Part shown: positions 1-64,000 of the stretch, in pieces
Layout of the letters: each line of letters begins with the position of its first letter
How positions within the stretch are numbered: position 1 is the stretch's first letter
NCBI GenBank assembly: GCA_015234045.1
Contig: JADFWU010000013.1
Span: 253 to 64,252 of the forward strand
Direction: 5' to 3'
Length of the DNA stretch: 64,000 nucleotides
DNA from: Magnetococcales bacterium
Lineage (GTDB): Bacteria; Pseudomonadota; Magnetococcia; Magnetococcales; JADFWU01
Notes under the pieces: generated by a model
Told to the model about the DNA's origin: nothing
Database searches by the model: none
Seen by the model: only the letters and a program-made list of their open reading frames with translations
Position numbers and translations under genes: made by a program

Positions 1-1
1 T

Positions 2-94
2 GTTGACATCCTCCAAACCACTATTTTGGGCGCACTCGCCCTCTGTTTATGGCTGGGTTTGACACTCTATACCGGAGGTATCCTATCTTTCTAG
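2..94 (+). CDS. 3' end of an upstream membrane-protein gene (partial, runs off window)
   Basis: Open frame from the window edge to TAG at 92-94. It translates to a hydrophobic tail, VDILQTTILGALALCLWLGLTLYTGGILSF*. No family is assignable. Confidence 0.3.
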   Translation, partial: VDILQTTILGALALCLWLGLTLYTGGILSF

Positions 95-167
95 GTGATC
101 TTTCGTCACCAGAGAATGTCTTGCCAAACAAGCTATCAAATTCCTAAACAGGCTCTATGACAGCGTA

Positions 168-1634
168 TCAGGACTCCTTGAGCAGAGTCAGTGGTGCGCT
201 TTGGCCTTGCGGAAAGAGCACGGGATAGCTTCCTGAGAAACAGGCATCGCAGAAACCGTTACACTTGCCAGGACTTTTTCCACCACTTACCGCATTATAG
301 AGACCATCCAAGGTTAGAAAAGAGAGAGAGTCAGCGGTAATATACTTACGCATCTCCTCTATTGAATGGCTGGCGGCCAGGAGTTCTTTGCGTGTGGGGG
401 TGTCAATACCGTAATAACAGGGATGTGTTGTAGGTGGTGAGGAGATACGGACATGCACCTCTTTGGCACCGGCTGCACGCACCATTTTGACGATCTTGCG
501 GCTGGTAGTGCCACGCACGATGGAGTCATCCACCAACACCACATTACGACCCCGGATCACTTCAGGGTTGGCATTGAGCTTGATTTTTACGCCAAAGTGA
601 CGAATGGATTGATGCGGCTCAATAAAGGTCCGCCCCACATAATGGTTACGGATGATACCCAATTCGAAGGGGATATTGCATTTCTGAGCAAAACCTAATG
701 CCGCTGGCACACCGGAATCAGGCACCGGAATCACCACATCCGCATTGACCGGATGCTCATCGGCCAGGCTGAAGCCGATGCGTTTACGTGCATCATAAAC
801 ATTGACACCATCGATATCAGAGTCAGGTCGGGCGAAGTAGACATACTCAAAGATACAGAGTTGGCGCTCTTCCTTTTCGAAAGGAAAGTAGGATTTAACG
901 CCATCCTTGTTAATGACCACCATCTCACCTGGCTCGACATCTCGGACGAATTCCGCTTCGATGAGATTGAGCGCACAGGTTTCTGATGAGAGCACATAAC
1001 CACCATCACCCACCTTACCCAAGACCAAAGGCCGGAAGCCATGAGGATCGCGCACACCGATCATATTATGCTGATTCATGGCGACGATAGCATAGGCACC
1101 GCGCACTTGTCGCAGTGATTCCATCAAGCGTCCGGCATAGGTCTTTTCTCTGGAGAGTGCGGCCAGATGCACCACCACTTCAGTATCCATAGTGGACTGA
1201 AAGATGGAACCACGCGCTTCCAATTGCCGACGCATTTCAACGCCGTTGGACAGGTTGCCATTGTGAGCAATGGCGATACCGCCGTTGATGGTATCAGCTA
1301 CCAACGGTTGGAGGTTTCTTTGGGAAGCGCTACCACCGGAGGTGGAGTAGCGCACATGTCCGATCGCATTTTCGCCCTTGAGGCGGTTTAGATCCTTTCG
1401 GGAAAAGACATCAGCCACAAGGCCTTTGCTTCGGTGAACATGTAGAAACTGATCTTCTACCGAAACGATGCCTGCGGACTCTTGTCCGCGATGTTGCAGG
1501 GCATAGAGCCCAAGATAGACCAAGTTGGCGGCTTCAGGATGTCCATAGATCCCGAACACACCACACTCTTCACGGAAATGATCGTCAATCAGAGTTTGCA
1601 CAGCGTATTTACCCGACGTCAGAGGGAGAGTCAC
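168..1634 (-). CDS. purF: Amidophosphoribosyltransferase (glutamine PRPP amidotransferase), propeptide plus Fe-S type
   Basis: 488-aa ORF. The ..EECGVFGIYGH N-terminal nucleophile Cys follows a short propeptide. PRTase motif VVLVDDSIVRGTT; C-terminal Cys cluster CNGFCDACFSG. GTG start overlaps the cvpA stop (GTGA). An internal GTG giving MQTLIDDHFREE|C is an alternative start. Confidence 0.93.
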   Translation of the reverse strand: MTLPLTSGKYAVQTLIDDHFREECGVFGIYGHPEAANLVYLGLYALQHRGQESAGIVSVEDQFLHVHRSKGLVADVFSRKDLNRLKGENAIGHVRYSTSGGSASQRNLQPLVADTINGGIAIAHNGNLSNGVEMRRQLEARGSIFQSTMDTEVVVHLAALSREKTYAGRLMESLRQVRGAYAIVAMNQHNMIGVRDPHGFRPLVLGKVGDGGYVLSSETCALNLIEAEFVRDVEPGEMVVINKDGVKSYFPFEKEERQLCIFEYVYFARPDSDIDGVNVYDARKRIGFSLADEHPVNADVVIPVPDSGVPAALGFAQKCNIPFELGIIRNHYVGRTFIEPHQSIRHFGVKIKLNANPEVIRGRNVVLVDDSIVRGTTSRKIVKMVRAAGAKEVHVRISSPPTTHPCYYGIDTPTRKELLAASHSIEEMRKYITADSLSFLTLDGLYNAVSGGKSPGKCNGFCDACFSGSYPVLFPQGQSAPLTLLKES

Positions 1635-2341
1635 TTATCAAACTCCGTATGGAGTTCTTCCATTAGGCGTTGCAGCTGATATGCATCAGTGGTATCCACT
1701 TTTTTAGCCAACTGGGTCCGGTTATCAGCCAGAATCCGTCCCTCGGCCATCACGGTCAAGCCACTACCATGAGCGGCAGGCACCAACAGCCGCATTGCAA
1801 CCTCTTCCCCTTTTTGTCCGGCTTTGGCACGCTGGAACCGTTGGTACCCTTGGTGAATACGATCAGCCAGGGTAGACGACTCCGTCTGTATAGCCACCAA
1901 CTGACGTGCCCCAATCACGCATTGTGGTGCCAAAACCGACTTTAACATGAGATTCGGAAACGCCACACCCGCAGCCAACAGGCCGCCGAATCCCAGAAAA
2001 AGCAGGAGAATACCACGCAATCCGCCCGACATCATCCCCAAGAGTCGATTTGGAACCGTTAAAGGTCCAGGACGCACCCAAAGTGTCAGTAACGTACCGA
2101 GAGTAATGATCAATCCAAAGGTGGAAACAAACACCAAAGAATAGGCCACCACACTGGGCAAGATTGGGCTTTCCATCTGGGTAGTCAACCACACCTCAAG
2201 GGAAGGCGCGAGCCACATGGTCACCAATGCGCCAACTACCCATGCAAGCAGATTGATCACCTCAGGTAGAAAACCGCGTACCCAAGCTGTCACCGTGGAG
2301 AGCCCCACAATGAGTATTAACATGTAATCAAATAGCGTCAT
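1631..2341 (-). CDS. cvpA: CvpA-family membrane protein (colicin V production protein)
   Basis: Multi-TM N-terminal half typical of CvpA, in the classical cvpA-purF adjacency. ATG at 2341 forms an ATGA overlap with the radA stop. The ORF track's GTG at 2353 has GGAG directly abutting it, which is poor spacing. Confidence 0.75.
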   Translation of the reverse strand: MTLFDYMLILIVGLSTVTAWVRGFLPEVINLLAWVVGALVTMWLAPSLEVWLTTQMESPILPSVVAYSLVFVSTFGLIITLGTLLTLWVRPGPLTVPNRLLGMMSGGLRGILLLFLGFGGLLAAGVAFPNLMLKSVLAPQCVIGARQLVAIQTESSTLADRIHQGYQRFQRAKAGQKGEEVAMRLLVPAAHGSGLTVMAEGRILADNRTQLAKKVDTTDAYQLQRLMEELHTEFDK

Positions 2342-3708
2342 CGACTGATACACTCCACCGCTTCTTCGACGCTTGTCACCAACTCTGTGGAGAGGGATAA
2401 GGCATCGGGTATATGTTTTCTATTTTTTGCAGCCAGTAAACAGCGGCTGAATCCAAGTTTAGCCGCTTCACGCAGACGTGACTCCACATGCGCTACAGAC
2501 CGGATTTCACCAGCCAGTCCAACTTCACCCAAAATAATGGTATTGGCATCTACGCCCAAATTGCGATGGGAAGCAAAAAGGGAAAGCACAACGGCCAAAT
2601 CCGCAGCAGGCTCCTGTATCCGATAGCCACCCGCAACATTTAAAAAAATATCGTGATTGAACAGACCAAGGCCCAAACGTTTTTCCAACACAGCGGTCAA
2701 CATGGCCAGACGATTGGTATCAAACCCCAACGTAGTGCGCCGAGGCTGTGAGAGCGGACTCGGCGCAACCAGAGATTGAATCTCCACCAGTACCGGCCGC
2801 GTTCCTTCGATACCCGCAAAGACCACCGAACCAGACGCACCTGCCACCCGTTCGGACAGAAACAGCTCTGATGGATTGGACACCTCCTTCAGACCGCTTT
2901 CGCGCATTTCGAACACGCCAATTTCGTTGGCCGAACCAAATCGATTTTTCACCGCCCTAAGGATACGGTAATCGTGCCCTCTCTCCCCTTCAAAGTAGAG
3001 CACGGTATCCACCATATGTTCCAACACCTTTGGTCCGGCAATCTGCCCACCCTTGGTGACATGCCCCACCAGGAACACCGCCATATGACGCTGTTTGGCC
3101 ATGCTGATGACCCGCGCCGCACACTCTCGAACCTGAGTCACTGTACCCGCAGCAGACGCATGTTCCTCGGTGTAGAGGGTCTGAATGGAGTCAAGCACCA
3201 ATACGCGGGGTTGATGAACCTGAACAGCTTTGGCAACCGCGTCAATGCGATTCTCCGCCTGGACCAACAACCCTTCCCCACTCACGCCCAAACGTTCACT
3301 GCGTAGTTTCAGCTGTCGCAAGGACTCTTCACCGGAAACATAGAGCACACCAATGCCCTGCCCGGCCAATGCGGCCACCCCTTCCATCAACAAAGTGGAT
3401 TTACCGATACCCGGATCACCGCCGATCAGCACAACCGAACCAGGCACCAAACCACCACCCAACACGCGATCCAACTCACTGATACCAACCTGGAAACGAT
3501 ACTCCTGTTGAATCTCGACCTCGGATAGCATCACTGCTTGGGCAGCACTTTCTGACATCGCAGCACGGCTGGATTGCGTGTCCACTTTCGGAGTCACCAC
3601 AACGGCCTTCAGCGTATTCCAGGCTTTACAGTCGCTACACTGGCCCTGCCAGATATTGTGCTGAGCACCACACTCTTTGCAGATAAACTGCTCTCTGCTA
3701 CGTGCCAT
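2338..3708 (-). CDS. radA: DNA repair protein RadA/Sms
   Basis: N-terminal zinc finger CKECGAQHNIWQGQCSDC, Walker A GDPGIGKST, KNRFG motif and a C-terminal Lon-like domain. 456 aa. Confidence 0.95.
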   Translation of the reverse strand: MARSREQFICKECGAQHNIWQGQCSDCKAWNTLKAVVVTPKVDTQSSRAAMSESAAQAVMLSEVEIQQEYRFQVGISELDRVLGGGLVPGSVVLIGGDPGIGKSTLLMEGVAALAGQGIGVLYVSGEESLRQLKLRSERLGVSGEGLLVQAENRIDAVAKAVQVHQPRVLVLDSIQTLYTEEHASAAGTVTQVRECAARVISMAKQRHMAVFLVGHVTKGGQIAGPKVLEHMVDTVLYFEGERGHDYRILRAVKNRFGSANEIGVFEMRESGLKEVSNPSELFLSERVAGASGSVVFAGIEGTRPVLVEIQSLVAPSPLSQPRRTTLGFDTNRLAMLTAVLEKRLGLGLFNHDIFLNVAGGYRIQEPAADLAVVLSLFASHRNLGVDANTIILGEVGLAGEIRSVAHVESRLREAAKLGFSRCLLAAKNRKHIPDALSLSTELVTSVEEAVECISR

Positions 3709-3716
3709 ATCGTTGC

Positions 3717-5777
3717 CTACCGTGCGCTTAACCAGCGAGTGGAAACACCCAACTGTTTTTCAATGATACGACCGGCTTGAGATGCCTCACTGCGAGAATC
3801 AAATGGCCCAACAAACACGTGGGTCAACGACTTGCCCTGCTGTTTCTCCTGTTGCAAACGAGATGAGATGCCCGAATCTGCCAACTGTTTCTGAACGTTC
3901 TCAGCATTGCTCTGTGCGCCATATGTTCCTGCCAAAACAAGAAAATGTCCTGCAACTGGCGCTGGAAAATTCCTTGGACGTTGTACAGTTTTGATCGTGT
4001 TGTCCAACGGTAGGATATGGTCTCTGTCCTTGGCCCAGCGTGTCCAATTCAGCGATGCTGGACGCGCTTGAAACTTGGTATTGTTGTGAATCCAATCTGC
4101 GCCTTGATCCGCCTCATGACGATAGGCAAAGGGCCCCACTTTCACATGTGTTAAACCGCGTTTTTTACTGGATTGTAAAAAAGCGGGCACACCTTTTTCT
4201 CTAAGCCCAACCATAATGGATTTAGCATTGTCCAACTTGGAAAATGAACCCGCCAAAATGACATGGTATTCTGTCCGAATCGCAGGAAAACCCACCGGCG
4301 GCTTATTGGATGCTGCAATTGGTTTTTCTGATTTTTTTGACAATCCCACTGACGCAGACTTGGTAACCTTGGCACCATCAACAGCGCGTTTAACTGTCGG
4401 TTTTTCCTGTATAGCAGTGGTTTTTAATGACGTGCTTTCTGTAGCCGACACAACCCTCTGTTTGGCAACCGGCGCTTTAGCAGCAGATACTTTCTCTCGA
4501 ACCGGTTTCGTTACCAGTTTAGATTGAACGGGATTGGCTACCAGCTTGGCGGGAGATACATCTTGTGCATTTTTGGGCTGTTTGACCACAGGTGCGGTAA
4601 CACTATTGGCCATTTGAGCTACAGGTTCAGCGTGACGCACTTTTTGTTTTTCTAATGCGTTAGCCTGAACCCTTGGTTTCTGATTCACTTCCTGCTTTGG
4701 TTGTACCGCTTTGGTCACAACAGGCGCAACAGGCTTGGACACAGGCATTTCAGCTGTCACGGGTTCCGAACCAGACACAGTGTCAATATACTCTGCCAAT
4801 ACACCGACCCGACTTCGAATCAACTCAACCGTAGATCGCGCATCCTCTTCACTGGCAAACGGTCCCACCACGACTTGATGGAAGATCACCCGATTGGCCT
4901 GCGCCATTTCCAGACGGCTGGATATGCCCGCCTCAGCCAACTGATAGTAGATGTGCAACGCATTGGCACTACTGGTGTAGGTTCCAGCCAACACCAAAAA
5001 TCGTTCGGCTTCGATAACCGGTAATTTCTTTGTGCTAACACCCACCTCTGTTTCATCCGCTGCCGCCAGTTGAACACGCTTTTTGGCTTTACTGACAACA
5101 GATTGTTGAATGGGTGCTTCCGGTTTGCTTTGTATTGTCTGATCAGCAGACTGATTCAGAGTCACACTACTGGCAACAATAAGCGCTGGGTCAACAGGTT
5201 CTTGCTGTAATGTGGTTAACTCAACCCCGTCTTGTTGTAGCGCGATTGACTCTACACGCTCTTGCTGTGGCGCGATTGCGTTTGATTGCTCCGACTCTTC
5301 TGTTATCGCGCTACGCGCGGTAGCTGTAATCGTACTATCAGGCAATGCAGTTGCACTATCGGCACCGAAACGGGAACCAAGATGACTGGATTCAGTCAGA
5401 TCTACAGACGAATCGACTACGGCATCAACCGCTTCATCCACCTGTTTGGCAACCAAATTTACGATATCAGTAAGTTGTGCATCGGACAGCGTGTCTTGCT
5501 CCGCTGCCGCGACAATTACCCTTTTAGCACTCTGAAGTTGGGTCGATTCCAAAACAGCGGTATCGCCGTTTTCGTGACTCAACAGCGTAGTCGTCAAATA
5601 AGCACCACCACCAGCTACAGTCAGAAGCCATGCACCAAAAAGCGCAACACGCCCCGTACGGATGCTTTTTTTCTGAGGCGGTACGCCATGTCCATATTGG
5701 ATGGCTCCCCAGTCCAGATTGTCATTGATAACAGTTGTGGAACGATCCTCACTGTCAATAGACTTCTCATAGTTCAT
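3717..5777 (-). CDS. SPOR-domain protein (N-terminal TM anchor, long low-complexity linkers, three SPOR domains)
   Basis: 686 aa. Three repeats of the pattern (F/Y)(L/H)V(L/I)LAG(T/S)(Y/F)...A......L...G(I/V)......(H)V.VGPF. One TM helix, VALFGAWLLTVAGGGAYLTTTLL. Confidence 0.8.
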   Translation of the reverse strand: MNYEKSIDSEDRSTTVINDNLDWGAIQYGHGVPPQKKSIRTGRVALFGAWLLTVAGGGAYLTTTLLSHENGDTAVLESTQLQSAKRVIVAAAEQDTLSDAQLTDIVNLVAKQVDEAVDAVVDSSVDLTESSHLGSRFGADSATALPDSTITATARSAITEESEQSNAIAPQQERVESIALQQDGVELTTLQQEPVDPALIVASSVTLNQSADQTIQSKPEAPIQQSVVSKAKKRVQLAAADETEVGVSTKKLPVIEAERFLVLAGTYTSSANALHIYYQLAEAGISSRLEMAQANRVIFHQVVVGPFASEEDARSTVELIRSRVGVLAEYIDTVSGSEPVTAEMPVSKPVAPVVTKAVQPKQEVNQKPRVQANALEKQKVRHAEPVAQMANSVTAPVVKQPKNAQDVSPAKLVANPVQSKLVTKPVREKVSAAKAPVAKQRVVSATESTSLKTTAIQEKPTVKRAVDGAKVTKSASVGLSKKSEKPIAASNKPPVGFPAIRTEYHVILAGSFSKLDNAKSIMVGLREKGVPAFLQSSKKRGLTHVKVGPFAYRHEADQGADWIHNNTKFQARPASLNWTRWAKDRDHILPLDNTIKTVQRPRNFPAPVAGHFLVLAGTYGAQSNAENVQKQLADSGISSRLQQEKQQGKSLTHVFVGPFDSRSEASQAGRIIEKQLGVSTRWLSAR

Positions 5778-6099
5778 GATTCTATATCCGATACGAATAA
5801 GGCAAACGCTTCCGATGCTTTTTATTCAATAACCATGCCAATACATCCCCTTTTCATATAGTGTTTATTTAATGACTTACACGCGGACCTGCACACATTC
5901 CATTCTGCCATCTACTTCTAATTTCTTTAATTAAACAGAACCTTTATGCAGATCGGCATGGCATTTGCTTTTATTCATTTAATCAAATAATACTGTGAAT
6001 TCAGCCATCAAATAAGCCAAACGATGGAATAGAGGTCACACCATCTGTTAACATCTGGCTTTTATGGCTTGATCTGACGTTTTTTCGAGGAACAAAAAC

Positions 6100-8001
6100 A
6101 TGACACTCCGCACAAGAGTCACCATCAATACACTGGTTCTTAGCGTAGTTCTGGTAAGCAGTGCTCTACTGATTGCAGCTCAACTCACCAACGGAACAAG
6201 CAACCTCGGAATGCTCTTTTTAGCTGGCTTCGTCCTTGTGGGTATCGGAGGCGTGGCAGGCGCACTTTTAGCCGGTCAAATTAGCAAGGCGTTTGATCAG
6301 ATCCATCAAACTCTACTTAAACTGGCTGATGGCGATCTCGCGTCAATAACCAGCAGTACTGGCGGCTCATCGGAAGATTCTAGCGTTATTGCTCGGGATA
6401 TCAATCAAATGACATCCAATCTGAGCGCCGTGGTTCAGAAGGTCCACCTTCACGCCAACACCGTGGCTGCCTGCGTTGTAGAACTTGATGCCACCAAAGA
6501 AGCCGTTTCCAAAGAAGCGGTCCAAACGCTCTCTGCGTCCAGCCAGATTGTCCGGGATCATCGAGAGGTCACCACTGGCATCAATGCCATTCAAACCGCA
6601 TCACAAACGACCGCCGAACGCCTTGTCTCAATGAGCAGTGCTTCACATCAACTGCATTCAAACATTCAATCCATCGCCCATGCTGCTGAAGAGGCCCGCT
6701 ACAATATCAGCGCCCTGTCAGGATCAGCCGGGAACATCACAATTAATATTTCCAACGTCAACGAAAGCCTTGGTCAAGTCAATCAGTCTGTTCATACTGT
6801 AGCCAGTTCAGTCAATGACGTGACATCTGCCTTGATTGACATTAGAAGACGGAGTCAGGCAGCCAGCAATCTTTCCAGTCAAGCGAACAACCGCGCTTCT
6901 GAAGCCAATCAGATCATGGAGAAAATGCGCCGCTCTGCCGATAAGATCGGTACAGTGGTGGAAGTGATCAACAACATCGCTGAACAAACCAATATGTTGG
7001 CACTTAACGCCTCTATCGAGGCTGCTGGAGCTGGCGATGCCGGTAAAGGGTTTGCCGTGGTGGCTAATGAGGTCAAAGATCTGGCCCGTCAAACCAGCGA
7101 TGCAACCCAAATGATCTCCAAGCATATTGATGAAATTCAGGAGATCACCGATGATGTTGGTGATGCCAATGAGGCCATCGGCAGAGCAATCCAGGAGATC
7201 AGCGATGCCACTGTGGATATTTCTGACTCAGTGGAGGAACAATCTGACTCTGTTCAAGACATCTCGCGTGCAATCAGTGATGTTGCGGAAGCAGCGGATC
7301 AAGTAACCCACGCCTCACAGGCGCTGGATTCCGTTGCCCAAGAGGTTTCAACTGCCGCCCAGGAAGCCGAAGCCAGCACCACATCCATTGCACAATCCTC
7401 TTCAGAAGCCTCAGAGGCTGCTTCCGAGCTGTCCAATCAGACCAGCGAAATCAGTGCCATGGCTGAAGAGGTCTCCACAGCGGCTCAACAATCTGCCAGC
7501 GCAACGGATAATGCCAACACTATGATTGGCACCATCCACAACAATACCGAAGTCCTCACCGGATTGGTCAACAATATCGCTCTGCTTATTGAGACTCTGG
7601 ATCATCCACAACAAAAATTGCTCCAAGCTATTGAAGACCTGGATGCTGGCCCTGCACCATTTCCGGTCCGCGACATCAAATCCGCACACCTTGGCTGGCT
7701 ACGCAAGCTGGAAAACGTGATCAGAGGTCGTTCAGAACTGCAAGCAGATCAAGTAGCCAGTGCCAATGAATGCCTATTTGGAAAATGGTATGACACGGAA
7801 GGCTCCAGACTCTGTAGCGACAGCACCACTTTCCAAAACGTTGGACAAATCCACCGCAAGGTACACCAAGTAGCCCGTGAATCCGTTGCACTAGCCAATG
7901 AAGGTGATGTCATCGGTGCCACAGAAAACATGGCCAAATTCAACACACTGAAAGACCAACTGTTTGAAGAACTGGATCGTCTCTATCTTGAATTGACCTA
8001 A
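6100..8001 (+). CDS. Methyl-accepting chemotaxis protein with C-terminal CZB (chemoreceptor zinc-binding) domain
   Basis: Two TM helices, a HAMP-like segment, and the MCP [17 protein letters not shown] EQTNMLALNASIEAAGAGDAGKGFAVVANEVKDLA. C-terminus HLGWLRKLE...CLFGKWY...IHRKVHQVA matches the His/Cys CZB pattern. AGGAA Shine-Dalgarno precedes the ATG. Confidence 0.9.
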   Translation: MTLRTRVTINTLVLSVVLVSSALLIAAQLTNGTSNLGMLFLAGFVLVGIGGVAGALLAGQISKAFDQIHQTLLKLADGDLASITSSTGGSSEDSSVIARDINQMTSNLSAVVQKVHLHANTVAACVVELDATKEAVSKEAVQTLSASSQIVRDHREVTTGINAIQTASQTTAERLVSMSSASHQLHSNIQSIAHAAEEARYNISALSGSAGNITINISNVNESLGQVNQSVHTVASSVNDVTSALIDIRRRSQAASNLSSQANNRASEANQIMEKMRRSADKIGTVVEVINNIAEQTNMLALNASIEAAGAGDAGKGFAVVANEVKDLARQTSDATQMISKHIDEIQEITDDVGDANEAIGRAIQEISDATVDISDSVEEQSDSVQDISRAISDVAEAADQVTHASQALDSVAQEVSTAAQEAEASTTSIAQSSSEASEAASELSNQTSEISAMAEEVSTAAQQSASATDNANTMIGTIHNNTEVLTGLVNNIALLIETLDHPQQKLLQAIEDLDAGPAPFPVRDIKSAHLGWLRKLENVIRGRSELQADQVASANECLFGKWYDTEGSRLCSDSTTFQNVGQIHRKVHQVARESVALANEGDVIGATENMAKFNTLKDQLFEELDRLYLELT

Positions 8002-8060
8002 CATGAGGGTCACGGGATAATATATTTATTCCCCCCCCCTAAAGCAGACGATCACAACGA

Positions 8061-8099
8061 TGCCTATGGAAAACCCTACGTACTGGTTTTCTATAGGCA
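8061..8099 (+). terminator. Terminator-like hairpin downstream of the MCP gene
   Basis: TGCCTATGGAAAACC (8061-8075) pairs with GGTTTTCTATAGGCA (8085-8099): 15 bp with 1 mismatch and a 9-nt loop. It is followed by TTGCCTATTGT, a weak U-tract. Confidence 0.45.
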
Positions 8100-8110
8100 T
8101 TGCCTATTGT

Positions 8111-8269
8111 ATAGTCATTTCGATCCAAAATTTGACAATGAATCACTACCTGAGTGGAAACCCTGGTGATGTTTTTGCGCCGCTTTTGATATGCGAAGCA
8201 GATCATCAAAGCAAACATATCACCAGGGCTGGAACAGCTGACTGTTCAAGTTTTAGACAAGACCACTAT
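8111..8269 (+). repeat. MITE-like interspersed element, copy 1 (159 bp)
   Basis: Termini ATAGT...ACTAT with imperfect ~25-30-bp terminal inverted repeats. Central hairpin CCCTGGTGATGTTTTTGC...GCAAACATATCACCAGGG. Near-identical to 12621-12779; related copies at 20264, 42465 and 43775. Confidence 0.85.
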
Positions 8270-8479
8270 ACAGTCATTTTGTACAGCAACAACTGAACTT
8301 GTTGATCCTACGGTAAAATCATATTTTACTCGCCAAAAAAGGTTTTTAATCTGCATAAATATGTTTATAATGCGCTGCGTTAAGCATTCATTACTTGACT
8401 ATTTTGTTTCCGAATAGTGTTATGTGTCATTGTTTACAAATGGCGCTTTTGGCGCTCCATGATCTTTGGAGGATCTTCT

Positions 8480-11400
8480 GTGCTCAAGATGCTTAATGCA
8501 TTTATTTTATTAATAATTTTACTATCTTTCCCAGTCCAATCTGCACAACAGACAGAAGCATCCTCAACTACGGAAACAAGCAACACCCAATCGCACATCC
8601 AACTTTCGGATGACGAGCGAGCCTACCTTGAACGCAAGGGTCCAATCAAAATGTGTACGGACCCAGATTGGATGCCATTTGAACATATTAATGCACAAGG
8701 CAAACATGAAGGAATGGCTGCGGACCTGCTCAAACTGATGCAGCAACGTGGCCCCATACGTATTCAGTTGGTCAAAACCAGGAATTGGCCCGAGAGTATT
8801 CTTTTCGCAAAAAATCGGCACTGTGACATCTTGTCATTGGCTATGGCAACCGAAAAACGAAAAGAGTATATGGATTTCACCACACCCTATTTGGATTTTC
8901 CTTTTGTCATTGCAACGCGCACTGAAGAGTTGTTCATTGATCGTATTGAAACAGTGTTCGACAAACCATTGGCCTTGGTCAAAGACTATGCGTACCTGGA
9001 GATACTTCGAGCACGCCATCCTGATGCCAATCTGATTGAAGTTAAAAATCTGAAACAAGGTCTTGAGTTTGTGCGAGATCATAAGGCATATGGCTATATC
9101 GATGCGTTGGCTAGTATCGCCTACACCATTCAACAAGAAGGAATGGTTGAAATAAAAATTGCCGGCAAGTTTGATGACTCTTGGGATCTGGGCGTAGCAA
9201 CCCGAAGTGATGAACCTATTCTCCACGACATATTTCAAAAGCTGGTTGATACCGTCACATCACCGGAAAAACAAGAGGTATACAGCAATTGGTTTTCAGT
9301 TCGATATGAAAAAGGAACTGATTACAATCTGATTGTAAGAATTGTTATTGTGATGTTACTGATCCTCGTTATCGGTATATTGTGGGCACGTAAAATATCA
9401 TCAATGAACAAAGTGTTGCAAGAAGCCAAAGCCGCTGCTTTGGAAGCATCGTTAGCAAAATCAGCTTTTTTAGCCAATATGAGCCATGAAATTCGCACCC
9501 CAATGAACGCTATCATTGGTATGAGCCATCTCTGTTTGGGGACAGAGATGCAGCCGAAACAAAGAGACTATATCGAAAAGGTTTACCATTCCGCCGAATC
9601 ACTGCTTGGAATCATCAACGATATTTTGGACTTTTCCAAAATTGAAGCAGGACAACTGGAGATGGAATCCATCCCTTTTCATCTTGATGAGGTGTTGAGC
9701 AGTCTTTCCACTGTGATTGCTGCCAAAACACAGGAAAAGGGGGTCGATTTGGTGTTCGATGTCCAACCTGATATTCCCAAAAAACTGATGGGGGATCCAC
9801 TTCGCTTAGGACAGATATTTCTCAATTTGGCAGGCAATGCCCTAAAATTCACAGAGTCCGGGGAAATTATCATTCGTGCTGAAATGTTGGCGAATGATGA
9901 AAAGGGCGTAAAACTCCAAGTGACAGTGCAAGATACCGGCATCGGCATGACGCAAGAGCAATGCAACAAGCTGTTTCAACCTTTCTCTCAAGCAGACAGT
10001 TCCACAACACGGAAGTATGGTGGAACCGGGTTGGGACTCACTATCAGTAAAAAACTGGTGGAAAAAATGGAGGGAATGATCTGGGTTGAAAGTGAGACTG
10101 GCCGAGGAACCGCTTTCATTTTTACCGCTCACTTCGGACATGTAAGCGATTCAGAACTGTCGTCCCACTATCGATTACCAGACGATCTTTACAAACTTAA
10201 AGTGCTTGTTGTGAATGATAAGCCAAGCACTCGCCATGCATTGTCTTCGACTCTCTCCTTTCATTCATTCCGGGTGACATGTGCCAACGGAGTAGAAGAA
10301 GCCGTTGAAATGCTGGAAAGTGCGGCCAAAGCTGATCCATTCAAACTTGTTCTGATGGATTGTCTGATGTTTGAAATGGATGGCGTATCGGTTCTTCAGC
10401 GCATCAAGGATCACCCCTCTCTTTCCAAAGTGCCCATCATCGTTATGGCGACGGTCTCTGGAAAGGAAAAGGCGGTACATCAAAAGGAAAACAGCGCGTT
10501 AAATGGTGTCCTCATTAAACCGGCAACCCCTTCTGATATTTTGGATGTCGTGGTGGATGCTTTGGGACCACAAGAGACTCACCAAAAAAAGGAAAACAGG
10601 CATGAGTCTTGGAAAATCAATGTAGTAGACGCAATTGCTGGTGCTCGTATCCTGGTTGTTGAAGACAATGCCATTAATCAACAATTAGCAGATGAGTTAT
10701 TGAGTCAGGCTGGAGTGAAAGTTGCTATCGCCAGCAATGGCCGGATCGCTGTTGAGAAAGCGACAAACGAATCCTTTGATGCTGTTTTGATGGACCTGCA
10801 AATGCCAGAGATGGATGGTTTTGCCGCCACCAGAATGCTGCGAGCAAACTCAAACCTCAAAAACCTTCCCATTATCGCCATAACAGCCAATGCCATGGCC
10901 AGCGATCGGAAGAAATGTTTGGATGCAGGCATGAACGATTATGTGGCCAAGCCAATTAATCCAGAACAACTGTTTTCATGTCTCGTTAAATGGATTCCAG
11001 AACGAAAGAGTATCGAAACCTCTCCTTTAATAGAAAAACCAAAACAGACGAACACGCCTGTTGATCTTCCTACAGACCTTCCTGGTATTGATGTTGAGAT
11101 TTGTTTACGCAGAGTTGGTGGCAATCCTGAGACAATGCGCAAACTATTGACCCGATTCCATGCGGACCATGCAGATGATGTCAGGAATATTCGTAATTGT
11201 ATACAGGTTGGCACTCTGGATAAAGCCCGTCTTCTCGCCCACACGCTGAAAGGTATTTCTGGGACTATTGGTGCCATGACACTCCATGAGAGTGCTAAGG
11301 CATTTGATCTTTCTCTGAAGGGAGACGCCCCGGATAAGGATGAGCAGAGCGCCATGTTAAACGAGATGGAACAACAGCTGGATTTCGTAATTGACGGACT

Positions 11401-11689
11401 GGGGAACGCGTTTTCAAATCAATCAGATACAACAGAAACAGATAGGACGGATGACATTGATAAAGAGGATATTATTGGCATTATTGATACGCTGGAAATG
11501 CTTATTGAAGACATGGACCCCGATGCCGAAGAGCAGGTTGCACTGTTGCATGCCAAATGTACTAGTCGTTCCGAACAGGCGCTTGTTTCTGGTTTGAAAG
11601 CGTATGTTGAAAATGCAGAATTTGATGAAGCAGCAGAGGTGCTCGACCAATTAAGGACGGCACTGAGGACAATGGAGGGGAACTCATGA
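8480..11689 (+). CDS. Hybrid sensor histidine kinase (periplasmic SBP_bac_3-like domain, TM, HisKA, HATPase_c, 2x REC, HPt)
   Basis: H-box [11 protein letters not shown]; N/G boxes [10 protein letters not shown]...DTGIGM...GGTGLGL; receiver aspartates in [13 protein letters not shown] and [13 protein letters not shown]; C-terminal HPt AHTLKGISG. Start is uncertain: GTG 8480 has GGAGGA 6 nt upstream, ATG 8489 begins the signal-like peptide [12 protein letters not shown], and the track start is 8417. Confidence 0.9.
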
Positions 11690-12624
11690 GTGAAGGCATG
11701 CGAATACTTGTTGTGGATGACGAAAAAATAAACCGTGATTTATTAAATGATCTTCTCAGGGATCAGTACAAAATCATGGTTGCCAAGGATGGTTTACAAG
11801 CTGTGAAGGCGGCTACCCGAGAACAAAGACGGCCCGATCTGATTTTACTGGACATCATGATGCCGGAAATGAATGGCTATGAAGTGTGCCAAAAAATAAA
11901 AAATGAAGATGTCTCCAAAGACATTCCCATTATCTTTGTTACGGCAAAGAATGATGTGGACGATGAAGCGAAAGGATTTGAATTGGGCGCGGTGGACTAT
12001 ATCGCTAAACCGATTTCACCACCCATTGTTCGGGCCAGAGTTAAAACCCATTTAAAATTGAAACGCAAAACTGATTTGTTGGAAAAAATGGTCTCTCTGG
12101 ACGGTTTAACTGAAATCCCGAACCGGCGCGCACTTGATGAATTTTTGGCAAAAGAGTGGCGTCGATCACAAAGATTAAAGTCTCCTCTATCGGTGGTCAT
12201 GATGGATGTGGACAAATTTAAACCATACAATGATAACTACGGTCACGGCGCAGGAGATGACTGCTTGAAAAAAGTGGCTAGAGCTTTAATGACTAGCACT
12301 AAACGACCTTCAGACTTGGTGGCCCGTTATGGCGGGGAAGAGTTTTGTGCTGTGTTGCCCAATACAGATCTTGATGGTGCTATAAGCGTTGCGGAAGCAT
12401 TTAGAGCGACAATTTCCGACTTACAGATTCCTCATGCCTTTTCCGGCATTCTTCCGCATGTGACTATCAGCGTTGGGGTCGCCGTCATGGTGCCCAATGA
12501 ATGGTCAAGCAGCAAGACACTTCAAGAGGCGGCTGATGGTCAACTCTATGAAGCCAAAACGAGTGGCCGAAATCAGGTTCGAGGAAAAACACTTCAAGAT
12601 TGTGGGAATGAGTCGCACACATAG
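11686..12624 (+). CDS. Response regulator-diguanylate cyclase (REC-GGDEF)
   Basis: REC domain with [19 protein letters not shown] domain with an intact GGEEF and an RxxD I-site (RPSD) 5 aa upstream. ATGA overlap with the kinase stop. The stop codon TAG (12622-12624) lies inside the terminus of MITE copy 2. Confidence 0.92.
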
Positions 12625-12779
12625 TCATTTCGATCCAAAATTTGACAATAAATCACTACCTGAGTGGAAACCCTGGTGATGTTTTTGCGCCGCTTTTGAT
12701 ATGCGAAGCAGATCATCAAAGCAAACATATCTCCAGGGCTGGAACAGCTGACTGTTCAAGTTTTAGACAAGACCACTAT
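12621..12779 (+). repeat. MITE-like interspersed element, copy 2 (159 bp)
   Basis: Almost identical to copy 1. Wedged between convergent genes: it overlaps the REC-GGDEF stop and ends 9 nt from the stop of the minus-strand lipoprotein ORF. Confidence 0.85.
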
Positions 12780-12788
12780 GACAAACCA

Positions 12789-13397
12789 TCAAGAATCGCC
12801 TTCATCAACCGGATCACCAAGCACTTCCTTTTGAACAGGATGAAAACGGCTTTGGCGCAATCCTTCCTGCACCTGTTGAAGCAACATCATCTGTTTGCGA
12901 AACAGCTTGGCTTTCACGCGACTCTGTTCACGAGCAACACGAATGCGTTCGCGGAATTCTGTCATGATCTGCCGCCGCATGACACGCAAATCTCCACCCT
13001 GTTTCTGAACAGACGGAATCAGCGCTGAGATCGCTTCATGACGCTGGCGAAGCAGGTCATGATAGTGTACACGTGCTTGATGAAACGCCTGCCGGACCAC
13101 ATCGGTCTGCGCCTCAAAGTGGGCAACCTTACCTCTCCAATACAACTCAGGCATGGCCTGTCTTTGGATTTTATCCCAAACACCATCCTCTTTGAATATC
13201 ACCGGATCTAACGTACTCTCATCAACAGGCGATGTGCATGCGGAAAGCAGAAGTAACAACAAAAGCGGAAAAAAGACGAAAAGATGACGTGCTTCGCTAA
13301 TAAAAACAACAGAAGCACGCTGTTTTGACAGGCCGACCAGAGCAGTCGGCACACAGGAGAAATGAAATTCAGGCCGTCGCACTGACACGCGACGCAT
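12789..13397 (-). CDS. Putative lipoprotein with helical, Arg/Gln-rich C-terminal part
   Basis: Hydrophobic stretch plus lipobox-like FFPLLLLLLLSAC. Start taken at the MRRVSV ATG (13397); the longer track ORF would overlap the upstream regulator by >100 nt. No family recognised. Confidence 0.45.
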   Translation of the reverse strand: MRRVSVRRPEFHFSCVPTALVGLSKQRASVVFISEARHLFVFFPLLLLLLLSACTSPVDESTLDPVIFKEDGVWDKIQRQAMPELYWRGKVAHFEAQTDVVRQAFHQARVHYHDLLRQRHEAISALIPSVQKQGGDLRVMRRQIMTEFRERIRVAREQSRVKAKLFRKQMMLLQQVQEGLRQSRFHPVQKEVLGDPVDEGDS

Positions 13398-14736
13398 ATT
13401 CGTTGAGCTTATTACGCAAAGTACGGATGGATATTCCCAACATCTCAGCCGCACGGGTACGATTACCATCCACTTCATTGAGGGTATGACGAATCAATAT
13501 CTCCTCCATCTCCCGAACAGTGGTTCCCAACGGCATTTGAATCTGATCCACACCTGTGCCACCCGCATCTATCAAAGTAGACGGTGCAGCACCCGCTGGT
13601 GCCGGATCAATCATCAAATCTTCTGGGGTGATCGCCTTACTCTCTGCCATAAGCAGCGCCCGTTGAACAACATTCTCCAACTCACGGACATTACCAGGCC
13701 AAGGTGCGGCTTCCAAAGCGGCCAAGGCCTGATTGGAAAAGGGAATATCGTTACGACCAAACTCTTTGGTAAAACGCCTGCGAAAATGCTCGGCCAGTAG
13801 AATGACATCTTTTGTACGCACACGCAGCGGTGGCAATTGGACGGGAAACACATTCAAACGGTAGAACAGATCTTCCCTGAAATGCCCTTCCTCAGCATAG
13901 GATTTCAACTCTCGGTTGGTAGAAGCGATCACCCGGACATCCACCTGAACGGGTTTACGACCACCCACAGGATCTACCTCACCTTCCTGAAGCACGCGCA
14001 GAAGCTTTGCTTGAAGCTTCAGACTCATTTCAGAGATTTCATCCAGAAAGATCGTGCCGCCGTTGGCTTGTAGAAATTTACCTTTTCGATCACCGGTCGC
14101 ACCGGTAAACGCCCCTTTAATGTGACCGAACAATTCTGATTCTAAAAGATTTTCTGGCAACGCAGCACAGTTTAGCGCAACAAAGGACTTTTCAGCACGA
14201 TCAGAGACTTGGTGGATATAGCGCGCAATCAACTCTTTACCGGTTCCACTCTCACCCTGAACAAGCACCGTTGCACGAGATTGCGCCACCCGACGAACCT
14301 GGGTAAGCAACTTCAACATCTTCGGATCACCGGTGATCAAATGGCGACCGCGCCCCAATTCAGGATCAATGGTGGCAGAGACATAGTTGTTCACCAAGCC
14401 TTTGACAATTTCCGAGTCAATGGGCAACAGGATATAATCACTGGCACCTTGGGCAATGGCCTCACTGGCTTCATGAACACTGCCACGCTCCGCAGCGACC
14501 AATACCGGCAAGCCTCGGTACAGAAAGGCTAACTCCCGCACAAGATCAAACGGCTCCGGCATGGTATCCACCGAAATGATCACCAATCCGGGCAATCCGT
14601 CCGACAACCTCTTTTTGGCAGCATCAACAGTGTCGATAATGACGACATCCTTCCCGGTGGTCTTGAATTGACCGGCCAGGGTGGAAAAAGCCTTATTGGC
14701 ACTGCCTATGAGTAATATTTCGCTCTGCTGAGTCAT
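13369..14736 (-). CDS. Sigma-54-dependent response regulator (NtrC family: REC - AAA+ - Fis-type HTH)
   Basis: 455 aa. Walker [15 protein letters not shown] loop (GHIKGAFTGA), ESELFGH, and C-terminal HTH AAEMLGISIRTLRNKL. Confidence 0.92.
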   Translation of the reverse strand: MTQQSEILLIGSANKAFSTLAGQFKTTGKDVVIIDTVDAAKKRLSDGLPGLVIISVDTMPEPFDLVRELAFLYRGLPVLVAAERGSVHEASEAIAQGASDYILLPIDSEIVKGLVNNYVSATIDPELGRGRHLITGDPKMLKLLTQVRRVAQSRATVLVQGESGTGKELIARYIHQVSDRAEKSFVALNCAALPENLLESELFGHIKGAFTGATGDRKGKFLQANGGTIFLDEISEMSLKLQAKLLRVLQEGEVDPVGGRKPVQVDVRVIASTNRELKSYAEEGHFREDLFYRLNVFPVQLPPLRVRTKDVILLAEHFRRRFTKEFGRNDIPFSNQALAALEAAPWPGNVRELENVVQRALLMAESKAITPEDLMIDPAPAGAAPSTLIDAGGTGVDQIQMPLGTTVREMEEILIRHTLNEVDGNRTRAAEMLGISIRTLRNKLNEYASRVSATA

Positions 14737-14825
14737 AGTCTCTATTTATATTCCAACAATTTGAGAGCCGACACGCTAAGGGCCAACAATCCGGGGAGAG
14801 CCAATAATCCGGGCATATGCCCACT

Positions 14826-17711
14826 CTACTGGATCATATCCTGAACCAACTTCATATGTTCTGCATTTTCAGCGGACGCATTCGCCCAAGGAGAATTCGG
14901 CGTTATTTCAGAGGCTGCGCGAAAATGATCTTCAGCACCAACCAAATCTCCCTTACGTTGCAGGATATCGCCTATTCGGATATTGGCCAATGTTTGAATT
15001 TCTTTATCCGTAGCTTTTTCAGCTATCTCCTGAAAAATCGGCAGGGCTTTATCATCCCCTTTCCACTGATGCATCAGGACAGCATAGTCGTAGTAATCCT
15101 TCCCCTCTTCCACATCACGATTATAGAGCAACATCTCCATACTACTCACCGCTTGAGGAAAACGTCCGCGCTTGGCTTCCGCCTGTGCCAACAATCGTAG
15201 GCGAATCGCATTTTGGGCGGGACTCATTTTTTCAGTTGGCAACTCATCCAGCAGATTGATAACGTTGATCCAATCCTCTTTAACCGTCAGACGACGCGCC
15301 TCATCCAAACGGATTCGCGCCTCAGCGGCAGAAGTTTTCAGATTTGTTTCCAACGCCAAGCGCCCACCAATACGACGATTTTCTTCCAAACTGTTTGCCA
15401 GTTTCAACATCGCTTCCGCAGGGCGCTCTTCCAACCCTTCCAGAGCCGGAATACTCGCAGAATACATACCCAATCGCATCAACGCTTCAGCCAGCGTCAC
15501 CCGTGCATCGCCATACCCTTCCCAAGAACGCCAATCTTCACCGAACCGTTCAGCAATGGAAATCGCTTTTTCCGGGCTATCCACAGCCAAGGCATCTTTC
15601 ATACCCGCAACCATGTATTTATGCTTGAACTGGTTGGTGCGTTCCACAGTGGCCGGACGAGAGTTGATCAACAACAACTCATTCAACCGATCCATGGCCT
15701 TATGGTAGAAGCCATCGTCACCGAGAAGCTGTGCAGCTGTCAGATTGGCCTCAATCAACGCTTCGGAAAGGGACTCATCCTTGATAATTTCATCAAGAAC
15801 CTTCAGACGCTCTTCAGTGGGTTCATCCGTCTGCAACTGCACACGAAACACCCGCGCCCAAATAGCGGCATCAGACTCCGGGAACTCCAAAAAAAGCCGT
15901 TCCAACAGATTCTTTGCACGATCAGTCTCGCCTAGATAACGCTCTGACTCCGCAGCACGCAAAATCGCCCAAGGTGCCAATTCATCGTGGGTATTGTAGT
16001 AGTCCAGGAAGCGGATATAGTGGCGCAATGCGTTTTGATAATCGCCCTGTTTATAGTAGATATCCGCCAAATCCAACTGCCGTTTCGGACTATTGGAAAG
16101 CAGTGCCAAATGGTTTTCCGGCATATTGTTAAGAATTTTGACCGCTTCTTCGAGATCGCACGGATGTTTCCAGCGGCCCCAGGTGATGGTCGGTGCCGAA
16201 CTTTGCGGACCGCAAGCACGGCGGATCTCCATTTCAGCCCAGAGATAACTCGCCTCTGCGCTGGGCAGACCATCCCGCTCATCCAGTTCACTCACCTCTT
16301 TCAAGTGAGTGACCACCTTTTTAAACTGCTGCTCCGGGTCCAACACATCCGCCAAGCCCAGTGCTGTTTTTGCCCGCTCCAATGCGACTTGCGGATTGTC
16401 CTTGGGCAGATTGGGATCAGTGAGAATAGCAGAGGCATCTTCATACCGATGCGCTTCATTCAACAGTTGTAGCTGAAACAGACGGAAATCGGTGTAACGG
16501 TAGTTATTGGGATAGCGTGCCAATCCCGCCGTCAACTCATCCAGCATCCAGCCGGTATTTACGTCCATCTGTCGGGCCAGATCAATCTTATACAACTCAA
16601 CCACTTCCCGATTGATCGTATAGGGAAACACCTCAAGCAGACTATCCAGGATGGCGCGTGCTTTTCTATAGCGCCTATCCTGCTCGGCTTTTTTGGCATT
16701 GGCCCAGAAAAACCCTTCATCCACTTCCTGACCACTCAGGCTGATGGGCTCCTCATTCATGATAAAAACCGGTGTCAGGCGATTGAGCGGCAACGGATGA
16801 CCGGCTTGAAGACTGCGTTTGCGATATTCGATAATATTTTCCGCCTCTTCCTGGCGGCCAATACTGTTCTTACCCCGCAATTCGACAATAAAGGTGCCCG
16901 CTTCAGGACTGCGATAGAAGTACACCTCCTGCACTTGAGAATGGATACCCAACTCCATTTCGACCCGTCCATCGGGAAAGGCATAAGCCAAAAGGTGGGC
17001 AGCCATACCCTTGGGCGTGATCTTCTCTGCAAGGCCAGCCGGTTTAACCGGACGCCAGCCCGGATCTAACGAAGCACCCGGCCAGGTCAGACGAACCACA
17101 CGGGCACCGAAATCCACCACAGCACCCATTCCAGGCTGTGGTGCATCCTTGCCTTTTTTATCCATTCGCTGGTCCAGACCATCCACCCAACCGTTACCGG
17201 TATAGGAAATTACAACCAGCGTGGCATCTCGTCCAGCCATGGCACGACCTTCCAACAACATGGTCGGCCCTTGTGCAGAAGGCTCAGGATACCGCTCAAT
17301 TTCCAAACGATATAGACGGCTCTGATTTTTGGTTTTCAAATGGGCCGGACGGTCATTTTTAACAAGATGACCTCGGAAATTAAGATAAGGCTCTTTCAGG
17401 GCGATGGTGAGGTGCAATCCCATCTGTGCGCCTGGGATCTCCTCCATCTTGAAACCACGAATAAATCGCGTACGATCAGGATTAAAATCTTCAAAGGGCA
17501 GCGCAAGCAGACCAGGAATCGTAACGCGCAACACAGTCGGACGAATCAGGGTCAGGCGCGGAGTCTCAAACCCTGGTGGCACGTGGAAGGAGAGCACCTC
17601 ACGGCGGCCCTGCTCTTCGGAGCCATACTCCAGGGAGGTGAAAAACGCCAAAGCATTTGAACTGCTGGCAAGGAAGAGAAGTACCGCCAACAGAATGTGT
17701 CGCAGGAACAT
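14826..17711 (-). CDS. Secreted/periplasmic TPR-repeat protein (~960 aa)
   Basis: Signal peptide MFLRHILLAVLLFLASSSNALA (ATG 17711; the track start 17753 is upstream). A beta-rich N-terminal third is followed by a long TPR-like helical region. Lies between two sigma-54 activator genes. Confidence 0.75.
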   Translation of the reverse strand: MFLRHILLAVLLFLASSSNALAFFTSLEYGSEEQGRREVLSFHVPPGFETPRLTLIRPTVLRVTIPGLLALPFEDFNPDRTRFIRGFKMEEIPGAQMGLHLTIALKEPYLNFRGHLVKNDRPAHLKTKNQSRLYRLEIERYPEPSAQGPTMLLEGRAMAGRDATLVVISYTGNGWVDGLDQRMDKKGKDAPQPGMGAVVDFGARVVRLTWPGASLDPGWRPVKPAGLAEKITPKGMAAHLLAYAFPDGRVEMELGIHSQVQEVYFYRSPEAGTFIVELRGKNSIGRQEEAENIIEYRKRSLQAGHPLPLNRLTPVFIMNEEPISLSGQEVDEGFFWANAKKAEQDRRYRKARAILDSLLEVFPYTINREVVELYKIDLARQMDVNTGWMLDELTAGLARYPNNYRYTDFRLFQLQLLNEAHRYEDASAILTDPNLPKDNPQVALERAKTALGLADVLDPEQQFKKVVTHLKEVSELDERDGLPSAEASYLWAEMEIRRACGPQSSAPTITWGRWKHPCDLEEAVKILNNMPENHLALLSNSPKRQLDLADIYYKQGDYQNALRHYIRFLDYYNTHDELAPWAILRAAESERYLGETDRAKNLLERLFLEFPESDAAIWARVFRVQLQTDEPTEERLKVLDEIIKDESLSEALIEANLTAAQLLGDDGFYHKAMDRLNELLLINSRPATVERTNQFKHKYMVAGMKDALAVDSPEKAISIAERFGEDWRSWEGYGDARVTLAEALMRLGMYSASIPALEGLEERPAEAMLKLANSLEENRRIGGRLALETNLKTSAAEARIRLDEARRLTVKEDWINVINLLDELPTEKMSPAQNAIRLRLLAQAEAKRGRFPQAVSSMEMLLYNRDVEEGKDYYDYAVLMHQWKGDDKALPIFQEIAEKATDKEIQTLANIRIGDILQRKGDLVGAEDHFRAASEITPNSPWANASAENAEHMKLVQDMIQ

Positions 17712-17805
17712 CTCACCCCTCCGTGTGTCTCTGTCTGCGCCAAAGTATTTCACAGCCGTTTAAGAATAGCACAGAATGATCTTCAATTCTCCAACAGCCG
17801 TGCTA

Positions 17806-17821
17806 TGCTTTTCGCTGTCCA
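17806..17821 (-). promoter_or_regulatory. Candidate sigma-54 (-24/-12) promoter for the TPR gene
   Basis: The minus strand reads TGGACAGCGAAAAGCA. GG and GC are separated by exactly 10 nt, as in consensus TGGCAC-N5-TTGCA. It lies 55-95 nt upstream of the candidate starts. The -12 TT is replaced by AA. Confidence 0.3.
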
Positions 17822-17892
17822 TTGAGGTAGAACCGCACTGAGTATACGCCCCACCTCAACAGAAAATATGTGTGACAATCCTGGAACAAGGT

Positions 17893-18891
17893 TTACCGTT
17901 TTGAACGGAACTGATCCAGCCCTTTTTTCTTGATCTTTTCAACCAGAGTGGTCCGATTAAGTTTCAACAACTGTGCCGCTTTATTCTTGTTCCAGTTAGT
18001 CCGATCAAGCGCGTTGAGAATCAGACGATTCTCAAACTCTTCCACATCCTTGTTAAAATCTGAGGAATCGACATTCTGATTCTTAACGGCAAATGCGGAA
18101 GCCGGAATCAGGTGATCACCGGGCGCGGTATGATTCTTATTATCCAGAATCTTGGGCGGCAGATCCTCAACCACCACTTCCTCATCGGCGAGGATGGTCA
18201 AACGTTCGGTGAGATTTTCAAGCTCACGCACGTTACCAGGCCATTTATAGCGGCTGAAAATTTTCATAATTTCCACACCAACTTGAATGGGATCGCGCTC
18301 CTGGGTTTTAGCATATTTTGCAATAAAATGATCAACCAACAGAGACAGATCACGCCCTCTGTCCCGCAATGGCGGTGCAATCAGAGGCACGACGTTGAGG
18401 CGGTAGAACAAGTCTTCACGAAACCGTCCTTCTTCCACCTCGGTTTCAAGATTTTTATGGGTTGCCGCGATGACACGCACGTCCACCTTGAATGATTTTA
18501 CCGAACCAACCGGTTCAATCACCCGTTCTTGCAGTACACGCAACATCTTCACTTGCAGTTTTGGACTCATATCACCAATCTCGTCCAGAAACAGCGTACC
18601 ACCGTTGGCCAGTTCAAACCGTCCGGGCCGCGTACTGGCCGCACCGGTAAAAGCACCGCGCACATGTCCGAACAGTTCCGACTCCAGAAGGTCTTCAGGA
18701 ATCGCGCCACAGTTCACAGGAATGAGCGGCTTATCCTTCCGTGGTGAAGCCTGGTGTATTGCACGGGCGATCAGCTCTTTACCTGTTCCACTTTCGCCAT
18801 GTACCAGCACAGTGGAAGGGGTAGCGGCTACCCGCTTGATCATCTTGAAGAGTTTCTGCATACAGGCAGATTCGCCAATAATACCGTACAC
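17893..18891 (-). CDS. Sigma-54 enhancer-binding protein lacking an N-terminal regulatory domain (PspF-like: AAA+ plus HTH only)
   Basis: 332 aa. Walker [15 protein letters not shown] ([10 protein letters not shown]), C-terminal [24 protein letters not shown] start preceded by GAGGGAG. An in-frame TGA 57 nt upstream of the GTG start, with no start codon in between, rules out a longer N-terminus. Confidence 0.88.
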
Positions 18892-19178
18892 GCGTTCTTC
18901 TCCCTCAGCTACAGCGGGGTAATATCCTAGTTTATAAAGAGGTTTTTTTCAATTTTGTCGAGGGAATATCAGAGTTTGATTCCGTCAAAAAACCAACACA
19001 AGATTACGGCAATTCCCTATGGATATGCAATGCGTTCATATCCAATTTTTCTGGAAAGCGAGCTTGGTTACTGAATCTCAAGGAAAAAAAATTTATCGTC
19101 GCTTCCCAGAGATCCTTTGGACACAATAATTGAATTGTTCAAACCGCCCCTTTTGCTGCACCGAGGAGTTTACATCAT

Positions 19179-20216
19179 ATGGGACACCATATCCCCAAAA
19201 AATCACAACAACCAAAAAAAAACGCGCTCCCGAGAGGTTCTCAGTCAAAAGGAAAACAACCAACAGGAAAAACGCAAGGCCGGACCAAACGGATTGATAA
19301 TAAAAGAGTTACAACCAGACGGGTTGGTGATTTCATTCGTGCAACAGCCAAACGATTACGGCAAAACAAGGTGTGTTTGGAAAACGGCATGCAAACCCCA
19401 CAATGGGAAGCGGAATATCTTATCGCGCATATTCTGGACCTGCCTGTGGATAAACTTGACTATCACCGTCACAAGCCTGTGGACGCGCCTTCCGCCGCTC
19501 GGATTGAGACCCTCCTTGATTTGCGGATCAACGAACACATACCCGCCGCTTACCTCACCAAAGAAGCATATTTCGCAGGCCACCGTTTCTTCGTGGATGA
19601 GCGTGTATTGATCCCACGGTCGCGCATCGAAAACATCCTTGATGATGAGGATGGATTTCCCGGCCTGATGAACGGCAAACCCATCGAACATATTCTCGAT
19701 CTGGCAACGGGAAGCGGTTGTCTGGCCATTTCACTGGCCTTGGCGTTTCCCTCTGCCCGCGTGGTAGGTTCAGACATCTCTGAGGGTGCGTTGGCGGTAG
19801 CCAAAATCAATCGAAAAAAACACCACCTTGAAAAACGATTAACTCTGGTACACTCGAACCTGTTCCACTCTTTGGCGACAGAGTGTTACGATCTCATTGT
19901 GACCAATCCGCCCTATGTGCCCAATGCAGTAGTGGATAACTTGCCGCCGGAATATCGCAAGGAACCAGATCTGGCCCTGCGGGCTGGCGATGATGGACTC
20001 TCTCTGGTGACACCTCTGCTCAAGGCTGCGCCCGATCATCTCACACCCGGTGGATTACTGGTCTGCGAAGTGGGCGATGAACAGGAAGAGACCATGAAAG
20101 AACGCTGGCCCGACTTTCCTGGTTACTGGCTTCCATTTCATTTTGGTGCCAGCGGCGTATTTGCCATCCATCGGGAAACGCTACAAAACTGGGTAAATGA
20201 TCACGAATTAGGATAA
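19179..20216 (+). CDS. prmB: 50S ribosomal protein L3 N5-glutamine methyltransferase
   Basis: IPAAYLTKEAYFAGHRFFVDERVLIPRS, SAM motif LDLATGSGCLAI, catalytic TNPPYV and the C-terminal LVCEVG pattern are collinear with PrmB. It carries a ~30-aa Lys/Arg-rich N-terminal extension if the ATG at 19179 is used. Confidence 0.88.
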   Translation: MGHHIPKKSQQPKKNALPRGSQSKGKQPTGKTQGRTKRIDNKRVTTRRVGDFIRATAKRLRQNKVCLENGMQTPQWEAEYLIAHILDLPVDKLDYHRHKPVDAPSAARIETLLDLRINEHIPAAYLTKEAYFAGHRFFVDERVLIPRSRIENILDDEDGFPGLMNGKPIEHILDLATGSGCLAISLALAFPSARVVGSDISEGALAVAKINRKKHHLEKRLTLVHSNLFHSLATECYDLIVTNPPYVPNAVVDNLPPEYRKEPDLALRAGDDGLSLVTPLLKAAPDHLTPGGLLVCEVGDEQEETMKERWPDFPGYWLPFHFGASGVFAIHRETLQNWVNDHELG

Positions 20217-20263
20217 TATGTAGCAATGAGATTTTCAGATAGACCAAGTAGATAAAAACGATA

Positions 20264-20452
20264 ACAGTGTCATTTCGATCCGAAATTTGACAATGAATCA
20301 CAACCTGAGTGGAAGCCCTGGTGATGTTTTTGCGCCGCTTTTGATATGCGAAGCAGATCATCAGAGCAAAAATATCACCAGCAGATCATCAGAGCAAAAA
20401 TATCACCAGGACTGGAACGACTGACTGTTCAAATTTTAGACGAAATCACTAT
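20264..20452 (+). repeat. MITE-like interspersed element, copy 3 (189 bp, with internal 28-bp tandem duplication)
   Basis: Same architecture as copies 1 and 2. GCAGATCATCAGAGCAAAAATATCACCA occurs twice in tandem (20353-20380 and 20381-20408), duplicating the 3' arm of the central hairpin. Confidence 0.85.
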
Positions 20453-20562
20453 AATAAAAAGTACGCAGTTACCAATTGAACACACAGAACAATGACGACT
20501 ACTAAAGCGTTTTCAACTGCGTAACGCCTAATAAAAAACTTTGCCGAACAGACGAGCATGCC

Positions 20563-22008
20563 ATGAAAAAAGAACACCACCCGCTTCAAGTCGCACTGGA
20601 CTATATCTCTGGCCATAAAAACATCAAACCGGACCAGGCTCGCAAAGCGGTTCGCAATGCGATGTTCAAAGAGGCCCTTGGTCCAGGGCCTATGGATGCC
20701 TCTCTGGAACGCAGTTTAATCAATCTGCTGGATAAAGGCGTGCGCGGCCTGGTCGCCTCCGACAAAAACCGTTCTGAAATCCTGGACCAACTGATTGGTG
20801 GACTCAGAAAAGGACGCGGACAGAAAGAGATCGCCTGGTTGGTTGAAGAACTGCGCCTGGTTGCCGGATGGTTGAGACGCCAATGCGATGAACAGAGTGA
20901 TCTGCACCGCCGCCTGGAGCACACTCAAGAAGCATTGAGAACCGCACAGTCCACAGCCCTGGAAGTTCCACCGCCTGTACAGGAACCCAGCCCTGATACC
21001 GTTGAACTGCTCTCCAACACCTTGTCGGGCATTGCGGCGCTATTGAACGCCATGTCCGTACTCGGCGCCTCCGATCCCTGGATGGTGGAAGAGAGTGAAA
21101 AACTGCTCGCCCAGATTCAGGAATCACTCTTTGACGACCTTGGCGCAAATCTGAACACCTTTGGTCAACGGGCTGAACGTGTTGGAAAAACATTGGCAGA
21201 AGAGCGTAAAAAAGAGCGGGAAGCCGTTGCTCTTCTGGTCAATGATCTCATGGAACGCCTACTCTCCCTGCGCCACTCTACCGGTGGTTTTTCCGACCGC
21301 ATCAGCGGCTCCATTGATCGAATCAGAGGCACCAACAAACTCACTGACCTTGAACAGGTGCGTACCACTCTGATTCGAGAAGCTGAAGGGATTCAGGAAG
21401 AGACCCAACTGGTGCGTAGCGAGCTTTCACGCGCACGTCAGGAGCTACATGATGCCCGCTCCAAGATGGATCAACTCTCCGAAGAACTCAACCAAGCCCG
21501 CAGTGAGAGCCTTACCGATGGATTGACCGGTGTCGCCAACCGCCGTGCGCTGGATAACTACCTTGAACGGGAAGTCGCCCGCAGCATCCGCAATCAGGAG
21601 CCACTGTCACTGGTTTTGATCGACCTGGACCACTTCAAAAAAGTCAACGACAACTACGGACATCCTGTGGGCGACAAGGTGTTGCAGGTGGTCTCTGACC
21701 GGGTCAAACGCAGTCTACGCAAATCCGATTTTCTAGGCCGTTATGGCGGTGAAGAGTTTGTTCTGGTTCTACCGACAACCAACCTTGAAGATGCGGGCAG
21801 TTTTGCCGAAAAAATCCGTCTTGAAATCGCTGCATTGCGCTTTAAGACCGGTGCCCAAACTCTTCAGGTATCCGCCAGCTTTGGCGTTGGTTGCCTCACC
21901 AAGGAGATCAACTCTGTTGTCGCGCTGACCGAATACGCCGATGAAGCGCTCTACGCAGCTAAAGAGGGCGGACGCAACCGCGTGGTTCTTGCTTCCAAAA
22001 CACACTAA
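20563..22008 (+). CDS. Diguanylate cyclase (coiled-coil N-terminal region plus GGDEF)
   Basis: 481 aa. GGDEF domain with GGEEF and RxxD (RKSD). N-terminal ~300 aa are helical or coiled-coil with no recognised sensor domain. Confidence 0.88.
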   Translation: MKKEHHPLQVALDYISGHKNIKPDQARKAVRNAMFKEALGPGPMDASLERSLINLLDKGVRGLVASDKNRSEILDQLIGGLRKGRGQKEIAWLVEELRLVAGWLRRQCDEQSDLHRRLEHTQEALRTAQSTALEVPPPVQEPSPDTVELLSNTLSGIAALLNAMSVLGASDPWMVEESEKLLAQIQESLFDDLGANLNTFGQRAERVGKTLAEERKKEREAVALLVNDLMERLLSLRHSTGGFSDRISGSIDRIRGTNKLTDLEQVRTTLIREAEGIQEETQLVRSELSRARQELHDARSKMDQLSEELNQARSESLTDGLTGVANRRALDNYLEREVARSIRNQEPLSLVLIDLDHFKKVNDNYGHPVGDKVLQVVSDRVKRSLRKSDFLGRYGGEEFVLVLPTTNLEDAGSFAEKIRLEIAALRFKTGAQTLQVSASFGVGCLTKEINSVVALTEYADEALYAAKEGGRNRVVLASKTH

Positions 22009-22119
22009 ATTGACACACAAGAGATAACTGCCTTTAGACACACAATAAGAAAACAACATAGTTTCAATATGTTATACATGCAAGCTACACAATTGCCGGT
22101 TGAAACAGACATCAAAGCA

Positions 22120-22159
22120 TGTACCCGTCATTCCCGCTTCTTAGAGAGTGACGGGTACA
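22120..22159. other. Perfect 11-bp inverted repeat (hairpin)
   Basis: TGTACCCGTCA (22120-22130) and TGACGGGTACA (22149-22159) with an 18-nt loop. No U-tract on either strand, so it is not a canonical terminator. Confidence 0.5.
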
Positions 22160-22190
22160 AAATTCATTCAACTGCGTAACGCCTAGGGCG

Positions 22191-22320
22191 TGTTGACATT
22201 CGCCAGATTTCGGTTCCTGGCAAGGCAAATCCAACGAAAAAGCGGAGCGTACTGGTAGTACGTGAGCATTTTGAGGCGGATTTAACGCCGCCAGAGGCCG
22301 AAAGATGGTGAATGTCAACA
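22191..22320 (+). other. ~130-nt long imperfect hairpin element (unclassified structured RNA or palindromic repeat)
   Basis: The outer stem GTTGACATTCGCC (22192-22204) / GGTGAATGTCAAC (22307-22319) is 13 bp and includes one G:T pair. That pair is a wobble only if the plus strand is transcribed. Nested inner helices are TTTCGG/CCGAAA, CCT..GGC/GCC..AGG, AAATCC/GGATTT and the apical CGTACT-GGT-AGTACG. Confidence 0.4.
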
Positions 22321-22534
22321 GGGCCTAATACAAATGAGACCATTCGGGCCTTGTCTGAAAGAGACGGATGGGATAGTGTGATCTGGTTAGGCAAGTGGGC
22401 GCTTAATCATTTGAATGGCCATCGTTCAAATAGATATTTATCATACATAAGAAATGGTGCTATCCTAAATTACTGGACCTCAATCCACGGCGTGTCATTG
22501 TGACATGCCGGCAGCTAGGCTATTGAAAGTCTGA

Positions 22535-23413
22535 ATGTTTTCAATCGGACCCATACCACCAAATTTGGTGAATGATTTCAATTACTGTCGTCAGGTAGTC
22601 CGCAGTCATGCGGAAAACTTTCCGGTGGGCTCTCGGCTGGCACCGCGCAGTATCCGTCCCTTTTTACATGCTGTTTATGCTTTCTCTCGCCGTGCCGATG
22701 ATTTCGCAGATGCACCCGGTCGGCAGAATTTCGAAAAACTCATGCTGTTGGATGACTGGGGCAGACGGCTGGAAAATGCCCGCCTGGGCCATACGGATCA
22801 CCCGATTTTCCGCGCTCTGGCGTTTACTTTCAGCAACACCCCGCTCTCCATCGAACACCTTCGCAATCTACTGATTGCCTTCCGCATGGATGTGACCAAT
22901 AAGCGCTATGACACCTTGGAAGAGTTGGCGGAATATTGCCAATACTCGGCCAACCCCATCGGGCGTATTGTGCTCTCGCTTGCCGAAGAAGAGACCCCAG
23001 AAAATCTCCACTGGGCTGATGCCATATGCACCGCCCTTCAGCTTACCAACCATCTTCAGGATCTCGGTGAAGATGTCTGGAAAGGACGGCCTCTCTATCT
23101 GCCACGGGAAGAGATGGAACGTTTTGGTGTCAGTGAGGAGATGATCCTTCAGCGCCGATACACTCCCACTATCGGCTCTCTGGTTATCAGTCTTGTTGAA
23201 CAGACCCGTGAACTGTTTCTGGTAGGTGAACCGCTGCTCAAACATGTTCAATGGCCACTCAACCTTGAATTGGCCATCACCTGGGAAGCGGGCATGATCA
23301 TCCTGGAGCGAATAGAAATGCTGGGCGGAAACACATTCCGAACCCGGCCACGTCTCACAGGCAGGGACAAAGCACACTGCTTCTGGAGAGCAATGGGACA
23401 GGTCAATCGATGA
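22535..23413 (+). CDS. hpnC: Squalene synthase HpnC (squalene/phytoene synthase family)
   Basis: 292 aa. Asp-rich motifs FSRRADDFAD and LQDLGEDV. Stop overlaps the start of hpnD (ATGA). Confidence 0.8.
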   Translation: MFSIGPIPPNLVNDFNYCRQVVRSHAENFPVGSRLAPRSIRPFLHAVYAFSRRADDFADAPGRQNFEKLMLLDDWGRRLENARLGHTDHPIFRALAFTFSNTPLSIEHLRNLLIAFRMDVTNKRYDTLEELAEYCQYSANPIGRIVLSLAEEETPENLHWADAICTALQLTNHLQDLGEDVWKGRPLYLPREEMERFGVSEEMILQRRYTPTIGSLVISLVEQTRELFLVGEPLLKHVQWPLNLELAITWEAGMIILERIEMLGGNTFRTRPRLTGRDKAHCFWRAMGQVNR

Positions 23414-24303
23414 CATCGGCTGCCTACTGTCGCAAAAAGACACGTCAGTCTCGCTCATCGTTCTACTATCCCCTTCTGCTGGCCGCGCCAATCCGGCGCG
23501 ATGCCCTGTTTGCCCTCTACGCCTTTTGCCGGGAAGTTGATGATCTGGTGGACGGCCCCATGGAATCCATACAGGCACAACAACAGCTTAATGGTTGGCG
23601 TAAAGAGATTCAGGACGCTTTTAACGGACAACCCAACCATCCAGTAGGCCATGAGATCAATCGGGCGCAACAGCGCTTTAATCTGCCGCAATCACTGTTC
23701 AATGACATTCTTGACGGCATGGAGATGGATCTCAACAACCGGCGCTATCTCACTCTGAACGACCTTCAACACTATTGTCAGCGTGTTTCTGTGGCGGTTG
23801 GCCTGCTGGCCATGCGGATTTTTCTCGGACATGGTGATGGTCACCCCATTCCAGATCTGATTCTCAAGCAAGGAGAGCGCTTTGCTCATCATCTGGGCAT
23901 GGCGTTTCAATATACCAATATCCTGCGCGATGTGCCTGAAGATCTGAACATGGGACGGATCTATCTTCCAGGTGAAATGCTGTTTCAGGCAGGTGTTTCT
24001 GAAGAGCAACTGATCACTGGATCAGGCGGTGCGGGTGTGGCGATTGTAGCCAGCCAGATTGCCGCCTTGGCCCAGGATCATTATCAAAAAGCCGCTGAAC
24101 TCATCACACCGGAATTACGACCTCGGCTGGTGCCTGCGGCCATGATGGCCGAGATTTATCAGACCTATTTGCACCGCATCCAACAGCACAATTTTGATGT
24201 ATTTACCGACTCTATTCGATTTAGCAGAATGGAAAAGCTGGTGCGGATAATTCGGGTTTGGATTCGGGAAAAAAGGCTGATTTGGATGGCACGCAGGACG
24301 TGA
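23410..24303 (+). CDS. hpnD: Presqualene diphosphate synthase HpnD (squalene/phytoene synthase family)
   Basis: 297 aa. FCREVDDLVD and NILRDVPEDL motifs. Paired with hpnC as in hopanoid/squalene loci. Confidence 0.8.
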   Translation: MTSAAYCRKKTRQSRSSFYYPLLLAAPIRRDALFALYAFCREVDDLVDGPMESIQAQQQLNGWRKEIQDAFNGQPNHPVGHEINRAQQRFNLPQSLFNDILDGMEMDLNNRRYLTLNDLQHYCQRVSVAVGLLAMRIFLGHGDGHPIPDLILKQGERFAHHLGMAFQYTNILRDVPEDLNMGRIYLPGEMLFQAGVSEEQLITGSGGAGVAIVASQIAALAQDHYQKAAELITPELRPRLVPAAMMAEIYQTYLHRIQQHNFDVFTDSIRFSRMEKLVRIIRVWIREKRLIWMARRT

Positions 24304-24334
24304 TCACTACAGTAAAGCAGACGCAAAGAACCAA

Positions 24335-24385
24335 CCCTGATTTTATCGGAAAGCAACTCAACGAGCCTTTCCAACAAAATCAGGG
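24335..24385. terminator. Nested inverted repeats between convergent hpnD and secA (possible bidirectional terminator)
   Basis: CCCTGATTTT (24335-24344) pairs with AAAATCAGGG (24376-24385). An inner GGAAAG/CTTTCC helix lies within the loop. Confidence 0.35.
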
Positions 24386-24402
24386 CGATCCATTTGATTC
24401 AA

Positions 24403-27078
24403 TCAGGTTATTCTGCCACAGCAGTGCTTGAATTTTCTACCGCTACCACAGGTACACGGCGCATTCCGGCCCACTTTCTTTTCGCTTCGCTTGAACGGTG
24501 TTCCACTGGGCTCTTCATCATCGCCCTTGGGGTTATTCATGGTCATACCGCGTTCACGTGCTTGCGCCCGCTCTGCTTCCGCCGCTTCGACCTGCTCCTG
24601 CTGCTGAACCTCAACACGAGACAGAAATTCCACCGTATCGACTTTAATACGGTCCAACAATCCGGCAAACAGGCTGAAAGCCTCTTGTTTATACTCGTTA
24701 AGCGGATCTTTCTGGGCATAGCCGCGTAGATGAATACCCTCACGGAGATGATCCATGTTCAGAAGATGTTCTTTCCACAGAAAATCCAACATCTGCAACA
24801 TGATGCTCTTTTCAAGATAGCGCATCAACGGCGGTGTCAAACGCTCTTCACGGGATTTCAGATAGGCATCAATAGCGGCCAAAGAACGCTCTTTCACCAC
24901 CAGAGCCGTCACACCCTCTTCCTCTTTCCATTCATCAGCGGGAAGAGAAATAGCGAACTGTTTCATAATGGAGTCAACGAATTCCTTGGTCTGCCACTCT
25001 TCAGGATAAGCCTCTTCAGGAATATATTGCTCCAGAATGTCGGTGAACAACTCATTACGACACTCGGCCAGATATTCAGAGATATCTTCACTCTCCATCA
25101 ACTGGCGGCGCTGCTCATAAATGGCCATGCGCTGATCGTTCATCACATCATCGAACTTCAGAATATTCTTACGAATATCGAAGTTGCGGCCTTCGACCTT
25201 TTTCTGTGCTGATTCAATGGCTTTATTGATCCAAGGATGGACAATGGCCTCACCCTCTTCCAAGCCTAATTTCTGCAACATGCCATCCATGCGATCAGAT
25301 CCGAAGATCCGCATCAGATCATCTTGCAAAGAGAGGAAGAAACGACTGGAACCCGGATCACCCTGACGACCAGCACGACCACGTAACTGATTGTCAATGC
25401 GTCGGGATTCATGCCGCTCTGTGCCGATGATGTGCAATCCGCCAGCGGCAAGAACGGCTCTGCGCTCGGCGTTTGTCTCAGCTCGGATAGCCGCGATACG
25501 TTGTTGTTTTTCTGCCTCATCCAGACCTTCAGGCACTTCCGCTTTGATACGCATCTCGACATTACCGCCAAGCTGAATATCCGTACCACGACCCGCCATA
25601 TTGGTGGCGATGGTTACCGCGTCTTTACGACCCGCTTGTGAGACAATTTCCGCTTCCATTTCGTGGAATTTAGCATTGAGCACTTTATGCGGTATTTTTA
25701 ATTTTTTCAGAGCTTTGGCCAGCTCTTCAGACTTTTCAATGGAGACGGTACCAACCAGCGTTGGTTGACCGCGTTTGTAGCAATCCTGCACATCGGTCAG
25801 GATGGCGTTCACCTTCTCGGCATGGGTGCGGTACACCTCGTCATCATTATCCACACGCACCAGATCCTGGTTGGATGGGATGATGATCACTTCCAGATCA
25901 TAGATGGATTCAAATTCCGTTGCCTCGGTATCCGCCGTGCCGGTCATGCCAGACAGAGTGTCATACATGCGGAACAGATTCTGGAATGTGATGGATGCCA
26001 GGGTTTGGGATTCGTTCTGAATCACCACCTGTTCTTTGGCTTCCAACGCTTGGTGCAGACCATCGGAGTAGCGCCGACCCGGCATCATACGTCCGGTGAA
26101 CTCATCAATAATGACCACTTCGCCCTCTTTGACGATGTAATCCTTATCATGTTCAAACAGCGCATGCGCTTTCAGGGCCTGGTTGAGATGATGGACTTTC
26201 TCAACATTGCGGACATCGTACAGATCGCCATCTTCGAGCAATCCGCGTTCACGCAACAGTTTTTCGCCATGCTCATTACCCTCTTCGGTAAGCACCACAG
26301 TACGGGCTTTTTCATCCACAGTGTAGTGCACATCCCGCTCTAACAACGGAATGATGGCATTGATTGTATAATATTTATCGGTATTGTCTTCAGTAGGACC
26401 GGAGATAATCAACGGCGTTCTGGCTTCATCAATCAAAATGGAGTCCACCTCATCGACGATGGCGTAGTGCAACGGCCTTTGCACCATCTCTTCCAAGGTA
26501 AACTTCATGTTGTCGCGCAGGAAATCGAAACCAAATTCGTTATTGGTGCCGTACGTGATATCCGCCTGATAGGCTGCCTGGCGCTGCACATCATCCTGAC
26601 CATGCACGATCACACCAACCGTCAAACCGAGAAATTGATAGATCTGCCCCATCCATTCGGAGTCACGTTTGGCCAGATAGTCATTGACGGTCACCAAATG
26701 GGCACCCTTGCCCTCCAGGGCATTGAGATAAAGCGGCAACGTTGCCACCAGGGTTTTACCCTCACCGGTGCCCATCTCCGTAATCTTACCGTGATGCAAC
26801 ACCATACCTCCGACAAGCTGGACATCAAAATGTCGCATACCGGTCACCCGGCGACTGGCTTCCCGCACCGTGGCAAACGCCTCGGGCAGCAGATCGTCCA
26901 GGGTTTCGCCATCGGCCAGACGCTGACGGAAAAGCACCGTCTGACCGCGCAAGGCGGCATCGTCCAGTGTCTTCAAGCCCTCTTCCAGATCATTGATCTT
27001 CTGGACGATGGGATTGAGGCGTTTGAGGTATCGTGTATTACGGGTTCCGAAAAATTTCCGGGCCAGTGCTGAAAACAT
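24403..27078 (-). CDS. secA: Preprotein translocase ATPase SecA
   Basis: Canonical N-terminus [14 protein letters not shown]..., DEAD-like motor motifs ([22 protein letters not shown]), and the C-terminal zinc motif [14 protein letters not shown]. The true ATG is at 27078 (GAAGGAAT Shine-Dalgarno); the 63 upstream codons in the track ORF look spurious. Confidence 0.95.
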
Positions 27079-27311
27079 GTCGCTTTGATTCCTTCGGAGC
27101 AGGCCTGAACGGACATCCCAGCCTGATATTCCATGCGGGACAGAGCCTATTCCATCCTTAATTTCACAAAATAAAAAACCAGAAATCTGAAACAAATCGA
27201 GTGCACACCTGAGGTGGGTACGCACCGATGGCGAAGCAAGCCTACCTTTTGTCGCCCAAGCAATCAAAGGCTAACCGTACTTTAAGTCACTTTTTCACCA
27301 AAAAAAGCCCC

Positions 27312-30300
27312 TCAACCGGGCATTTCAAACGGCGGCTCCTCTTTATTCCAAAACAGAGGCAAATCTTTGGGATCACCACAGCCATAGCTTTTGCCTTCTA
27401 TGAAGGGCTTGTAGCGGTCCAGCATTTTCTGGGGTTTGGGGACATCTTTGAAGGTGTCCCGTTTTTCCTGAGGTAGCGTGCAGAGTGCGGTGACCAATTG
27501 ACGAAGAGGCTCTCTCAAATCAGAGCGGCAGCCTGCCAGGAGATAACCATCATTTATAATATCCAAACGCTCTTCGTGATTGGATACTCTATTAACTATC
27601 GACTGAAAATCAGTGGCCTCAGTTTGACCTGAAGAGTTGGATATCTTAATTAACCAATCAATAAACTGCACAGCAACATCTTTGGTTTTTCTTCTTAGCC
27701 ATGTTTCAGACAACTCAACTATTTCATCAAATTGTTTTTCAAGAGCTAATGTCAATATAGTTTGATTAACAAACTCAGAAACCCCTTTCCCTTGCTGCAT
27801 GATTAAAAGAGACTTCTCAAAATGCTCTCTTGCCAAATCTGTTTCATTGAGATGTTGATATAATGAGCCTAAATTTCTATGTATATAAGCCCTACCTGCT
27901 TCATCCTCAGAAACAGTTAACCCCTTCTTAAAAACAGACTTGGCTATGCTGAAATAGCCATTACGATAATAAGATAATAATCCGAGACCATTCCATGCAT
28001 GCGCAAACTTTGGATCCAGATCTATCGCTTTTCGATACGATGACTCCGAGTCTTCATAACGATCCATATAATTTTGATACAAATTGCCCAACTCTTGCCA
28101 TGGATGCGCTAATTTTGGATCCAGTTCTATCGCTTTTCGGTATGATGACTCCGAGTCTTCATAACGCTCCATATGATTTTGATACAAATTACCCAATCCA
28201 TGCCATGGAGGCGCATACTTTGGATCCAGTTCTATCGCTTTTCGGTACGATGACTCCGATTCTTCATAACGCTCCATATGATATTGATACAAATTGCCCA
28301 ATTCATTCCATGAAATCGCAACCTTTGGCTCCAGTTCTATCGCTTTTCGATACGATGACTCCGAGTCTTCATAACGCCCCATGTTATATTGATACAAATT
28401 GCCTAATTCATACCATGAACCTGCAAACTTTGAATCCAGATCTATCGCTTTTCGATACGATGACTCTGAGTCTTCATAACGCCCCATGTTATATTGATAC
28501 AAATTGCCCAATCCATACCATGGATCTGCAAACTTTGAATCCCGTTCTATTGCTTTATTATAATACAACTCAGCGTTTTTATAATTCTCCATACAATTAT
28601 GATATAAATCTCCCAAAGCGGCACATACCCGAGCATCTTCTGGATCAATATCAGCAGCTTTTTTATAACATCTCTCAGCTTCAGGACATTCACCCTGTTC
28701 ACCAAAAGAATCCCCAACTCGTCCCCAAATACTTAAAACATCTTCTTCCACCGATTCAACACCTTGATAAATCAACTCTCTCAGTTCAGTATTCTTTCCA
28801 GCTTCCTGCCAAAGCTCATACCAATATTGCCCCCACTGCTCCCAAGCTGGGAACGGATGATTGCCTTTTTCGAAACCTTTTAACAGAGCAGGAACTATTG
28901 AATTATCTTCATTGAGAACAATGTGTTCTACCCACTCTTTTTGATGCTTAAAATAGTGGGAAATCAAATTAGGAATAAATTCACCATCCAGCATAGAAAG
29001 CTTTTGTCGTTCCTCATTAAACACCCCAACCAACTCATTGATTTGAGCAGCACTCAACGTGTCAAAATCGTCCAACAATTGCTTCTTATTTTCCCAAGAC
29101 ATGGACGTAAAGCCGGATAACCAGTCCAAAAATTCATCATGGCTGACCTTAACGCCCTCCGGCATTGGTTTAGAGCCAATGAGTTCTTCTCTGACAGAAT
29201 CAATTGTGCGCCCTTCTTCTGGCATCAGGTCCAAAGGCCAATACCAGTGAGGCAAACGCAACAGAGGAATAAAATCCTCGCTCCGATGTTTTTTTGGCAA
29301 TGAATCATCGAGAAGAAAGTGTTCTCTTTGCTGATTATCTGATTTTTTACTTTTCTGACTATCTGGTTTTCTATCCGCAGAGATACCGGTAGTGCGGGAG
29401 ATTTTTTCTTGGATTTCCCGCTCCTGTTTTTCCAGAAGCTGCCCATCAATGTCTTCGGCTATATTGATTACAGATTGTACATAGGGGTGCTCACGATTTT
29501 TCAAAGCCAGAGGTAGATCTGAAACAGCGAGATGTGGCGTATAGGGCAGCGTATATATTACAGGAACGACCTCATCCTGTTCACCTTCAGAAACATGCAG
29601 GCGTTCATCTTTCAACAACTGTTTACCCTGATTCAATGCCTGCATGGCAAAAGGATCATCATGGATATGGGCTGGAATCGGTGAGAACACCACTTTCAGG
29701 TCTTTTGCATAACACCCCAAAGGCACGCGCTCTTTTCGAAGTGCTTTAAGGGTTAAACTAAGACCTGTTAAATTCTGCTCATTAAGTCCAGATATCAAAA
29801 CGATTTCATCAGCTAAATAGCCCAGCGTCATATTCAACAGTTCTGGAAATCCTGTACGGCAATCAATCAGAACATAGTCGAATTTTTTCTTACAATCAGG
29901 GAGGACAAACTGGGAAAAATCTTCTCTCAATTTGAATGAAAAGCCCCTTAACGCCTTGTCAAAAGGATTTTTCGACGCGCCGTTCGAACTGGGAATAGTT
30001 TGAATTTCACCATCAATGATAGTTGGCGACTGAAAACGTACCTTACCTGCGCCCATGGCCATAATTCGACCATTCCGCCCCCAAACCATCCCCTTTGGAG
30101 GAAACATTTCCCGAAACAGTCTACCGGCTGGATAGTAGCCAAAATGATCGGGATTCTCTTTATGTTTTTCGTAGAAAATTGTCAGCAGATCACTAAATCC
30201 TCGACCTTCAAGAGAAGGATCACTCCAGGGTGAATTTTTCAGCATGGGAGAATAGGTCAGCCCAGGAGCCGCCAGATCCATATCCACCAAGCCAATCACT

Positions 30301-30392
30301 TTACCCAAAGAAGCCCAGTAGGTAGCCAGATTCATCATCAAAGAGGTTCTGCCAACACCACCTTTAAATGAGAAGAACGCTATAATTTTCAT
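27312..30392 (-). CDS. ParA/MinD-like 'KGGVGR' variant NTPase fused to a 35-aa TPR-like repeat array (1026 aa); cassette gene A
   Basis: N-terminus MKIIAFFSFKGGVGRTS is a deviant Walker A with the P-loop Lys replaced by Arg. Switch motif VDMDLAAPGL; Walker B FDYVLIDCRTG. It has at least 7 tandem 35-aa TPR-like units (W.xLGNLYQ...RYEDSESSYRKAI(E/D)LDPK). The C-terminal tail DRYKPF..GCGDPKD...EMPG is shared with the 32416-35829 product. Confidence 0.85.
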   Translation of the reverse strand: MKIIAFFSFKGGVGRTSLMMNLATYWASLGKVIGLVDMDLAAPGLTYSPMLKNSPWSDPSLEGRGFSDLLTIFYEKHKENPDHFGYYPAGRLFREMFPPKGMVWGRNGRIMAMGAGKVRFQSPTIIDGEIQTIPSSNGASKNPFDKALRGFSFKLREDFSQFVLPDCKKKFDYVLIDCRTGFPELLNMTLGYLADEIVLISGLNEQNLTGLSLTLKALRKERVPLGCYAKDLKVVFSPIPAHIHDDPFAMQALNQGKQLLKDERLHVSEGEQDEVVPVIYTLPYTPHLAVSDLPLALKNREHPYVQSVINIAEDIDGQLLEKQEREIQEKISRTTGISADRKPDSQKSKKSDNQQREHFLLDDSLPKKHRSEDFIPLLRLPHWYWPLDLMPEEGRTIDSVREELIGSKPMPEGVKVSHDEFLDWLSGFTSMSWENKKQLLDDFDTLSAAQINELVGVFNEERQKLSMLDGEFIPNLISHYFKHQKEWVEHIVLNEDNSIVPALLKGFEKGNHPFPAWEQWGQYWYELWQEAGKNTELRELIYQGVESVEEDVLSIWGRVGDSFGEQGECPEAERCYKKAADIDPEDARVCAALGDLYHNCMENYKNAELYYNKAIERDSKFADPWYGLGNLYQYNMGRYEDSESSYRKAIDLDSKFAGSWYELGNLYQYNMGRYEDSESSYRKAIELEPKVAISWNELGNLYQYHMERYEESESSYRKAIELDPKYAPPWHGLGNLYQNHMERYEDSESSYRKAIELDPKLAHPWQELGNLYQNYMDRYEDSESSYRKAIDLDPKFAHAWNGLGLLSYYRNGYFSIAKSVFKKGLTVSEDEAGRAYIHRNLGSLYQHLNETDLAREHFEKSLLIMQQGKGVSEFVNQTILTLALEKQFDEIVELSETWLRRKTKDVAVQFIDWLIKISNSSGQTEATDFQSIVNRVSNHEERLDIINDGYLLAGCRSDLREPLRQLVTALCTLPQEKRDTFKDVPKPQKMLDRYKPFIEGKSYGCGDPKDLPLFWNKEEPPFEMPG
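27990..28620 (-). repeat. Six tandem 105-bp DNA repeats (coding 35-aa TPR-like units) inside cassette gene A
   Basis: An anchor motif recurs at 28011, 28116, 28221, 28326, 28431 and 28536, a strict 105-bp period. The units at 28326 and 28431 differ by about 1 nt over ~67 nt. Confidence 0.9.
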
Positions 30393-31378
30393 GCCACATA
30401 CTCTTCACTACTAAAAGACTCTCCTGGCATTGTATTAATAGCTTCAATTACACATTCATCTAAACCTCCATCAACCAAATCGAATGTAACGCTCTTTGAT
30501 TCTGAAAGTGGTATTTCAGAATCTTCTAATTCACCCTCTCTCTCTGACGGTTCAAGAATTTTATCTTCATCTTTCTTTGCCAGCACAGAAACTCCACTAC
30601 TACGAATCATTTCAACCTGATCCGACCAAATTTTATTCACCCGCCTTGCCGCAGCCTCATATTTTTCATAGGAACAGTTCTCAAAAAATGGCTGCACTTT
30701 CCCTTCATAAATAATCGGTAAAACTTCCAACGCTTTCGGCATCAGGCGAGTAACCGCTGCACGACGAACCATAAAACTCCAAAGCAGATCCTCATGCTGA
30801 CTATCAACACATAGCTCGCCTATATCAGTCCACACCTCTATTTGTTTCAATGACTCAATAGACAGTTCACCTTGATTATCAATCATTCCCTGCAAAATCT
30901 TCTGTGGAATCTTTATATCAAGACGATCTAACAATTTATTTCCAGCAGCTCTTCTCATCTGCTTGATGTCATCATGCGTGGCAAACATCAATTTCTTTGT
31001 CCCACACATCCACTTTCCTGACAGCGGCGGCAAGAATTGTGATCGAGATTTTGCTTCGGTGTTTTCAACAAACCTGGGAAAGGAACCGGCCAACGCTTCA
31101 TACTCTTTTAAAAATTCAGAATCCATATAAAAAGCACGGATATTTCTTCCTACGAACTTTTTTTCAACAACCGGACAGAGCAACCCTGTTTCTGAATACT
31201 CTTCAAAATCAGATCGGCTGATAATTTTTGTAATATCTTCCAGAATATCATCCAACAACCCCAATTTATCCGGCTCTTGTGTGCTATGTACAATCACAGC
31301 CTCCTCACCACAGCCATCTGCGAGACTTCTGTTGACAGCTTCAACAATTACTTTTTGATTGTCTGTCGTCTCAGTCAT
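30389..31378 (-). CDS. Hypothetical acidic protein (329 aa); cassette gene B
   Basis: The ATG at 31378 overlaps the stop of gene C (ATGA), and its own stop overlaps the ATG of gene A (ATGA). No recognisable motif. Acidic C-terminal tail. Low GC, like A and C. Confidence 0.7.
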   Translation of the reverse strand: MTETTDNQKVIVEAVNRSLADGCGEEAVIVHSTQEPDKLGLLDDILEDITKIISRSDFEEYSETGLLCPVVEKKFVGRNIRAFYMDSEFLKEYEALAGSFPRFVENTEAKSRSQFLPPLSGKWMCGTKKLMFATHDDIKQMRRAAGNKLLDRLDIKIPQKILQGMIDNQGELSIESLKQIEVWTDIGELCVDSQHEDLLWSFMVRRAAVTRLMPKALEVLPIIYEGKVQPFFENCSYEKYEAAARRVNKIWSDQVEMIRSSGVSVLAKKDEDKILEPSEREGELEDSEIPLSESKSVTFDLVDGGLDECVIEAINTMPGESFSSEEYVA

Positions 31379-32262
31379 CTCATACCGCCCTGCTTTTTCT
31401 CTATCCAATTTTTCATAAAATCACGCACGCCTTGTTCCGGGTCAGCGCCATAATCCAGAAAACCATCTGGCAATTCGGGAGGTTCCGACACCCCTTCCTC
31501 ACCTCTGACATAGGCTTCTTTCCATAGAGCCAACGCGCCAAGAACCTTTCGATAAGTTTCCTTTGGCATTGCCCAGCCTAACAATGCATCAGTAACAGAA
31601 ATAGGTTTTGGTCCGGTTAATCGCACTTCCCAAGTCCAAGAGGCCCAGTCATCAGACAACTTGTCCACATAGCGAACGGGAAGATCACAATGATCCCAAC
31701 AAGCATCTTTCAATTCTGGGCAACTTGCAGGTTTGTCACCATCCATATAATTTTGCCACTCAGAACCATAGAAGGACCACAAATATTCATGGAAGCCAGC
31801 ACGCCACTGATCCAATTCCATCCGTGTTTCCTGTAAAAATTTTACAGCCTTAAACCGCTCTTTATCCTCAGATTCAACAGGAAACGGCTTGCAATTTCCT
31901 GTGAACACACCACCGCTGTCACACGGCGTTGCACAACCATCCTTTTCGCGCTCTATCTCCGGATGATAACACAGCATAATTAGCTCACCATAAACCTCAT
32001 CTCGACCAATTGCTCTTTTTTCAGCCTTATTTCGGTCAGGCCGCCCAGCTTTTCCAGCATACATGTAAACAGCAGGCATCCAACCGCATTTTTCCTGCAC
32101 GTCCCAACAACGACTGCCTTTTTTGGACACATGATAGAAAAGAGAGTCCTGGTTTTTATCTTTAAAGGCATCAAAAATCCAATCAACAGGTGTCGTATGC
32201 ACCAACGGCATCCAAGATGCGGGTGATTTACCTTCCCGAAACACTTGTTCAATCATGGCCAT
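31375..32262 (-). CDS. Hypothetical Cys/Trp-rich protein (295 aa); cassette gene C
   Basis: ATG at 32262 has GGAG 6 nt upstream. The track start 32325 adds 21 implausible residues. Many Cys and Trp residues (CWDVQEKCGW, CATPCDSGG..GNC, SCPELKDACWDHC). No family recognised. Confidence 0.7.
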   Translation of the reverse strand: MAMIEQVFREGKSPASWMPLVHTTPVDWIFDAFKDKNQDSLFYHVSKKGSRCWDVQEKCGWMPAVYMYAGKAGRPDRNKAEKRAIGRDEVYGELIMLCYHPEIEREKDGCATPCDSGGVFTGNCKPFPVESEDKERFKAVKFLQETRMELDQWRAGFHEYLWSFYGSEWQNYMDGDKPASCPELKDACWDHCDLPVRYVDKLSDDWASWTWEVRLTGPKPISVTDALLGWAMPKETYRKVLGALALWKEAYVRGEEGVSEPPELPDGFLDYGADPEQGVRDFMKNWIEKKQGGMR

Positions 32263-32373
32263 ATACAACTCCAGTAAGTACGCATATCCACAACTCAAAA
32301 AACATAATCGCTTACAGTTGTTCAACGCAATCCTGAAGATACTATATGATATTTATTCTTTGTTAAAGATTTG

Positions 32374-32400
32374 ACCGGGCTTCAAGGAGGGAAGCCCGGT
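32374..32400. terminator. GC-rich hairpin between cassette genes D and C
   Basis: ACCGGGCTTC-aaggagg-GAAGCCCGGT: 10-bp perfect stem with a 7-nt loop, 16 nt past the stop of gene D. A T-tract (TTTTGTT) follows on the plus strand and an A-tract precedes on the minus strand, so it could act bidirectionally. On the gene strand the trailing sequence is only CAAAUCUUU. Confidence 0.45.
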
Positions 32401-32415
32401 TTTGTTGAGAAGACC

Positions 32416-35400
32416 TCAGCCAGGCATATCCAACACCGGTTCGTCCTCTTTGAAGAACCGGTTCATATCATTCGGATCGCCACAACCAATGCTTAATCGT
32501 GCAACAAATGGTTTGTAGCGGTCCAAAATCTCTTTTGGAAGAGCTACATCTTTAAAGGTTTCCAGCTTTTCAGCAGGCAATCCATAGAGCTTATTGGCAA
32601 AGCGGCGTAATGGTAGGCGCAGATCTGCCCGGAAGCCGGATATCCGATAACAAGCCGTGAGTATTTCGAACCGTGTGTAGTGGCTGGAGAGCGTATCTAT
32701 GACCGATTGCGTGTTCATGGCATCCAGTGGTGTTTTTTGGAGCCAGGCGGCAAAATGTAGATTAGCGTCTTTTGGGAATTTTATTAGCCAATCATTCAGA
32801 ATATCCGCTGATTGATCGCCCTTTTTGTTCAGGCAGGCTTCCAAAATGATCTGAATATGGCAATGATGGCGGTATAGATCGGGCCTGAGACCGGATAAGG
32901 ATTGATCCAAGTGCGCGATGGCCATACCGTTTTCATCGGCATGCTGGTAAAGAAAACCAAGATCCCGTTGCAGGGTTGCATTGATATTTTCATCATCAGC
33001 CAGTGACAAACCTTTTTCAATCAATTTCTTGGCGGCGCTGTAATGGCCTCGGTGCATCCAATAAAGCAAGCCCATACCATGCCAGGGATAGGCATATCTT
33101 GGATCAAGCTCAATGGACTTACGATAAGCCGCTTCCGCTTCATCAAGACGACCCAGATGATCTTGCAACAGATTGCCCAACCCATTCCACGCAGAGGCAT
33201 AACTCGGCTTTAAAGTCAGTGCATGTTGATAGGCTGATTCCGACTCGGCATAGCGTGCGAAGTGATTTTTCAGCAGGTTGCCCAGCTTGTTCCAGGGATC
33301 AACCTCTGAGGCATCAAGCTCAATCGATTTCCGATAAGCGGCTTCCGCCTCTTCCGGTCTACCCAATTTATATTGATACAGATTGCCCAGACCATGCCAA
33401 GGCGCGGCCAGAGAGCCATCCGCTTCGATAATCTTGATGTACGCCTCTTCCGAAGCGTCTGGCCGGTGCAGCTTGTACTGATACAAATTGCCCAACGTAT
33501 ACCAGGGATGGGCATAATTGGGATCAAGCTCAATAGCCTTTTTGAATACAGCCTCTGAATCTTCTGGACGGTCCAGTTTATTTTGATACAACTTGCCCAG
33601 ACCATGCCACGCATCGGCGTATTTTGGATCAAGTTCCAACGCCTGTTGATAGGCCGCTTCCGAAGCCTCAGGCCTGTCCAGTACATGTTGATAAAGATTG
33701 GCCAACCCTTGGTGATAATTGGGCAGACGCGGTTCCAACTCAATGGCGGTCTGATAAGCGGCTTCAGACTCCTCTGCGCGGTCGAGTTTATAGTGCAACA
33801 GCTTGGCTAGTCCGTACCACGGATACGCCAGCGAACCATCCAAGGCAATGGCCTTACGGTACGCCTTTTCAGACTCTTCATAGCGATTGAGATGGTTTTT
33901 GAGCAGATTACCCAGACCATGCCAAGTATCGGCGTTGTTGGGATCACTCTCCAACGCTTTCCGATAGGCCGACTCAGCCTGTTCTGGACGATTGAGCGTA
34001 TATTGATACAGATTACCAAGCCCTTGCCAGGCATTGGCCAGCGACTCATCCAGCGCCAGCGCCTGACGGTACACTTTTTCCGCATCGGAGGGACGGTCAA
34101 GGCGTTCATGCAACAGCCGACCAAAGTTTGACCACGCTTCAGGATCATTCCGATCCTGGTCAATACTCTTGATAAATGCACCCGCCGCTTGATCATACTC
34201 TCCAGAAGCGGCAAGACGGATGCCTAAACGATTCCAAGCTGAAGCATCTTCGGTATCCATTTTAAACGCCTCCTGCATAGCCTGTTCATAACGTGGGGGG
34301 TCATTGCGAAACAGTTCTGCCAACGCAACCCAAAAAATCGGTAGATCTTCCCAGCTTGGGAATGATCCTTTGCGTTGAGCCGCCTGATCCATAAGCGGCT
34401 TGATGATCTTACCGGGCTGATTCAGAATCACGCGATCTGCCCAGGCAATCTGATGGTGCAGATAGAACACCATGCGTGAGGTCGGGTCTGAGCCATCCGG
34501 CACAGCGTGTCTTTGCCGTTCCCTATCCAATATATCAATCAGCGCGTTGAGTTGCGACTGTGACAGATCCGGCATAAGAGCTAAAATACGTTTTTTCTCA
34601 CCCACTGAAAAAGCCACCGAACCGGCCAGCAGGTCCAAAATTCCATCTTTATCCGCAATCACACCCTGCGGCAACGTGCCAATCAATCCCGCGCGAACCT
34701 CTGCGATACGATCCTTTTGACCTGTTGCCAAGAGCGGCCAGTACCAACGCGGCAGAATCAATTGAAATTCCGTAGATTCAGCCCTACTATCAGCGCTATC
34801 CAGATATTTCTTGGACGATTTCACCAGCCCTGCCACAGCCGCATCGTCACCAGTGAAGGACACCCCAACACACCGACCCATCGCATACTGGGTCTTTTGG
34901 ATTGTGTGTTGCACGGTTGCCCCATCAATCTGTTCAGCAATCGCCATCACGGTCCGCACATAGGGCAGATCCTGACGATTCAACAGCAACGGCAGATCCG
35001 ATCCGGCAAGCCGAGCATCATAGGGCATAACGAAACACGCTGGCGTGGTTTCGACTTGAATATCTTCAGGCGGCACCAAAGCATACGCAGAAGACAAACG
35101 CACCCCTTTTTCCAACGCCTGCATGGCCAGCGGACAGATATTGATCTGACTCTGCAACGGCGACAACGCCACCACCACGTCACGAGCATACGCACCAAAC
35201 GGAATCGCCTCTTCACGCAACGTTTGGAGCGTTTCAGCAAAAACGGATAAATTTTGACTGGTCAAACCGGACATCAACACGATCTGATCCGCCATATTAC
35301 CCAGCATCAGAGCCAGTAGATCAGGGTATCCCGTCCGAAAATCCACCAACACATAATCAAACGCCCGCCCACTGTCTGGCAAAACGTAATTTTTTACTCT

Positions 35401-35829
35401 CTTTCTAAAATCACGATAAAAAGCCTGCACTTGTTCACTATCAAGCTCTTCAGCAAGTGGTAAACAGATCTCACCACTACGCACGGAACCCGCACCCAAG
35501 GCCCACACCTGACCAGTGCGCCCCCACTTCTGTCCGTTGGGTAGCGTCACTTCTCTGAACAGGGCGGAGAGCGGCAACGCTTCAGCCTCTTCAGACGTAT
35601 CAATCGCATTAAAATAGGCGATTAAATCACTTACGCCACACCCTTCAAATGCCGGATCAGGCCACGCAAGATCGTTGATAAGCGGCAAACCGGTCAAACC
35701 CGGTGCTGCCAGATCCATATCAACCAAACCAACCACGTTGCCAAGTGAGGCCCAATAGGCGGCCAACTCAGTGATCAGAGCAGTGCGACCAACACCGGCC
35801 TGACACGAAAAGAATGCAATGATTTTCAT
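32416..35829 (-). CDS. Paralogous ParA/MinD-like NTPase with degenerate P-loop (QAGVGRT) fused to a 35-aa TPR-like repeat array (~1137 aa); cassette gene D
   Basis: MKIIAFFSCQAGVGRTAL..., VDMDLAAPGL and FDYVLVDFRTG are collinear with gene A. It has about 11 35-aa TPR-like units and the same C-terminal tail (DRYKPF..GCGDPND...DMPG). Start taken at ATG 35829 by homology with A; the track uses a TTG at 35856. Confidence 0.85.
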   Translation of the reverse strand: MKIIAFFSCQAGVGRTALITELAAYWASLGNVVGLVDMDLAAPGLTGLPLINDLAWPDPAFEGCGVSDLIAYFNAIDTSEEAEALPLSALFREVTLPNGQKWGRTGQVWALGAGSVRSGEICLPLAEELDSEQVQAFYRDFRKRVKNYVLPDSGRAFDYVLVDFRTGYPDLLALMLGNMADQIVLMSGLTSQNLSVFAETLQTLREEAIPFGAYARDVVVALSPLQSQINICPLAMQALEKGVRLSSAYALVPPEDIQVETTPACFVMPYDARLAGSDLPLLLNRQDLPYVRTVMAIAEQIDGATVQHTIQKTQYAMGRCVGVSFTGDDAAVAGLVKSSKKYLDSADSRAESTEFQLILPRWYWPLLATGQKDRIAEVRAGLIGTLPQGVIADKDGILDLLAGSVAFSVGEKKRILALMPDLSQSQLNALIDILDRERQRHAVPDGSDPTSRMVFYLHHQIAWADRVILNQPGKIIKPLMDQAAQRKGSFPSWEDLPIFWVALAELFRNDPPRYEQAMQEAFKMDTEDASAWNRLGIRLAASGEYDQAAGAFIKSIDQDRNDPEAWSNFGRLLHERLDRPSDAEKVYRQALALDESLANAWQGLGNLYQYTLNRPEQAESAYRKALESDPNNADTWHGLGNLLKNHLNRYEESEKAYRKAIALDGSLAYPWYGLAKLLHYKLDRAEESEAAYQTAIELEPRLPNYHQGLANLYQHVLDRPEASEAAYQQALELDPKYADAWHGLGKLYQNKLDRPEDSEAVFKKAIELDPNYAHPWYTLGNLYQYKLHRPDASEEAYIKIIEADGSLAAPWHGLGNLYQYKLGRPEEAEAAYRKSIELDASEVDPWNKLGNLLKNHFARYAESESAYQHALTLKPSYASAWNGLGNLLQDHLGRLDEAEAAYRKSIELDPRYAYPWHGMGLLYWMHRGHYSAAKKLIEKGLSLADDENINATLQRDLGFLYQHADENGMAIAHLDQSLSGLRPDLYRHHCHIQIILEACLNKKGDQSADILNDWLIKFPKDANLHFAAWLQKTPLDAMNTQSVIDTLSSHYTRFEILTACYRISGFRADLRLPLRRFANKLYGLPAEKLETFKDVALPKEILDRYKPFVARLSIGCGDPNDMNRFFKEDEPVLDMPG

Positions 35830-36221
35830 GATGCTAATAGTGTCAGTTTTACTCAATCTTTTCCAGGTATTCTAGGGCTGTACCAAACAAAAAGTGCTTT
35901 CATGACACATTTGTTCCGAAGCCCGCAAAACCTAATTCCAGCATAGCACAAACCCGGTTGGCTGATTCCCTGTTTCACGCTACATATTGCCGCTGACCAA
36001 TCACCTGCGCTATTATCATGCACTGGCGCGTGGGGATGCGCTCTCCCGATCAACAAAAAGAACCTTGAATCTTCCCGACGGGAACACCTGAAAAGGGTGG
36101 GCCAAGCGCTTTTTTTTGCCCTCTTTTTCTCGTTCAGAACCTTTCCCCGCACCCTTTGTTAGTCTGTTCAATTGAAAACAGATCGTTATCCTCGCCTGAC
36201 CATCTAAATAAAAAAACAGTC

Positions 36222-37610
36222 ATGGAAATTTGGGACAAAGTACTGGATGCATTAAAAGAGCAGGTTTCCGAGCAAGTATTCAGTGCCTGGATATCTCCAC
36301 TACGCCCGGCTGGTCCCATTCGGGGCAGTGAGTTGGAAATTCTGGTGGGCAATGACTTTTCCCTTGATTGGGTGAAAAGTCGCTATGACTCGCTACTGAC
36401 CGCTTCATTCTCTGCCGAAGCGGGTCGCGCCATCACCATTGTCTACACAATAGACACCAACGCCCCAATCAAGCCCGCCCAAGAAGATAATGCAAAATCC
36501 GCAGAGCAAAAAGACACCCCCGAAACACCAAAACAAGCCGCGAAACCAAAACAAGCCGATCCTTCTGATGAATCCACCACCCTGCCCCGTGAAAGCGGGT
36601 TAGACCCGCGCTACACCTTTGACTCATTCGTGGTCGGTGGCTGTAATCAGTTTGTCCATGCCGCTTCCGAACGCGTAGCGGAAGCCCCGGCAACCGCTTA
36701 CAACCCGCTGTTTATCTACGGCGGTGTCGGTCTGGGTAAAACGCATTTGATGCATGCTATCGGACATAAAGTGCTTGAAGATCGCCCCGATGCGCGGGTG
36801 CTCTATATCTCCTCGGAAAAATTCATGACCGAGTTGATCAACTCATTGCGCTTTAAACGGGTATTCAATTTTAAAGAGGAATTCCGGTCAGTCGATCTAC
36901 TATTGATTGATGATATTCAGTTCATCGCTGGAAAGAAGGCCACTCAGGAAGAGTTTTTTCACACCTTCAACGCCCTGTTCGAAGCCAATAAGCAGATCAT
37001 CATGACCTCAGATCGGTTTCCCAATGAGATCGACAATCTGGAAGAGCGCCTGCGCTCTCGCTTCGGCTGGGGCTTGGTGGCGGATATTCAACCGCCTGAG
37101 CTGGAAACCCGTGTGGCAATTCTGAAGAAAAAAGCCAGCATGGAAGGCTTGGAACTGCAAGATGATGTGGCTTTTTTCCTCGCCAACGCCATTCAAACCA
37201 ACGTCCGGGAACTGGAAGGCGCTTTGGTGCGTGTTTCAGCCTTCTCGTCACTCACCAGACAGCCGGTGACCATGGAGTTGGTCAAAGAGTCGTTGCGGGA
37301 TATCGTCAAAGGCCAGGAGCGCCAGATTACCATTGAAGGCATTCAGAAAACCGTCTGCGCCTTCTATAAAATCCGCCCACAGGATATGCGTTCAAACAAA
37401 CGCTCACGCCTGTTTGCCCATCCGCGACAGATTGCCATGTACCTCTGCAAACAACTGACCCGCCACTCCTACCCGGAAGTAGGTCATCAGTTTGGTGGAC
37501 GCGACCACACCACGGTTCTTTATGCCGTCCGCAGCATTGATAAAAAAATGAAAAGCGATGGCAATTTGGCCGAAGAGGTTGAGACACTCAAGAACATGAT
37601 TACCAAGTAA
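36222..37610 (+). CDS. dnaA: Chromosomal replication initiator protein DnaA
   Basis: N-terminus MEIWDKVLDALKEQV..., Walker A GGVGLGKTHL, Walker B LLLIDDIQF, and the DNA-binding signature FGGRDHTTVLYA. The true ATG is at 36222; the track start 36156 adds 22 residues. Confidence 0.95.
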   Translation: MEIWDKVLDALKEQVSEQVFSAWISPLRPAGPIRGSELEILVGNDFSLDWVKSRYDSLLTASFSAEAGRAITIVYTIDTNAPIKPAQEDNAKSAEQKDTPETPKQAAKPKQADPSDESTTLPRESGLDPRYTFDSFVVGGCNQFVHAASERVAEAPATAYNPLFIYGGVGLGKTHLMHAIGHKVLEDRPDARVLYISSEKFMTELINSLRFKRVFNFKEEFRSVDLLLIDDIQFIAGKKATQEEFFHTFNALFEANKQIIMTSDRFPNEIDNLEERLRSRFGWGLVADIQPPELETRVAILKKKASMEGLELQDDVAFFLANAIQTNVRELEGALVRVSAFSSLTRQPVTMELVKESLRDIVKGQERQITIEGIQKTVCAFYKIRPQDMRSNKRSRLFAHPRQIAMYLCKQLTRHSYPEVGHQFGGRDHTTVLYAVRSIDKKMKSDGNLAEEVETLKNMITK

Positions 37611-38100
37611 AGCCATAGAAAGGACTTAAATTGACGGGAAGCAACCGCCGTTTACGCTCCTTAGCATACTTAGCTGAACGCGTTGTTTGTTCAGCAAGAT
37701 AAGCGACAAGTTGAGCGTCCCAGGAAGGCGAACCAAAGTTTTTAAGGAGACTAAGAGTCTCTGGTTCAATTTGATACACAGCTTTGGGACTATTAACTGG
37801 GCGATCTGGCTCATCTGGATTATATAAGGCAATACCAGCATCTACAAACTGATGCATTGTTTGCCGACGAAAAGTCTCACGAGTGTTGGGTGCATACGCC
37901 TTTCCATAGTGATCTCGACTGAAATCCATCATGGGCGTAATGCCTTTCAGTGGACTTTCGGCTTGTATCCAGCTTTTCTCAGGAGAAAGATCCAACAGTG
38001 CAAGAAGACAAAGTGCTGAACGCTCATTCTGCTGAGCACGAGGCATTTCAAGCGCATCAAGAATAACGATAGCTTCTGTAATGTTGCGATGAAGACTCAT
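37600..38100 (-). pseudogene. Truncated BsuBI/PstI-like type II restriction endonuclease (N-terminal HTH domain only)
   Basis: 166 aa. The string ..PRAQQNERSALCLLALL...YAPNTRETFRRQTMHQFVDAGI..NPD.PDRPVNSPKAVYQI matches my recollection of the BsuBI/PstI endonuclease N-terminal domain. Full-length enzymes are ~320 aa. The ORF runs into the 3' end of dnaA and lacks a catalytic half. Family assignment is from memory only. Confidence 0.5.
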
Positions 38101-38937
38101 GCAATGCTTTCAATTTTTTGATCAATATTTTGTTGAGAAAAAGGACTGTCAACTTTTTTAACCCACTGCCCAATCTTGATAAGAGTATCACGATTTGGAT
38201 ACATCATGCGACGAAGGTCTGTCACATTGACTTGAGTATGACCACTGAAGCAACGAAAGTGCCGATCAACTGCTGATGAATTTCCTAAACGACCGATAAT
38301 AAGGACCATTACAAAAACTCCGCGGGATAATGGCCACGAGTTGCCCTAGTGGTTCCAATAATGCAAGCGATAGAGATAGAAATGCAGAGTATAAATTTAC
38401 TGTTTCAATACCCACTGATCTCAGAATTTTTCGATAGTGCGAAGTATTCTTAATCTTATGATAGGGCGGATTCAGGATTGCGTGAGTAAAACGCTGGCCA
38501 CTTCCATCTCGCAGATTTAAAACAGCATCATCAACAAAATCAGTCGTGATAATTCGCGATCTCAGAGAGCTCTGTCCCCTCAACAAATGCAGGGTTTGCC
38601 TTAAAGAGTCGATGAGGTTCTCATCAATTTCATAAGCGGTAAGATCAATACGGCTGTTTTCTCCGTGACGACGGAGAAAAGCGTGTAATAGCGCTCCTCT
38701 TCCAGCCCCAGCATCAAGAAGACGGATTGTTTCCCCTCTTCTAGGAAGAAACAACAAACTCATAAAATCAGCAATGGTTGTTGGCGTTACAAATTGGCAG
38801 AGAGAAGATTTTCTTTCAGAACATGCAGGCGGCACAAGTGCAAAAGGCTCCTCAAAATCCCGAAGAGAATCAAGCCGATGCGTTTGTAAAAAACTGCTTT
38901 TTTCAAGACTCATTGAAAGACCGCCGCTACTAAGCAA
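38097..38937 (-). pseudogene. Frameshifted/truncated gamma-class N6-adenine DNA methyltransferase (PstI/Eco57I-like)
   Basis: SAM motif LLDAGAGRGALL precedes the catalytic ILNPPYHKI. The reading frame breaks near 38266-38309: a 223-aa ORF then a 70-aa ORF in another frame. The combined length (~290 aa) is well short of typical ~500-aa enzymes. GC is ~33% in a hand-counted 60-nt sample. Confidence 0.6.
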
Positions 38938-39031
38938 GATAAAAGATCAGGACCATGTAAAAAGCATAGCTAATGGGTATCAAACAAGCTTCTATCCTGC
39001 ACAACTGGGACGATTATTTTTTTCGTGGCCC

Positions 39032-39478
39032 TTAACCCGCTCGTTTATGAACAACAGCCCCCTCGGCTGAATCAATGGCATACCCCTGCCGTTTCCACTC
39101 CATCACACCGCCGATCAATTCACACGCTTCCAGCTCCTGTTCAAGAAACACCTCGACCGCAATCTCCGTGCGCGGGCCAGAACGGCAGATCAGAATGTAC
39201 TGAGAATCCTTTGAAAAAAGTGATGCATCAAACTGTTTTCCAAACGATTCACTGAATATGCTGGTGTCCTGTCGGTTTTCCAAATTATGTGCACAGGGAA
39301 ACAGCTGAGCACCAGGAATGATGCCCTCTTTATGCTCCATATCGGTTCGTATATCGAGAATCACCACATTGTCCGGCCTCAGTGCGACAATTCGATCCAG
39401 CTGTTCCGCTGAGATCATCTCATTGAACAGCGCCTTTTCCATAATCTCTTCGGCTTCGTTACGTTCACTTGGTTCCAT
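39032..39478 (-). CDS. Rhodanese-domain protein (sulfurtransferase)
   Basis: 148 aa. Active-site loop CRSGPRT. Rhodanese-like VVILDIRT...EHKEGIIPGA. Confidence 0.8.
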   Translation of the reverse strand: MEPSERNEAEEIMEKALFNEMISAEQLDRIVALRPDNVVILDIRTDMEHKEGIIPGAQLFPCAHNLENRQDTSIFSESFGKQFDASLFSKDSQYILICRSGPRTEIAVEVFLEQELEACELIGGVMEWKRQGYAIDSAEGAVVHKRAG

Positions 39479-39525
39479 TATCTATCACCCGAATAACACG
39501 TACACTCAATAGGAGTAAAAGCAGT

Positions 39526-39945
39526 CTAATCCACCTTTTTTTCCTTAAAGAAATCCCGATATTTCAGGTCATGACCATTGATATGATTTCGCAACCAGTC
39601 CAGCAGAAAGCTTTTGATATCTGCAATATAGCGAGCATCCTGAGCTTTGACCTTTTTCTTGAGCTCTGCCAAAGCATCAATCAATGCGTGATGCTGTTTC
39701 AGGTGCTCCTCATAGAGTGGGTAACCCTGTTCCACCATGAGTGTTTCTTCAGCCTTGAAATGTACTTTGGTATATTTATCCAACCGCTTAAACAAAATTC
39801 TGATCTGATCCCATTCATCTTCAAAAGGTTCGCGTTCCTGGAACCGTACAACCAATCGGTTGAACTCAACGATATAAAACAGCAAACGCTGATGGTCTTT
39901 GTTGAACTGTTTAACACCAACATCAGCAAGAGAAAGCTCAGACAT
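39526..39945 (-). CDS. Hemerythrin-like metal-binding protein (bacteriohemerythrin)
   Basis: 139 aa. H..L at the N-terminus, HFKAEETLM....YP.YEEH...H, and the C-terminal WL..HI...D pattern typical of bacteriohemerythrins. Confidence 0.8.
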   Translation of the reverse strand: MSELSLADVGVKQFNKDHQRLLFYIVEFNRLVVRFQEREPFEDEWDQIRILFKRLDKYTKVHFKAEETLMVEQGYPLYEEHLKQHHALIDALAELKKKVKAQDARYIADIKSFLLDWLRNHINGHDLKYRDFFKEKKVD

Positions 39946-40183
39946 AACGACCTCAGTTCAGATATCACGGATGAAAACAGCGCACTATCCACATCCACGA
40001 TGCTTTAGGAGAAATCAGAATAATTGATTGTGGCGAAATCGGCAAAATGTGTCAATTCATACTGGTGGCCAGCTATTTTGCCACGATGGGATCATGTGTG
40101 GTATTTTTAAAATTGTCATCCAGATTTCCAATCCATGACAAAACAATTTGACCTCAACAGCCCTGAAGTTAAGGAAACAGTCC

Positions 40184-40585
40184 ATGGTGACAACGTTCCA
40201 GATTCAGACTCAAGCACCGCAAACATTTGTCGAAATCACCGACAAAGTGGTGGAGATTGTCCGACAGTCTGGCATCACTTCCGGCACCTGCACACTTTTT
40301 ATTCCACACACCACAGCAGGCATCACGATCAATGAAAACTGCGATCCTGATGTTGTCCATGACATGATTCACGCCCTGAATGGCCTGATTCCCGTTCACG
40401 GCCCTTACCGCCATGCCGAAGGTAACAGTCATGCACATATCAAAGCCAGCATGATGGGATCGAGCGTGACCATTCCGATCACCGGAAACGCGCTGGCGTT
40501 TGGCACTTGGCAGGGTATTTTCTTCACAGAATTTGACGGCCCTCGAACACGTAAAGTACGTGTCGCTGTTCAAAACGACGCTTAA
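40184..40585 (+). CDS. yjbQ: YjbQ/UPF0047 family protein (secondary thiamine-phosphate synthase-like)
   Basis: HTTAGITINENCDPDVVHD...GNSHAHIKASMMGSS...LAFGTWQGIFFTEFDGPRTRKV. ATG at 40184 has an AAGGAAAC Shine-Dalgarno. Confidence 0.85.
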   Translation: MVTTFQIQTQAPQTFVEITDKVVEIVRQSGITSGTCTLFIPHTTAGITINENCDPDVVHDMIHALNGLIPVHGPYRHAEGNSHAHIKASMMGSSVTIPITGNALAFGTWQGIFFTEFDGPRTRKVRVAVQNDA

Positions 40586-40602
40586 CAGGCCGCATAATAA
40601 TT

Positions 40603-42441
40603 ATGAATGCTCTCCCTGCGCTTACCGACCCTCAAGTACTGGCCACCTTGGCGATTTTGGTTCTCGCCACATTTTTCTTCGCACGGGGTCGAATTTCAAT
40701 TGCCCTGGTCTCAGCCGGACTGCTCGTAGCCCTGATGGCCACCTACCAGATCATACCGGTGATCGACCCGGATAGCGGTGAAAACCTTCTCCATCCAACC
40801 CAGCTCCTGTTAGGCTTCGCCAATCCCGCTTTGGCCACTGTCATTGCACTCTTGGTGGTAGGTGAAGGCGTTTCCCGTACGGGTGCGTTAGCCATATTGG
40901 CACAGTGGATTCAAAAAATCGCCGTGGGCAACTGGCGCATGGCCATGGCGCTTTCTTTGACCGTTGTTGCCATCTCCAGCGCATTTCTCAACAATGCGCC
41001 TATTGTGGTGATCTTTCTGCCTATTCTGGTGACAGTGGCCAAGGAGATGTCCATATCTCCGTCAAAACTGTTAATGCCGCTCTCCTTTGCCTCTATTCTC
41101 GGCGGCTCCTGTACATTGATCGGCAGTTCTACGAATATTCTGGTCGCAGATTTTGCCAACAAATCCCAAGTGATGCAGGTAGAGATGTTCACCTTTTCCA
41201 GTTTGGGACTGGTCATCCTGGTAGTGGGCTTGATCTATTTGATCTTCATCGCGCCAAGACTGCTTCCCGACATCGACAACACCGGTCAAGGTGAACGAGA
41301 TGCACCATTTCTGGTACAAATGGAAATTCTTGTCAATTCACCTTTGGTGGGCCAGCGCCCCAACGATCTGTCTAACGAATTATTTAAAAATGTTGAGGTT
41401 CACCGCGTCATCCGAGGCAACCGCAATTTTGTTGGGGTTTTCAGAAATGTTTCTCTGAAAGAGGGTGACACCCTGGTAATGACCGGTGCTATGCGGGATC
41501 TGAAAAAATTGGAGTGGGATGCCCGTGGAAATTTGATACCCGGACTACCCGGAACCCCGCCGCCAGATCCAAAAGAACAGAAAAACCAAATGTTGGCTGA
41601 AGTGGTCATCACACCGAACAGCCCCTTTGTTGGTCAAACGCTCTCTGACATCCGATTTCGTGAAAACTTTGGCGGCCCTGCGGTCATCGGCCTGCAACGC
41701 TTTCGACAACGCGTCTACCGACGTATCACCCAGATCCCGCTTCGCGGTGGTGATCTATTGATGATTCATGGTGAAGAGAAAGCGATCAAAAATTTGATGG
41801 ATCGCAGTGAGTTCATCCTGTTCTCTGGCGCTCAAGAGACCATAGGAAACCCACAAAAAGCCCGCGTTGCACTGGGCATCTTGCTGGGCATCATCACCCT
41901 TGCGGTGACACCTCTGTCCAATATGCTCATTTTGTCATTTATGGGGGCCTTTGCCATGCTGGCATCCGGCTGTCTGCGACTGGAGCAGGGCTATCGGGCT
42001 GTACCGCCAGAACTGATCCTACTCATTGGATCAACGCTGGCTCTAGGCAATGCCATGGAACTCACCGGCACAGCCCATGTATTGGCCCATGAACTGGTTC
42101 AAATAACCGCTGGAGGTTCGCCCTGGATGGTACTTTCACTGTTTATGATGCTGGTGATGATCTTTACCAACATCATATCCAACAACGCCACAGCGATTCT
42201 ATTCGCACCCATCGCTGTTGGTGCGGCCAATATGCTTAACGTCAGCGCAGTGCCCTTTTTGATGGCAGTTATTTTTGGTGCTAACGCCGCTTTTGCTTCA
42301 CCCATTGGCTATAAAACCAACTTGCTGGTACTCAAAGCTGGCGGCTACAGCTTCGCGGACTTCTTCCGAACCGGCCTTCCGCTGAACCTGCTCTCCTGGC
42401 TGTTGGCCAGTCTGTTGATTCCCTGGTTCTGGCCGCTCTGA
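40603..42441 (+). CDS. SLC13/DASS-family permease with two central TrkA-C (RCK_C) domains
   Basis: 612 aa. Multiple TM helices flank two soluble TrkA-C-like segments (VEVHRVIRGN...GDTLVMTG and LAEVVITPNSPFVGQTL...GDLLMIHG). This architecture is typical of this permease family. Confidence 0.8.
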   Translation: MNALPALTDPQVLATLAILVLATFFFARGRISIALVSAGLLVALMATYQIIPVIDPDSGENLLHPTQLLLGFANPALATVIALLVVGEGVSRTGALAILAQWIQKIAVGNWRMAMALSLTVVAISSAFLNNAPIVVIFLPILVTVAKEMSISPSKLLMPLSFASILGGSCTLIGSSTNILVADFANKSQVMQVEMFTFSSLGLVILVVGLIYLIFIAPRLLPDIDNTGQGERDAPFLVQMEILVNSPLVGQRPNDLSNELFKNVEVHRVIRGNRNFVGVFRNVSLKEGDTLVMTGAMRDLKKLEWDARGNLIPGLPGTPPPDPKEQKNQMLAEVVITPNSPFVGQTLSDIRFRENFGGPAVIGLQRFRQRVYRRITQIPLRGGDLLMIHGEEKAIKNLMDRSEFILFSGAQETIGNPQKARVALGILLGIITLAVTPLSNMLILSFMGAFAMLASGCLRLEQGYRAVPPELILLIGSTLALGNAMELTGTAHVLAHELVQITAGGSPWMVLSLFMMLVMIFTNIISNNATAILFAPIAVGAANMLNVSAVPFLMAVIFGANAAFASPIGYKTNLLVLKAGGYSFADFFRTGLPLNLLSWLLASLLIPWFWPL

Positions 42442-42464
42442 TTTCTGAGGACCACGGAAAAATT

Positions 42465-42624
42465 ATAGTGATTTCGATCCAAAACGTGACACTAAATCAC
42501 AACCTGAGTGGAAGCTCTGGTGATATTTTTGCGCCGCTTTATGATATGCAAGGCAGATCATCAGAGCAAAAACATCACCAGGGATGGCACGGCTGACTGT
42601 TCAAATTTTAGACGAAACCATTAT
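42465..42624 (+). repeat. MITE-like interspersed element, copy 4 (160 bp)
   Basis: Same architecture, with the best-preserved terminal inverted repeats. The right terminus (ATTAT) contains the TAA stop (42621-42623, minus strand) of the HD-GYP gene. Confidence 0.85.
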
Positions 42625-43712
42625 ACCCTATCAAACAACTTCGGCTGCGGCATAAAGTCGCGTGGAGTCAGCCCCCAACGCGTGGATGACTCCCGCCCCA
42701 GGATCTTGTAACCATGGAGGCCCTCTTCCTTACAAACCAACAGGTCAACTATTTCTGGCTCGACTTTCTGTTTTATATTCGTGTCATACACCACCTTGAC
42801 CACAGGATGCAGCACGCTTTCGGTGGTATTGGTGATCACCACAGCCAACAAGCCATTCTCCAGTTTAACCAATGATCCAGTTGGATATATGCCTACGCAT
42901 TGGACAAACTTATGGAACAAGTCAACATTGAAATCCCGTTCACTCCACTGCAACATGCGCTGAAGCGCCACATGTGGATCGTTTCCTTTGTGATAACACC
43001 GATCCGATGTGATGGCATCATAGACATCAACAATAGCCGCCATCTGACCGAACAGGCTGATTTCATCGCCTTTCAGCTTGTTCATATAACCGGTGCCATT
43101 GTAGCGCTCGTGGTGCTCTGCACAGATACTGATGGCGGTTTGGGAAATGCCAGGGCTGCGTGACAAAATTTCAACGCCGCGCGGCACATGCCCTTTCATG
43201 ATGCCATACTCTTCGTCAGTCAGTTTACCTTCCTTATTAAGCACTTCCGGCGGTGTCCGCATTTTGCCGATATCATGCAACATACCACCTATACCGACTT
43301 CTACCAGCTGATCAGAATCCATGCCCAAAGTCTGATGAAACGACATCAAAAACACACCAACATTCACCGAATGCATAAAGGTGTATTCATCATGTTGCTT
43401 CAACTGCGCCAGAGTAAGCAGCGCATCCCGATTGGTAAACATGGACTCAGCCATGACCTTTACCGTTTCACGAATAGGCCCAACGTTGATCTGCTGTCCC
43501 ATCCGCACATCTTCGAACATGCTGCCGATGATCTTACGGGCTCTGGCTTTGGTTTCCGTGGCATGAGGAAGCTCTTCAGCAAGATTATCCACCTGCGCCA
43601 TACCCTGGTGGATGGCTTCGTTACTACCACCACGAGCTGGTGCCGGGTCCAAATCATCCATCTGAGCACGAAGCAGTTCCAGTGCATCTTCTTCCGTAGC
43701 GTGTTTTGACAT
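42621..43712 (-). CDS. HD-GYP domain c-di-GMP phosphodiesterase (variant GYM motif)
   Basis: 363 aa. HDIGK, HHERYNGTGYMNKLKGDEI (GYP changed to GYM). About 65% identical by eye to the neighbouring HD-GYP over the catalytic domain. Confidence 0.85.
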   Translation of the reverse strand: MSKHATEEDALELLRAQMDDLDPAPARGGSNEAIHQGMAQVDNLAEELPHATETKARARKIIGSMFEDVRMGQQINVGPIRETVKVMAESMFTNRDALLTLAQLKQHDEYTFMHSVNVGVFLMSFHQTLGMDSDQLVEVGIGGMLHDIGKMRTPPEVLNKEGKLTDEEYGIMKGHVPRGVEILSRSPGISQTAISICAEHHERYNGTGYMNKLKGDEISLFGQMAAIVDVYDAITSDRCYHKGNDPHVALQRMLQWSERDFNVDLFHKFVQCVGIYPTGSLVKLENGLLAVVITNTTESVLHPVVKVVYDTNIKQKVEPEIVDLLVCKEEGLHGYKILGRESSTRWGLTPRDFMPQPKLFDRV

Positions 43713-43774
43713 GATGATCTATTCCTGGCTTATCATGAGTGGAGAAGAGCTCTCACAGCATATTACTGATTTTT

Positions 43775-43941
43775 ACAGTTATTTCGATCAGAAATTAGAC
43801 AATGAATCACAACCTGAGTGGAGCCATGGTGATATTTTTGCACCGCTTTTGATATGAGAAACAGATCATCAGAGCAAAAATATCACCATGGCTGAAATGG
43901 CTGAAACGGCTGAATGTTCAAATTTTAGACGAAACACCGAT
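43775..43941 (+). repeat. MITE-like interspersed element, copy 5 (167 bp)
   Basis: Most divergent copy. The central hairpin is a perfect 18 bp (CCATGGTGATATTTTTGC/GCAAAAATATCACCATGG). It has a small GGCTGAAA(T/C) duplication. Confidence 0.8.
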
Positions 43942-44007
43942 ACATCAGAATATCTTATTCGAACAGCGCTTCCGTTTCGAGACAATTATCACAACATAGT
44001 GACCATA

Positions 44008-45249
44008 CTACTGAAAAAGTTCAGGCTTGGGCATGAAAGCCTTGGGATCGATTTTCCAGCGAGCCGGCGACTCTTCATGGCGAATCTTATATCCACTCCC
44101 CTTTTCCCGATACTCCAGAAGATCCATAATCTCCGGTGTCAGTGGACGATTTTTAGCCGTATCATAGATCACATTAACGATGGGATGAAGCAGGCTCTCT
44201 TGATTGGACTGAATCACCACACCCATCAGACCATTTTCCATCACCACCAGCGTACCGATGGGATAAATACCCACACAGCGAACAAAACTGTGATAGAGGT
44301 TCAGATCAAAATGGTGTTTACTCCACTCCAACATCTTCCGCAACGCCACATGAGGCGGCATCCCTTTGTGATAACAGCGATCTGAAGTGATGGCATCATA
44401 GACATCCACCAAGGCAGACATCTGACCAAACAAACTGATCTGATCCCCTTTCAATTTATGCGGATAACCACTGCCATCATATCGTTCATGATGCTGACCC
44501 GCCACATCCAACGCCTCTTGTGACACGCCTTCTGTCTCGGACAGAATGTCATGACTGAACTCTACATGCTTTCGCATGATCATAAACTCATCATCACTCA
44601 GTTTACCGGGTTTGTTGAGCACTTCCTGAGGCGTTCTCATCTTGCCGATATCATGCAGAAGCGCCCCCACTCCCACATCAATGATGGTCTCTTCATCCAT
44701 CTGAAGACCGCGACAAAAGGACATCAGAAACACACCGACATTGACCGAATGCAAGAAGGTGTACTCATCCCGTTGTTTGAGTTGGCCCAAACTGAGCATG
44801 GCGTTTTGGTTGCTGAACATGGATTCCACCATGCCTTCAACAACGTTACGCACCGGACCGATGGCGACCTGTTTACCCAGCCTGGCATCTTCCAAGACAT
44901 TGCCAACCAGTTTCCTGGCATGTTTTTTCACCTCAGCAGCGCGGGTGAGCTCCTTTTCCATGGATGAAAATTTTGCCGGCGGCGGCGGTGCGGGCGCGTC
45001 ACCCAACTCCATGATCTGGGCCGCAAGATCTGCATGCACCTCTTGGGCTGTGGGCGCATTCGGCACATCCAACCCTTTGGCTGTATCAATATAGAGCTCT
45101 TTTAAACCCTGTTGGCGAATATAGGAGATCTGAGTACTTTTTTTGAGCAACAACTGTTTGGGAAAGGGATTATCATCACGCCAAGCGCAATTGAAATCAT
45201 GGATGAACATCCCCGGTTTGAGGGCTGAGACAGGGACTTTTTTGATCAC
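44008..45249 (-). CDS. HD-GYP domain c-di-GMP phosphodiesterase with N-terminal DUF3391-like domain
   Basis: 413 aa. N-terminus MIKKVPVSALKPGMFIHDF... resembles the DUF3391 domain common in HD-GYP proteins. HDIGK, HHERYDGSGYPHKLKGDQI. Confidence 0.88.
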   Translation of the reverse strand: MIKKVPVSALKPGMFIHDFNCAWRDDNPFPKQLLLKKSTQISYIRQQGLKELYIDTAKGLDVPNAPTAQEVHADLAAQIMELGDAPAPPPPAKFSSMEKELTRAAEVKKHARKLVGNVLEDARLGKQVAIGPVRNVVEGMVESMFSNQNAMLSLGQLKQRDEYTFLHSVNVGVFLMSFCRGLQMDEETIIDVGVGALLHDIGKMRTPQEVLNKPGKLSDDEFMIMRKHVEFSHDILSETEGVSQEALDVAGQHHERYDGSGYPHKLKGDQISLFGQMSALVDVYDAITSDRCYHKGMPPHVALRKMLEWSKHHFDLNLYHSFVRCVGIYPIGTLVVMENGLMGVVIQSNQESLLHPIVNVIYDTAKNRPLTPEIMDLLEYREKGSGYKIRHEESPARWKIDPKAFMPKPELFQ

Positions 45250-45538
45250 GTTGTGACCTCTTGAGGTATCTTTTATCAGTGGTTTTTATCAATAACACAA
45301 AATTTTGTTGCATCTTGCGTCATTTAAAGAGTAGGCGATTCCCGCCGTGAGGAAAAGGGAATTTTACTGATGACAATCACATTGAGCACTCATCACCTCT
45401 GGGCTCGCAGACCGACCAATACATCACACAATGGCAACGATTCAACTTTTCCCTATCCCATATTTATAAAAATAGTTAAAAAATCGGCACTAAGGGCTTT
45501 TCAACCAGCGCTGAGAACGTTACGATAGCATCGAGAGC

Positions 45539-46234
45539 ATGTCTATCTTATGGGATCTATCAATGAACAAAAAAATGCGCCGAACCCTCAGTCGTATCAA
45601 ACACCGACAAGAGGTTCTGGACCGTTCCTGGGATGAAAACGGCAACAAAGAGTTGCTGCGCTTTTTCGTGGATATCGTCCCCAGACTGGTCAACGCCGAA
45701 CGGTGTAGTATCTTTATCAGTGATCCCTCTGGTGATCGCGTTTGGCTGGAGTGTGGGACAGGATTGGGCGAACGCAACGTTGCCATACCCAAACGGGGCT
45801 GCATCGTTGGTGAGGTCATCTCTTCAGGACGGTTCCGCATTGAAGAGGATTTAGAGACGCGTAGCGGCTTTCACAAACAGATGGATGATGCGACAAACTT
45901 TGTCACAAAAAACGTCCTGTGCGTGCCGGTTAAAAGCCTGAACGGCGACCAGATCACCGGTGCCATCCAAATACTCAATAAAAAAGACGGTACGCCCTTT
46001 AGTACCGAAGATCGCCTCACCGTGGAACGCGTAGCCTACCACCTTGAACTGGCTATCGAAAACCTGTTCCACTCCCAAACATTGGTAGATATCTCCGATC
46101 AACTGAGCCGCAAAGTGGATTTTGCCGAGTTCATCATCAAGGTATGGGTCGGCTTCATCGCCGCCATCATCCTCGCGGTGGTGGGTGTGGTATTCTACTT
46201 CACGCCGATTGTAATGGAAGTTTTTACCAGATAG
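45539..46234 (+). CDS. GAF-domain protein with C-terminal membrane anchor
   Basis: 231 aa. GAF-like core (CSIFISDPSGDRVWLECGTGL...LCVPVKSLNGDQITGAIQILNK). C-terminal TM helix VWVGFIAAIILAVVGVVFYF. Confidence 0.7.
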   Translation: MSILWDLSMNKKMRRTLSRIKHRQEVLDRSWDENGNKELLRFFVDIVPRLVNAERCSIFISDPSGDRVWLECGTGLGERNVAIPKRGCIVGEVISSGRFRIEEDLETRSGFHKQMDDATNFVTKNVLCVPVKSLNGDQITGAIQILNKKDGTPFSTEDRLTVERVAYHLELAIENLFHSQTLVDISDQLSRKVDFAEFIIKVWVGFIAAIILAVVGVVFYFTPIVMEVFTR

Positions 46235-46235
46235 A

Positions 46236-47174
46236 TCAACTATCTTCTTTTTTATCTACCGTATCCTCTGTCTCTGCGGACTGGGTTTGATTCTGTTTTT
46301 CATTCAGTGTCCGATAGAGGTATTGAATCATACCATCACCCAACCCTACCTGAGGCACGTAGAGCTTACTGATACCGGCCCATTTCATCACTGAAAGAAA
46401 CAGCTGACCCGCTGGGACGATCACATCCGCTCGATCTGGACGCAACCCCAGTCGCACCATACGCTCATCATAGGTGAGAAACTCCAATGCAGAATGAATC
46501 TCACGCAACTTCTCGAAGGAGAGAGGCTTGTCCTGTCTTTTTCGAGTCAGTTTGAAAATCTTGTTGATATTGCCACCCGCACCAACACCACTTAATGGCC
46601 GATAGCCCACCGTATTGCGTCGAATCCACGCTTTCATTGCCGCCCACTCTTCATCAGCAATACCGCCATTCTGGATACGCACAATTCCGATGGGAAAAGA
46701 TTCCGCCGCCACCAACTGACCATTGGCCAACAGCGCCAAATCAGTAGAGCCGCCCCCTACATCAATATAGAGACAAGCACAGGCATGGAAACGGCGATCC
46801 ATCCGGTTTAGTCCCAATAACTGAGCCACCTCAGCACCATCAAGCAACTGAAGATCTATTCCGGTTCGACGTTTGATGTCTTTGATAATTTGCGGCGCGT
46901 TATCGGCATTTCGCAGTGCAGAAGTAGCGCACGCCATGTGACTCTCTACTTTACAGACATCCATCAAATTACGAAAAGCCAACAGGGTTTTTTCCAGATC
47001 TTTGATTTTTTCAGGCGAGATTCTTTTACTGACAAAGGCATCTTCCCCGAGCCGCAACGGCACGCGGTAGAGATTGGCTTTTTTTATGGCGGGCTGCCAG
47101 TCACCCACATCATAAACATTTGAAATTAATAATTTAGAAGAACTTGAACCAATGTCAATGGCAGCGAGTTTCAT
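46236..47174 (-). CDS. Ppx/GppA-family phosphatase (N-terminal ASKHA domains only)
   Basis: 312 aa. AAIDIGSSSSKLLI, ATSALRNA and IDVGGGSTDL are actin-like ATPase fold motifs characteristic of Ppx/GppA. Confidence 0.8.
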   Translation of the reverse strand: MKLAAIDIGSSSSKLLISNVYDVGDWQPAIKKANLYRVPLRLGEDAFVSKRISPEKIKDLEKTLLAFRNLMDVCKVESHMACATSALRNADNAPQIIKDIKRRTGIDLQLLDGAEVAQLLGLNRMDRRFHACACLYIDVGGGSTDLALLANGQLVAAESFPIGIVRIQNGGIADEEWAAMKAWIRRNTVGYRPLSGVGAGGNINKIFKLTRKRQDKPLSFEKLREIHSALEFLTYDERMVRLGLRPDRADVIVPAGQLFLSVMKWAGISKLYVPQVGLGDGMIQYLYRTLNEKQNQTQSAETEDTVDKKEDS

Positions 47175-47560
47175 GCCTTGCTCCTAAACGGCATCGCTGA
47201 GGCACCATCCCTATCCCTTTGAGGTGGGCAGAGAGGCCGATTGTAGAGTGTAATGGATAATTTAAAGAACAATCAGAACCATTCATTGATTCTGATTGTT
47301 CATTGTTACCGGATTTCCAGTAAAAAATCACCGATTAATCCTGGAACAGATACTTTTTTTATCTACGACAATGCGATACTATACACAGAGATCCATAATT
47401 GAGACTCATTTCAACAATCACACTCTGGTTAAGTTGGCCACTGAACGACCACCTGCAAAATCGAGAGGGTCGTATGGCGGACTGAAAGTCTGGATACCGG
47501 CCAAAGCCGGTGTTTTGAACCTTCGCATGGATAATCAACAAACAGGTTTGAGAGATAAGC

Positions 47561-47872
47561 TCACTCTCTGTACGCATCCCCCTGTTCTTGCTTCACCAAC
47601 TCCTTGAACTCACAACGACGACAGCGCTCTTCCTTGAAAGAGAACCCACCACGTGGCTCACGACCACCAGCCTCTTTGATTGCTGACTCTTCACAAATTG
47701 AACCGGGCATCTGCCAACAGTAACGCCCCGCGTTTGTACCGTCATTTTTTCCATTATGACAGGTTGTTATACTGACATTACAGACTGGACCTTTGGGATG
47801 GCCACTGAAGATATCTCGACCACACTCAAAAAAATCCCAGCAATTTTTCTTCTCTACATTGGATACATGCAC
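47561..47872 (-). CDS. Two-CW domain protein (small Cys/Trp-rich protein)
   Basis: NCWDFFECGR....G.N.GRYCWQMPGSIC....CRRCEFKELV matches the two-CW pattern NCW.F..CGR / GR.CW / C..C.F. GTG at 47872 has GAGGA 6 nt upstream; the track TTG start is 47887. Confidence 0.65.
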   Translation of the reverse strand: MHVSNVEKKNCWDFFECGRDIFSGHPKGPVCNVSITTCHNGKNDGTNAGRYCWQMPGSICEESAIKEAGGREPRGGFSFKEERCRRCEFKELVKQEQGDAYRE

Positions 47873-48293
47873 ATTTTTTCCTCTCAATCAACAAGACATA
47901 GAATATAGGGGGTAGTATCCACGCCACAAATGGCTTGGATCCGGCACTCTACGACAGATGAAAATCAGGAAAGGTGGGAATGATATAGGAATAGTCAGAC
48001 GTATCAAAAATATGATGACTTTTTTGACAGTATTGTTGAAATTTTATGCAGGATCAAGGAATTTTTGTGGACAGAGTTCAATCTACTCCTGGTAGTGTCA
48101 CACAGTTAGTGGGGAACACAGCGCCCCTTCCCACTCATGAACAAAGGAGAGCACCTGGCGACTTACGGGTCACCAGGTGCTGTTTAAAGGCTCAACTTTC
48201 TTAAAAAAAGGCCGAAAATCGTCAAAGATCAACCATTTTGAATGGGTGGAGCGTGTTACCTGGGATGATTAATTTTTTCCGTGGCCCTAAGCG

Positions 48294-48572
48294 TCACTCC
48301 TGCTTAAACCAACTGGCAAAGGCCAGAGAAAGCAGCACCCCCAAACGCATGGTCAGTTCGACCTCTTCTTGCGTACGACCACCATCTTCCACCAAACGAC
48401 GGGCAACCTCTTTGCGAAATTCCATGTCAAAAACTGGATTCAGATCATCCATATCCTCTGGCTGCATCTGATCCAGCGGCTTTGACAGTCGCTCTTCGAG
48501 CGCCTCTTTGAGCCACATACCACTTTCCATAAACCGCTCTTCTTCCTCATTCATGACCATGACTGCCAACAT
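48294..48572 (-). CDS. Hypothetical small acidic protein (92 aa)
   Basis: ORF only. Acidic N-terminal part and hydrophobic C-terminal LGVLLSLAFASWF. No family recognised. Confidence 0.4.
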   Translation of the reverse strand: MLAVMVMNEEEERFMESGMWLKEALEERLSKPLDQMQPEDMDDLNPVFDMEFRKEVARRLVEDGGRTQEEVELTMRLGVLLSLAFASWFKQE

Positions 48573-48845
48573 CGCCGTCTCCTATGAATCCATCCTGCAA
48601 CAGAAAAAAAGGGGCACAGGACACCCCTTCCACCTCAACCATGAAAATCATTTGGTGATTTTGCACGGCAAGAAATCAGTCCAATTAATCCATATATCGG
48701 AAAAATGTGGGCAGACTTGACCGGTTTTAGCAGGAAAAACCGAACTTTTTCTGGTGGTGCGGCGTTACCCACCATTCCGGCATCATAGCCTGCTGCACTG
48801 GCTTATGCCATGGCAGAGGCTGTTTTCATATGATATTCTAGGTGT

Positions 48846-48861
48846 TGGGCTTTTCCTGGCA
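48846..48861 (+). promoter_or_regulatory. Candidate sigma-54 (-24/-12) promoter upstream of the 253-aa/HEPN-like gene pair
   Basis: TGGGCTTTTCCTGGCA: GG and GC with exact 10-nt separation and a -12 TGGCA. The GC lies ~45 nt upstream of the ATG at 48907. Confidence 0.3.
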
Positions 48862-48906
48862 GCAAGCACTTTAAAGCTAGGGGCAACGTTGTTTTATGGA
48901 TAAATT

Positions 48907-49668
48907 ATGCAGGAAGATCCGGCAAGGAAGCTGTCTGCGGTCATACATCGTTTAAGGGAGATTCCAATTGGAGCACCCTACAGCGAAGTCGCCCTACAGC
49001 GAGACCGTAAAGAAATTGAGGCACTGATTGATCAGTTCCCTGCGCGTGCCCATAGTGTTTTGGGGATCATTGCCACGATTTTAGGCAATGAGGAAGTGAT
49101 GCGGCGGCACTTTGAGGCAGCCCGTGAAATTGAACCGGACTCCACCTATATTCGTATTAATTATATCGTTGGCCTTCAAGGATTTGGCTGTTTTTCGGAA
49201 GCGCTTTTGGAAATTCGGGACGCGTGCAAAGACCATAGCAAAGACCCTGACCTGCTGGGTGAGGCGGTATTTGCCTCTGTTCATGCGGGCCGGTTTCAAG
49301 AAGCAGAGAAATGGCTGCAAGCCCGAGAACGTGTCGCGCCCAATGCGGAACCGCTTGTCGGTATGGAAGGCATTGTTGCCTGTTGTCGGTTTCTGCGTGA
49401 AAAACGCATCTCTGATCAAGAAGTTGAGTCACTCCAACTCCAGGTCGCCGCCCTGCTGCGTGAGAACCATATTCTAGGGCCAGTCATTGAATATGATCTA
49501 CGTGAGGATGAAGTAGATCGCTGGCTGAGTTTTCGCTTTAGGTTACGCCAAAGCGTGGAAGAGGTGGTGCGGCTGGAATGGCTGCTGGCTGACCGATTGG
49601 CCGACTCTGACATCTCACCCAACGCCCTGCTTAATCTGGTGGCTGGCTTTCTGTCTGGGGAGCGATAA
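48907..49668 (+). CDS. Hypothetical helical (TPR-like) protein, 253 aa
   Basis: Stop TAA abuts the ATG of the next gene (TAAATG). The N-terminal half resembles TPR helices. No family recognised. Confidence 0.6.
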   Translation: MQEDPARKLSAVIHRLREIPIGAPYSEVALQRDRKEIEALIDQFPARAHSVLGIIATILGNEEVMRRHFEAAREIEPDSTYIRINYIVGLQGFGCFSEALLEIRDACKDHSKDPDLLGEAVFASVHAGRFQEAEKWLQARERVAPNAEPLVGMEGIVACCRFLREKRISDQEVESLQLQVAALLRENHILGPVIEYDLREDEVDRWLSFRFRLRQSVEEVVRLEWLLADRLADSDISPNALLNLVAGFLSGER

Positions 49669-50115
49669 ATGACGGTTTCTCCGGTTGATTTTCTGCGTTC
49701 AGCGCAAATCATGATGAACCATCATGAAGAGATTGATCACCGCAATGCTGCAAGCCGCGCTTATATGGGTGCCTATCATGCTTGCCGTTTTTTGCGTGAT
49801 GCGTTGGAATTGGGACCACTTCCGAGCATTCTCAAGGTTGAAGGTAGTCACAGAAAATTGATCCGAACCCTGCAACAAGCGCCAGTACCGCTGAAAAAAG
49901 GCGCTGTCTGGGCACATGCGCGTCGAATTAGACAGTTGGGACAACAGCTTAAAAGTTTGCGTGATCTACAAAATGCCGCAGAGTATCGCATTAGTCGTAA
50001 TTTTTCCCGCAATGATGCCCGTCAGGTAGTTGCTGCCAGTCGGGAAATCATCCGGGTCGTGGATATGATTCTCCGAGAAGAGGGGGATGAAGGTGACAAA
50101 ACAGATGCAACCTGA
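49669..50115 (+). CDS. HEPN-like domain protein (148 aa)
   Basis: [17 protein letters not shown] ... [10 protein letters not shown] ... [25 protein letters not shown] resembles the HEPN helix pattern (SRaYYa.fHa / .H..l / R..adY....t.e.A). Assignment is by eye only. Confidence 0.5.
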
Positions 50116-50743
50116 TAAAAACTTGGCTCTATCTTATTTCCGAAGCACTCAAGCTGCTGTCCTTCGGACCCTTACCGTCATCACATTTTTGGCGATGGCA
50201 ACCGTATCACTTTTGCAACCCGGCGAAGCCTGGGCCAACGACAAAGGAGAACGATTCATGATGGTGGTGTTTTCTACAACCCTGGGCGATATTACTTTGG
50301 AACTTGATGCTGAAAAAGCACCTATTTCGGTGGATAACTTTTTGGCCTATGTGGATTCCAAATTCTTTGATGGAACCATCTTTCACCGGGTAATCCCGGG
50401 CTTCATGGCCCAAGGCGGCGGCATGACACCTGACATGAAAGAGAAACCCACACGCGCCCCCATCAAAAATGAAGCTGACAATGGTCTCACCAATGATCGT
50501 GGCACTATCTCCATGGCGCGCACCAGTGATGTCAACAGTGCAACCTCCCAGTTCTTTCTCAATGTCAATGACAACACCTTCTTAAATCACGGCTCCCGTG
50601 ATTTTGGTTATGCCGTTTTCGGACGTGTTGTTGAAGGAATGGACGTGCTGGATAAAATCGTTGCCACGCCGACCGGCAATCAGGGGTTCCATCAGGATGT
50701 ACCCAAAACGCCCATCTTGATCAATACCGCAACACGCAAGTAA
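50105..50743 (+). CDS. ppiA: Periplasmic peptidyl-prolyl cis-trans isomerase (cyclophilin type)
   Basis: [33 protein letters not shown] and [14 protein letters not shown]. Signal peptide ends ..GEAWA|ND. The start is either ATG 50105 (AAGGTGA Shine-Dalgarno) or 50087. Confidence 0.9.
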
Positions 50744-50895
50744 CGCCTAATCCTGTTGTTTTAATGGATTTCAATTCTTTTCAGTGATACTGTTATCGTG
50801 ACATCCTCAAATTGTAGGATCATAACGATAACAGTATCGCTGTCAGGGAGTGACAAACCTGCATCTGCTGCCTATTCCTCAAAGCCACAAGGCAA

Positions 50896-52059
50896 TTGGC
50901 CGTGTTCCATCGCTTTTCACTTACCCTTCTGATCTCTTTCCTGATCACCATTCCGGCCTACGCCTCGGATCTGGTCCGCTGTCGCGATGCGTCAGGCGTA
51001 ACGGTATTCCGCAATGCGCCCTGTGAAAACGGTGAGAATCTGGAACATATCTATCGTGAACTGGACTGGAACGATGAAATCCCGTTTGAAAACAGCAATC
51101 GGGCAGGTCAATACTGGATTAAAGGCAAACTCAACGGCAATCAACCGATCCAGTTTCTTATCGACACCGGTGCTAACGTTGTTTTAGTACCCAAAGATAT
51201 TTTTGACAAACTCAAAGAAGCAGGCACCGTAACACAATCGGATCTAAAAGGATTTGGCTACGCCACCGTTGCTGATGGCTCGCGCTCACGCCGACAAATT
51301 TTCACCCTACGCACGCTTCAAGTGGGCAAACATACCCTGAAAAACATCCGGGCCATTGTTGGCAATCCGGGCGTACCTGCACTGCTTGGCACCTCCGTAC
51401 TTGAACGGTTGGGCAACTGGCGTATTGATCACCGCAATCGACGTCTTGTATTGAAGAACCGGCCCGATCCATCTGGCACCATGCGCCAAATGGCACGGGT
51501 CAGCTATCTGGCCAATGATCTGCCCGACAAACGTAAAAAAAGTGTCAAAACGGCTTTGGATGTCAGTGATCACCTGTTGATGGGACAGGTTTTGGAAGAG
51601 TCTGGCCAGCACGAACAAGCAGCGCTGGCCTATCGTGAAGCCCTGAGAAACAATCCGTTGTCTGACACCGCAGCCCTGAGACTGGCTCAATTACTGATCC
51701 GCTACGGCGAACCAGCCACCGACCTTCAAGAAGCCCTTCAGTGGGTGCAACGCTTTGAAAACGATACAAATCCAGCGCGCCTGGATATTTTGGGTCAGGT
51801 CTATTTTCATATGGGTTGGATGAACCGGGCTGTAACCGTTTTGGAAAAAGCGGTCGCACATGGCACAGGTATTGGCGTGATTCACTATCACCTGGCCCAG
51901 GCCTATCTGAAAAAGGGGTTCAAAGAAAAAGGCCACACCCAGCTGGAGTTATCTCTCAGCGGCGGCGGCATCTTTATCGAACGCGCTCACGCTGAGGCCC
52001 TGTATGAAAAATTGGGTGGCCCTACCCTGATCAAGAATGCCTCCATTGCGTTCCCCTGA
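50896..52059 (+). CDS. Retropepsin-like (clan AA) aspartic protease domain plus TPR protein, secreted
   Basis: Signal peptide. GHF-type retropepsin core with FLIDTGANVVLVP and ALLGTSVLERL. C-terminal TPR-like helices. The 3' end overlaps the exosortase gene by 23 nt. Confidence 0.7.
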   Translation: MAVFHRFSLTLLISFLITIPAYASDLVRCRDASGVTVFRNAPCENGENLEHIYRELDWNDEIPFENSNRAGQYWIKGKLNGNQPIQFLIDTGANVVLVPKDIFDKLKEAGTVTQSDLKGFGYATVADGSRSRRQIFTLRTLQVGKHTLKNIRAIVGNPGVPALLGTSVLERLGNWRIDHRNRRLVLKNRPDPSGTMRQMARVSYLANDLPDKRKKSVKTALDVSDHLLMGQVLEESGQHEQAALAYREALRNNPLSDTAALRLAQLLIRYGEPATDLQEALQWVQRFENDTNPARLDILGQVYFHMGWMNRAVTVLEKAVAHGTGIGVIHYHLAQAYLKKGFKEKGHTQLELSLSGGGIFIERAHAEALYEKLGGPTLIKNASIAFP

Positions 52060-53530
52060 GAAAACAATCTGGCTGGTTGCTTTTTTTCTGATACTGTCGG
52101 GCGGATATGCTGAACTGGTTGAACTGGGTCAACAGTGGCTGACACGGGATACCTTTGGATATGGACTAGTGCTCGGCCCGGTTGCCGTTTGGCTCATAGC
52201 AACCACATGGCCTGCCTTGAATCGTTGCGGATTTGACGCGCCACGCACCGGTATCGGCGTACTCCTATTTTCCGGCCTACTGGTCATCCTGGGCCGCGAA
52301 AGCGCCACAGCGGCACTGGTTCAATATGGACTGATGGGACAACTCGCCGGGTTGGCACTGCTCCGCTGGGGTTGGTGCGGTTTATCACTGTTATTGCGCC
52401 CTTTTTTACTTTTTATCCTGACTATTCCGCCACCGTACCTGCTTGAAACTGGATTAAATCACTTACTGTTGAATGCATCCACAGAGTTGGGTGTTATTCT
52501 GATTCGCCTGATTGATCTGCCGGTTCATCTCTCCGGCGACATCCTTGATTTAGGTGCATTTCAACTTCGAGTGGTTGAAGCGTGTGGTGGTCTGAACAGC
52601 TTTTTTCCACTGACCGCTGTCGCCCTGCTACTCACCCAATTTACCAATAACCGACTTGCTCAGGTGGGCATTCTGTTTTCAGCACTGCCTGTCACAGTAC
52701 TGACCAATGGGGGACGACTGGCACTTACCGCCGCTTTATTCAACCTGTCTGACAACGAAACCGTGAGGACAGTCAGTCATGACACAGGTGGCTGGCTCTC
52801 TCTGGGCATGGGCATTGTCATATTGGTTGCTGAAACGCATATTATTAATAAATTTTGGCCGGTTCGACGCAGTTTGCGTAACAGTGCCAGCAAAAAAAAT
52901 CGCCACTCCTTTGGTACGCGACATGCGGGCGTGGCCTTACTGCTGATAACTGTTTTTGTGGGTATGTCTCTGACGCTGCGACAACAGACGATTAGAACGC
53001 CATCCCGACAGTCTTTAGCCACACTGCCACAAAAACTGTCCGTCTGGTGGGGCGAAGATGTTCCAGTGGACAGGATTATGATGGCAAAGCTCAACCCTGA
53101 TGAATGGATCAATCGGCGCTATCTCTCCGATCAAGGAGATATCATTCATCTGTATGGCATCTATGCTTCTGATTTAAGACAGGCAACGGCTGTTCATTCG
53201 CCCCGCCACTGCTTACCGGCAGGCGGCTGGTCCATTATTGAGCACCAGCAAAAACAGTTGGGCATCGGTGCAGGTTTAACGGTCAACCGAACGATTGTTC
53301 AACAAGGAATGCATCGCCAATTGGTTTATTACTGGTTTATCGGTCGTGGTCGAAGCATCGCTGGTGATATCATCATGAAGTGGTCTCTTTTCCAGGATGT
53401 ACTGTTGCGCGGTCGTGCCGAAGGCGGATTGATCCGTATCATTACCGATGCAAATGATCAAGCCGATGATCTCATTTTGGATTTTATTGGGCACCTGGAA
53501 CCCACACTGTCTAACCATTTCCCCAATTAA
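52037..53530 (+). CDS. Exosortase (EpsH/Xrt family) fused to a C-terminal EpsI-family domain
   Basis: The exosortase catalytic pattern is present: VVEACGGLNS (Cys), LTNGGRL (Arg) and SHDTGGW (His). The C-terminal ~190 aa carry the EpsI signature HSPRHCLPAGGW. Confidence 0.8.
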   Translation: MPPLRSPEKTIWLVAFFLILSGGYAELVELGQQWLTRDTFGYGLVLGPVAVWLIATTWPALNRCGFDAPRTGIGVLLFSGLLVILGRESATAALVQYGLMGQLAGLALLRWGWCGLSLLLRPFLLFILTIPPPYLLETGLNHLLLNASTELGVILIRLIDLPVHLSGDILDLGAFQLRVVEACGGLNSFFPLTAVALLLTQFTNNRLAQVGILFSALPVTVLTNGGRLALTAALFNLSDNETVRTVSHDTGGWLSLGMGIVILVAETHIINKFWPVRRSLRNSASKKNRHSFGTRHAGVALLLITVFVGMSLTLRQQTIRTPSRQSLATLPQKLSVWWGEDVPVDRIMMAKLNPDEWINRRYLSDQGDIIHLYGIYASDLRQATAVHSPRHCLPAGGWSIIEHQQKQLGIGAGLTVNRTIVQQGMHRQLVYYWFIGRGRSIAGDIIMKWSLFQDVLLRGRAEGGLIRIITDANDQADDLILDFIGHLEPTLSNHFPN

Positions 53531-53623
53531 GGGCCTTGGTAAAAACCACTATTCTGCGTGAATGGGATAATTGTTTTTTCGTGGTTCTACCTGTACTTCT
53601 ACACCTGTTGAGAGGACGTTGCA

Positions 53624-56557
53624 GTGGCAAAGGCGTTTGACAAGCCGCGTTATCATCTTGAAGAACGCTCTTTGTTCGATGGATACATCACGCCGCAAAA
53701 CGGTCCTGAACCTGAGAAGTTTCTTCTCTTGGTCATCGAAGCCGATGAAACCCACCCATTTCAACTCTCCGTTGGAAAAGGACGCTCCTGTGATGTGGTT
53801 ATCAATGAACCAGGCATATCAACATTTCACCTGATTCTGGAAGGACGGCAAACCCAGGTAACTGTGCGGGATGAGCCCGTGCTGGGTGAAGATGCATGGC
53901 AGGATGCGCTGCGTGATGCCAAGCGGTCCGGAAAAGCACCACCTGAAAAAATGCACGCCACCACTGAAGAGCACACCCTCTATCGACTCCGTGTCACACC
54001 GCACCCAAAACGTATTGATCCTATCTATGTGGATGGCACCCCACTGCAATCCCATTACACCATACGAGGCGGTGAACGGCTTCAAATAGGCAAAACACTG
54101 CTTGCCATTCACATAACACCCTATCGTCCCATATGGAAAAAAAATTGGTTCTGGTTTGTACTGATAGCGCTTCTGTGTCTATCTATTGGACTCACCACAT
54201 GGTATCTGCGCCGCCCTGATGTACGGCGTGATCGATTCCTTGACCAAGGCATTTCCGCCTTTCAACAGGATGATATGGAATCCGCGCGACTCGCGTTCCG
54301 TAACGCCATACAGCTCGACAACCAGAATATCCAAGGACATCACTATTTAGGACTGATCGCAGAGAAACAAGGCAATGCCCGTAAAGAATTAATCTACTTC
54401 CTGCGCACATTGGAGCTCGACCCGCACCATGTTTCCGCTCTGGAAAAACTGGCGCGTATCTATTTCCTTGGCGGCAATCTAAAACGCGCCAACGCCTTTG
54501 TGGATCGTCTGTTAGCCGTCAGCCCCAACAATAGTGAAGGATTGATGGTTCGGGCAGGCATTCTGGCTCGCATGGGTCAGGAAGAACGCGCCAGCCAACT
54601 GGCAAAACGCGTCCTGGCCATGGATTCCACCCAAACCGATGCCCTGATCATCATCTCCCATTATCATGAAAAACAGGGTGAACTGGTTGAAGCACGCCGA
54701 TTGCTGGAAGAAGGACTGAAAACACGCCCCTTTGGCATCAGTGGCGCGTTACGACTGCGCTTGGCTGGTCTCTACCGACGTACTGGTGATCCAGAAAAAG
54801 CGGAGGAAATGCTCAGGTGGCTTCTGGCGCGCAAACCTGATGTGCTGCTCTACTGGCGTGCCCTGGCGGCATTTCACGCCTATGAAGGTAATGTTCTCGA
54901 AGCTGAACGGGTTCTGCGTGAAGCCATTCGACTGCGTCCAAACGATACGCGGCGCTATCTGCTTTTGGCAGATTTTGCCGCGCGTCGATTGGGATTGGAA
55001 CAGGCTGAACGCATTCTGAAAGGGTTCATCACTTCCCATGAATCCGACCCGGTATTCCGGTTTGCCCTGGGCGAATTTTATGAAAAAACGGACCGCCTTG
55101 AAGAAGCGCGAAAAGTGTATCTAAAAATAGCACTCATGGCTCATGGCATGGAAGCCAGCGACACAGCCCGCCGCAAATTGGCCGCCATGTCCGCCACCGA
55201 GAGCAATACCGGAGAAGCGTACCAGCAGATTCAAGCTGTACTTAAAGAGATGAGAGGCCGTTCACTGGGAAACCAGGATCGAGATCTACCTCTACTAAAA
55301 GGCATATCCGCCCTATTGCGCGGGGATGCCGCTCAGGCAATTCGAGAACTGTCTGTCGCCCTTCGGACCCGACCAGGCATGACCTCCGCACATCGCTTGC
55401 TCGCTTGGGCGCACTATCTCAATGGCAGCCCAAAACAGGCCCGAATTGTACTGACCAAATTGGTAGACATGAGCGATGGCGCCATCCGAGACCGAGTCGC
55501 ATTGGGTCGTCTCCTGGCCCAAATGGGTAAGTTCAAAGAGGCTGAAGCCCAATTTCTAGCCGCCTTGGAAGAATCACCGAATCACCCTGCTCTGTTAAAA
55601 AGCGTACTCCAAACTCAATTAGCCCGCCGTTTGTGGCCAGAGGCCAAAGAGACCCTTTATAAACTGAACAACGTGGTAAAAGATCCAGCGGTAAAACAGT
55701 ATATTTGGGCCATCTACCATCGCGCGCGCGGGGATGTCGAAGCGACAATTTCAGCCCTTCAGCAGGTGGTTAAACTCAAGCCAAACACCATTAAACCGCT
55801 GACAGAATTGGTCCGCGCTCTGGTACTTGACAACCAGTTTGGCACAGCAAAAATATGGCTCAAAAAGGTATTGAGAAAACACCCAGATCATGCGCCTGCT
55901 CTGAACCTTATGGGAGAGATTCAGCTGGCAGAAGGCCACTATCAAGAGGCTATTTCCACTTTTGAGCAAGTCACAACTCTGCGTCCAGATTGGGACAAAT
56001 CCCACATGAATCTCACCAGCGCCTTACTGGCCAAAGGTGATTTTCAATCCGCTGCTAAAGCACTTTGGCACAGTAGCACAACAGATCCCAAACGGGTCGA
56101 TCTGGTTCTATTGCTGGCTTCCGCCTATGAACGGGCTGAAGATGTGGACCGGGCAATCACGAGCTATGAAGTCGTTCTGGACAGGGACCCTAAAAACGGT
56201 GTTGCCGCTAATAATCTGGCGATGCTTCTGGCCGATCACCGATGGGACACCCAAGATCTGGGTCGTGCGGCCTCATTGATGGCACCGTTCGAAAACACCA
56301 ACAATCCAGGTGCGTTGGATACTCTGGGTTGGGTCCGCTATCGACAAGGCCGCCTTTCGTCTGCCAAAGAACTACTGGAAAGAGCACTGAAGTCTGCACC
56401 CAATGAACCCGGTATTCAATACCATCTGGGCATGGTTTATCGGGATCTGGGTAATGAAGAAAAGGGTCGAGCACTTTTGATCAAAGCGGTATCGTCCCAG
56501 GAAACCTTCACAGGCAAGAACGAGGCAAAGAGGATCATCACCGGCGTAGCACAGTGA
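53624..56557 (+). CDS. PrsT-like PEP-CTERM-system TPR-repeat protein with N-terminal FHA-like domain and one TM helix
   Basis: 977 aa. GTG start has GAGGA 8 nt upstream. N-terminus FQLSVGKGRSCDVVINEPGISTFHLIL...YVDGTPLQ...ERLQIGKTLLAIHI is FHA-like. TM helix WFWFVLIALLCLSIGLTTWYL. About 800 aa of TPRs follow, as in PrsT. Confidence 0.7.
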   Translation: MAKAFDKPRYHLEERSLFDGYITPQNGPEPEKFLLLVIEADETHPFQLSVGKGRSCDVVINEPGISTFHLILEGRQTQVTVRDEPVLGEDAWQDALRDAKRSGKAPPEKMHATTEEHTLYRLRVTPHPKRIDPIYVDGTPLQSHYTIRGGERLQIGKTLLAIHITPYRPIWKKNWFWFVLIALLCLSIGLTTWYLRRPDVRRDRFLDQGISAFQQDDMESARLAFRNAIQLDNQNIQGHHYLGLIAEKQGNARKELIYFLRTLELDPHHVSALEKLARIYFLGGNLKRANAFVDRLLAVSPNNSEGLMVRAGILARMGQEERASQLAKRVLAMDSTQTDALIIISHYHEKQGELVEARRLLEEGLKTRPFGISGALRLRLAGLYRRTGDPEKAEEMLRWLLARKPDVLLYWRALAAFHAYEGNVLEAERVLREAIRLRPNDTRRYLLLADFAARRLGLEQAERILKGFITSHESDPVFRFALGEFYEKTDRLEEARKVYLKIALMAHGMEASDTARRKLAAMSATESNTGEAYQQIQAVLKEMRGRSLGNQDRDLPLLKGISALLRGDAAQAIRELSVALRTRPGMTSAHRLLAWAHYLNGSPKQARIVLTKLVDMSDGAIRDRVALGRLLAQMGKFKEAEAQFLAALEESPNHPALLKSVLQTQLARRLWPEAKETLYKLNNVVKDPAVKQYIWAIYHRARGDVEATISALQQVVKLKPNTIKPLTELVRALVLDNQFGTAKIWLKKVLRKHPDHAPALNLMGEIQLAEGHYQEAISTFEQVTTLRPDWDKSHMNLTSALLAKGDFQSAAKALWHSSTTDPKRVDLVLLLASAYERAEDVDRAITSYEVVLDRDPKNGVAANNLAMLLADHRWDTQDLGRAASLMAPFENTNNPGALDTLGWVRYRQGRLSSAKELLERALKSAPNEPGIQYHLGMVYRDLGNEEKGRALLIKAVSSQETFTGKNEAKRIITGVAQ

Positions 56558-56710
56558 ATTTACACATGAATAGCTCTGAAACCCCCTATTTTCATATGAG
56601 ATTCAGAGCTATTCCAAACAAAGTGAACGATGCTCAAGGAGAGGTCACCTTTTCACAACAAATCTGCCGCCGTAGTGACACCCCAACCCTCTATCGTTCT
56701 CACTCAAGCA

Positions 56711-56920
56711 TCAGTAATAATCTCGGAAATGAGCAGGCCGCGAGCGATCATTGGGAATTTCAATTTCATAATCCCCTGTTCCCCAGCAACTCTGACAAAC
56801 CTCTTTCTTTTGACCATCACATACTGGACAAACTTCAACACCACAGTACCCGGTTCCTCCACAGTGATCACAAACATCCATCCCCGTGCCAGAACACCTT
56901 TCACAAGCAATAATTTTCAT
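56711..56920 (-). CDS. Small DnaJ-type zinc-finger (CxxCxGxG repeat) protein, 69 aa
   Basis: CERCSGTG, CDHCGGTG, CPVCDGQK and CQSCWGTG. GGAG lies 7 nt upstream of the ATG. Confidence 0.6.
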   Translation of the reverse strand: MKIIACERCSGTGMDVCDHCGGTGYCGVEVCPVCDGQKKEVCQSCWGTGDYEIEIPNDRSRPAHFRDYY

Positions 56921-57393
56921 TTTCCTGCTCCAGTATCGGACAAATATACACCTGATTCATGAATACTTCCGATTGGGATGAGATGTAAAATTTATTATTT
57001 TAATAGGATTGATTGATTTTTTTGACCATTCAATGGGCCTGTAATGGATCGTTGGAAATAGAGTCTGCCTGACACAGCATGCCCCGCACTTTCGTGTACA
57101 TAATGCGTGCATTCAACAGCCTGTTTTTTTGATTTTATGGATTTTTTTTTAGAAATAGCAGTCCAATATTAATGAGTGTCCGTCACATCGGTGAGAAGGG
57201 CGAGTCTTCGTTTTTCCTGCGTTGAAGATCAATCACATAGTGGATCATCATCACGACCAACCTGTTGAAGGTTTCTCTTATTTTGGTGATTAAATTCCAG
57301 CCCTCCGTCACCCCTCTGATGCACTCATTTAATTCTGATCCAAACAGAGTTTTTGGGGTCCGCGAAACCGTACCAACTTAACAGGGGGACATC

Positions 57394-57780
57394 ATGAAAA
57401 ACTCAATTTTTCTAATCACTCTTCTCAGCGTATGCATCGCACCCAATCTGTACGCCAATGATTCAGAGCATTGTGGAGCCATGTGTCATCTGCCCATGGC
57501 TTGGCAGAACAATGACAGCTGTATTGAGATGAGCTATCGAGGCCCCACTTCAAAACAAGGCACCTTCAGCAATATGAAACAACGCCTTGGCATTCAGCCT
57601 GACCACGAACAGGCATGGGATGAATTTTCCAAAGCGGTTTTAACGGGTTCTCCTGAGTTCAACAACACCCAGAGAAATAATAATATTCGCCAAGCATTCA
57701 CTATGTTAAAACATGTTGTTTCCGATCAACAACGGGCTCAGATTGCCTGTCATTTTGGTTCTTGTGGGCAGATATTTTAA
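57394..57780 (+). CDS. Hypothetical secreted protein (128 aa)
   Basis: Strong Shine-Dalgarno (GGGGGA) and signal peptide MKNSIFLITLLSVCIAPNLYA. No family recognised. Confidence 0.6.
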   Translation: MKNSIFLITLLSVCIAPNLYANDSEHCGAMCHLPMAWQNNDSCIEMSYRGPTSKQGTFSNMKQRLGIQPDHEQAWDEFSKAVLTGSPEFNNTQRNNNIRQAFTMLKHVVSDQQRAQIACHFGSCGQIF

Positions 57781-57954
57781 CGAGGAATCCCACATTCCAA
57801 ACAGTTTATTCGTGTCTTTGTTTTTTTTACTGTCAAGACACTGAATAATGATGTACCATGTTGAAAGTTAATGACTTTCACTGCCACAGTGTGCACTTCA
57901 AACCACGGCCAAAACAACGGCCTTTTTCGGGTTTCTGAGCAACATCAAGCACTC

Positions 57955-61550
<3,596 letters not shown>

Positions 61551-61571
61551 AACAGAAGAGTAGCGTGGAAA

Positions 61572-61597
61572 GCTGGGAAGGTTCACGCCTTCCCAGC
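61572..61597 (+). terminator. Rho-independent-type terminator hairpin after gyrB
   Basis: GCTGGGAAGG-ttcacg-CCTTCCCAGC: perfect 10-bp stem starting 22 nt after the gyrB stop, followed by GATTGATTATTTA. Confidence 0.55.
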
Positions 61598-61684
61598 GAT
61601 TGATTATTTAGTGATTCCGGCTCAATTTAGTGATTCCGGCTCAAACTCAGAGATCAAAGCGGGAATGACGGGTACAAAATGCAT

Positions 61685-61978
61685 TCAAACGATTTCAAAC
61701 CGCTTACCAATTTCCTCACGAAACGCACTGGAAACTGCCCACCAATCCAGCACATCAACCTTGATCGGCAGATCAGACAGAGCAAACGCCTCTTCCAAAC
61801 GGCTTAACCGTTCCCTATCGATTTTCTTTTTTCCCTTCAGCGCCAAATCCAGATCAGAATAGGGATGATGATCTGTTCCTCGAACCCTGGATCCGAAGGC
61901 GCGCGCTTCACACTCTGGCAGATACTCAGCCAGAATTGCGCGGATTATCACTAGATGATCTGGCTCGAGATCAATCAT
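61685..61978 (-). CDS. mntA: Nucleotidyltransferase (MNT/MntA-type antitoxin of HEPN-MNT pair)
   Basis: GSRVRGTDHHPYSDLDLAL (GS..G...SD.DL minimal NTase motif). The true start MIDLEPDH is at 61978, overlapping the hepT stop by 8 nt. The track start 62128 lies inside hepT. Confidence 0.8.
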   Translation of the reverse strand: MIDLEPDHLVIIRAILAEYLPECEARAFGSRVRGTDHHPYSDLDLALKGKKKIDRERLSRLEEAFALSDLPIKVDVLDWWAVSSAFREEIGKRFEIV

Positions 61979-62387
61979 TTCGCTTATCAATTTCGACCAT
62001 GAGAAAATCAACGTCCGCCACCATGGCAATGGCGGCTTGAAAGGCCTCCTCAGCGTTGACCTCTTTGTAGGTATGGGCTGAAACATTGCGTGCTTTGTGG
62101 TAACCAAACCAGCGTTCTGGATCAGCAATCAGGCCATTTCGCGCAGCAACGCGGAACAACTCCTTGCGGGTATAGATGGGAGCGGAGGAATGAGAACTGA
62201 CATTGTCTGCAACCCAACGCTGCATCAAAGTCCAAGCAAGACCATAGGTGTATTCAAAACGCTTGATCACCGAATCACGCAACGCCAGTGCAAGCTCTTC
62301 ATCCTCGTCTTTTCTCTGATCATAGAGCCGAATGGCAGATTTCAGAGTGTTCAACGCGCTTCCAAGGGTATCCAATTGCAAAGCCAT
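61971..62387 (-). CDS. hepT: HI0074-family nucleotidyltransferase substrate-binding protein (HEPN toxin HepT)
   Basis: RDSVIKRFEYTYGLAW... and the HEPN Rx4HxY motif RNVSAHTY. 138 aa. Confidence 0.82.
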   Translation of the reverse strand: MALQLDTLGSALNTLKSAIRLYDQRKDEDEELALALRDSVIKRFEYTYGLAWTLMQRWVADNVSSHSSAPIYTRKELFRVAARNGLIADPERWFGYHKARNVSAHTYKEVNAEEAFQAAIAMVADVDFLMVEIDKRND

Positions 62388-62427
62388 TACATATTTCCAC
62401 TAATCTTATTTATTGAAATCCATAGAC

Positions 62428-63000
62428 TTATCGCCCTCTCCTTCTGCGCTCTGCCAAACTGATACCCAACTCATCCGCCAATGAAGCGGCTTCTACTGCG
62501 TCCATTTTACCAAGAATTTTGGAAGCCACCTTTTCACGCATCACCTTCAATACTTTAACCGCTGTACGGCGATCCATATTCTTAAATTGACCAGCTGCCT
62601 CTTTGGCCTTCATACTGCTGTAGATCTTAGCCAGTCGAGCGATATTGGCATCGTCCATGGCTTTCTCTTTGGCACGCTCTTCCCGAATGGATTCACGCAA
62701 GGATTTCAACGCTTCAATACGCTTACCCAACACATCAACCAATGTATTGAGCTCTTTTTCCTGATCATCAAGTTGACGGCCTCGCGCCTCGAGCTCCAAG
62801 CGTTGTGTTTCCAACTCTTCAAGAAGGTGCAAGGGATCGCGCAATGGGTTGTCAGCGGCGACAGGTAAACGCTTTTTCTTCACGCCATCCCCAGCTGCCA
62901 CAGAATCCGCTGCATAACCATGTGTGGCAAACCCAATGGGTCCGACACTCACCATGGTCAACGCCAGGACAGTTGCTAAGAACAGGGAACGAATGGTCAC
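62428..63000 (-). CDS. MotE/YlxF/FlbB-like flagellar protein (MgtE-N-like, coiled coil)
   Basis: GTG start has a GGAGAGG Shine-Dalgarno. Signal/anchor MTIRSLFLATVLALTMV, a coiled-coil centre, and C-terminal KIYSSMKAKEAAGQFKNMD...AVKVLKVM....ASKILGKMD, typical of MgtE-N/MotE family proteins that follow fliJ. Confidence 0.6.
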   Translation of the reverse strand: MTIRSLFLATVLALTMVSVGPIGFATHGYAADSVAAGDGVKKKRLPVAADNPLRDPLHLLEELETQRLELEARGRQLDDQEKELNTLVDVLGKRIEALKSLRESIREERAKEKAMDDANIARLAKIYSSMKAKEAAGQFKNMDRRTAVKVLKVMREKVASKILGKMDAVEAASLADELGISLAERRRRGR

Positions 63001-63010
63001 AAAACCTCTC

Positions 63011-63460
63011 CTATCTGCTTGTCATCGTGTTCTGATGGTGTCGAATAACGCCAATCCGGTCCAATTCCCGATACTCTTGACGCCGCGCCTCTTGTTGAAT
63101 CACGACATCCGCCTTTTCCTCCAGCTTTTCGGCCTGCTGAAGAGATTTGCGCGTCTCCAACCACTTCTGTTTGACCGACTCTGCGGCCTTCTGCACTTCT
63201 TCGATCTCTTTCTGAGTCTGCGCCTTGCGTACATCCTGGCCGCGATAAAAATCCAAATACAAATTGGATGGCAACCGAGTACTAACATCACCGAGTGTTT
63301 CAGCCATTTCAACTCTGGCCATCTCGGTCTCTTCGTCAAGATCCAGCAATCGTTGCTTACGCAGACCTATTTCACCCAAAGCCTCTTTATATGCCGCTGC
63401 CGCCGCCTCCTCTCGGATTCGACGCAACTCGACAAGCCGACTGAATCGATTTACCGCCAT
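63011..63460 (-). CDS. fliJ: Flagellar export chaperone FliJ
   Basis: About 149-aa all-helical, charged protein starting MAVNRFSRLVELRRIREEAAAAAYKEAL.., a FliJ-like pattern. The upstream track start 63532 has no Shine-Dalgarno. Confidence 0.6.
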   Translation of the reverse strand: MAVNRFSRLVELRRIREEAAAAAYKEALGEIGLRKQRLLDLDEETEMARVEMAETLGDVSTRLPSNLYLDFYRGQDVRKAQTQKEIEEVQKAAESVKQKWLETRKSLQQAEKLEEKADVVIQQEARRQEYRELDRIGVIRHHQNTMTSR

Positions 63461-63560
63461 CAGATCACTCGCAATTTCACGGCGTTTACGCCACACTAAC
63501 CGGCAGGAAGCAAGAAACTTCCAACACCTCATTATTAAGAATAGACTGATTCATTCTATT

Positions 63561-63576
63561 TGCAAACCCCGGTCCA
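63561..63576 (-). promoter_or_regulatory. Candidate sigma-54 (-24/-12) promoter upstream of fliJ
   Basis: The minus strand reads TGGACCGGGGTTTGCA: GG-N10-GC spacing is exact and the -12 TTTGCA is a good match to TGGCAC-N5-TTGCA. It lies ~100 nt upstream of the fliJ ATG. Confidence 0.45.
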
Positions 63577-63589
63577 TACGGAACTTTCA

Positions 63590-64000
63590 ATGCGGATTTT
63601 TTTCGTTTTCTTTGTATTTACACTCTTGATCGGGCAACTGCCCCTACCGGTTGAAAGCAGATCCAACAAAGATCCACGACAAAACACCATCCGATTGGTC
63701 ACAGACCCAGAAACGCTTGATCTTCTTAAACAGATTGGAAACCCTATACTCAATGCCGCAAACCTTTCGCCAGACAGAGTTCAGTTTCACGTGGTTCTTG
63801 ATAGTCAAATCAATGCGTTCGCACTGTTAGGCAATAAAATAATTTTTAACAGCGGTCTCTTATTGGCCGTGGATAAAGCGGATGAGTTCGCCGGTGTCAT
63901 GGCCCATGAAGTTGCCCATCTGACTGCGGGCCACCATATTCAACTTCAATCCGAAGCGGAAAGTCTATCCATCAAAACACTGATCACCATAGCCGCCGGA
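63590..64000 (+). CDS. M48-family zinc metalloprotease (5' part; runs off window)
   Basis: Hand translation from ATG 63590 gives signal peptide MRIFFVFFVFTLLIGQL, then ..INAFALLGNKIIFNSGLL...FAGVMAHEVAHLTAGHH (HExxH). The frame is open to the window end. Confidence 0.75.
   Translation, partial: MRIFFVFFVFTLLIGQLPLPVESRSNKDPRQNTIRLVTDPETLDLLKQIGNPILNAANLSPDRVQFHVVLDSQINAFALLGNKIIFNSGLLLAVDKADEFAGVMAHEVAHLTAGHHIQLQSEAESLSIKTLITIAAG

Follow-up and report, generated by a model that had tools for sequence, protein, structure and literature searches.

A probable new MITE family beside gene ends in a deep-branching Magnetococcales genome

Prokaryotic MITEs are mostly intergenic units of 50–800 bp that carry no transposase and have terminal inverted repeats of at least 10–15 bp as well as target duplications of 2–10 bp (PMC11602168). 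Correia (NEMIS) elements of Neisseria, which are about 100–200 bp long and have long inverted termini, are often co-transcribed with their neighbour genes; both they and ERIC (IRU) elements affect mRNA via RNase E and RNase III, and in Yersinia ERIC changes transcript stability via RNase E (PMC10969869). Two direct MITE copies may also bracket cargo, as in integron mobilization units and in TIME-COMPs, a documented example of MITE-bounded composites that move genes (PMC13367494). Here, we compare these systems with a short repeated element noticed in a sequence-only reading of a 64-kb stretch of DNA, the window of this study (64,000 nt in full), from an uncultured magnetotactic bacterium, represented by a deep-branching Magnetococcales MAG.

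Alignment and a repeat finder resolve the element into five copies of 159–190 bp, all on the + strand, a count drawn from this one 64-kb window (Table 1). Five copies in the same orientation had been proposed by the sequence-only reading, whose coordinates prove right to within 1–2 nt. A profile HMM built from the five copies scores each of them at E = 4e-57 to 5e-41 (64 kb) and recovers no other copy, whether complete or partial, across the 64 kb. Extra nhmmer matches at 43646–43764 and 13047–13091 failed on closer look and are noise, and no second, degenerate copy was found downstream of the GGDEF gene. Pairwise identity within the element amounts to 83.5–98.7%, while the 60-nt flanks are 18–33% identical, which is the random level, so that the boundaries are sharp. 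Diagnostic positions separate copies 1 and 2, with 2 differences in 159 bp, from copies 3–5 and thereby define two subfamilies; all pairs other than copies 1 and 2 are 84–91% identical. The tandem duplication of copy 3 comprises 20352–20379 and 20380–20407, and copy 5 contains three units (43888–43914) of a 9-mer that occurs twice in the other copies. The GC content of the element is 41%. Stops interrupt each of the six reading frames in at least three copies, and the one frame left uninterrupted in copies 1 and 2 is broken in copies 3–5, in agreement with the earlier statement that the element has no coding capacity.

Directly at the 3′ end of copy 1 lies a solo terminus of the 5′ type. The terminus pattern AYAGTNATTTYG has six matches in the window compared to 0.14 expected (for a 26-nt left-terminus pattern, 0.00 chance occurrences are expected), and no similarity of the solo terminus was found past ~12 nt. 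Either it is what remains of a sixth copy, or it was a target that resembles a terminus.

Table 1. Positions of the five element copies and associated features within the 64-kb window
Feature	Position	Strand	Description
Copy 1	8111–8269	+	Subfamily A; profile HMM E 3.7e-57
Copy 2	12621–12779	+	Subfamily A; 98.7% identical to copy 1
Copy 3	20266–20452	+	Subfamily B; PrmB–GGDEF spacer; 28-bp tandem duplication
Copy 4	42465–42624	+	Subfamily B; best inverted termini; SLC13/HD-GYP1 convergent spacer
Copy 5	43775–43941	+	Subfamily B; between HD-GYP2 and HD-GYP1; CCATGG/CCATGG pair
Left terminal inverted repeat, copy 1	8110–8137	+	Pairs with 8243–8270
Right terminal inverted repeat, copy 1	8243–8270	+	Pairs with 8110–8137
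Central hairpin, copy 1	8161–8228	+	Arms 8161–8178 and 8211–8228; 7-bp apical stem inside
Solo 5′-type terminus ACAGTCATTTTG	8270–8281	+	12 nt; directly abuts copy 1 3′ end
DNA between copies 1 and 2	8272–12619	+	Hybrid histidine kinase and PleD-like GGDEF operon, 4.35 kb

In its size, inverted termini, lack of a transposase gene, several dispersed intergenic copies, palindromic fold and possible short AT-rich duplication, the element resembles prokaryotic MITEs (PMC11602168, PMC10969869); it differs from them in that it has no sequence relative in the collections searched and that the copies seen are all on one strand. No transposase is found among the ~45 annotated genes of the window, including any TnpA, TnpB, RAYT or IS630-type enzyme, nor did the window yield an autonomous partner whose ends match those of the element. 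The gene ends used here match GenBank protein lengths (proteins MBF0621421–MBF0621445). The sequence-only reading had assigned the repeat to non-autonomous transposable elements. This assignment is upheld by the small size, the ~28-bp inverted termini, the lack of an ORF, the sharp-edged copies in unrelated flanks, the subfamilies, and the element-free PrmB–GGDEF spacers of two relatives described below. We consider it probable that the copies represent a new MITE family that would be moved in trans by a transposase encoded elsewhere, has been recently active and is kept where it is harmless, with its fold as a by-product.

The family had not been recognised from its sequence, and likewise nothing similar appeared in any collection searched. 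Two independent gapped patterns of 24–25 bases, each fitting all five copies, gave no match in GTDB species genomes (one per species) or JGI metagenomes, and the gapped patterns revealed no copy in IMG/VR either; 14 IMG/VR matches of a 17-base pattern were dismissed as chance (nhmmer E > 0.2). A blastn search against plasmids, phages and 5,426 complete E. coli genomes returned no match, a concatenated six-frame pseudo-protein query against 5.8 billion proteins returned nothing, and no copy is present in 88 kb of sequence from six loci of related Magnetococcales. No Rfam model matched at its gathering score; with E-value thresholds, only miRNA-precursor models appeared, at 19–27 bits compared to the 48–91 needed, which is noise. 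The source lineage is itself isolated: the best non-self match of PrmB, in other Magnetococcales, reaches 57%, and at 90% identity all protein clusters that were checked have a single member.

The ends of the element read (T/C)A(T/C)AGT...ACTAT(A/G) and are of the YAGTSATTTCGATCC...GGATCGAAATSACTR type. Consistent with the ATAGT...ACTAT termini reported earlier, the terminal inverted repeats are imperfect, extend over ~28 bp and match at 22–24 of 32 positions in every copy, best in copy 4. They form an outer helix (helix 1) of 24 pairs, in which 90.8% of cells are paired. Within the element, variation is highest at the tips (32% of columns), as expected of ends that no longer need to work. Correia elements are flanked by TA and have termini that begin TATAGYGG, and their transposase is not known. 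In reverse complement, the right end of our element, TATAGTGG, resembles this start; beyond the first 8–9 bases the termini probably differ. The two families further differ in that our element is without a sigma-70 promoter motif and resides in a distant host lineage.

Both a TA and an AT target duplication fit three of the five copies, and neither can be separated from the inverted repeat because both dinucleotides are palindromic, as the sequence-only reading had cautioned. When the core and one AT are removed, the PleD gene retains the same last codon followed by TGA (ACA TGA) and HD-GYP1 again ends in GTA TAA, and the joint chance of both restorations under the AT model is ~0.035. Under the TA model, removal of the element lengthens the PleD and HD-GYP1 proteins by 17 and 43 aa. 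Stop-codon restoration thus favours AT over TA. On the other side, the invariant A is followed by T in copies 1, 2 and 4, and copies 3 and 5 as well as the solo terminus have C there; this base behaves as an inherited part of the element, which fits TA|YAGT and speaks against AT. That the solo terminus and copy 1 have a single TA in common also favours TA, whereas copy 2, the youngest, is flanked by CA...TG rather than TA...TA. A TA target, if confirmed, would be shared with MITEs derived from IS630/Tc1-mariner elements, such as RUP of S. pneumoniae, and we take the TA|CAGT tips of copies 3 and 5 and the solo terminus to resemble Tc1/IS630-type ends. The flanks of copy 2, the stop restoration in favour of AT and the lack of an IS630-type transposase in the window set the element apart from that group.

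The window contains a second, unrelated palindromic element of 140 bp (22186–22325), whose 38-nt arms are 79% complementary and which has TA...TA flanks. It sits inside the sequence TTCAACTGCGTAACGCC-TA-ATA, which is found uninterrupted at 20512–20533 and thus provides a filled/empty pair with TA duplication; such small palindromic insertions have therefore occurred in this genome. The 140-bp element is single-copy in the window and lies in a 526-bp GGDEF–SQS spacer that measures 9–19 nt in relatives. Nearby, a 22-nt repeat with 95% identity between its copies (22150–22171 and 61667–61688) forms the right arm of a 14-bp hairpin (22120–22159) in one case and lies just past gyrB in the other, and may belong to a small REP-like family.

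All five copies and the solo terminus have one orientation, which is not predicted by random insertion (two-sided chance 0.06 for the five copies, where the events are few and partly dependent). The uniform strand would be explained by single-stranded transposition through an HUH (Y1) transposase, comparable to IS200/IS605-derived palindrome-associated elements or to REP/RAYT systems. Hairpins are indeed present, no unambiguous target duplication was found, and the GC skew of the window is negative throughout with no sign change, so that all copies lie on one replichore. The ends of IS200/IS605 elements, however, are not inverted repeats of each other, and those of our element are mutually inverted over ~28 bp. 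Moreover, the 5′ flanks (TATTG, CACAC, GATAA, AAATT and TTTTT) have no tetra- or pentanucleotide in common that could serve as a target, a 160-bp element with 41% GC is unlike the 20–40-nt GC-rich REPs, and the window encodes no TnpA, TnpB or RAYT. Transposition of this type is accordingly very improbable, and we retain the MITE family as the preferred reading.

The insertion sites are closely tied to gene ends. Copy 1 starts 109 nt past the stop of an MCP/CZB gene and lies ~400 nt before the hybrid histidine-kinase gene. The PleD-like GGDEF gene has its stop codon in bases 2–4 of copy 2 (TAG, 12622–12624), and 7–9 nt separate the right end of this copy from the stop of the small, convergently oriented ORF at 12789. 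Copy 4 occupies the spacer in which the SLC13 permease and HD-GYP1 genes converge, and HD-GYP1 owes its final Val codon and its TAA stop (42621–42623, minus strand) to the last bases of the copy; this stop is at the ancestral position, since the C-terminus aligns to the last residues of the paralogue. Copy 5 is antisense to both flanking tandem paralogues, HD-GYP2 and HD-GYP1. The earlier observation that four copies follow a + strand gene on its 3′ side was reproduced, with distances of 109 nt, an overlap with the stop codon, 49 nt and 23 nt. The spacers that contain the five copies are all convergent or co-directional, the six divergent, promoter-only spacers are free of the element, and every copy is at most ~110 nt from a gene end. 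This location recalls ERIC elements, which are likewise imperfect palindromes of similar size at gene 3′ ends that fold in mRNA. Unlike them, our element shows no sequence similarity (the 5,426 E. coli genomes searched by blastn carry ERIC), and its folding in mRNA is predicted.

Two further features of these spacers and genes may be recorded. Between the MCP stop and copy 1, a run of nine C (8031–8039) is followed by a hairpin with a 14-bp stem (8062–8098; GCCTATGGAAAACC...GGTTTTCTATAGGC). The tandem HD-GYP paralogues (42621–45249, minus strand) share 58% protein identity, and an N-terminal DUF3391 is present only in the upstream HD-GYP2.

The whole element folds back on itself (MFE −43 to −52 kcal/mol with z −2.7 to −4.9, z reaching −6.3 at most), and in the consensus structure 93.5% of cells pair, compared to 33–46% when the partners are slid. 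The central hairpin of 18 bp that the sequence-only reading had described is found at equivalent positions in every copy. Its compensatory change from CCCTGG/CCAGGG to CCATGG/CCATGG in copy 5 is likewise present (pair 56/157) and is one of two compensatory pairs, the other being at the very tips of copy 2. Furthermore, four copies out of five are bordered by a GGDEF or HD-GYP gene, and each of the window's four genes of this kind has an adjacent copy (hypergeometric P 0.001–0.006, for a gene category picked post hoc and with copies 4 and 5, which flank tandem paralogues, possibly not independent). Together with the strong fold in every copy and the short distances to gene ends, these observations could point to a domesticated module, in which the structure is selected as an RNA 3′-UTR stabiliser or processing site, a transcription barrier or a protein-binding palindrome, perhaps linked to c-di-GMP.

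The variation between copies lends no support to selection on the structure. Double-changed pairs number 2 compared to 1.7 ± 1.0 in column shuffles, of which 285 of 500 equal or exceed the observed value, and the covariation score of 0.079 compares to 0.077 in shuffles, with low power given only five sequences. About 12 substitutions break pairs, stems are conserved no better than loops (23% of paired and 33% of unpaired columns are variable, p = 0.19), and copies 3 and 5 carry indels in or beside the 3′ arm of the hairpin. The scanned copies contain no intrinsic terminator (GC-rich stem and T run), the 6-bp stem at 8236–8251 being followed by AAGTTTTAG rather than by a terminator T run; no sigma-70 promoter motif occurs within the element, and no Rfam family accounts for it. 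A sigma-54 promoter was also considered and rejected, as TGG-N8-TTGC in the hairpin arm has three mismatches to TGGCAC-N5-TTGC, and sigma-54-like matches with at most two mismatches occur 76 times in the window compared to 75 by chance. Relative to the c-di-GMP genes, position and orientation of the copies are inconsistent (3′ sense, 5′ sense, 3′ antisense and 5′ antisense). A domesticated module is therefore unlikely. The earlier suggestion that the hairpin is under selection is left without support by this comparison, in which five sequences give the test little power. A young palindromic repeat explains the fold without selection.

Window positions 12789–24303 and 48907–50743 were compared with loci of related Magnetococcales (L095–L100). 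The gene order small ORF – sigma-54 activator (EBP) – TPR – sigma-54 activator (EBP) – PrmB – (GGDEF) – SQS – SQS is kept in six relatives. Three relative MAGs lack the GGDEF gene and have PrmB beside SQS, while M. marinus MC-1 and the MAG GCA_015231175 keep PrmB–GGDEF–SQS–SQS with full-length GGDEF orthologues (E 6e-94). In the latter two, the PrmB–GGDEF spacer is element-free and measures −4 nt (MC-1) and 67 nt (GCA_015231175); here it measures 346 nt, to which copy 3 contributes 190. These spacers are the nearest approach to an empty site, in relatives that are too distant for one at the nucleotide level (protein identity of PrmB only ~57% in the closest). We rejected the idea that copy 3 and the GGDEF gene arrived together as a lineage-specific insertion: MC-1 and GCA_015231175 carry a GGDEF gene at this place, and therefore the element alone is extra. 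Separately, a block of genes for proteins of 253 aa and 148 aa and a PPIase adjoins the conserved block in one relative (L097) via a cold-shock-domain gene, and lies 36 kb away from it here.

Copies 1 and 2 are arranged as direct repeats 4.5 kb apart, and the kinase–PleD operon bracketed by them is compositionally foreign. Its GC content is 44.1% (GC3 43%) with a skew of +0.07, compared to 50–51% GC and a skew of −0.08 to −0.12 in the flanks. The best matches of the kinase (at most 53%) come from SAR324, Desulfobacterales and Psychromonas, outside the order, whereas those of PrmB are all from Magnetococcales. In addition, synteny with four relatives stops at most ~10 nt from the right end of copy 2. 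A similar bracket surrounds HD-GYP1, between copies 4 and 5. It is thus conceivable that the copies have spread mainly as ends of larger units, serving as composite arms or recombination substrates, and the two candidate units would be copy 1 – kinase/PleD – copy 2 and copy 4 – HD-GYP1 – copy 5. The arrangement of direct copies around cargo is that of TIME-COMPs and integron mobilization units (PMC13367494), from which the locus differs in that the element termini are unrelated to Tn3, the cargo consists of signalling rather than resistance genes, and the composite is a candidate only.

Several observations make such an origin quite unlikely. The AT/TA flank around the composite is uninformative, as it is common to all copies. 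If only copy 2 is removed, the right-hand flank provides a stop for PleD again, which suggests that copy 2 inserted in place when PleD was already beside that flank. Copies 4 and 5 are 85% identical compared to ~65–71% DNA identity of the flanked genes, and a 64-nt segment distinguishes their junctions. Copy 3 has inserted singly between two genes whose pairing is conserved, and low-GC islands without the element also occur in the window, for example at 27.3–32.3 kb. We regard it as similarly doubtful that copy pairs act as arms of composite units importing or shuffling signalling genes, with copies retained beside c-di-GMP genes for their effects on expression. An integron attC site was tried as a further candidate and rejected, given large unrelated genes, a spacing of 1.3–22 kb and no core sites.

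The remainder of the window offers some observations in their own right. Cumulative GC skew declines from one end of the window to the other without a turning point, and no origin signal was found in it. The dnaA gene, 20 kb from recF–gyrB, lies beside restriction-modification fragments (36156–38937 and 57871–61550), namely a 166-aa ORF with a BsuBI/PstI N-terminal domain only and an Eco57I-like methylase fragment. Tandem repeats of 105 bp (35 aa) at 27857–28681 and 33082–34038 lie within TPR-repeat genes (27312–30392 and 32416–35856), and the first of these genes and its neighbours have a low GC content of 41–45%. Finally, a segment of 1.7 kb (47175–48906) is without a long ORF and contains a Cys-rich 108-aa ORF (47561–47887) with no Pfam match.

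As members of a new MITE family, the copies would each be a 159-bp relic, devoid of genes, of a cut-and-paste DNA transposon, with ~28-bp imperfect inverted ends that would be bound and cut by a transposase from elsewhere in the genome. The whole unit, including the 18-bp hairpin, would fold back because its halves are inverted copies of each other, and the fold would be an architectural by-product instead of a selected structure. Activity would have been spread over time, with copies 3–5 (84–91% identical, with indels and decayed tips) being old and copies 1 and 2 young; the near-identity of the latter could reflect gene conversion instead of recent transposition. Copies would survive only in low-harm spots, that is, in spacers just beyond gene ends, and two of them would have landed on the last codons of a gene, where their own TAG or TAA tip restores the stop. 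Any effect on the host would be secondary: a large 3′-UTR hairpin might alter mRNA decay, by analogy with ERIC and Correia elements.

In conclusion, the repeat appears to be an ordinary kind of selfish element from a previously unseen family, with a function that is putative at most. It would add a new repeat family to a poorly sampled magnetotactic order, for which no MITE is described in the literature searched, and would explain why five spacers are puzzlingly long and two stop codons unusual. Should many copies be present in the rest of the genome, the element could be a marker for strain typing and for assembly checks of such MAGs, and the family would make it possible to test whether pairs of MITEs move signalling operons.

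Follow-up and report, generated by a model that had tools for sequence, protein, structure and literature searches.

Prokaryotic immune sensor-switches are so far mainly STAND and ABC/SMC-like ATPases. We describe here protein A, encoded between secA and dnaA in a 64,000-nucleotide stretch of Magnetococcales contig JADFWU010000013.1 (the window, meaning the whole of the DNA analysed). In A, as in STAND/Avs proteins, an N-terminal NTPase is joined through a helical middle to a C-terminal TPR array whose repeats are near-identical but locally variable; the cassette of A likewise consists of mobile, multi-copy genes with effectors that are swapped or placed on separate genes. However, the NTPase of A is of the dimerising SIMIBI ParA/MinD class, whereas that of STAND proteins is an oligomerising AAA+-like NACHT/NB-ARC; furthermore, the candidate effector here has its own gene, accompanied by an additional partner gene. 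STAND NTPase models (NACHT, NB-ARC and AAA_16) in Pfam, NCBIfam and PADLOC gave no match for A or its paralogue D. Compared with canonical ParA/MinD proteins, A keeps the signature lysine, the glycine-rich loop, the Switch-I DxD and the Walker-B aspartate, but its P-loop lysine is replaced by arginine, its length is 1026 versus approximately 260-300 residues, and it has no identified ParB, MinE or cargo-type partner.

Domains termed 'inactive MinD/ParA-like', and predicted to be inactive, have been described in NTP-dependent conflict systems (Kaur et al. 2020). Those domains take the effector position of vWA-MoxR/VMAP systems, whereas here the domain forms the N-terminal part of a TPR giant, and no vWA, MoxR or VMAP gene was adjacent in this locus or in the seven loci of A relatives. 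The initial annotation had suggested an undescribed system. This stands insofar as no description of the cassette was found, but the NTPase domain had already been named by NCBIfam (NF047398), PADLOC (PDC-M28B) and Kaur et al. (2020); the first two name only a domain or candidate, and not an N-terminal-NTPase TPR giant that follows an ADP-ribosyltransferase (ART)-like gene and a partner gene. DarTG is similar in that a small gene precedes an overlapping partner gene and in that the best structural matches of the predicted model of C are DarT1 and DarT. It differs in that C lies outside Pfam DarT, B has no macro or NADAR domain, and a giant NTPase-TPR third gene is always present here; moreover, DarT binds DNA, whereas the proteins in the slot of C are mostly acidic. 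By analogy, the cassette may also be likened to DraT-DraG-NifH, as a protein of predicted ART fold is encoded with a MinD/ParA/NifH-class P-loop protein bearing conserved arginines, but neither DraT nor DraG is related to it in sequence, A is no nitrogenase component, and the cassette is mobile with swapped partners.

The C-B-A unit between secA and dnaA

The secA–dnaA interval carries genes D, C, B and A, all co-oriented on the minus strand (Table 1), and all four open reading frames are present as the initial annotation had listed them. Its ATGA chaining of the two inner genes to each other and to A also agrees with the ORF coordinates, which give 4-nt overlaps at the C/B and B/A junctions. 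The proposal of a cassette of four genes centred on two giants, however, was not upheld: the conserved and functional unit is the three genes C-B-A, and D, an extra, compositionally native and degenerate gene, is not part of it. Between D and C lie a hairpin and a promoter-like site. The hairpin begins 16 nt past the D stop codon, was missed by the terminator scan because its T-tract is weak, and is a possible terminator or cassette boundary; the promoter scan of the region returned 19 sites versus 14 expected. At about 5 kb, C-B-A is compact, with a promoter-like site of its own.

Table 1. Features of the secA–dnaA interval and its surroundings (positions in the window)
Feature	Position	Strand	Description and basis
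A	27312..30392	(-)	1026 aa; Z slot; KGGVGR-NTPase / middle domain / TPR array / C-terminal domain
A, ParA/MinD-type NTPase domain, ~residues 1-320	29433..30392	(-)	FSFKGGVGRT, VDMDLAAPG, DYVLIDCRTG; invariant columns, motif census
A, middle domain, ~residues 375-545	28758..29270	(-)	family-specific; LPxWxWPL, FLDxLxxSxSLSxxxK, ERQ, WE
A, TPR array	27783..28757	(-)	~9 units, 35-residue period; profile match and repeat analysis
A, C-terminal domain	27315..27782	(-)	ends R(S/P)DLR...KDVP.P...RYKPF..G.S.GCGDP.D
B	30389..31378	(-)	329 aa; Y slot; weakly conserved partner
C	31375..32262	(-)	295 aa; X slot; predicted ADP-ribosyltransferase-like (DarT-like) fold; candidate effector enzyme
D	32416..35829	(-)	1137 aa counted from MKIIAFFS; paralogue of A
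Perfect 10-bp hairpin between D and C	32374..32400	(-)	ACCGGGCTTC / GAAGCCCGGT, 7-nt loop; read from sequence
Promoter-like site upstream of C	32339..32366	(-)	TTAACA-16-TAGTAT; consensus match only
Terminator-like hairpin downstream of A, before secA	27200..27226	(-)	pattern match only
ORF	37600..38100		BsuBI/PstI endonuclease reduced to its N-terminal HTH domain
ORF	38266..38937		fragment of an Eco57I-type methylase

The low GC first noticed in three of the genes was borne out by GC3 values of 0.38 for A, 0.35 for B and 0.40 for C, versus 0.51 for D, 0.55 for secA and 0.56 for dnaA. C-B-A is compositionally foreign and horizontally acquired, and D is native-looking. The decayed restriction-modification system noted on the other side of dnaA was also recovered, as a BsuBI/PstI HTH remnant and an Eco57I-type methylase fragment.

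Protein families of the locus

In A, the NCBIfam model NF047398 (KGGVGR-motif variant AAA ATPase) matched residues 1-218 at 99.7 bits (cut-off 90) with the motif present, and the PADLOC candidate PDC-M28B matched the NTPase at E 2.9e-15. Pfam AAA_31 reached 41.3 bits (cut-off 27) over residues 1-40 only; the Pfam models ParA, CbiA and VirC1 all stayed under their own cut-offs; and in a PDB profile search, similarity to solved ParA/MinD/Mrp chains spanned residues 1 to ~45 only. The motif departs from the deviant Walker A KGGxGK[ST], as KGGVGRT has arginine for the P-loop lysine. This is a family trait: K-G-G-x-G-R-[TS] was found in 193 of 195 readable motifs in a census of the KGGVGR family, in which the arginines of KGGVGR[TS] and DxRTG are both almost invariant. 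Switch-I D37 and D39 (VDMDL) and Walker-B D177 (DYVLID) are invariant in family alignment A7. The lysine-to-arginine change may abolish nucleotide hydrolysis, and a 'switch' role of A is for this reason an assumption.

The middle domain of A, without a match in Pfam or NCBIfam, contains residues invariant in the family alignment (P381, W383, W385, P386, K436, E461, W487 and E518). Within the TPR array, nucleotides 27989-28556 form a 105-nt tandem repeat of 5.4 copies with 88% matches, corresponding to five TPR units; these units are near-identical, and their amino acids differ at only a few unit positions (6, 8, 11, 20 and 22). The pN/pS ratio among the repeats, 0.59, does not formally demonstrate positive selection. 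The C-terminal domain is common to D and 10 other family members.

A and D had been called paralogues, and they indeed aligned from end to end with 39-42% identity (E = 0), through the NTPase, the LP(H/R)WYWPL middle segment, the TPR array and the DRYKPF...GCGDP tail. The motifs FKGGVGRT in A and CQAGVGRT in D read as originally quoted, and the counts of about 7 and 11 TPR units were a slight underestimate: they hold for the strict 35-residue register, but with flanking units A has 9 and D 13. The QAGVGRT of D lacks both the signature and the P-loop lysine, and D is the sole one of 202 family members to have lost the signature lysine, with Q in its position. With 79.9 bits against the cut-off of 90, and QAGVGR instead of KGGVGR, D fails NF047398 membership, and PDC-M28B matched it at E 6e-10. 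The closest relative of D is A (39.7% identity), and D has no X/Y pair of its own. D, whose nucleotide site is degenerate, looks like an older, resident paralogue; it might pair with A or be a simple relic.

The two inner genes had been described as free of recognisable motifs. This is correct in that no Pfam, NCBIfam or PADLOC model matched either protein, but not for the family of C (65 clusters in 1.84e9 proteins), in which D115, G117, W153 and E212 are invariant and Y66 is tyrosine in 53 of 54 sequences. C carries invariant Asp, Glu and Arg residues, which together with the tyrosine are compatible with an enzyme. A PDB sequence-profile search with C returned nothing, and an ART-family Pfam match (DarT/DUF4433 and DRAT included) was found in none of the 54 family members. 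The AlphaFold model of C (pLDDT 86.3, pTM 0.86), in contrast to the view that C has no recognisable feature, presents a predicted DarT-like ADP-ribosyltransferase fold. Foldseek against the PDB gave DarT1 (8baq) as its best match (E 1.5e-4, probability 1.00), with further matches to DarT (7omv, probability 0.93), SopF (7dn9/7dn8), DarTG (7omu), a Tpt1-like protein (1wfx) and 7ee6, a PltC typhoid-toxin entry whose matched chain we take to be the ART subunit, PltA. Six of the best eight matches were ADP-ribosyltransferases, although the structural agreement was modest (TM-score 0.34-0.47, rmsd ~8 Å). When the ART triad [H/R]-[Y/S]-E was mapped by secondary structure and motifs, without superposition, Y66 and E212 fell on predicted strands in the expected order; at residue 22, the first triad position, 26 of the 54 sequences have T, 14 have H and 11 have R.

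B was 24-32% identical to the Y genes of three other loci (L001, L002 and L004; E 1e-9 to 1e-19), and the A2 profile matched in 10 loci. No Pfam, NCBIfam, PADLOC or PDB profile matched B or its relatives, and no antitoxin, macro, NADAR or ADP-ribosyl-hydrolase domain was recognisable in B. Because the family has almost no invariant residues (a single one in 11 sequences), B is probably not an enzyme but a non-catalytic adaptor, inhibitor or antitoxin. Component A of PDC-M28 matched neither C nor B, and only one of the 54 X-family members came as close as E 0.011.

Gene linkage and partner swapping

The linkage check on other genomes, which the initial annotation had set as a possible refutation, was positive. 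In seven of seven loci from relatives of A, genes stood in the order X-Y-Z (the slots of C, B and A) on one strand with tight or overlapping junctions, and in about 20 further genome loci a KGGVGR-NTPase gene followed two small co-oriented genes, X and Y; the small proteins are thus dedicated to KGGVGR-NTPase genes. A reverse start from the X-family member P0160 again found X, Y and then a KGGVGR NTPase. C and B share homology with the X and Y genes at the loci of A relatives; an indexed search had raised the possibility that they were orphans, which was ruled out, as they are divergent members of these families. At least three unrelated X/Y sets accompany those relatives of A that share its NTPase, middle domain and TPRs, hhalign detecting no similarity between the first set and the second, and more distant KGGVGR NTPases pair with other sets. 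One X is nitrilase-like, by a weak Pfam match and still weaker matches to two PADLOC models of defence-protein-fused nitrilases. One Y resembles the MqsA antitoxin HTH, and in related KGGVGR operons an MqsA-like antitoxin HTH protein follows a gene of ~120 aa. TIR domains occur in some family members (P0060 and P0063), and X is also found with a giant KaiC/RecA-like ATPase adjacent to a recombinase. In one version of the family, the NTPase is split off as a separate gene.

Close relatives of A cluster in Magnetococcales MAGs. Full-length relatives are present as well in Ca. Kentrum, Sulfuricellaceae and Thermoanaerobaculia, which to our knowledge are not magnetotactic, and X1 is found together with more distant KGGVGR NTPases in Planctomycetes and Verrucomicrobia. 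Single MAGs can hold several cassette copies (L009 and L018; L020 and L026). The flanking genes varied in every one of the seven loci and included Wadjet, an integrase with PrimPol, and a bAvd gene; many cassette loci lie amid housekeeping genes rather than in defence islands. Among 2.9 million viral contigs searched, only four distant relatives were found.

Possible function of the cassette

We put it at somewhat below an even chance that C-B-A is a mobile three-gene conflict cassette of the defence or abortive-infection type, with A as sensor, C as effector and B as adaptor or inhibitor. A would be a sensor-switch whose hypervariable TPR array binds the trigger, and its KGGVGR ParA/MinD-fold domain would provide nucleotide-dependent dimerisation or a conformational switch. 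C would be the effector, an ART-fold enzyme and fold kin of DarT acting on a target, and B, as a non-catalytic protein, would couple C to A or restrain C; the expected outcome would be a protective phenotype. The overlapping stop and start codons suggest that C, B and A are co-produced and work as a complex. Gene linkage, the confident model of C, partner exchange of a kind typical of conflict systems, the foreign GC3, varied flanks and multiple copies, the near-identical TPR units, and the earlier naming of the NTPase domain by PADLOC and Kaur et al. (2020) speak for this reading. Weighing against it are the modest structural agreement of C and its lack of an ART-family sequence match, the threonine at the first triad position in about half of the family, the acidity of most X proteins, the lack of a recognisable antitoxin or hydrolase domain in B, the many loci amid housekeeping genes, the scarcity of viral relatives, the P-loop arginine and the pN/pS value. 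More tentatively, the KGGVGR NTPase plus repeat array may represent an uncharacterised class of bacterial immune sensor, a counterpart of the STAND NLR-like proteins in which a SIMIBI NTPase that dimerises and has arginine in its P-loop would control interchangeable effector/adaptor pairs, the pair here including a new DarT-like ART family.

NifH, a member of the SIMIBI MinD/ParA/NifH class, is regulated by arginine ADP-ribosylation, and A belongs to the same class. C might accordingly ADP-ribosylate A, perhaps at a conserved arginine, with B assisting or reversing the reaction, in a DraT-DraG-NifH-type circuit that tunes the physiology of A with no killing or arrest. The predicted ART fold of C, the almost invariant arginines of both motifs, the tight co-encoding of X, Y and Z, and the acidic X proteins, better matched to protein than to DNA as the target, are all consistent with such a circuit. 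We nevertheless consider it unlikely: Pfam and NCBIfam show no likeness of C to DraT or of B to DraG, ARH or macro proteins, the cassette is mobile, multi-copy and compositionally foreign, and the X slot of other relatives holds unrelated proteins, one of them nitrilase-like, with which a dedicated writer of one modification is hard to reconcile. An enzyme-like X and a non-enzymatic, fast-evolving Y on small overlapping genes would also fit a tripartite toxin-antitoxin addiction module, selfish and without invader sensing, in which C would be the toxin, B the antitoxin and A a chaperone-like or regulatory component. Related operons with an MqsA-like antitoxin HTH and the signature of horizontal transfer agree with this, and three-gene toxin-antitoxin systems with an ADP-ribosyltransferase toxin and a chaperone provide a precedent (Kaur et al. 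2020). However, a sensor-like protein of ~1000 aa, with repeats variable at few positions, exceeds the needs of an antitoxin chaperone, and we consider the module improbable; given the blurred boundary between toxin-antitoxin and abortive-infection systems, it overlaps with the conflict-cassette explanation.

On indirect evidence, a conflict or defence role is more probable than cargo positioning. A further alternative is that magnetotactic and related bacteria use the cassette as a ParA/MinD-like positioning or polarity system: A, together with D, would form patterns on a surface, the TPRs of A would recruit cargo, and B and C would be cargo or adaptors. The NTPase type with its conserved signature lysine and Switch-I and Walker-B aspartates, the concentration of close relatives in Magnetococcales MAGs and the adjacency of the locus to dnaA point in this direction. 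Against it, the P-loop lysine is arginine across nearly the whole motif census, only ~45 residues resemble solved ParA/MinD proteins, the differing flanks of all seven loci conserve no cargo-locus synteny, relatives extend to Ca. Kentrum, Sulfuricellaceae and Thermoanaerobaculia (and X1 to Planctomycetes and Verrucomicrobia), the cassette is foreign in composition, and partner proteins are swapped between relatives. We regard a positioning role as very unlikely.

If the conflict-cassette reading is right and C-B-A is a defence system, a third NTPase class, the SIMIBI ParA/MinD class, would join the prokaryotic immune sensor-switches, along with a new family of ADP-ribosyltransferase effectors that has no sequence-detectable relatives. 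The near-invariant KGGVGR[TS] and DxRTG raise the question of whether an Arg-P-loop ParA fold binds or hydrolyses nucleotide or is a modification target, and the family offers natural experiments in its swapped X/Y pairs, its split-off NTPase gene and its degenerate paralogue.

Layout of the C-B-A segment and its recurrence in other genomes

The initial annotation had placed four co-oriented genes with ATGA overlaps between secA and dnaA, and the ORF coordinates bore this out (see table). The four minus-strand ORFs encode the paralogous KGGVGR-NTPase/TPR giants A and D and, between them, the small proteins B and C; 4-nt ATGA overlaps occur at C/B and B/A, and D and C are separated by 153 nt. 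The contig comes from a Magnetococcales MAG. GC3 was 0.38, 0.35, and 0.40 in A, B, and C versus 0.51 in D, 0.55 in secA, and 0.56 in dnaA, and the trough of the GC profile coincided exactly with 27.3-32.4 kb. Given this dip and the hairpin and promoter-like site between D and C, C-B-A seems to be a recent and self-contained acquisition of ~5.1 kb, set beside the resident paralogue D. Repeat and tRNA scans found neither flanking direct repeats nor a tRNA gene as marks of an integration site. Beyond dnaA are the remains of a PstI/BsuBI-type restriction-modification (R-M) system: of a BsuBI/PstI endonuclease, a 166-aa ORF retains just the N-terminal HTH domain (E 6e-53), and a 223-aa ORF beside this truncated endonuclease is an Eco57I-type methylase fragment. 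GC is low over both ORFs as well (0.42-0.45), so that, together with low-GC C-B-A, foreign-looking DNA occurs on both sides of dnaA. The window also encodes two further large TPR proteins, neither of which matched the A7 profile of NTPase plus middle domain; the source genome is rich in TPR giants.

Coordinates of features in the window and of loci fetched from other genomes
Feature	Sequence	Coordinates	Strand	Description
TPR protein	window	14826-17753		975 aa
secA	window	24403..27267		bounds the four-ORF stretch
A	window	27312..30392	-	1026 aa
B	window	30389..31378	-	329 aa; HQL54_05875
C	window	31375..32262	-	295 aa; HQL54_05880
Promoter-like site	window	32366-32339		TTAACA-16-TAGTAT, consensus match; beyond hairpin, before C
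Hairpin	window	32374-32400		perfect, 10 bp; past D stop codon
D	window	32416..35829	-	1137 aa
dnaA	window	36156..37610	+	bounds the four-ORF stretch on the other side
R-M remains	window	37600-38937		PstI/BsuBI type
TPR protein	window	53624-56557		977 aa
Downstream cluster	L004	12835-21417		SpoIIE phosphatase, SiaC, guanylate cyclase-PilZ, AAA_16-TPR (STAND-like), 933-aa WD40
Integrase and PrimPol gene	L005	990-7228		near cassette
bAvd	L006	4349-4696		accessory gene of diversity-generating retroelement, near cassette
Wadjet JetABCD	L007	12790-19657		complete; neighbours cassette
P0160 locus	L089	519-7052		X1, Y1, stand-alone 338-aa KGGVGR NTPase, two ~650-aa genes
P0175 locus	L092	6001-11416		X gene, 341-aa gene, 1183-aa KaiC/RecA-type ATPase (GTGKS)

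Relatives of A were sought with its N-terminal 546 residues, which yielded about 50 full-length proteins (700-950 aa, 30-45% identity), mostly from Magnetococcales MAGs and otherwise from Nitrospirae, Ca. Kentrum, and Deltaproteobacteria. On all seven distinct contigs inspected, two same-strand genes (235-400 aa, without Pfam match) lay directly 5' of A's relative, often with overlapping junctions, giving an X-Y-Z order in which X, Y, and Z correspond to C, B, and A. By BLASTP, C was homologous to X (30-32% identity, E 1e-28 to 1e-33) and B to Y (24-32% identity, E 1e-9 to 1e-19) of loci L001, L002, and L004. When one genome per species was scanned, at least 482 loci encoded a KGGVGR-type relative, and local profile searches covering 80 of these detected triads with window-type X and Y (X1-Y1-Z) in L009, L010, L011, L017, L018, and L020. 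In MAGs of Verrucomicrobia, Planctomycetes, and Acidobacteria, X1 was also found two genes 5' of KGGVGR NTPases that are more distantly related.

The linkage was also checked in reverse, starting from X-family members, with two further contigs ending too early to be read. The gene for the X-family member P0130 immediately follows one for a TPR protein. The P0160 locus has the cassette in split form; its two ~650-aa genes, both without Pfam match, may be counterparts of A's middle and sensor regions. At the P0175 locus, which has a recombinase and a resolvase nearby, the gene order suggests that the X effector pair can apparently couple to an NTPase class other than KGGVGR. Since X-Y-Z recurs in both search directions and C and B are homologous to X and Y, the linkage of the small genes to NTPase-TPR genes is conserved outside the window, contrary to the refuting case set out in the initial annotation. 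The cassette that the initial annotation had drawn with four genes thus keeps its small genes and giant, but its canonical unit is C-B-A, to which D is an addition.

C and B had appeared to be orphans, as their only matches in a word-indexed collection of 5.8 billion proteins were to themselves. This was a prefilter false negative, overturned by BLASTP against the neighbours of A's relatives and by a full HMMER scan; homologues at 30-43% identity were present among the fetched loci and in an unindexed set of 1.84 billion representatives. Orphan calls from this indexed search need checking.

Predicted fold of C and conservation of the small proteins C and B

The inner genes had been described as carrying no recognisable motif. 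This held for library searches, Pfam matching no C-family member, but not for the family alignment of C. The HMMER scan, run over 1.84 billion representative proteins, gave 65 clusters related to C, all of ~250-300 aa, in which D115, G117, W153, and E212 are invariant, Y66, G70, G92, G109, P113, R154, Y172, W209, and R214 are nearly so, and the motifs P[FC]D[TS]GG, WR, and WxWE[VI]R recur. With this alignment, AlphaFold modelled C at pLDDT 86.3 and pTM 0.86, against a pLDDT of only 36 from the single sequence. Foldseek of the model versus the PDB placed ADP-ribosyltransferase (ART)-fold matches at ranks 1-4, 7, 8, and 21. The matches were Escherichia coli DarT1 with NAD+ (8baq, E 1.5e-4, probability 1.00), Thermus DarT (7omv, probability 0.93), the Salmonella ART SopF (7dn9, 7dn8), Thermosipho DarTG (7omu), a Tpt1-like protein (1wfx), and, from the PltC typhoid-toxin entry (7ee6), a chain whose length suggests the ART subunit PltA. 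Weak matches to viral models included baculovirus ORF32 and iridovirus 422L, which may be members of the arthropod-virus ORF28 family. A relationship of the ORF28 family to DarT was proposed by Iyer et al. 2022.

In C, a β1 strand ending in H/R/T is followed by strands with 'Y-F-Y-A-G' and 'W-E-V-R', in the order expected for the [H/R]-Y-E triad of the ART superfamily; the first position varies, and the mapping was made from secondary structure and motifs. The confident model, the fold matches, and this strand order together indicate that C is, as modelled, an ART-fold protein of a new family and probably an enzyme. Most X proteins are acidic, in which they differ from DarT. Two protease readings of C were dropped. 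A weak profile match to coronavirus 3C-like proteases (E 0.7) and a 'DSGG' motif had pointed to a chymotrypsin-like protease, which was rejected because no His is conserved, the match disappeared in a deeper profile, and the fold search led to ARTs; an aspartic protease, considered for the 'DTGG' motif, had no support at all.

B and its Y1 relatives matched nothing in any library searched, a PDB profile search with Y1 gave noise, and a single residue is invariant across eleven Y1 sequences. This pattern of almost no invariant residues and no library match fits a non-catalytic, fast-evolving binding partner, for which an adaptor, inhibitor, or antitoxin would be candidates. Acidity was ruled out as a family trait of B, as the pI of Y proteins spans 5 to 9.7.

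NTPase domain and repeat array of A and D

A and D share an N-terminal ParA/MinD-type NTPase, a middle domain confined to the family, a TPR array, and a C-terminal tail, and full-length alignment (39-42% identity) confirmed their paralogy. The array has a period of 35 residues; the ~7 and ~11 units first counted in A and D are right for strict register (7 and 11), but become 9 and 13 when flanking units are included. The NCBIfam model NF047398, 'KGGVGR-motif variant AAA ATPase', scored A at 99.7 bits, above its cut-off of 90, and D at 79.9, below it; PADLOC PDC-M28B, an untested candidate component, matched both. Likeness of A to ParA/MinD/Mrp proteins of Pfam and the PDB was limited to the first 40-45 residues. 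In a nine-member alignment, the glycine-rich loop (G12, V13, G14), the Arg replacing the P-loop Lys, the DxD of VDMDL, and DxRTG were invariant, and the signature Lys was present in eight members, with Gln in D alone. A census of 202 family NTPases found K-G-G-x-G-R-[TS] in 193 of 195 readable motifs and Q-A-G-V-G-R-T in D only. Such strict conservation argues that the KGGVGR site is functional rather than decayed; its residues exclude a ParA ATPase site of the canonical kind. Kaur et al. 2020 (PMC7159879) noted, in NTP-dependent conflict systems, 'MinD/ParA-like' domains for which no activity was predicted.

The closest relatives of A are encoded in other genomes, at 43-46% identity. The closest relative of D is A (39.7%), all others being at most 35% identical. 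D thus belongs to the lineage of A but is more diverged, and it has lost the signature lysine. D may be a partner of A, for example a degenerate heterodimer half, or a mere relic.

Five TPR units of A stem from a 105-nt tandem DNA repeat (88% matches). Among four of these near-identical units, 23 of 35 positions are invariant and differences fall mainly at positions 6, 8, 11, 20, and 22. When W10, L13, G14, and Y17 of the unit are taken as TPR W4, L7, G8, and Y11, the variable sites fall mainly in helix A and at the start of helix B. In TPR-ligand complexes, these regions line the concave binding face. The pN/pS ratio among A's repeats was 0.59 overall, so that positive selection on them is without formal proof.

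Partner exchange, neighbourhoods, and possible function

Clustering of the two upstream slots across all loci revealed several unrelated partner pairs before KGGVGR NTPases. Type 1 (X1+Y1) is that of the window, type 2 (X2+Y2) occurs in L006-8, L016, L019, and L022, and type 3 is X3+Y3; type 4 combines a nitrilase-like X (Pfam CN_hydrolase, E 1e-3; PADLOC CARF-nitrilase, E 2e-4) with a Y that has a weak MarR-like match. hhalign detected no relationship between type-1 and type-2 profiles of either X or Y, and a PDB profile search with X2 gave noise. The giants found with types 1, 2, and 4 all have A's architecture, including the C-terminal tail RYxPFxxGxSxGxGDPxD. This tail was present in 12 of 21 sequences examined, and some family members carry TIR domains (P0060, P0063). 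A swapped enzyme slot and a variable adaptor slot beside a constant NTPase-repeat protein is, by analogy, the pattern of a modular conflict system.

A separate operon is also common, consisting of a ~120-aa gene, a gene for a ~190-aa MqsA-antitoxin-like HTH protein, and one for a ~620-aa KGGVGR NTPase matching PDC-M28B at E 1e-34 (L044, L047, L055, L058-L060, L070, L074, L077, L080, L081, L083, L088, and the viral contig L094). It looks like a toxin-antitoxin-like or defence triad related to the window cassette. In four of 11 cyanobacterial loci (L073, L075, L078, and L079, from Anabaena / Nostoc), ~900-aa KGGVGR proteins are encoded ~0.6 kb downstream of a ~545-aa GroEL/Cpn60 paralogue, and a ~145-aa short ORF overlaps the 5' end of the KGGVGR gene; Paenibacillus and Chryseobacterium contributed one GroEL-linked locus each.

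The cassette flanks differed in every locus and held many housekeeping genes (seven contigs), and several cassette copies occurred in single MAGs. Defence- or mobility-related neighbours in L005, L006, and L007 are listed in the table. In Magnetococcus sp. MYC-9 (L004), the cassette is followed directly by a signalling or conflict-type cluster.

That C-B-A is a conflict cassette is a reading we hold at a little under even probability. A would hold B and C in a complex, and its TPR array, on binding a trigger, would shift the KGGVGR domain to another nucleotide or dimer state; C would then be released or activated and would spend NAD+ to modify a target, arresting the cell or the invader. A circuit like DraT/DraG/NifH, in which C would modify A itself, seems rather unlikely to us, and we give similarly low weight to a purely selfish tripartite toxin-antitoxin module. 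A positioning system, which the initial annotation had considered beside defence, appears improbable. A magnetosome link was rejected, since full-length relatives occur in lineages not known to be magnetotactic and Pfam matches revealed no magnetosome genes beside the cassette in the loci inspected.

The KGGVGR domain has already been named and a PADLOC candidate exists; in the literature on KGGVGR, PDC-M28, and ParA-like proteins with TPR and ART, no paper on the X-Y-Z cassette, on the X family, or on its ART fold came to light. The window cassette would bring together the same combination as known conflict systems, an NTPase-repeat sensor and an effector.

Follow-up and report, generated by a model that had tools for sequence, protein, structure and literature searches.

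Few residues in biology are as invariant as the lysine of the Walker A motif, and its exchange for arginine is the textbook means of freezing a ParA-type ATPase in its ATP-bound form. Such an exchange is already catalogued in nature, where it defines the large NCBIfam family NF047398, 'KGGVGR-motif variant AAA ATPase'. Engineered ParA-type K-to-R mutants remain able to bind ATP, to dimerise and to keep hold of their partners, but cannot hydrolyse: in P1 ParA K122R the stimulated hydrolysis is abolished, and McdA K15R has an ATP-trap phenotype (bioRxiv 10.1101/2021.04.02.438200). Multidomain proteins with MinD/ParA-like domains that are predicted to be inactive have also been described from the vWA-MoxR (VMAP) ternary conflict systems of developmentally complex bacteria (Kaur et al. 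2020, PMC7159879). A literature search on 'KGGVGR' returned nothing relevant, and no experimental study of the NF047398 clade was found in the literature searched.

Two MinD/ParA-fold proteins in one window

Here, we analysed a 64,000-nt stretch of DNA (the window) from a MAG of the magnetotactic Magnetococcales, in which two neighbouring giant proteins (genes A and D, identical to GenBank MBF0621435.1 and MBF0621438.1) carry this arginine. They share one domain order (N-terminal ATPase, middle domain, TPR array and conserved C-terminal domain). Their full-length identity is 39%, and that of the ATPase domains 48%. Their features are the following:

27312..30392, minus strand: gene A, 1026 aa, MBF0621435.1
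29433..30392, minus strand: gene A ATPase domain, aa 1-320, MinD/ParA/FlhG fold (NF047398, AlphaFold2, Foldseek)
30345..30365, minus strand: gene A, KGGVGRT as deviant Walker A (signature lysine K10; R15 in the place of the P-loop lysine)
30258..30287, minus strand: gene A switch I / Walker A' VDMDLAAPGL (D37, D39), by alignment
29850..29876, minus strand: gene A Walker B strand YVLIDCRTG (D177, then the family-invariant R179-T180-G181), by alignment
27989..28556, minus strand: gene A repeat array, 5.4 tandem copies of a 105-bp unit (88% match); each unit codes for 35 TPR-like residues, nearly identical between copies, as the translation shows
32416..35829, minus strand: gene D, 1137 aa, ATG at 35829, MBF0621438.1
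34915..35829, minus strand: gene D ATPase domain, aa 1-305 (NF047398, 79.9 bits)
[quoted passage not shown]
35695..35724, minus strand: gene D switch I VDMDLAAPGL, the same as in A, by alignment
35329..35355, minus strand: gene D Walker B strand YVLVDFRTG (D163, R165-T166-G167 retained), by alignment

A six-frame regular-expression scan of the whole window recovered KGGVGRT and QAGVGRT as the only two sites of the motif. The initial annotation had read them correctly: on the reverse complement the codons are AAA GGT GGT GTT GGC AGA ACC in gene A (30345-30365) and CAG GCC GGT GTT GGT CGC ACT in gene D (35782-35802). It had also described A and D as paralogues with ParA/MinD-type N-domains, which is supported, and had called for the registration of the motif to be checked by alignment. 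In phmmer alignments KGGVGRT fell column for column on the KGGVGKT of MinD (4v03) and Soj (1wcv), and the Walker B of gene A aligned to that of P. horikoshii MinD. The AlphaFold2 model of gene A residues 1-325 (pLDDT 91.7) has the classical P-loop topology (strand 2-8, loop 9-14, helix from residue 15), and the best PDB matches of the N-domain model in Foldseek were FlhG, Soj, MinD, FleN, NifH and BcsQ (E values from 6e-9 to 1e-6). Alignment and predicted structure together confirm that both segments belong to the phosphate-binding loop, within a domain of MinD/ParA/FlhG fold. A chance origin of the motif is rejected, since homologues throughout the family conserve it as their core.

The canonical P-loop lysine of GK[ST] is absent from both proteins, with arginine in its place. 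The signature lysine is present in A (K10) and replaced in D (Q10), so that D alone lacks it, as had been claimed, and the switch I and Walker B aspartates are kept in both (D37, D39 and D177 in A; D37, D39 and D163 in D). Two further changes in D, G11A after the signature position and F9C before it, had been overlooked.

With the SIMIBI-class proteins MinD, ParA (Soj), FlhG and FleN, gene A shares the fold (Foldseek TM 0.65-0.74, target-normalised); also common to both sides are the D-x-D of switch I, the aspartate of Walker B and, in the case of A, the signature lysine. The KGGVGR domain differs from MinD/ParA by the length of the stretch from switch I to Walker B, which has about 60-80 residues more, by R-T-G after Walker B where MinD has P-A-G, and by the fusion of the ATPase domain of A and D to some 700-800 residues (middle, TPR and C-terminal).

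Arginine across the KGGVGR family

Scored against NF047398 (curated cutoff 90 bits), gene A reached 99.7 bits over residues 1-218 and ten other relatives 93.8-172.8 bits, whereas gene D remained below the cutoff (79.9 bits, E = 3e-22) as a homologous but divergent outlier. Gene A, an ordinary member of the family, matches the profile end to end and has the motif that gives the family its name, [FY]S[FY]KGGVGR[ST]; D keeps GVGRT but has Q-A for K-G.

A profile search of 1.84 billion representatives returned 676 matches at E<=1e-10. Of the best 150, 140 had a readable motif, and the arginine was present in every one of the 140 (132 KGGVGR[ST], 5 RGGVGR[ST], and one each of NGGVGRT, KGSVGRT and QAGVGRT, the last being gene D and its sole instance). 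A second search yielded 64 readable motifs (59 KGGVGR[ST] and 5 RGGVGR[ST]), and the KGGVGR pattern was encountered at no fewer than 585 genomic loci in many phyla. We base motif frequencies on the HMM-based counts only; a count of 80 KGGVGR in 80 genomic loci was rejected as circular, because these loci had been fetched by a pattern containing KGGVG. The relatives surfaced only in profile or alignment searches: a word-indexed homologue search with the N-domain of D gave no matches, nor did a single-sequence scan of genome contigs with the N-domain of A.

The initial annotation had treated the replacement of the P-loop lysine as a property of this pair of NTPases. The arginine is real; it is, though, an invariant hallmark of NF047398 and not peculiar to A and D, and, being present in all 140 readable relatives, it is uninformative about this locus in particular. 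As one component of the overall reading set out below, we favour an ancestral, strictly selected hallmark of the clade over local degeneration. The arginine coexists in the family with the signature lysine, Thr/Ser, the D-x-D of switch I, the Walker B aspartate and the additional invariant R-T-G that follows it: D37, D39, D172, D177, R179, T180 and G181 are conserved across 141 sequences, and D37, D39 and the Walker B aspartate are each conserved in 99% of the 139 family sequences other than A and D. The conservation of the catalytic aspartates together with the signature lysine suggests a site that still does chemistry, or else tightly regulated binding.

The same conservation could equally mean that the KGGVGR domain is a fully active, cycling NTPase in which the arginine, possibly with R179, stands in for the lysine. 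Residues of catalysis (signature lysine, D37/D39, Walker B aspartate), and not those of binding alone, are conserved, and the family carries a further invariant R-T-G motif. We nonetheless consider full activity doubtful, given what the same exchange does to P1 ParA and McdA, and given that MinD/ParA-like domains of conflict systems (possibly another clade) are predicted to be inactive (Kaur et al. 2020, PMC7159879). The arginines of P1 ParA K122R and McdA K15R equal that of the KGGVGR proteins in substitution, position and fold; they are dominant-negative laboratory mutants, whereas the KGGVGR arginine is a natural and selected state. By analogy with them, it is plausible that KGGVGR proteins would bind nucleotide and hydrolyse it slowly (a 'slow switch').

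One relative is annotated as CpsD/CapB; a BY-kinase or other non-NTPase role was rejected, as the tyrosine cluster and a Wzc-type context are missing.

The C-B-A cassette and the position of gene D

Upstream of gene A lie two small genes, and between these and gene D two short elements:

30389..31378, minus strand: gene B, 329 aa, MBF0621436.1; its stop overlaps the start of A by 4 nt
31375..32262, minus strand: gene C, 295 aa, MBF0621437.1; its stop overlaps the start of B by 4 nt
32339..32366, minus strand: sigma-70-like promoter match TTAACA-16-TAGTAT between D and C (consensus match only)
32374..32400, minus strand: 10-bp GC-rich hairpin, starting 16 nt past the stop of D, terminator-like or stabiliser

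C, B and A form a conserved cassette with translational coupling, in which A comes last and is the standard ATPase. Homologues of C and B were located directly upstream of a single ATPase at the loci L001-L004, L012, L014 and L016, and in other Magnetococcales the cassette occurs in unrelated genome contexts, always with one ATPase; comparable operons of two small genes and an ATPase exist in other subfamilies. Flank synteny (secA, dnaA and others) between this locus and the related cassette loci was absent, and in the same overall reading the cassette would behave like a mobile island. Its neighbours here are secA, dnaA, fragments of restriction-modification genes and squalene/phytoene synthase genes; vWA and MoxR genes were absent among them, as were genes for the partners ParB, MinE and MinC nearby. 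B and C gave no significant match in Pfam, NCBIfam or PADLOC, or as profiles against PDB sequences. A profile search with C, which has the conserved motifs YxYAG, PxDxGG and WTWE, recovered only five Magnetococcales hypothetical proteins, and its AlphaFold2 model (pLDDT 38) was unusable.

Gene D reads as a separate unit, because the hairpin and the promoter-like site set it off from C and its GC3 differs (0.51, host-like in composition, against 0.35-0.40 for C, B and A). The 76-nt segment with the hairpin folds at -21.9 kcal/mol (z = -4.7; as a terminator it is a consensus-level call). Considering these DNA features, D is probably transcribed apart from C-B-A. Upstream of it there are no cognate C or B genes, and dnaA starts about 330 bp away.

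That D is a degenerate copy, as the initial annotation had proposed, was upheld. Its ATPase domain forms the longest branch, and each of the 23 other family members shares a higher identity with A than with D. D deviates at seven of the 39 best-conserved family positions (n = 141 sequences), A at one, and D alone falls short of the profile cutoff. The ATPase domain of D has evolved faster than that of A. No basic residue occurs among the deviations of D at the 39 positions, which are C, Q, A, E, T, V and Q. The changes include F9C, K10Q and G11A in the Walker A region, and N204T and G210V, which align with the interface helix of MinD. All the conserved residues that bind nucleotide in cis are kept (GVGRT, D37, D39, the Walker B aspartate and RTG). 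A parallel is offered by McdA-type ParA proteins, which, like D, have a non-basic residue at the signature position and keep the rest of the site; they differ in that McdA draws a substitute lysine (K151) from elsewhere and retains the invariant glycine and the P-loop lysine, whereas D has changed the glycine too.

The loss of the signature lysine in one of two neighbouring paralogues would fit an asymmetric nucleotide-sandwich heterodimer, in which K10 of A completes the site of D while Q10 of D leaves the site of A incomplete. A and D are neighbours in the same orientation, and D has kept its cis nucleotide-binding residues without the trans-acting lysine. A and D are, moreover, reciprocal best matches in their middle and C-terminal domains, though not in the ATPase domain, which would fit shared partners or co-assembly. 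As a general design such a dimer is at odds with the orthologous C-B-A cassettes, which carry one ATPase, and a second family copy occurs within 10 kb at only three of 80 loci (at one of them both copies are canonical, and at another, L080, the altered copy, HGGVGRS, is split into two ORFs). The family member with NGGVGRT also occurs without a partner. At the locus itself, the strong hairpin, the promoter-like site and the GC3 difference separate D from C-B-A. The interface of D is altered as well: G11A falls on the glycine whose enlargement (G-to-V) blocks sandwich dimerisation in ParA-type ATPases (bioRxiv 10.1101/2021.04.02.438200), and N204 and G210 of the interface helix have changed. D was seen in one MAG only, and no D orthologues or DNA encoding FFSxQAGVGRT, which could have shown selection to keep the variant motif, were found in JGI metagenomes. 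The A:D heterodimer, a claim made from a single MAG, is not supported by the comparative data and seems unlikely.

D could, alternatively, be a pseudo-enzyme or a decaying gene, its ATPase domain serving as a structural module only, or D as a whole being the relic of an older cassette that has lost C and B. The acceleration is specific to the ATPase domain, which scores under the NF047398 cutoff; the cognate small genes are missing upstream of D, with dnaA about 330 bp away; and deviant-signature copies elsewhere (P0023 and the second copy of L080) look truncated or split. Set against this, the ORF of D is intact over 1137 codons with a host-like codon composition, which together imply long-term maintenance, and its cis residues follow the family consensus, as would be unexpected were nucleotide binding dispensable. 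We regard decay as improbable and prefer to see D as a diverged extra paralogue that would still be able to bind nucleotide.

A latch model, hints of defence and their meaning

Drawing on the behaviour of the engineered mutants, we reason that the KGGVGR domain is most likely a long-lived or partner-gated, nucleotide-dependent dimerisation latch, which would control the assembly of the TPR arms with the small cassette proteins C and B. D would be a half-degenerate module, able to bind nucleotide and unable to complete the active site of a partner, because the dimer-facing half of its Walker A motif and residues of its interface helix are lost while those for its own nucleotide are kept; its canonical sandwich dimerisation is probably weakened. 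To this reading as a whole (a KGGVGR latch clade, with A as the standard cassette ATPase and D as a half-degenerate extra paralogue) we assign a probability of roughly 0.55. A bolder version, in which the clade is a natural ATP-trap lineage acting as the nucleotide-latched assembly switch of a three-gene system not described before (two small proteins and an ATPase-TPR scaffold), maybe in defence or conflict, and D has been recruited into an asymmetric A:D one-shot timer, strikes us as very unlikely. The proposed timer is founded on the single complete active site that an A:D dimer would have.

The possible tie of the KGGVGR family to defence or conflict systems comes as a series of hints, from weak or partial HMM matches and candidate PADLOC systems. 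PDC-M28B of PADLOC matches both A (E = 2.9e-15) and D (E = 6e-10), each time partially, and PDC-M28A is matched by a gene upstream of a cyanobacterial family member. PDC-M28 is itself a candidate system of two components, A and B, and at this locus no PDC-M28A component was found, as B, C and a 99-aa upstream ORF match nothing in PADLOC; a literature search on PDC-M28 returned nothing relevant. Elsewhere, some KGGVGR family members are fused to TIR domains, one subfamily has an MqsA-like upstream gene, and an integrase adjoins one member. The likeness to the clade of the VMAP systems is to be read as a lead only, this locus having no vWA, MoxR or VMAP genes.

Since the K-to-R exchange is itself already catalogued, what is unusual at this locus is only the additional loss of dimer-interface residues in D. 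Gene D constitutes a natural experiment in which the nucleotide-binding residues were kept and the trans-acting interface was lost. The C-B-A cassette, with two uncharacterised proteins, a TPR scaffold and hints of defence, is a reasonable target for study. More broadly, a large natural clade in which lysine-to-arginine is fixed and the other catalytic residues are kept would show either the evolutionary route from a cycling ATPase to a latch or a way for arginine to do the work of lysine in catalysis.

Motif sites and the phosphate-binding loop

The initial annotation had read KGGVGRT in gene A and QAGVGRT in gene D, and both readings were confirmed from the reverse complements; a six-frame scan of the window recovered no further sites of this kind.

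Genes and motifs of the D-C-B-A block
27312-30392, minus strand: gene A, 1026 aa
30345-30365, minus strand: gene A motif KGGVGRT (reverse complement AAA GGT GGT GTT GGC AGA ACC)
30389-31378, between A and D: gene B, 329 aa
31375-32262, between A and D: gene C, 295 aa
32416-35829, minus strand: gene D, 1137 aa, ATG at 35829
35782-35802, minus strand: gene D motif QAGVGRT (reverse complement CAG GCC GGT GTT GGT CGC ACT)

The four products are identical to GenBank MBF0621435-438 (Magnetococcales MAG contig, 80.7 kb), annotated as 'tetratricopeptide repeat protein' or 'hypothetical protein'. A and D have a common domain order and a full-length identity of 39%.

Three lines of evidence concur that the GVGR(T) segment is the phosphate-binding loop, as initially assigned, and reveal no structure-based misregistration. 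Firstly, in a phmmer search of PDB sequences the KGGVGRT of A (aligned over residues 3-47) matched position for position the KGGVGKT of MinD (4v03) and Soj (1wcv), and a second segment paired FDYVLIDCRTG with the MinD Walker B YDFILIDCPAG. Secondly, an AlphaFold2 model of A 1-325 (34-sequence alignment as input; mean pLDDT 91.7, pTM 0.92) has a strand at 2-8, a loop at 9-14 and a helix starting from R15. Thirdly, the best PDB matches of this model in Foldseek were FlhG, Soj, MinD, FleN, NifH, BcsQ and ParA (E 6e-9 to 1e-6, TM 0.65-0.74 normalised to target).

Outside the ATPase domain, gene A contains a 105-bp tandem repeat (27989-28556, minus strand, 5.4 copies, 88% match) encoding 35-residue TPR-like units (…GNLYQYNMGRYEDSESSYRKAIELDPK…), whose near-identity points to recent in-gene amplification; the array of gene D, unlike that of A, lacks a DNA-level repeat. 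Two further domains are undescribed: one in the middle, with LP(H/R)WYWPL conserved among family members, and one carrying the C-terminal motif ~RF(R/K)PFxxGxSxGxGDPxDxxLF(C/W), common to many of them and without a Pfam match (C-termini of A, 27312-27800, and D, 32416-32900, noted with the protein relatives P0005-P0054).

Arginine as a family hallmark

The replacement of the P-loop lysine by arginine, which the initial annotation had put forward for both NTPases, is present in both, but it is the already known signature of NF047398 ('KGGVGR-motif variant AAA ATPase'; A scores 99.7 bits and D 79.9, cutoff 90). Searching 1.84 billion cluster representatives with a profile built from both N-domains returned 5186 matches at E<=1e-3, of which 676 reached E<=1e-10 and 60 reached E<=1e-30. 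Among the best 150 matches, all 140 readable motifs had arginine at the lysine position (97 KGGVGRT, 35 KGGVGRS, 5 RGGVGR[ST], and single instances of NGGVGRT, KGSVGRT and QAGVGRT, of which QAGVGRT is gene D itself), and a word-indexed search yielded 59 KGGVGR[ST] and 5 RGGVGR[ST] in 64 readable motifs. The arginine is thus a hallmark of the family. A scan of species-representative genomes located at least 585 loci (in Magnetococcales, cyanobacteria, Planctomycetota, Verrucomicrobiota, myxobacteria, Thiomargarita and others); their motif count was discarded as circular, since the scan pattern contained KGGVG.

Conservation in a 141-sequence alignment (R15 and G11 100%, K10 96%, D37 and D39 99%, D172 97%, D177 99%, and 95-99% for the R179-T180-G181 triplet past Walker B) indicates that the whole active site is under strong selection, and the arginine is not a mark of decay.

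Our literature search found no experimental paper on the KGGVGR family, and its mechanism is inferred by analogy. In ParA-type ATPases a catalytic lysine changed to arginine is the classical ATP-trap: P1 ParA K122R keeps ATP binding, dimerisation and DNA binding, its hydrolysis cannot be stimulated and it locks onto ParB, and McdA K15R behaves likewise (bioRxiv 10.1101/2021.04.02.438200). These mutants support, as an analogy, the earlier proposal of 'switch rather than motor', extended to the whole family. Conversely, the residues needed for catalysis and not for binding (switch I aspartates, signature lysine) are conserved equally with the binding residues, and an extra invariant arginine adjoins Walker B, so that the family could conceivably turn over nucleotide with arginine in place of lysine.

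Gene D as a divergent paralogue

Gene D has the longest branch, which joins as sister to A plus the A orthologues, and each of the 23 other family members compared shares a higher identity with A than with D. For the middle and C-terminal domains, A and D are each other's best match (123 and 120 bits vs 92 and 75 for the next), whereas in the ATPase domain orthologues from other genomes score higher with A (360-288 bits) than D does (275 bits); the acceleration is therefore specific to the ATPase domain of D. At the 39 best-conserved positions A departs from consensus once, conservatively, and D seven times (F9C, K10Q, G11A, N21E, N204T, G210V, P240Q). K10Q bears out the reported loss of the signature lysine; G11 is the position at which a G-to-V mutation sterically blocks sandwich dimerisation (bioRxiv 10.1101/2021.04.02.438200), and N204 aligns with the E of the MinD NPE motif, where the interface helix begins. 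D retains G12-V13-G14-R15-T16, D37, D39, the Walker B aspartate and the R-T-G triplet, and its GC3 (0.51) is host-like. D appears to be an intact, long-resident paralogue that preserved its own nucleotide pocket and shed residues acting across the dimer interface, and 'degenerate half-site' fits it better than 'dead gene'. Neither a D orthologue nor another QAGVGRT-encoding sequence was found in protein clusters or JGI metagenomes; the variant is genuine and seen so far only in this MAG.

The A:D heterodimer proposed initially is possible, as the alanine at D position 11 is small and the C-terminal domains shared by A and D could co-assemble. The features of D, however, do not single out this pairing, nor is it a family-level design: the related loci examined have no D-like gene upstream of C, and a second family ATPase lies within 10 kb at 3 of 80 loci (both copies canonical at L056; the second one HGGVGRS and split into two ORFs at L080). 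D also stands apart from C-B-A in composition and transcription signals (a 10-bp GC hairpin 16 nt past its stop, the 76-nt segment folding at -21.9 kcal/mol, z = -4.7, and a promoter-like site between hairpin and C), which argues against tight coupling. Moreover, the solo NGGVGRT member and the McdA precedent indicate that signature-lysine loss does not require a canonical partner.

The C-B-A cassette and its surroundings

The D-C-B-A block lies between dnaA (36156-37610, plus strand, divergent from D) and secA (24403-27267, minus strand). Cumulative GC skew falls monotonically over the whole window without inflection at dnaA, hence no origin signature is evident there. Apparent restriction-modification fragments adjoin dnaA (37600-38937, minus strand): a 166-aa ORF matching only the N-terminal HTH domain of BsuBI/PstI endonuclease, a 223-aa ORF with an Eco57I-type methylase domain, and a 70-aa ORF between them; their degraded look suggests a variable or defence-island neighbourhood. 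Two genes ~300 bp apart (42621-45249, minus strand) each combine DUF3391 (E 7e-25 in one, a weak 1.6e-4 in the other) with HD/HD_5 in an HD-GYP-like arrangement and, together with a GGDEF protein (20563-22008), may serve c-di-GMP turnover. Unrelated to the finding, two squalene/phytoene synthase family genes lie in tandem, the stop codon of one overlapping the start codon of the other (22535-24303, plus strand), and possibly make hopanoid or carotenoid precursors.

Adjacent genes of C-B-A share 4 nt at both junctions, and homologues of C and B directly precede a single A homologue at other Magnetococcales loci (L001-L004, L012, L014, L016), whose flanks have no kinship to the window's secA and dnaA. 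For B and C we detected no family or solved relative. In some Magnetococcales genomes two contigs each carry a family locus (L001 and L016, both full C-B-ATPase cassettes, in MAG CAYFNE01; L014 and L036 in MAG PDZX01); a genome may thus have multiple copies, but these lie apart from one another and do not form adjacent ATPase pairs. Other members, among them L056 (9638-12328), P0155 and P0218, have the KGGVGR domain joined either to a second P-loop ATPase (Sll1717 family, NF047389) or to TIR domains. At L041, L066 and L075 the ATPase gene is preceded by a gene for an MqsA-like antitoxin and one of ~116-122 aa.

Domains of MinD/ParA type termed 'inactive' were described from vWA-MoxR conflict systems by Kaur et al. 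2020; their clade is a candidate match to that of A and D, and the window has no vWA-MoxR conflict-system genes. GC drops to 41-43% across A, B and C (28000-32000) against ~50% elsewhere, D included, and GC3 to 0.35-0.40 in C-B-A against 0.51-0.57 in neighbouring genes, consistent with a more recent acquisition of C-B-A than of D. Other subfamilies keep the layout with different upstream pairs, one of which includes an MqsA-like HTH protein; the cyanobacterial upstream gene matches PADLOC PDC-M28B's counterpart PDC-M28A, and A and D match PDC-M28B itself; some members are fused to TIR domains and one adjoins an integrase. Together with the variable flanks and low GC3, these associations suggest that C-B-A is a mobile, conflict-system-like cassette.
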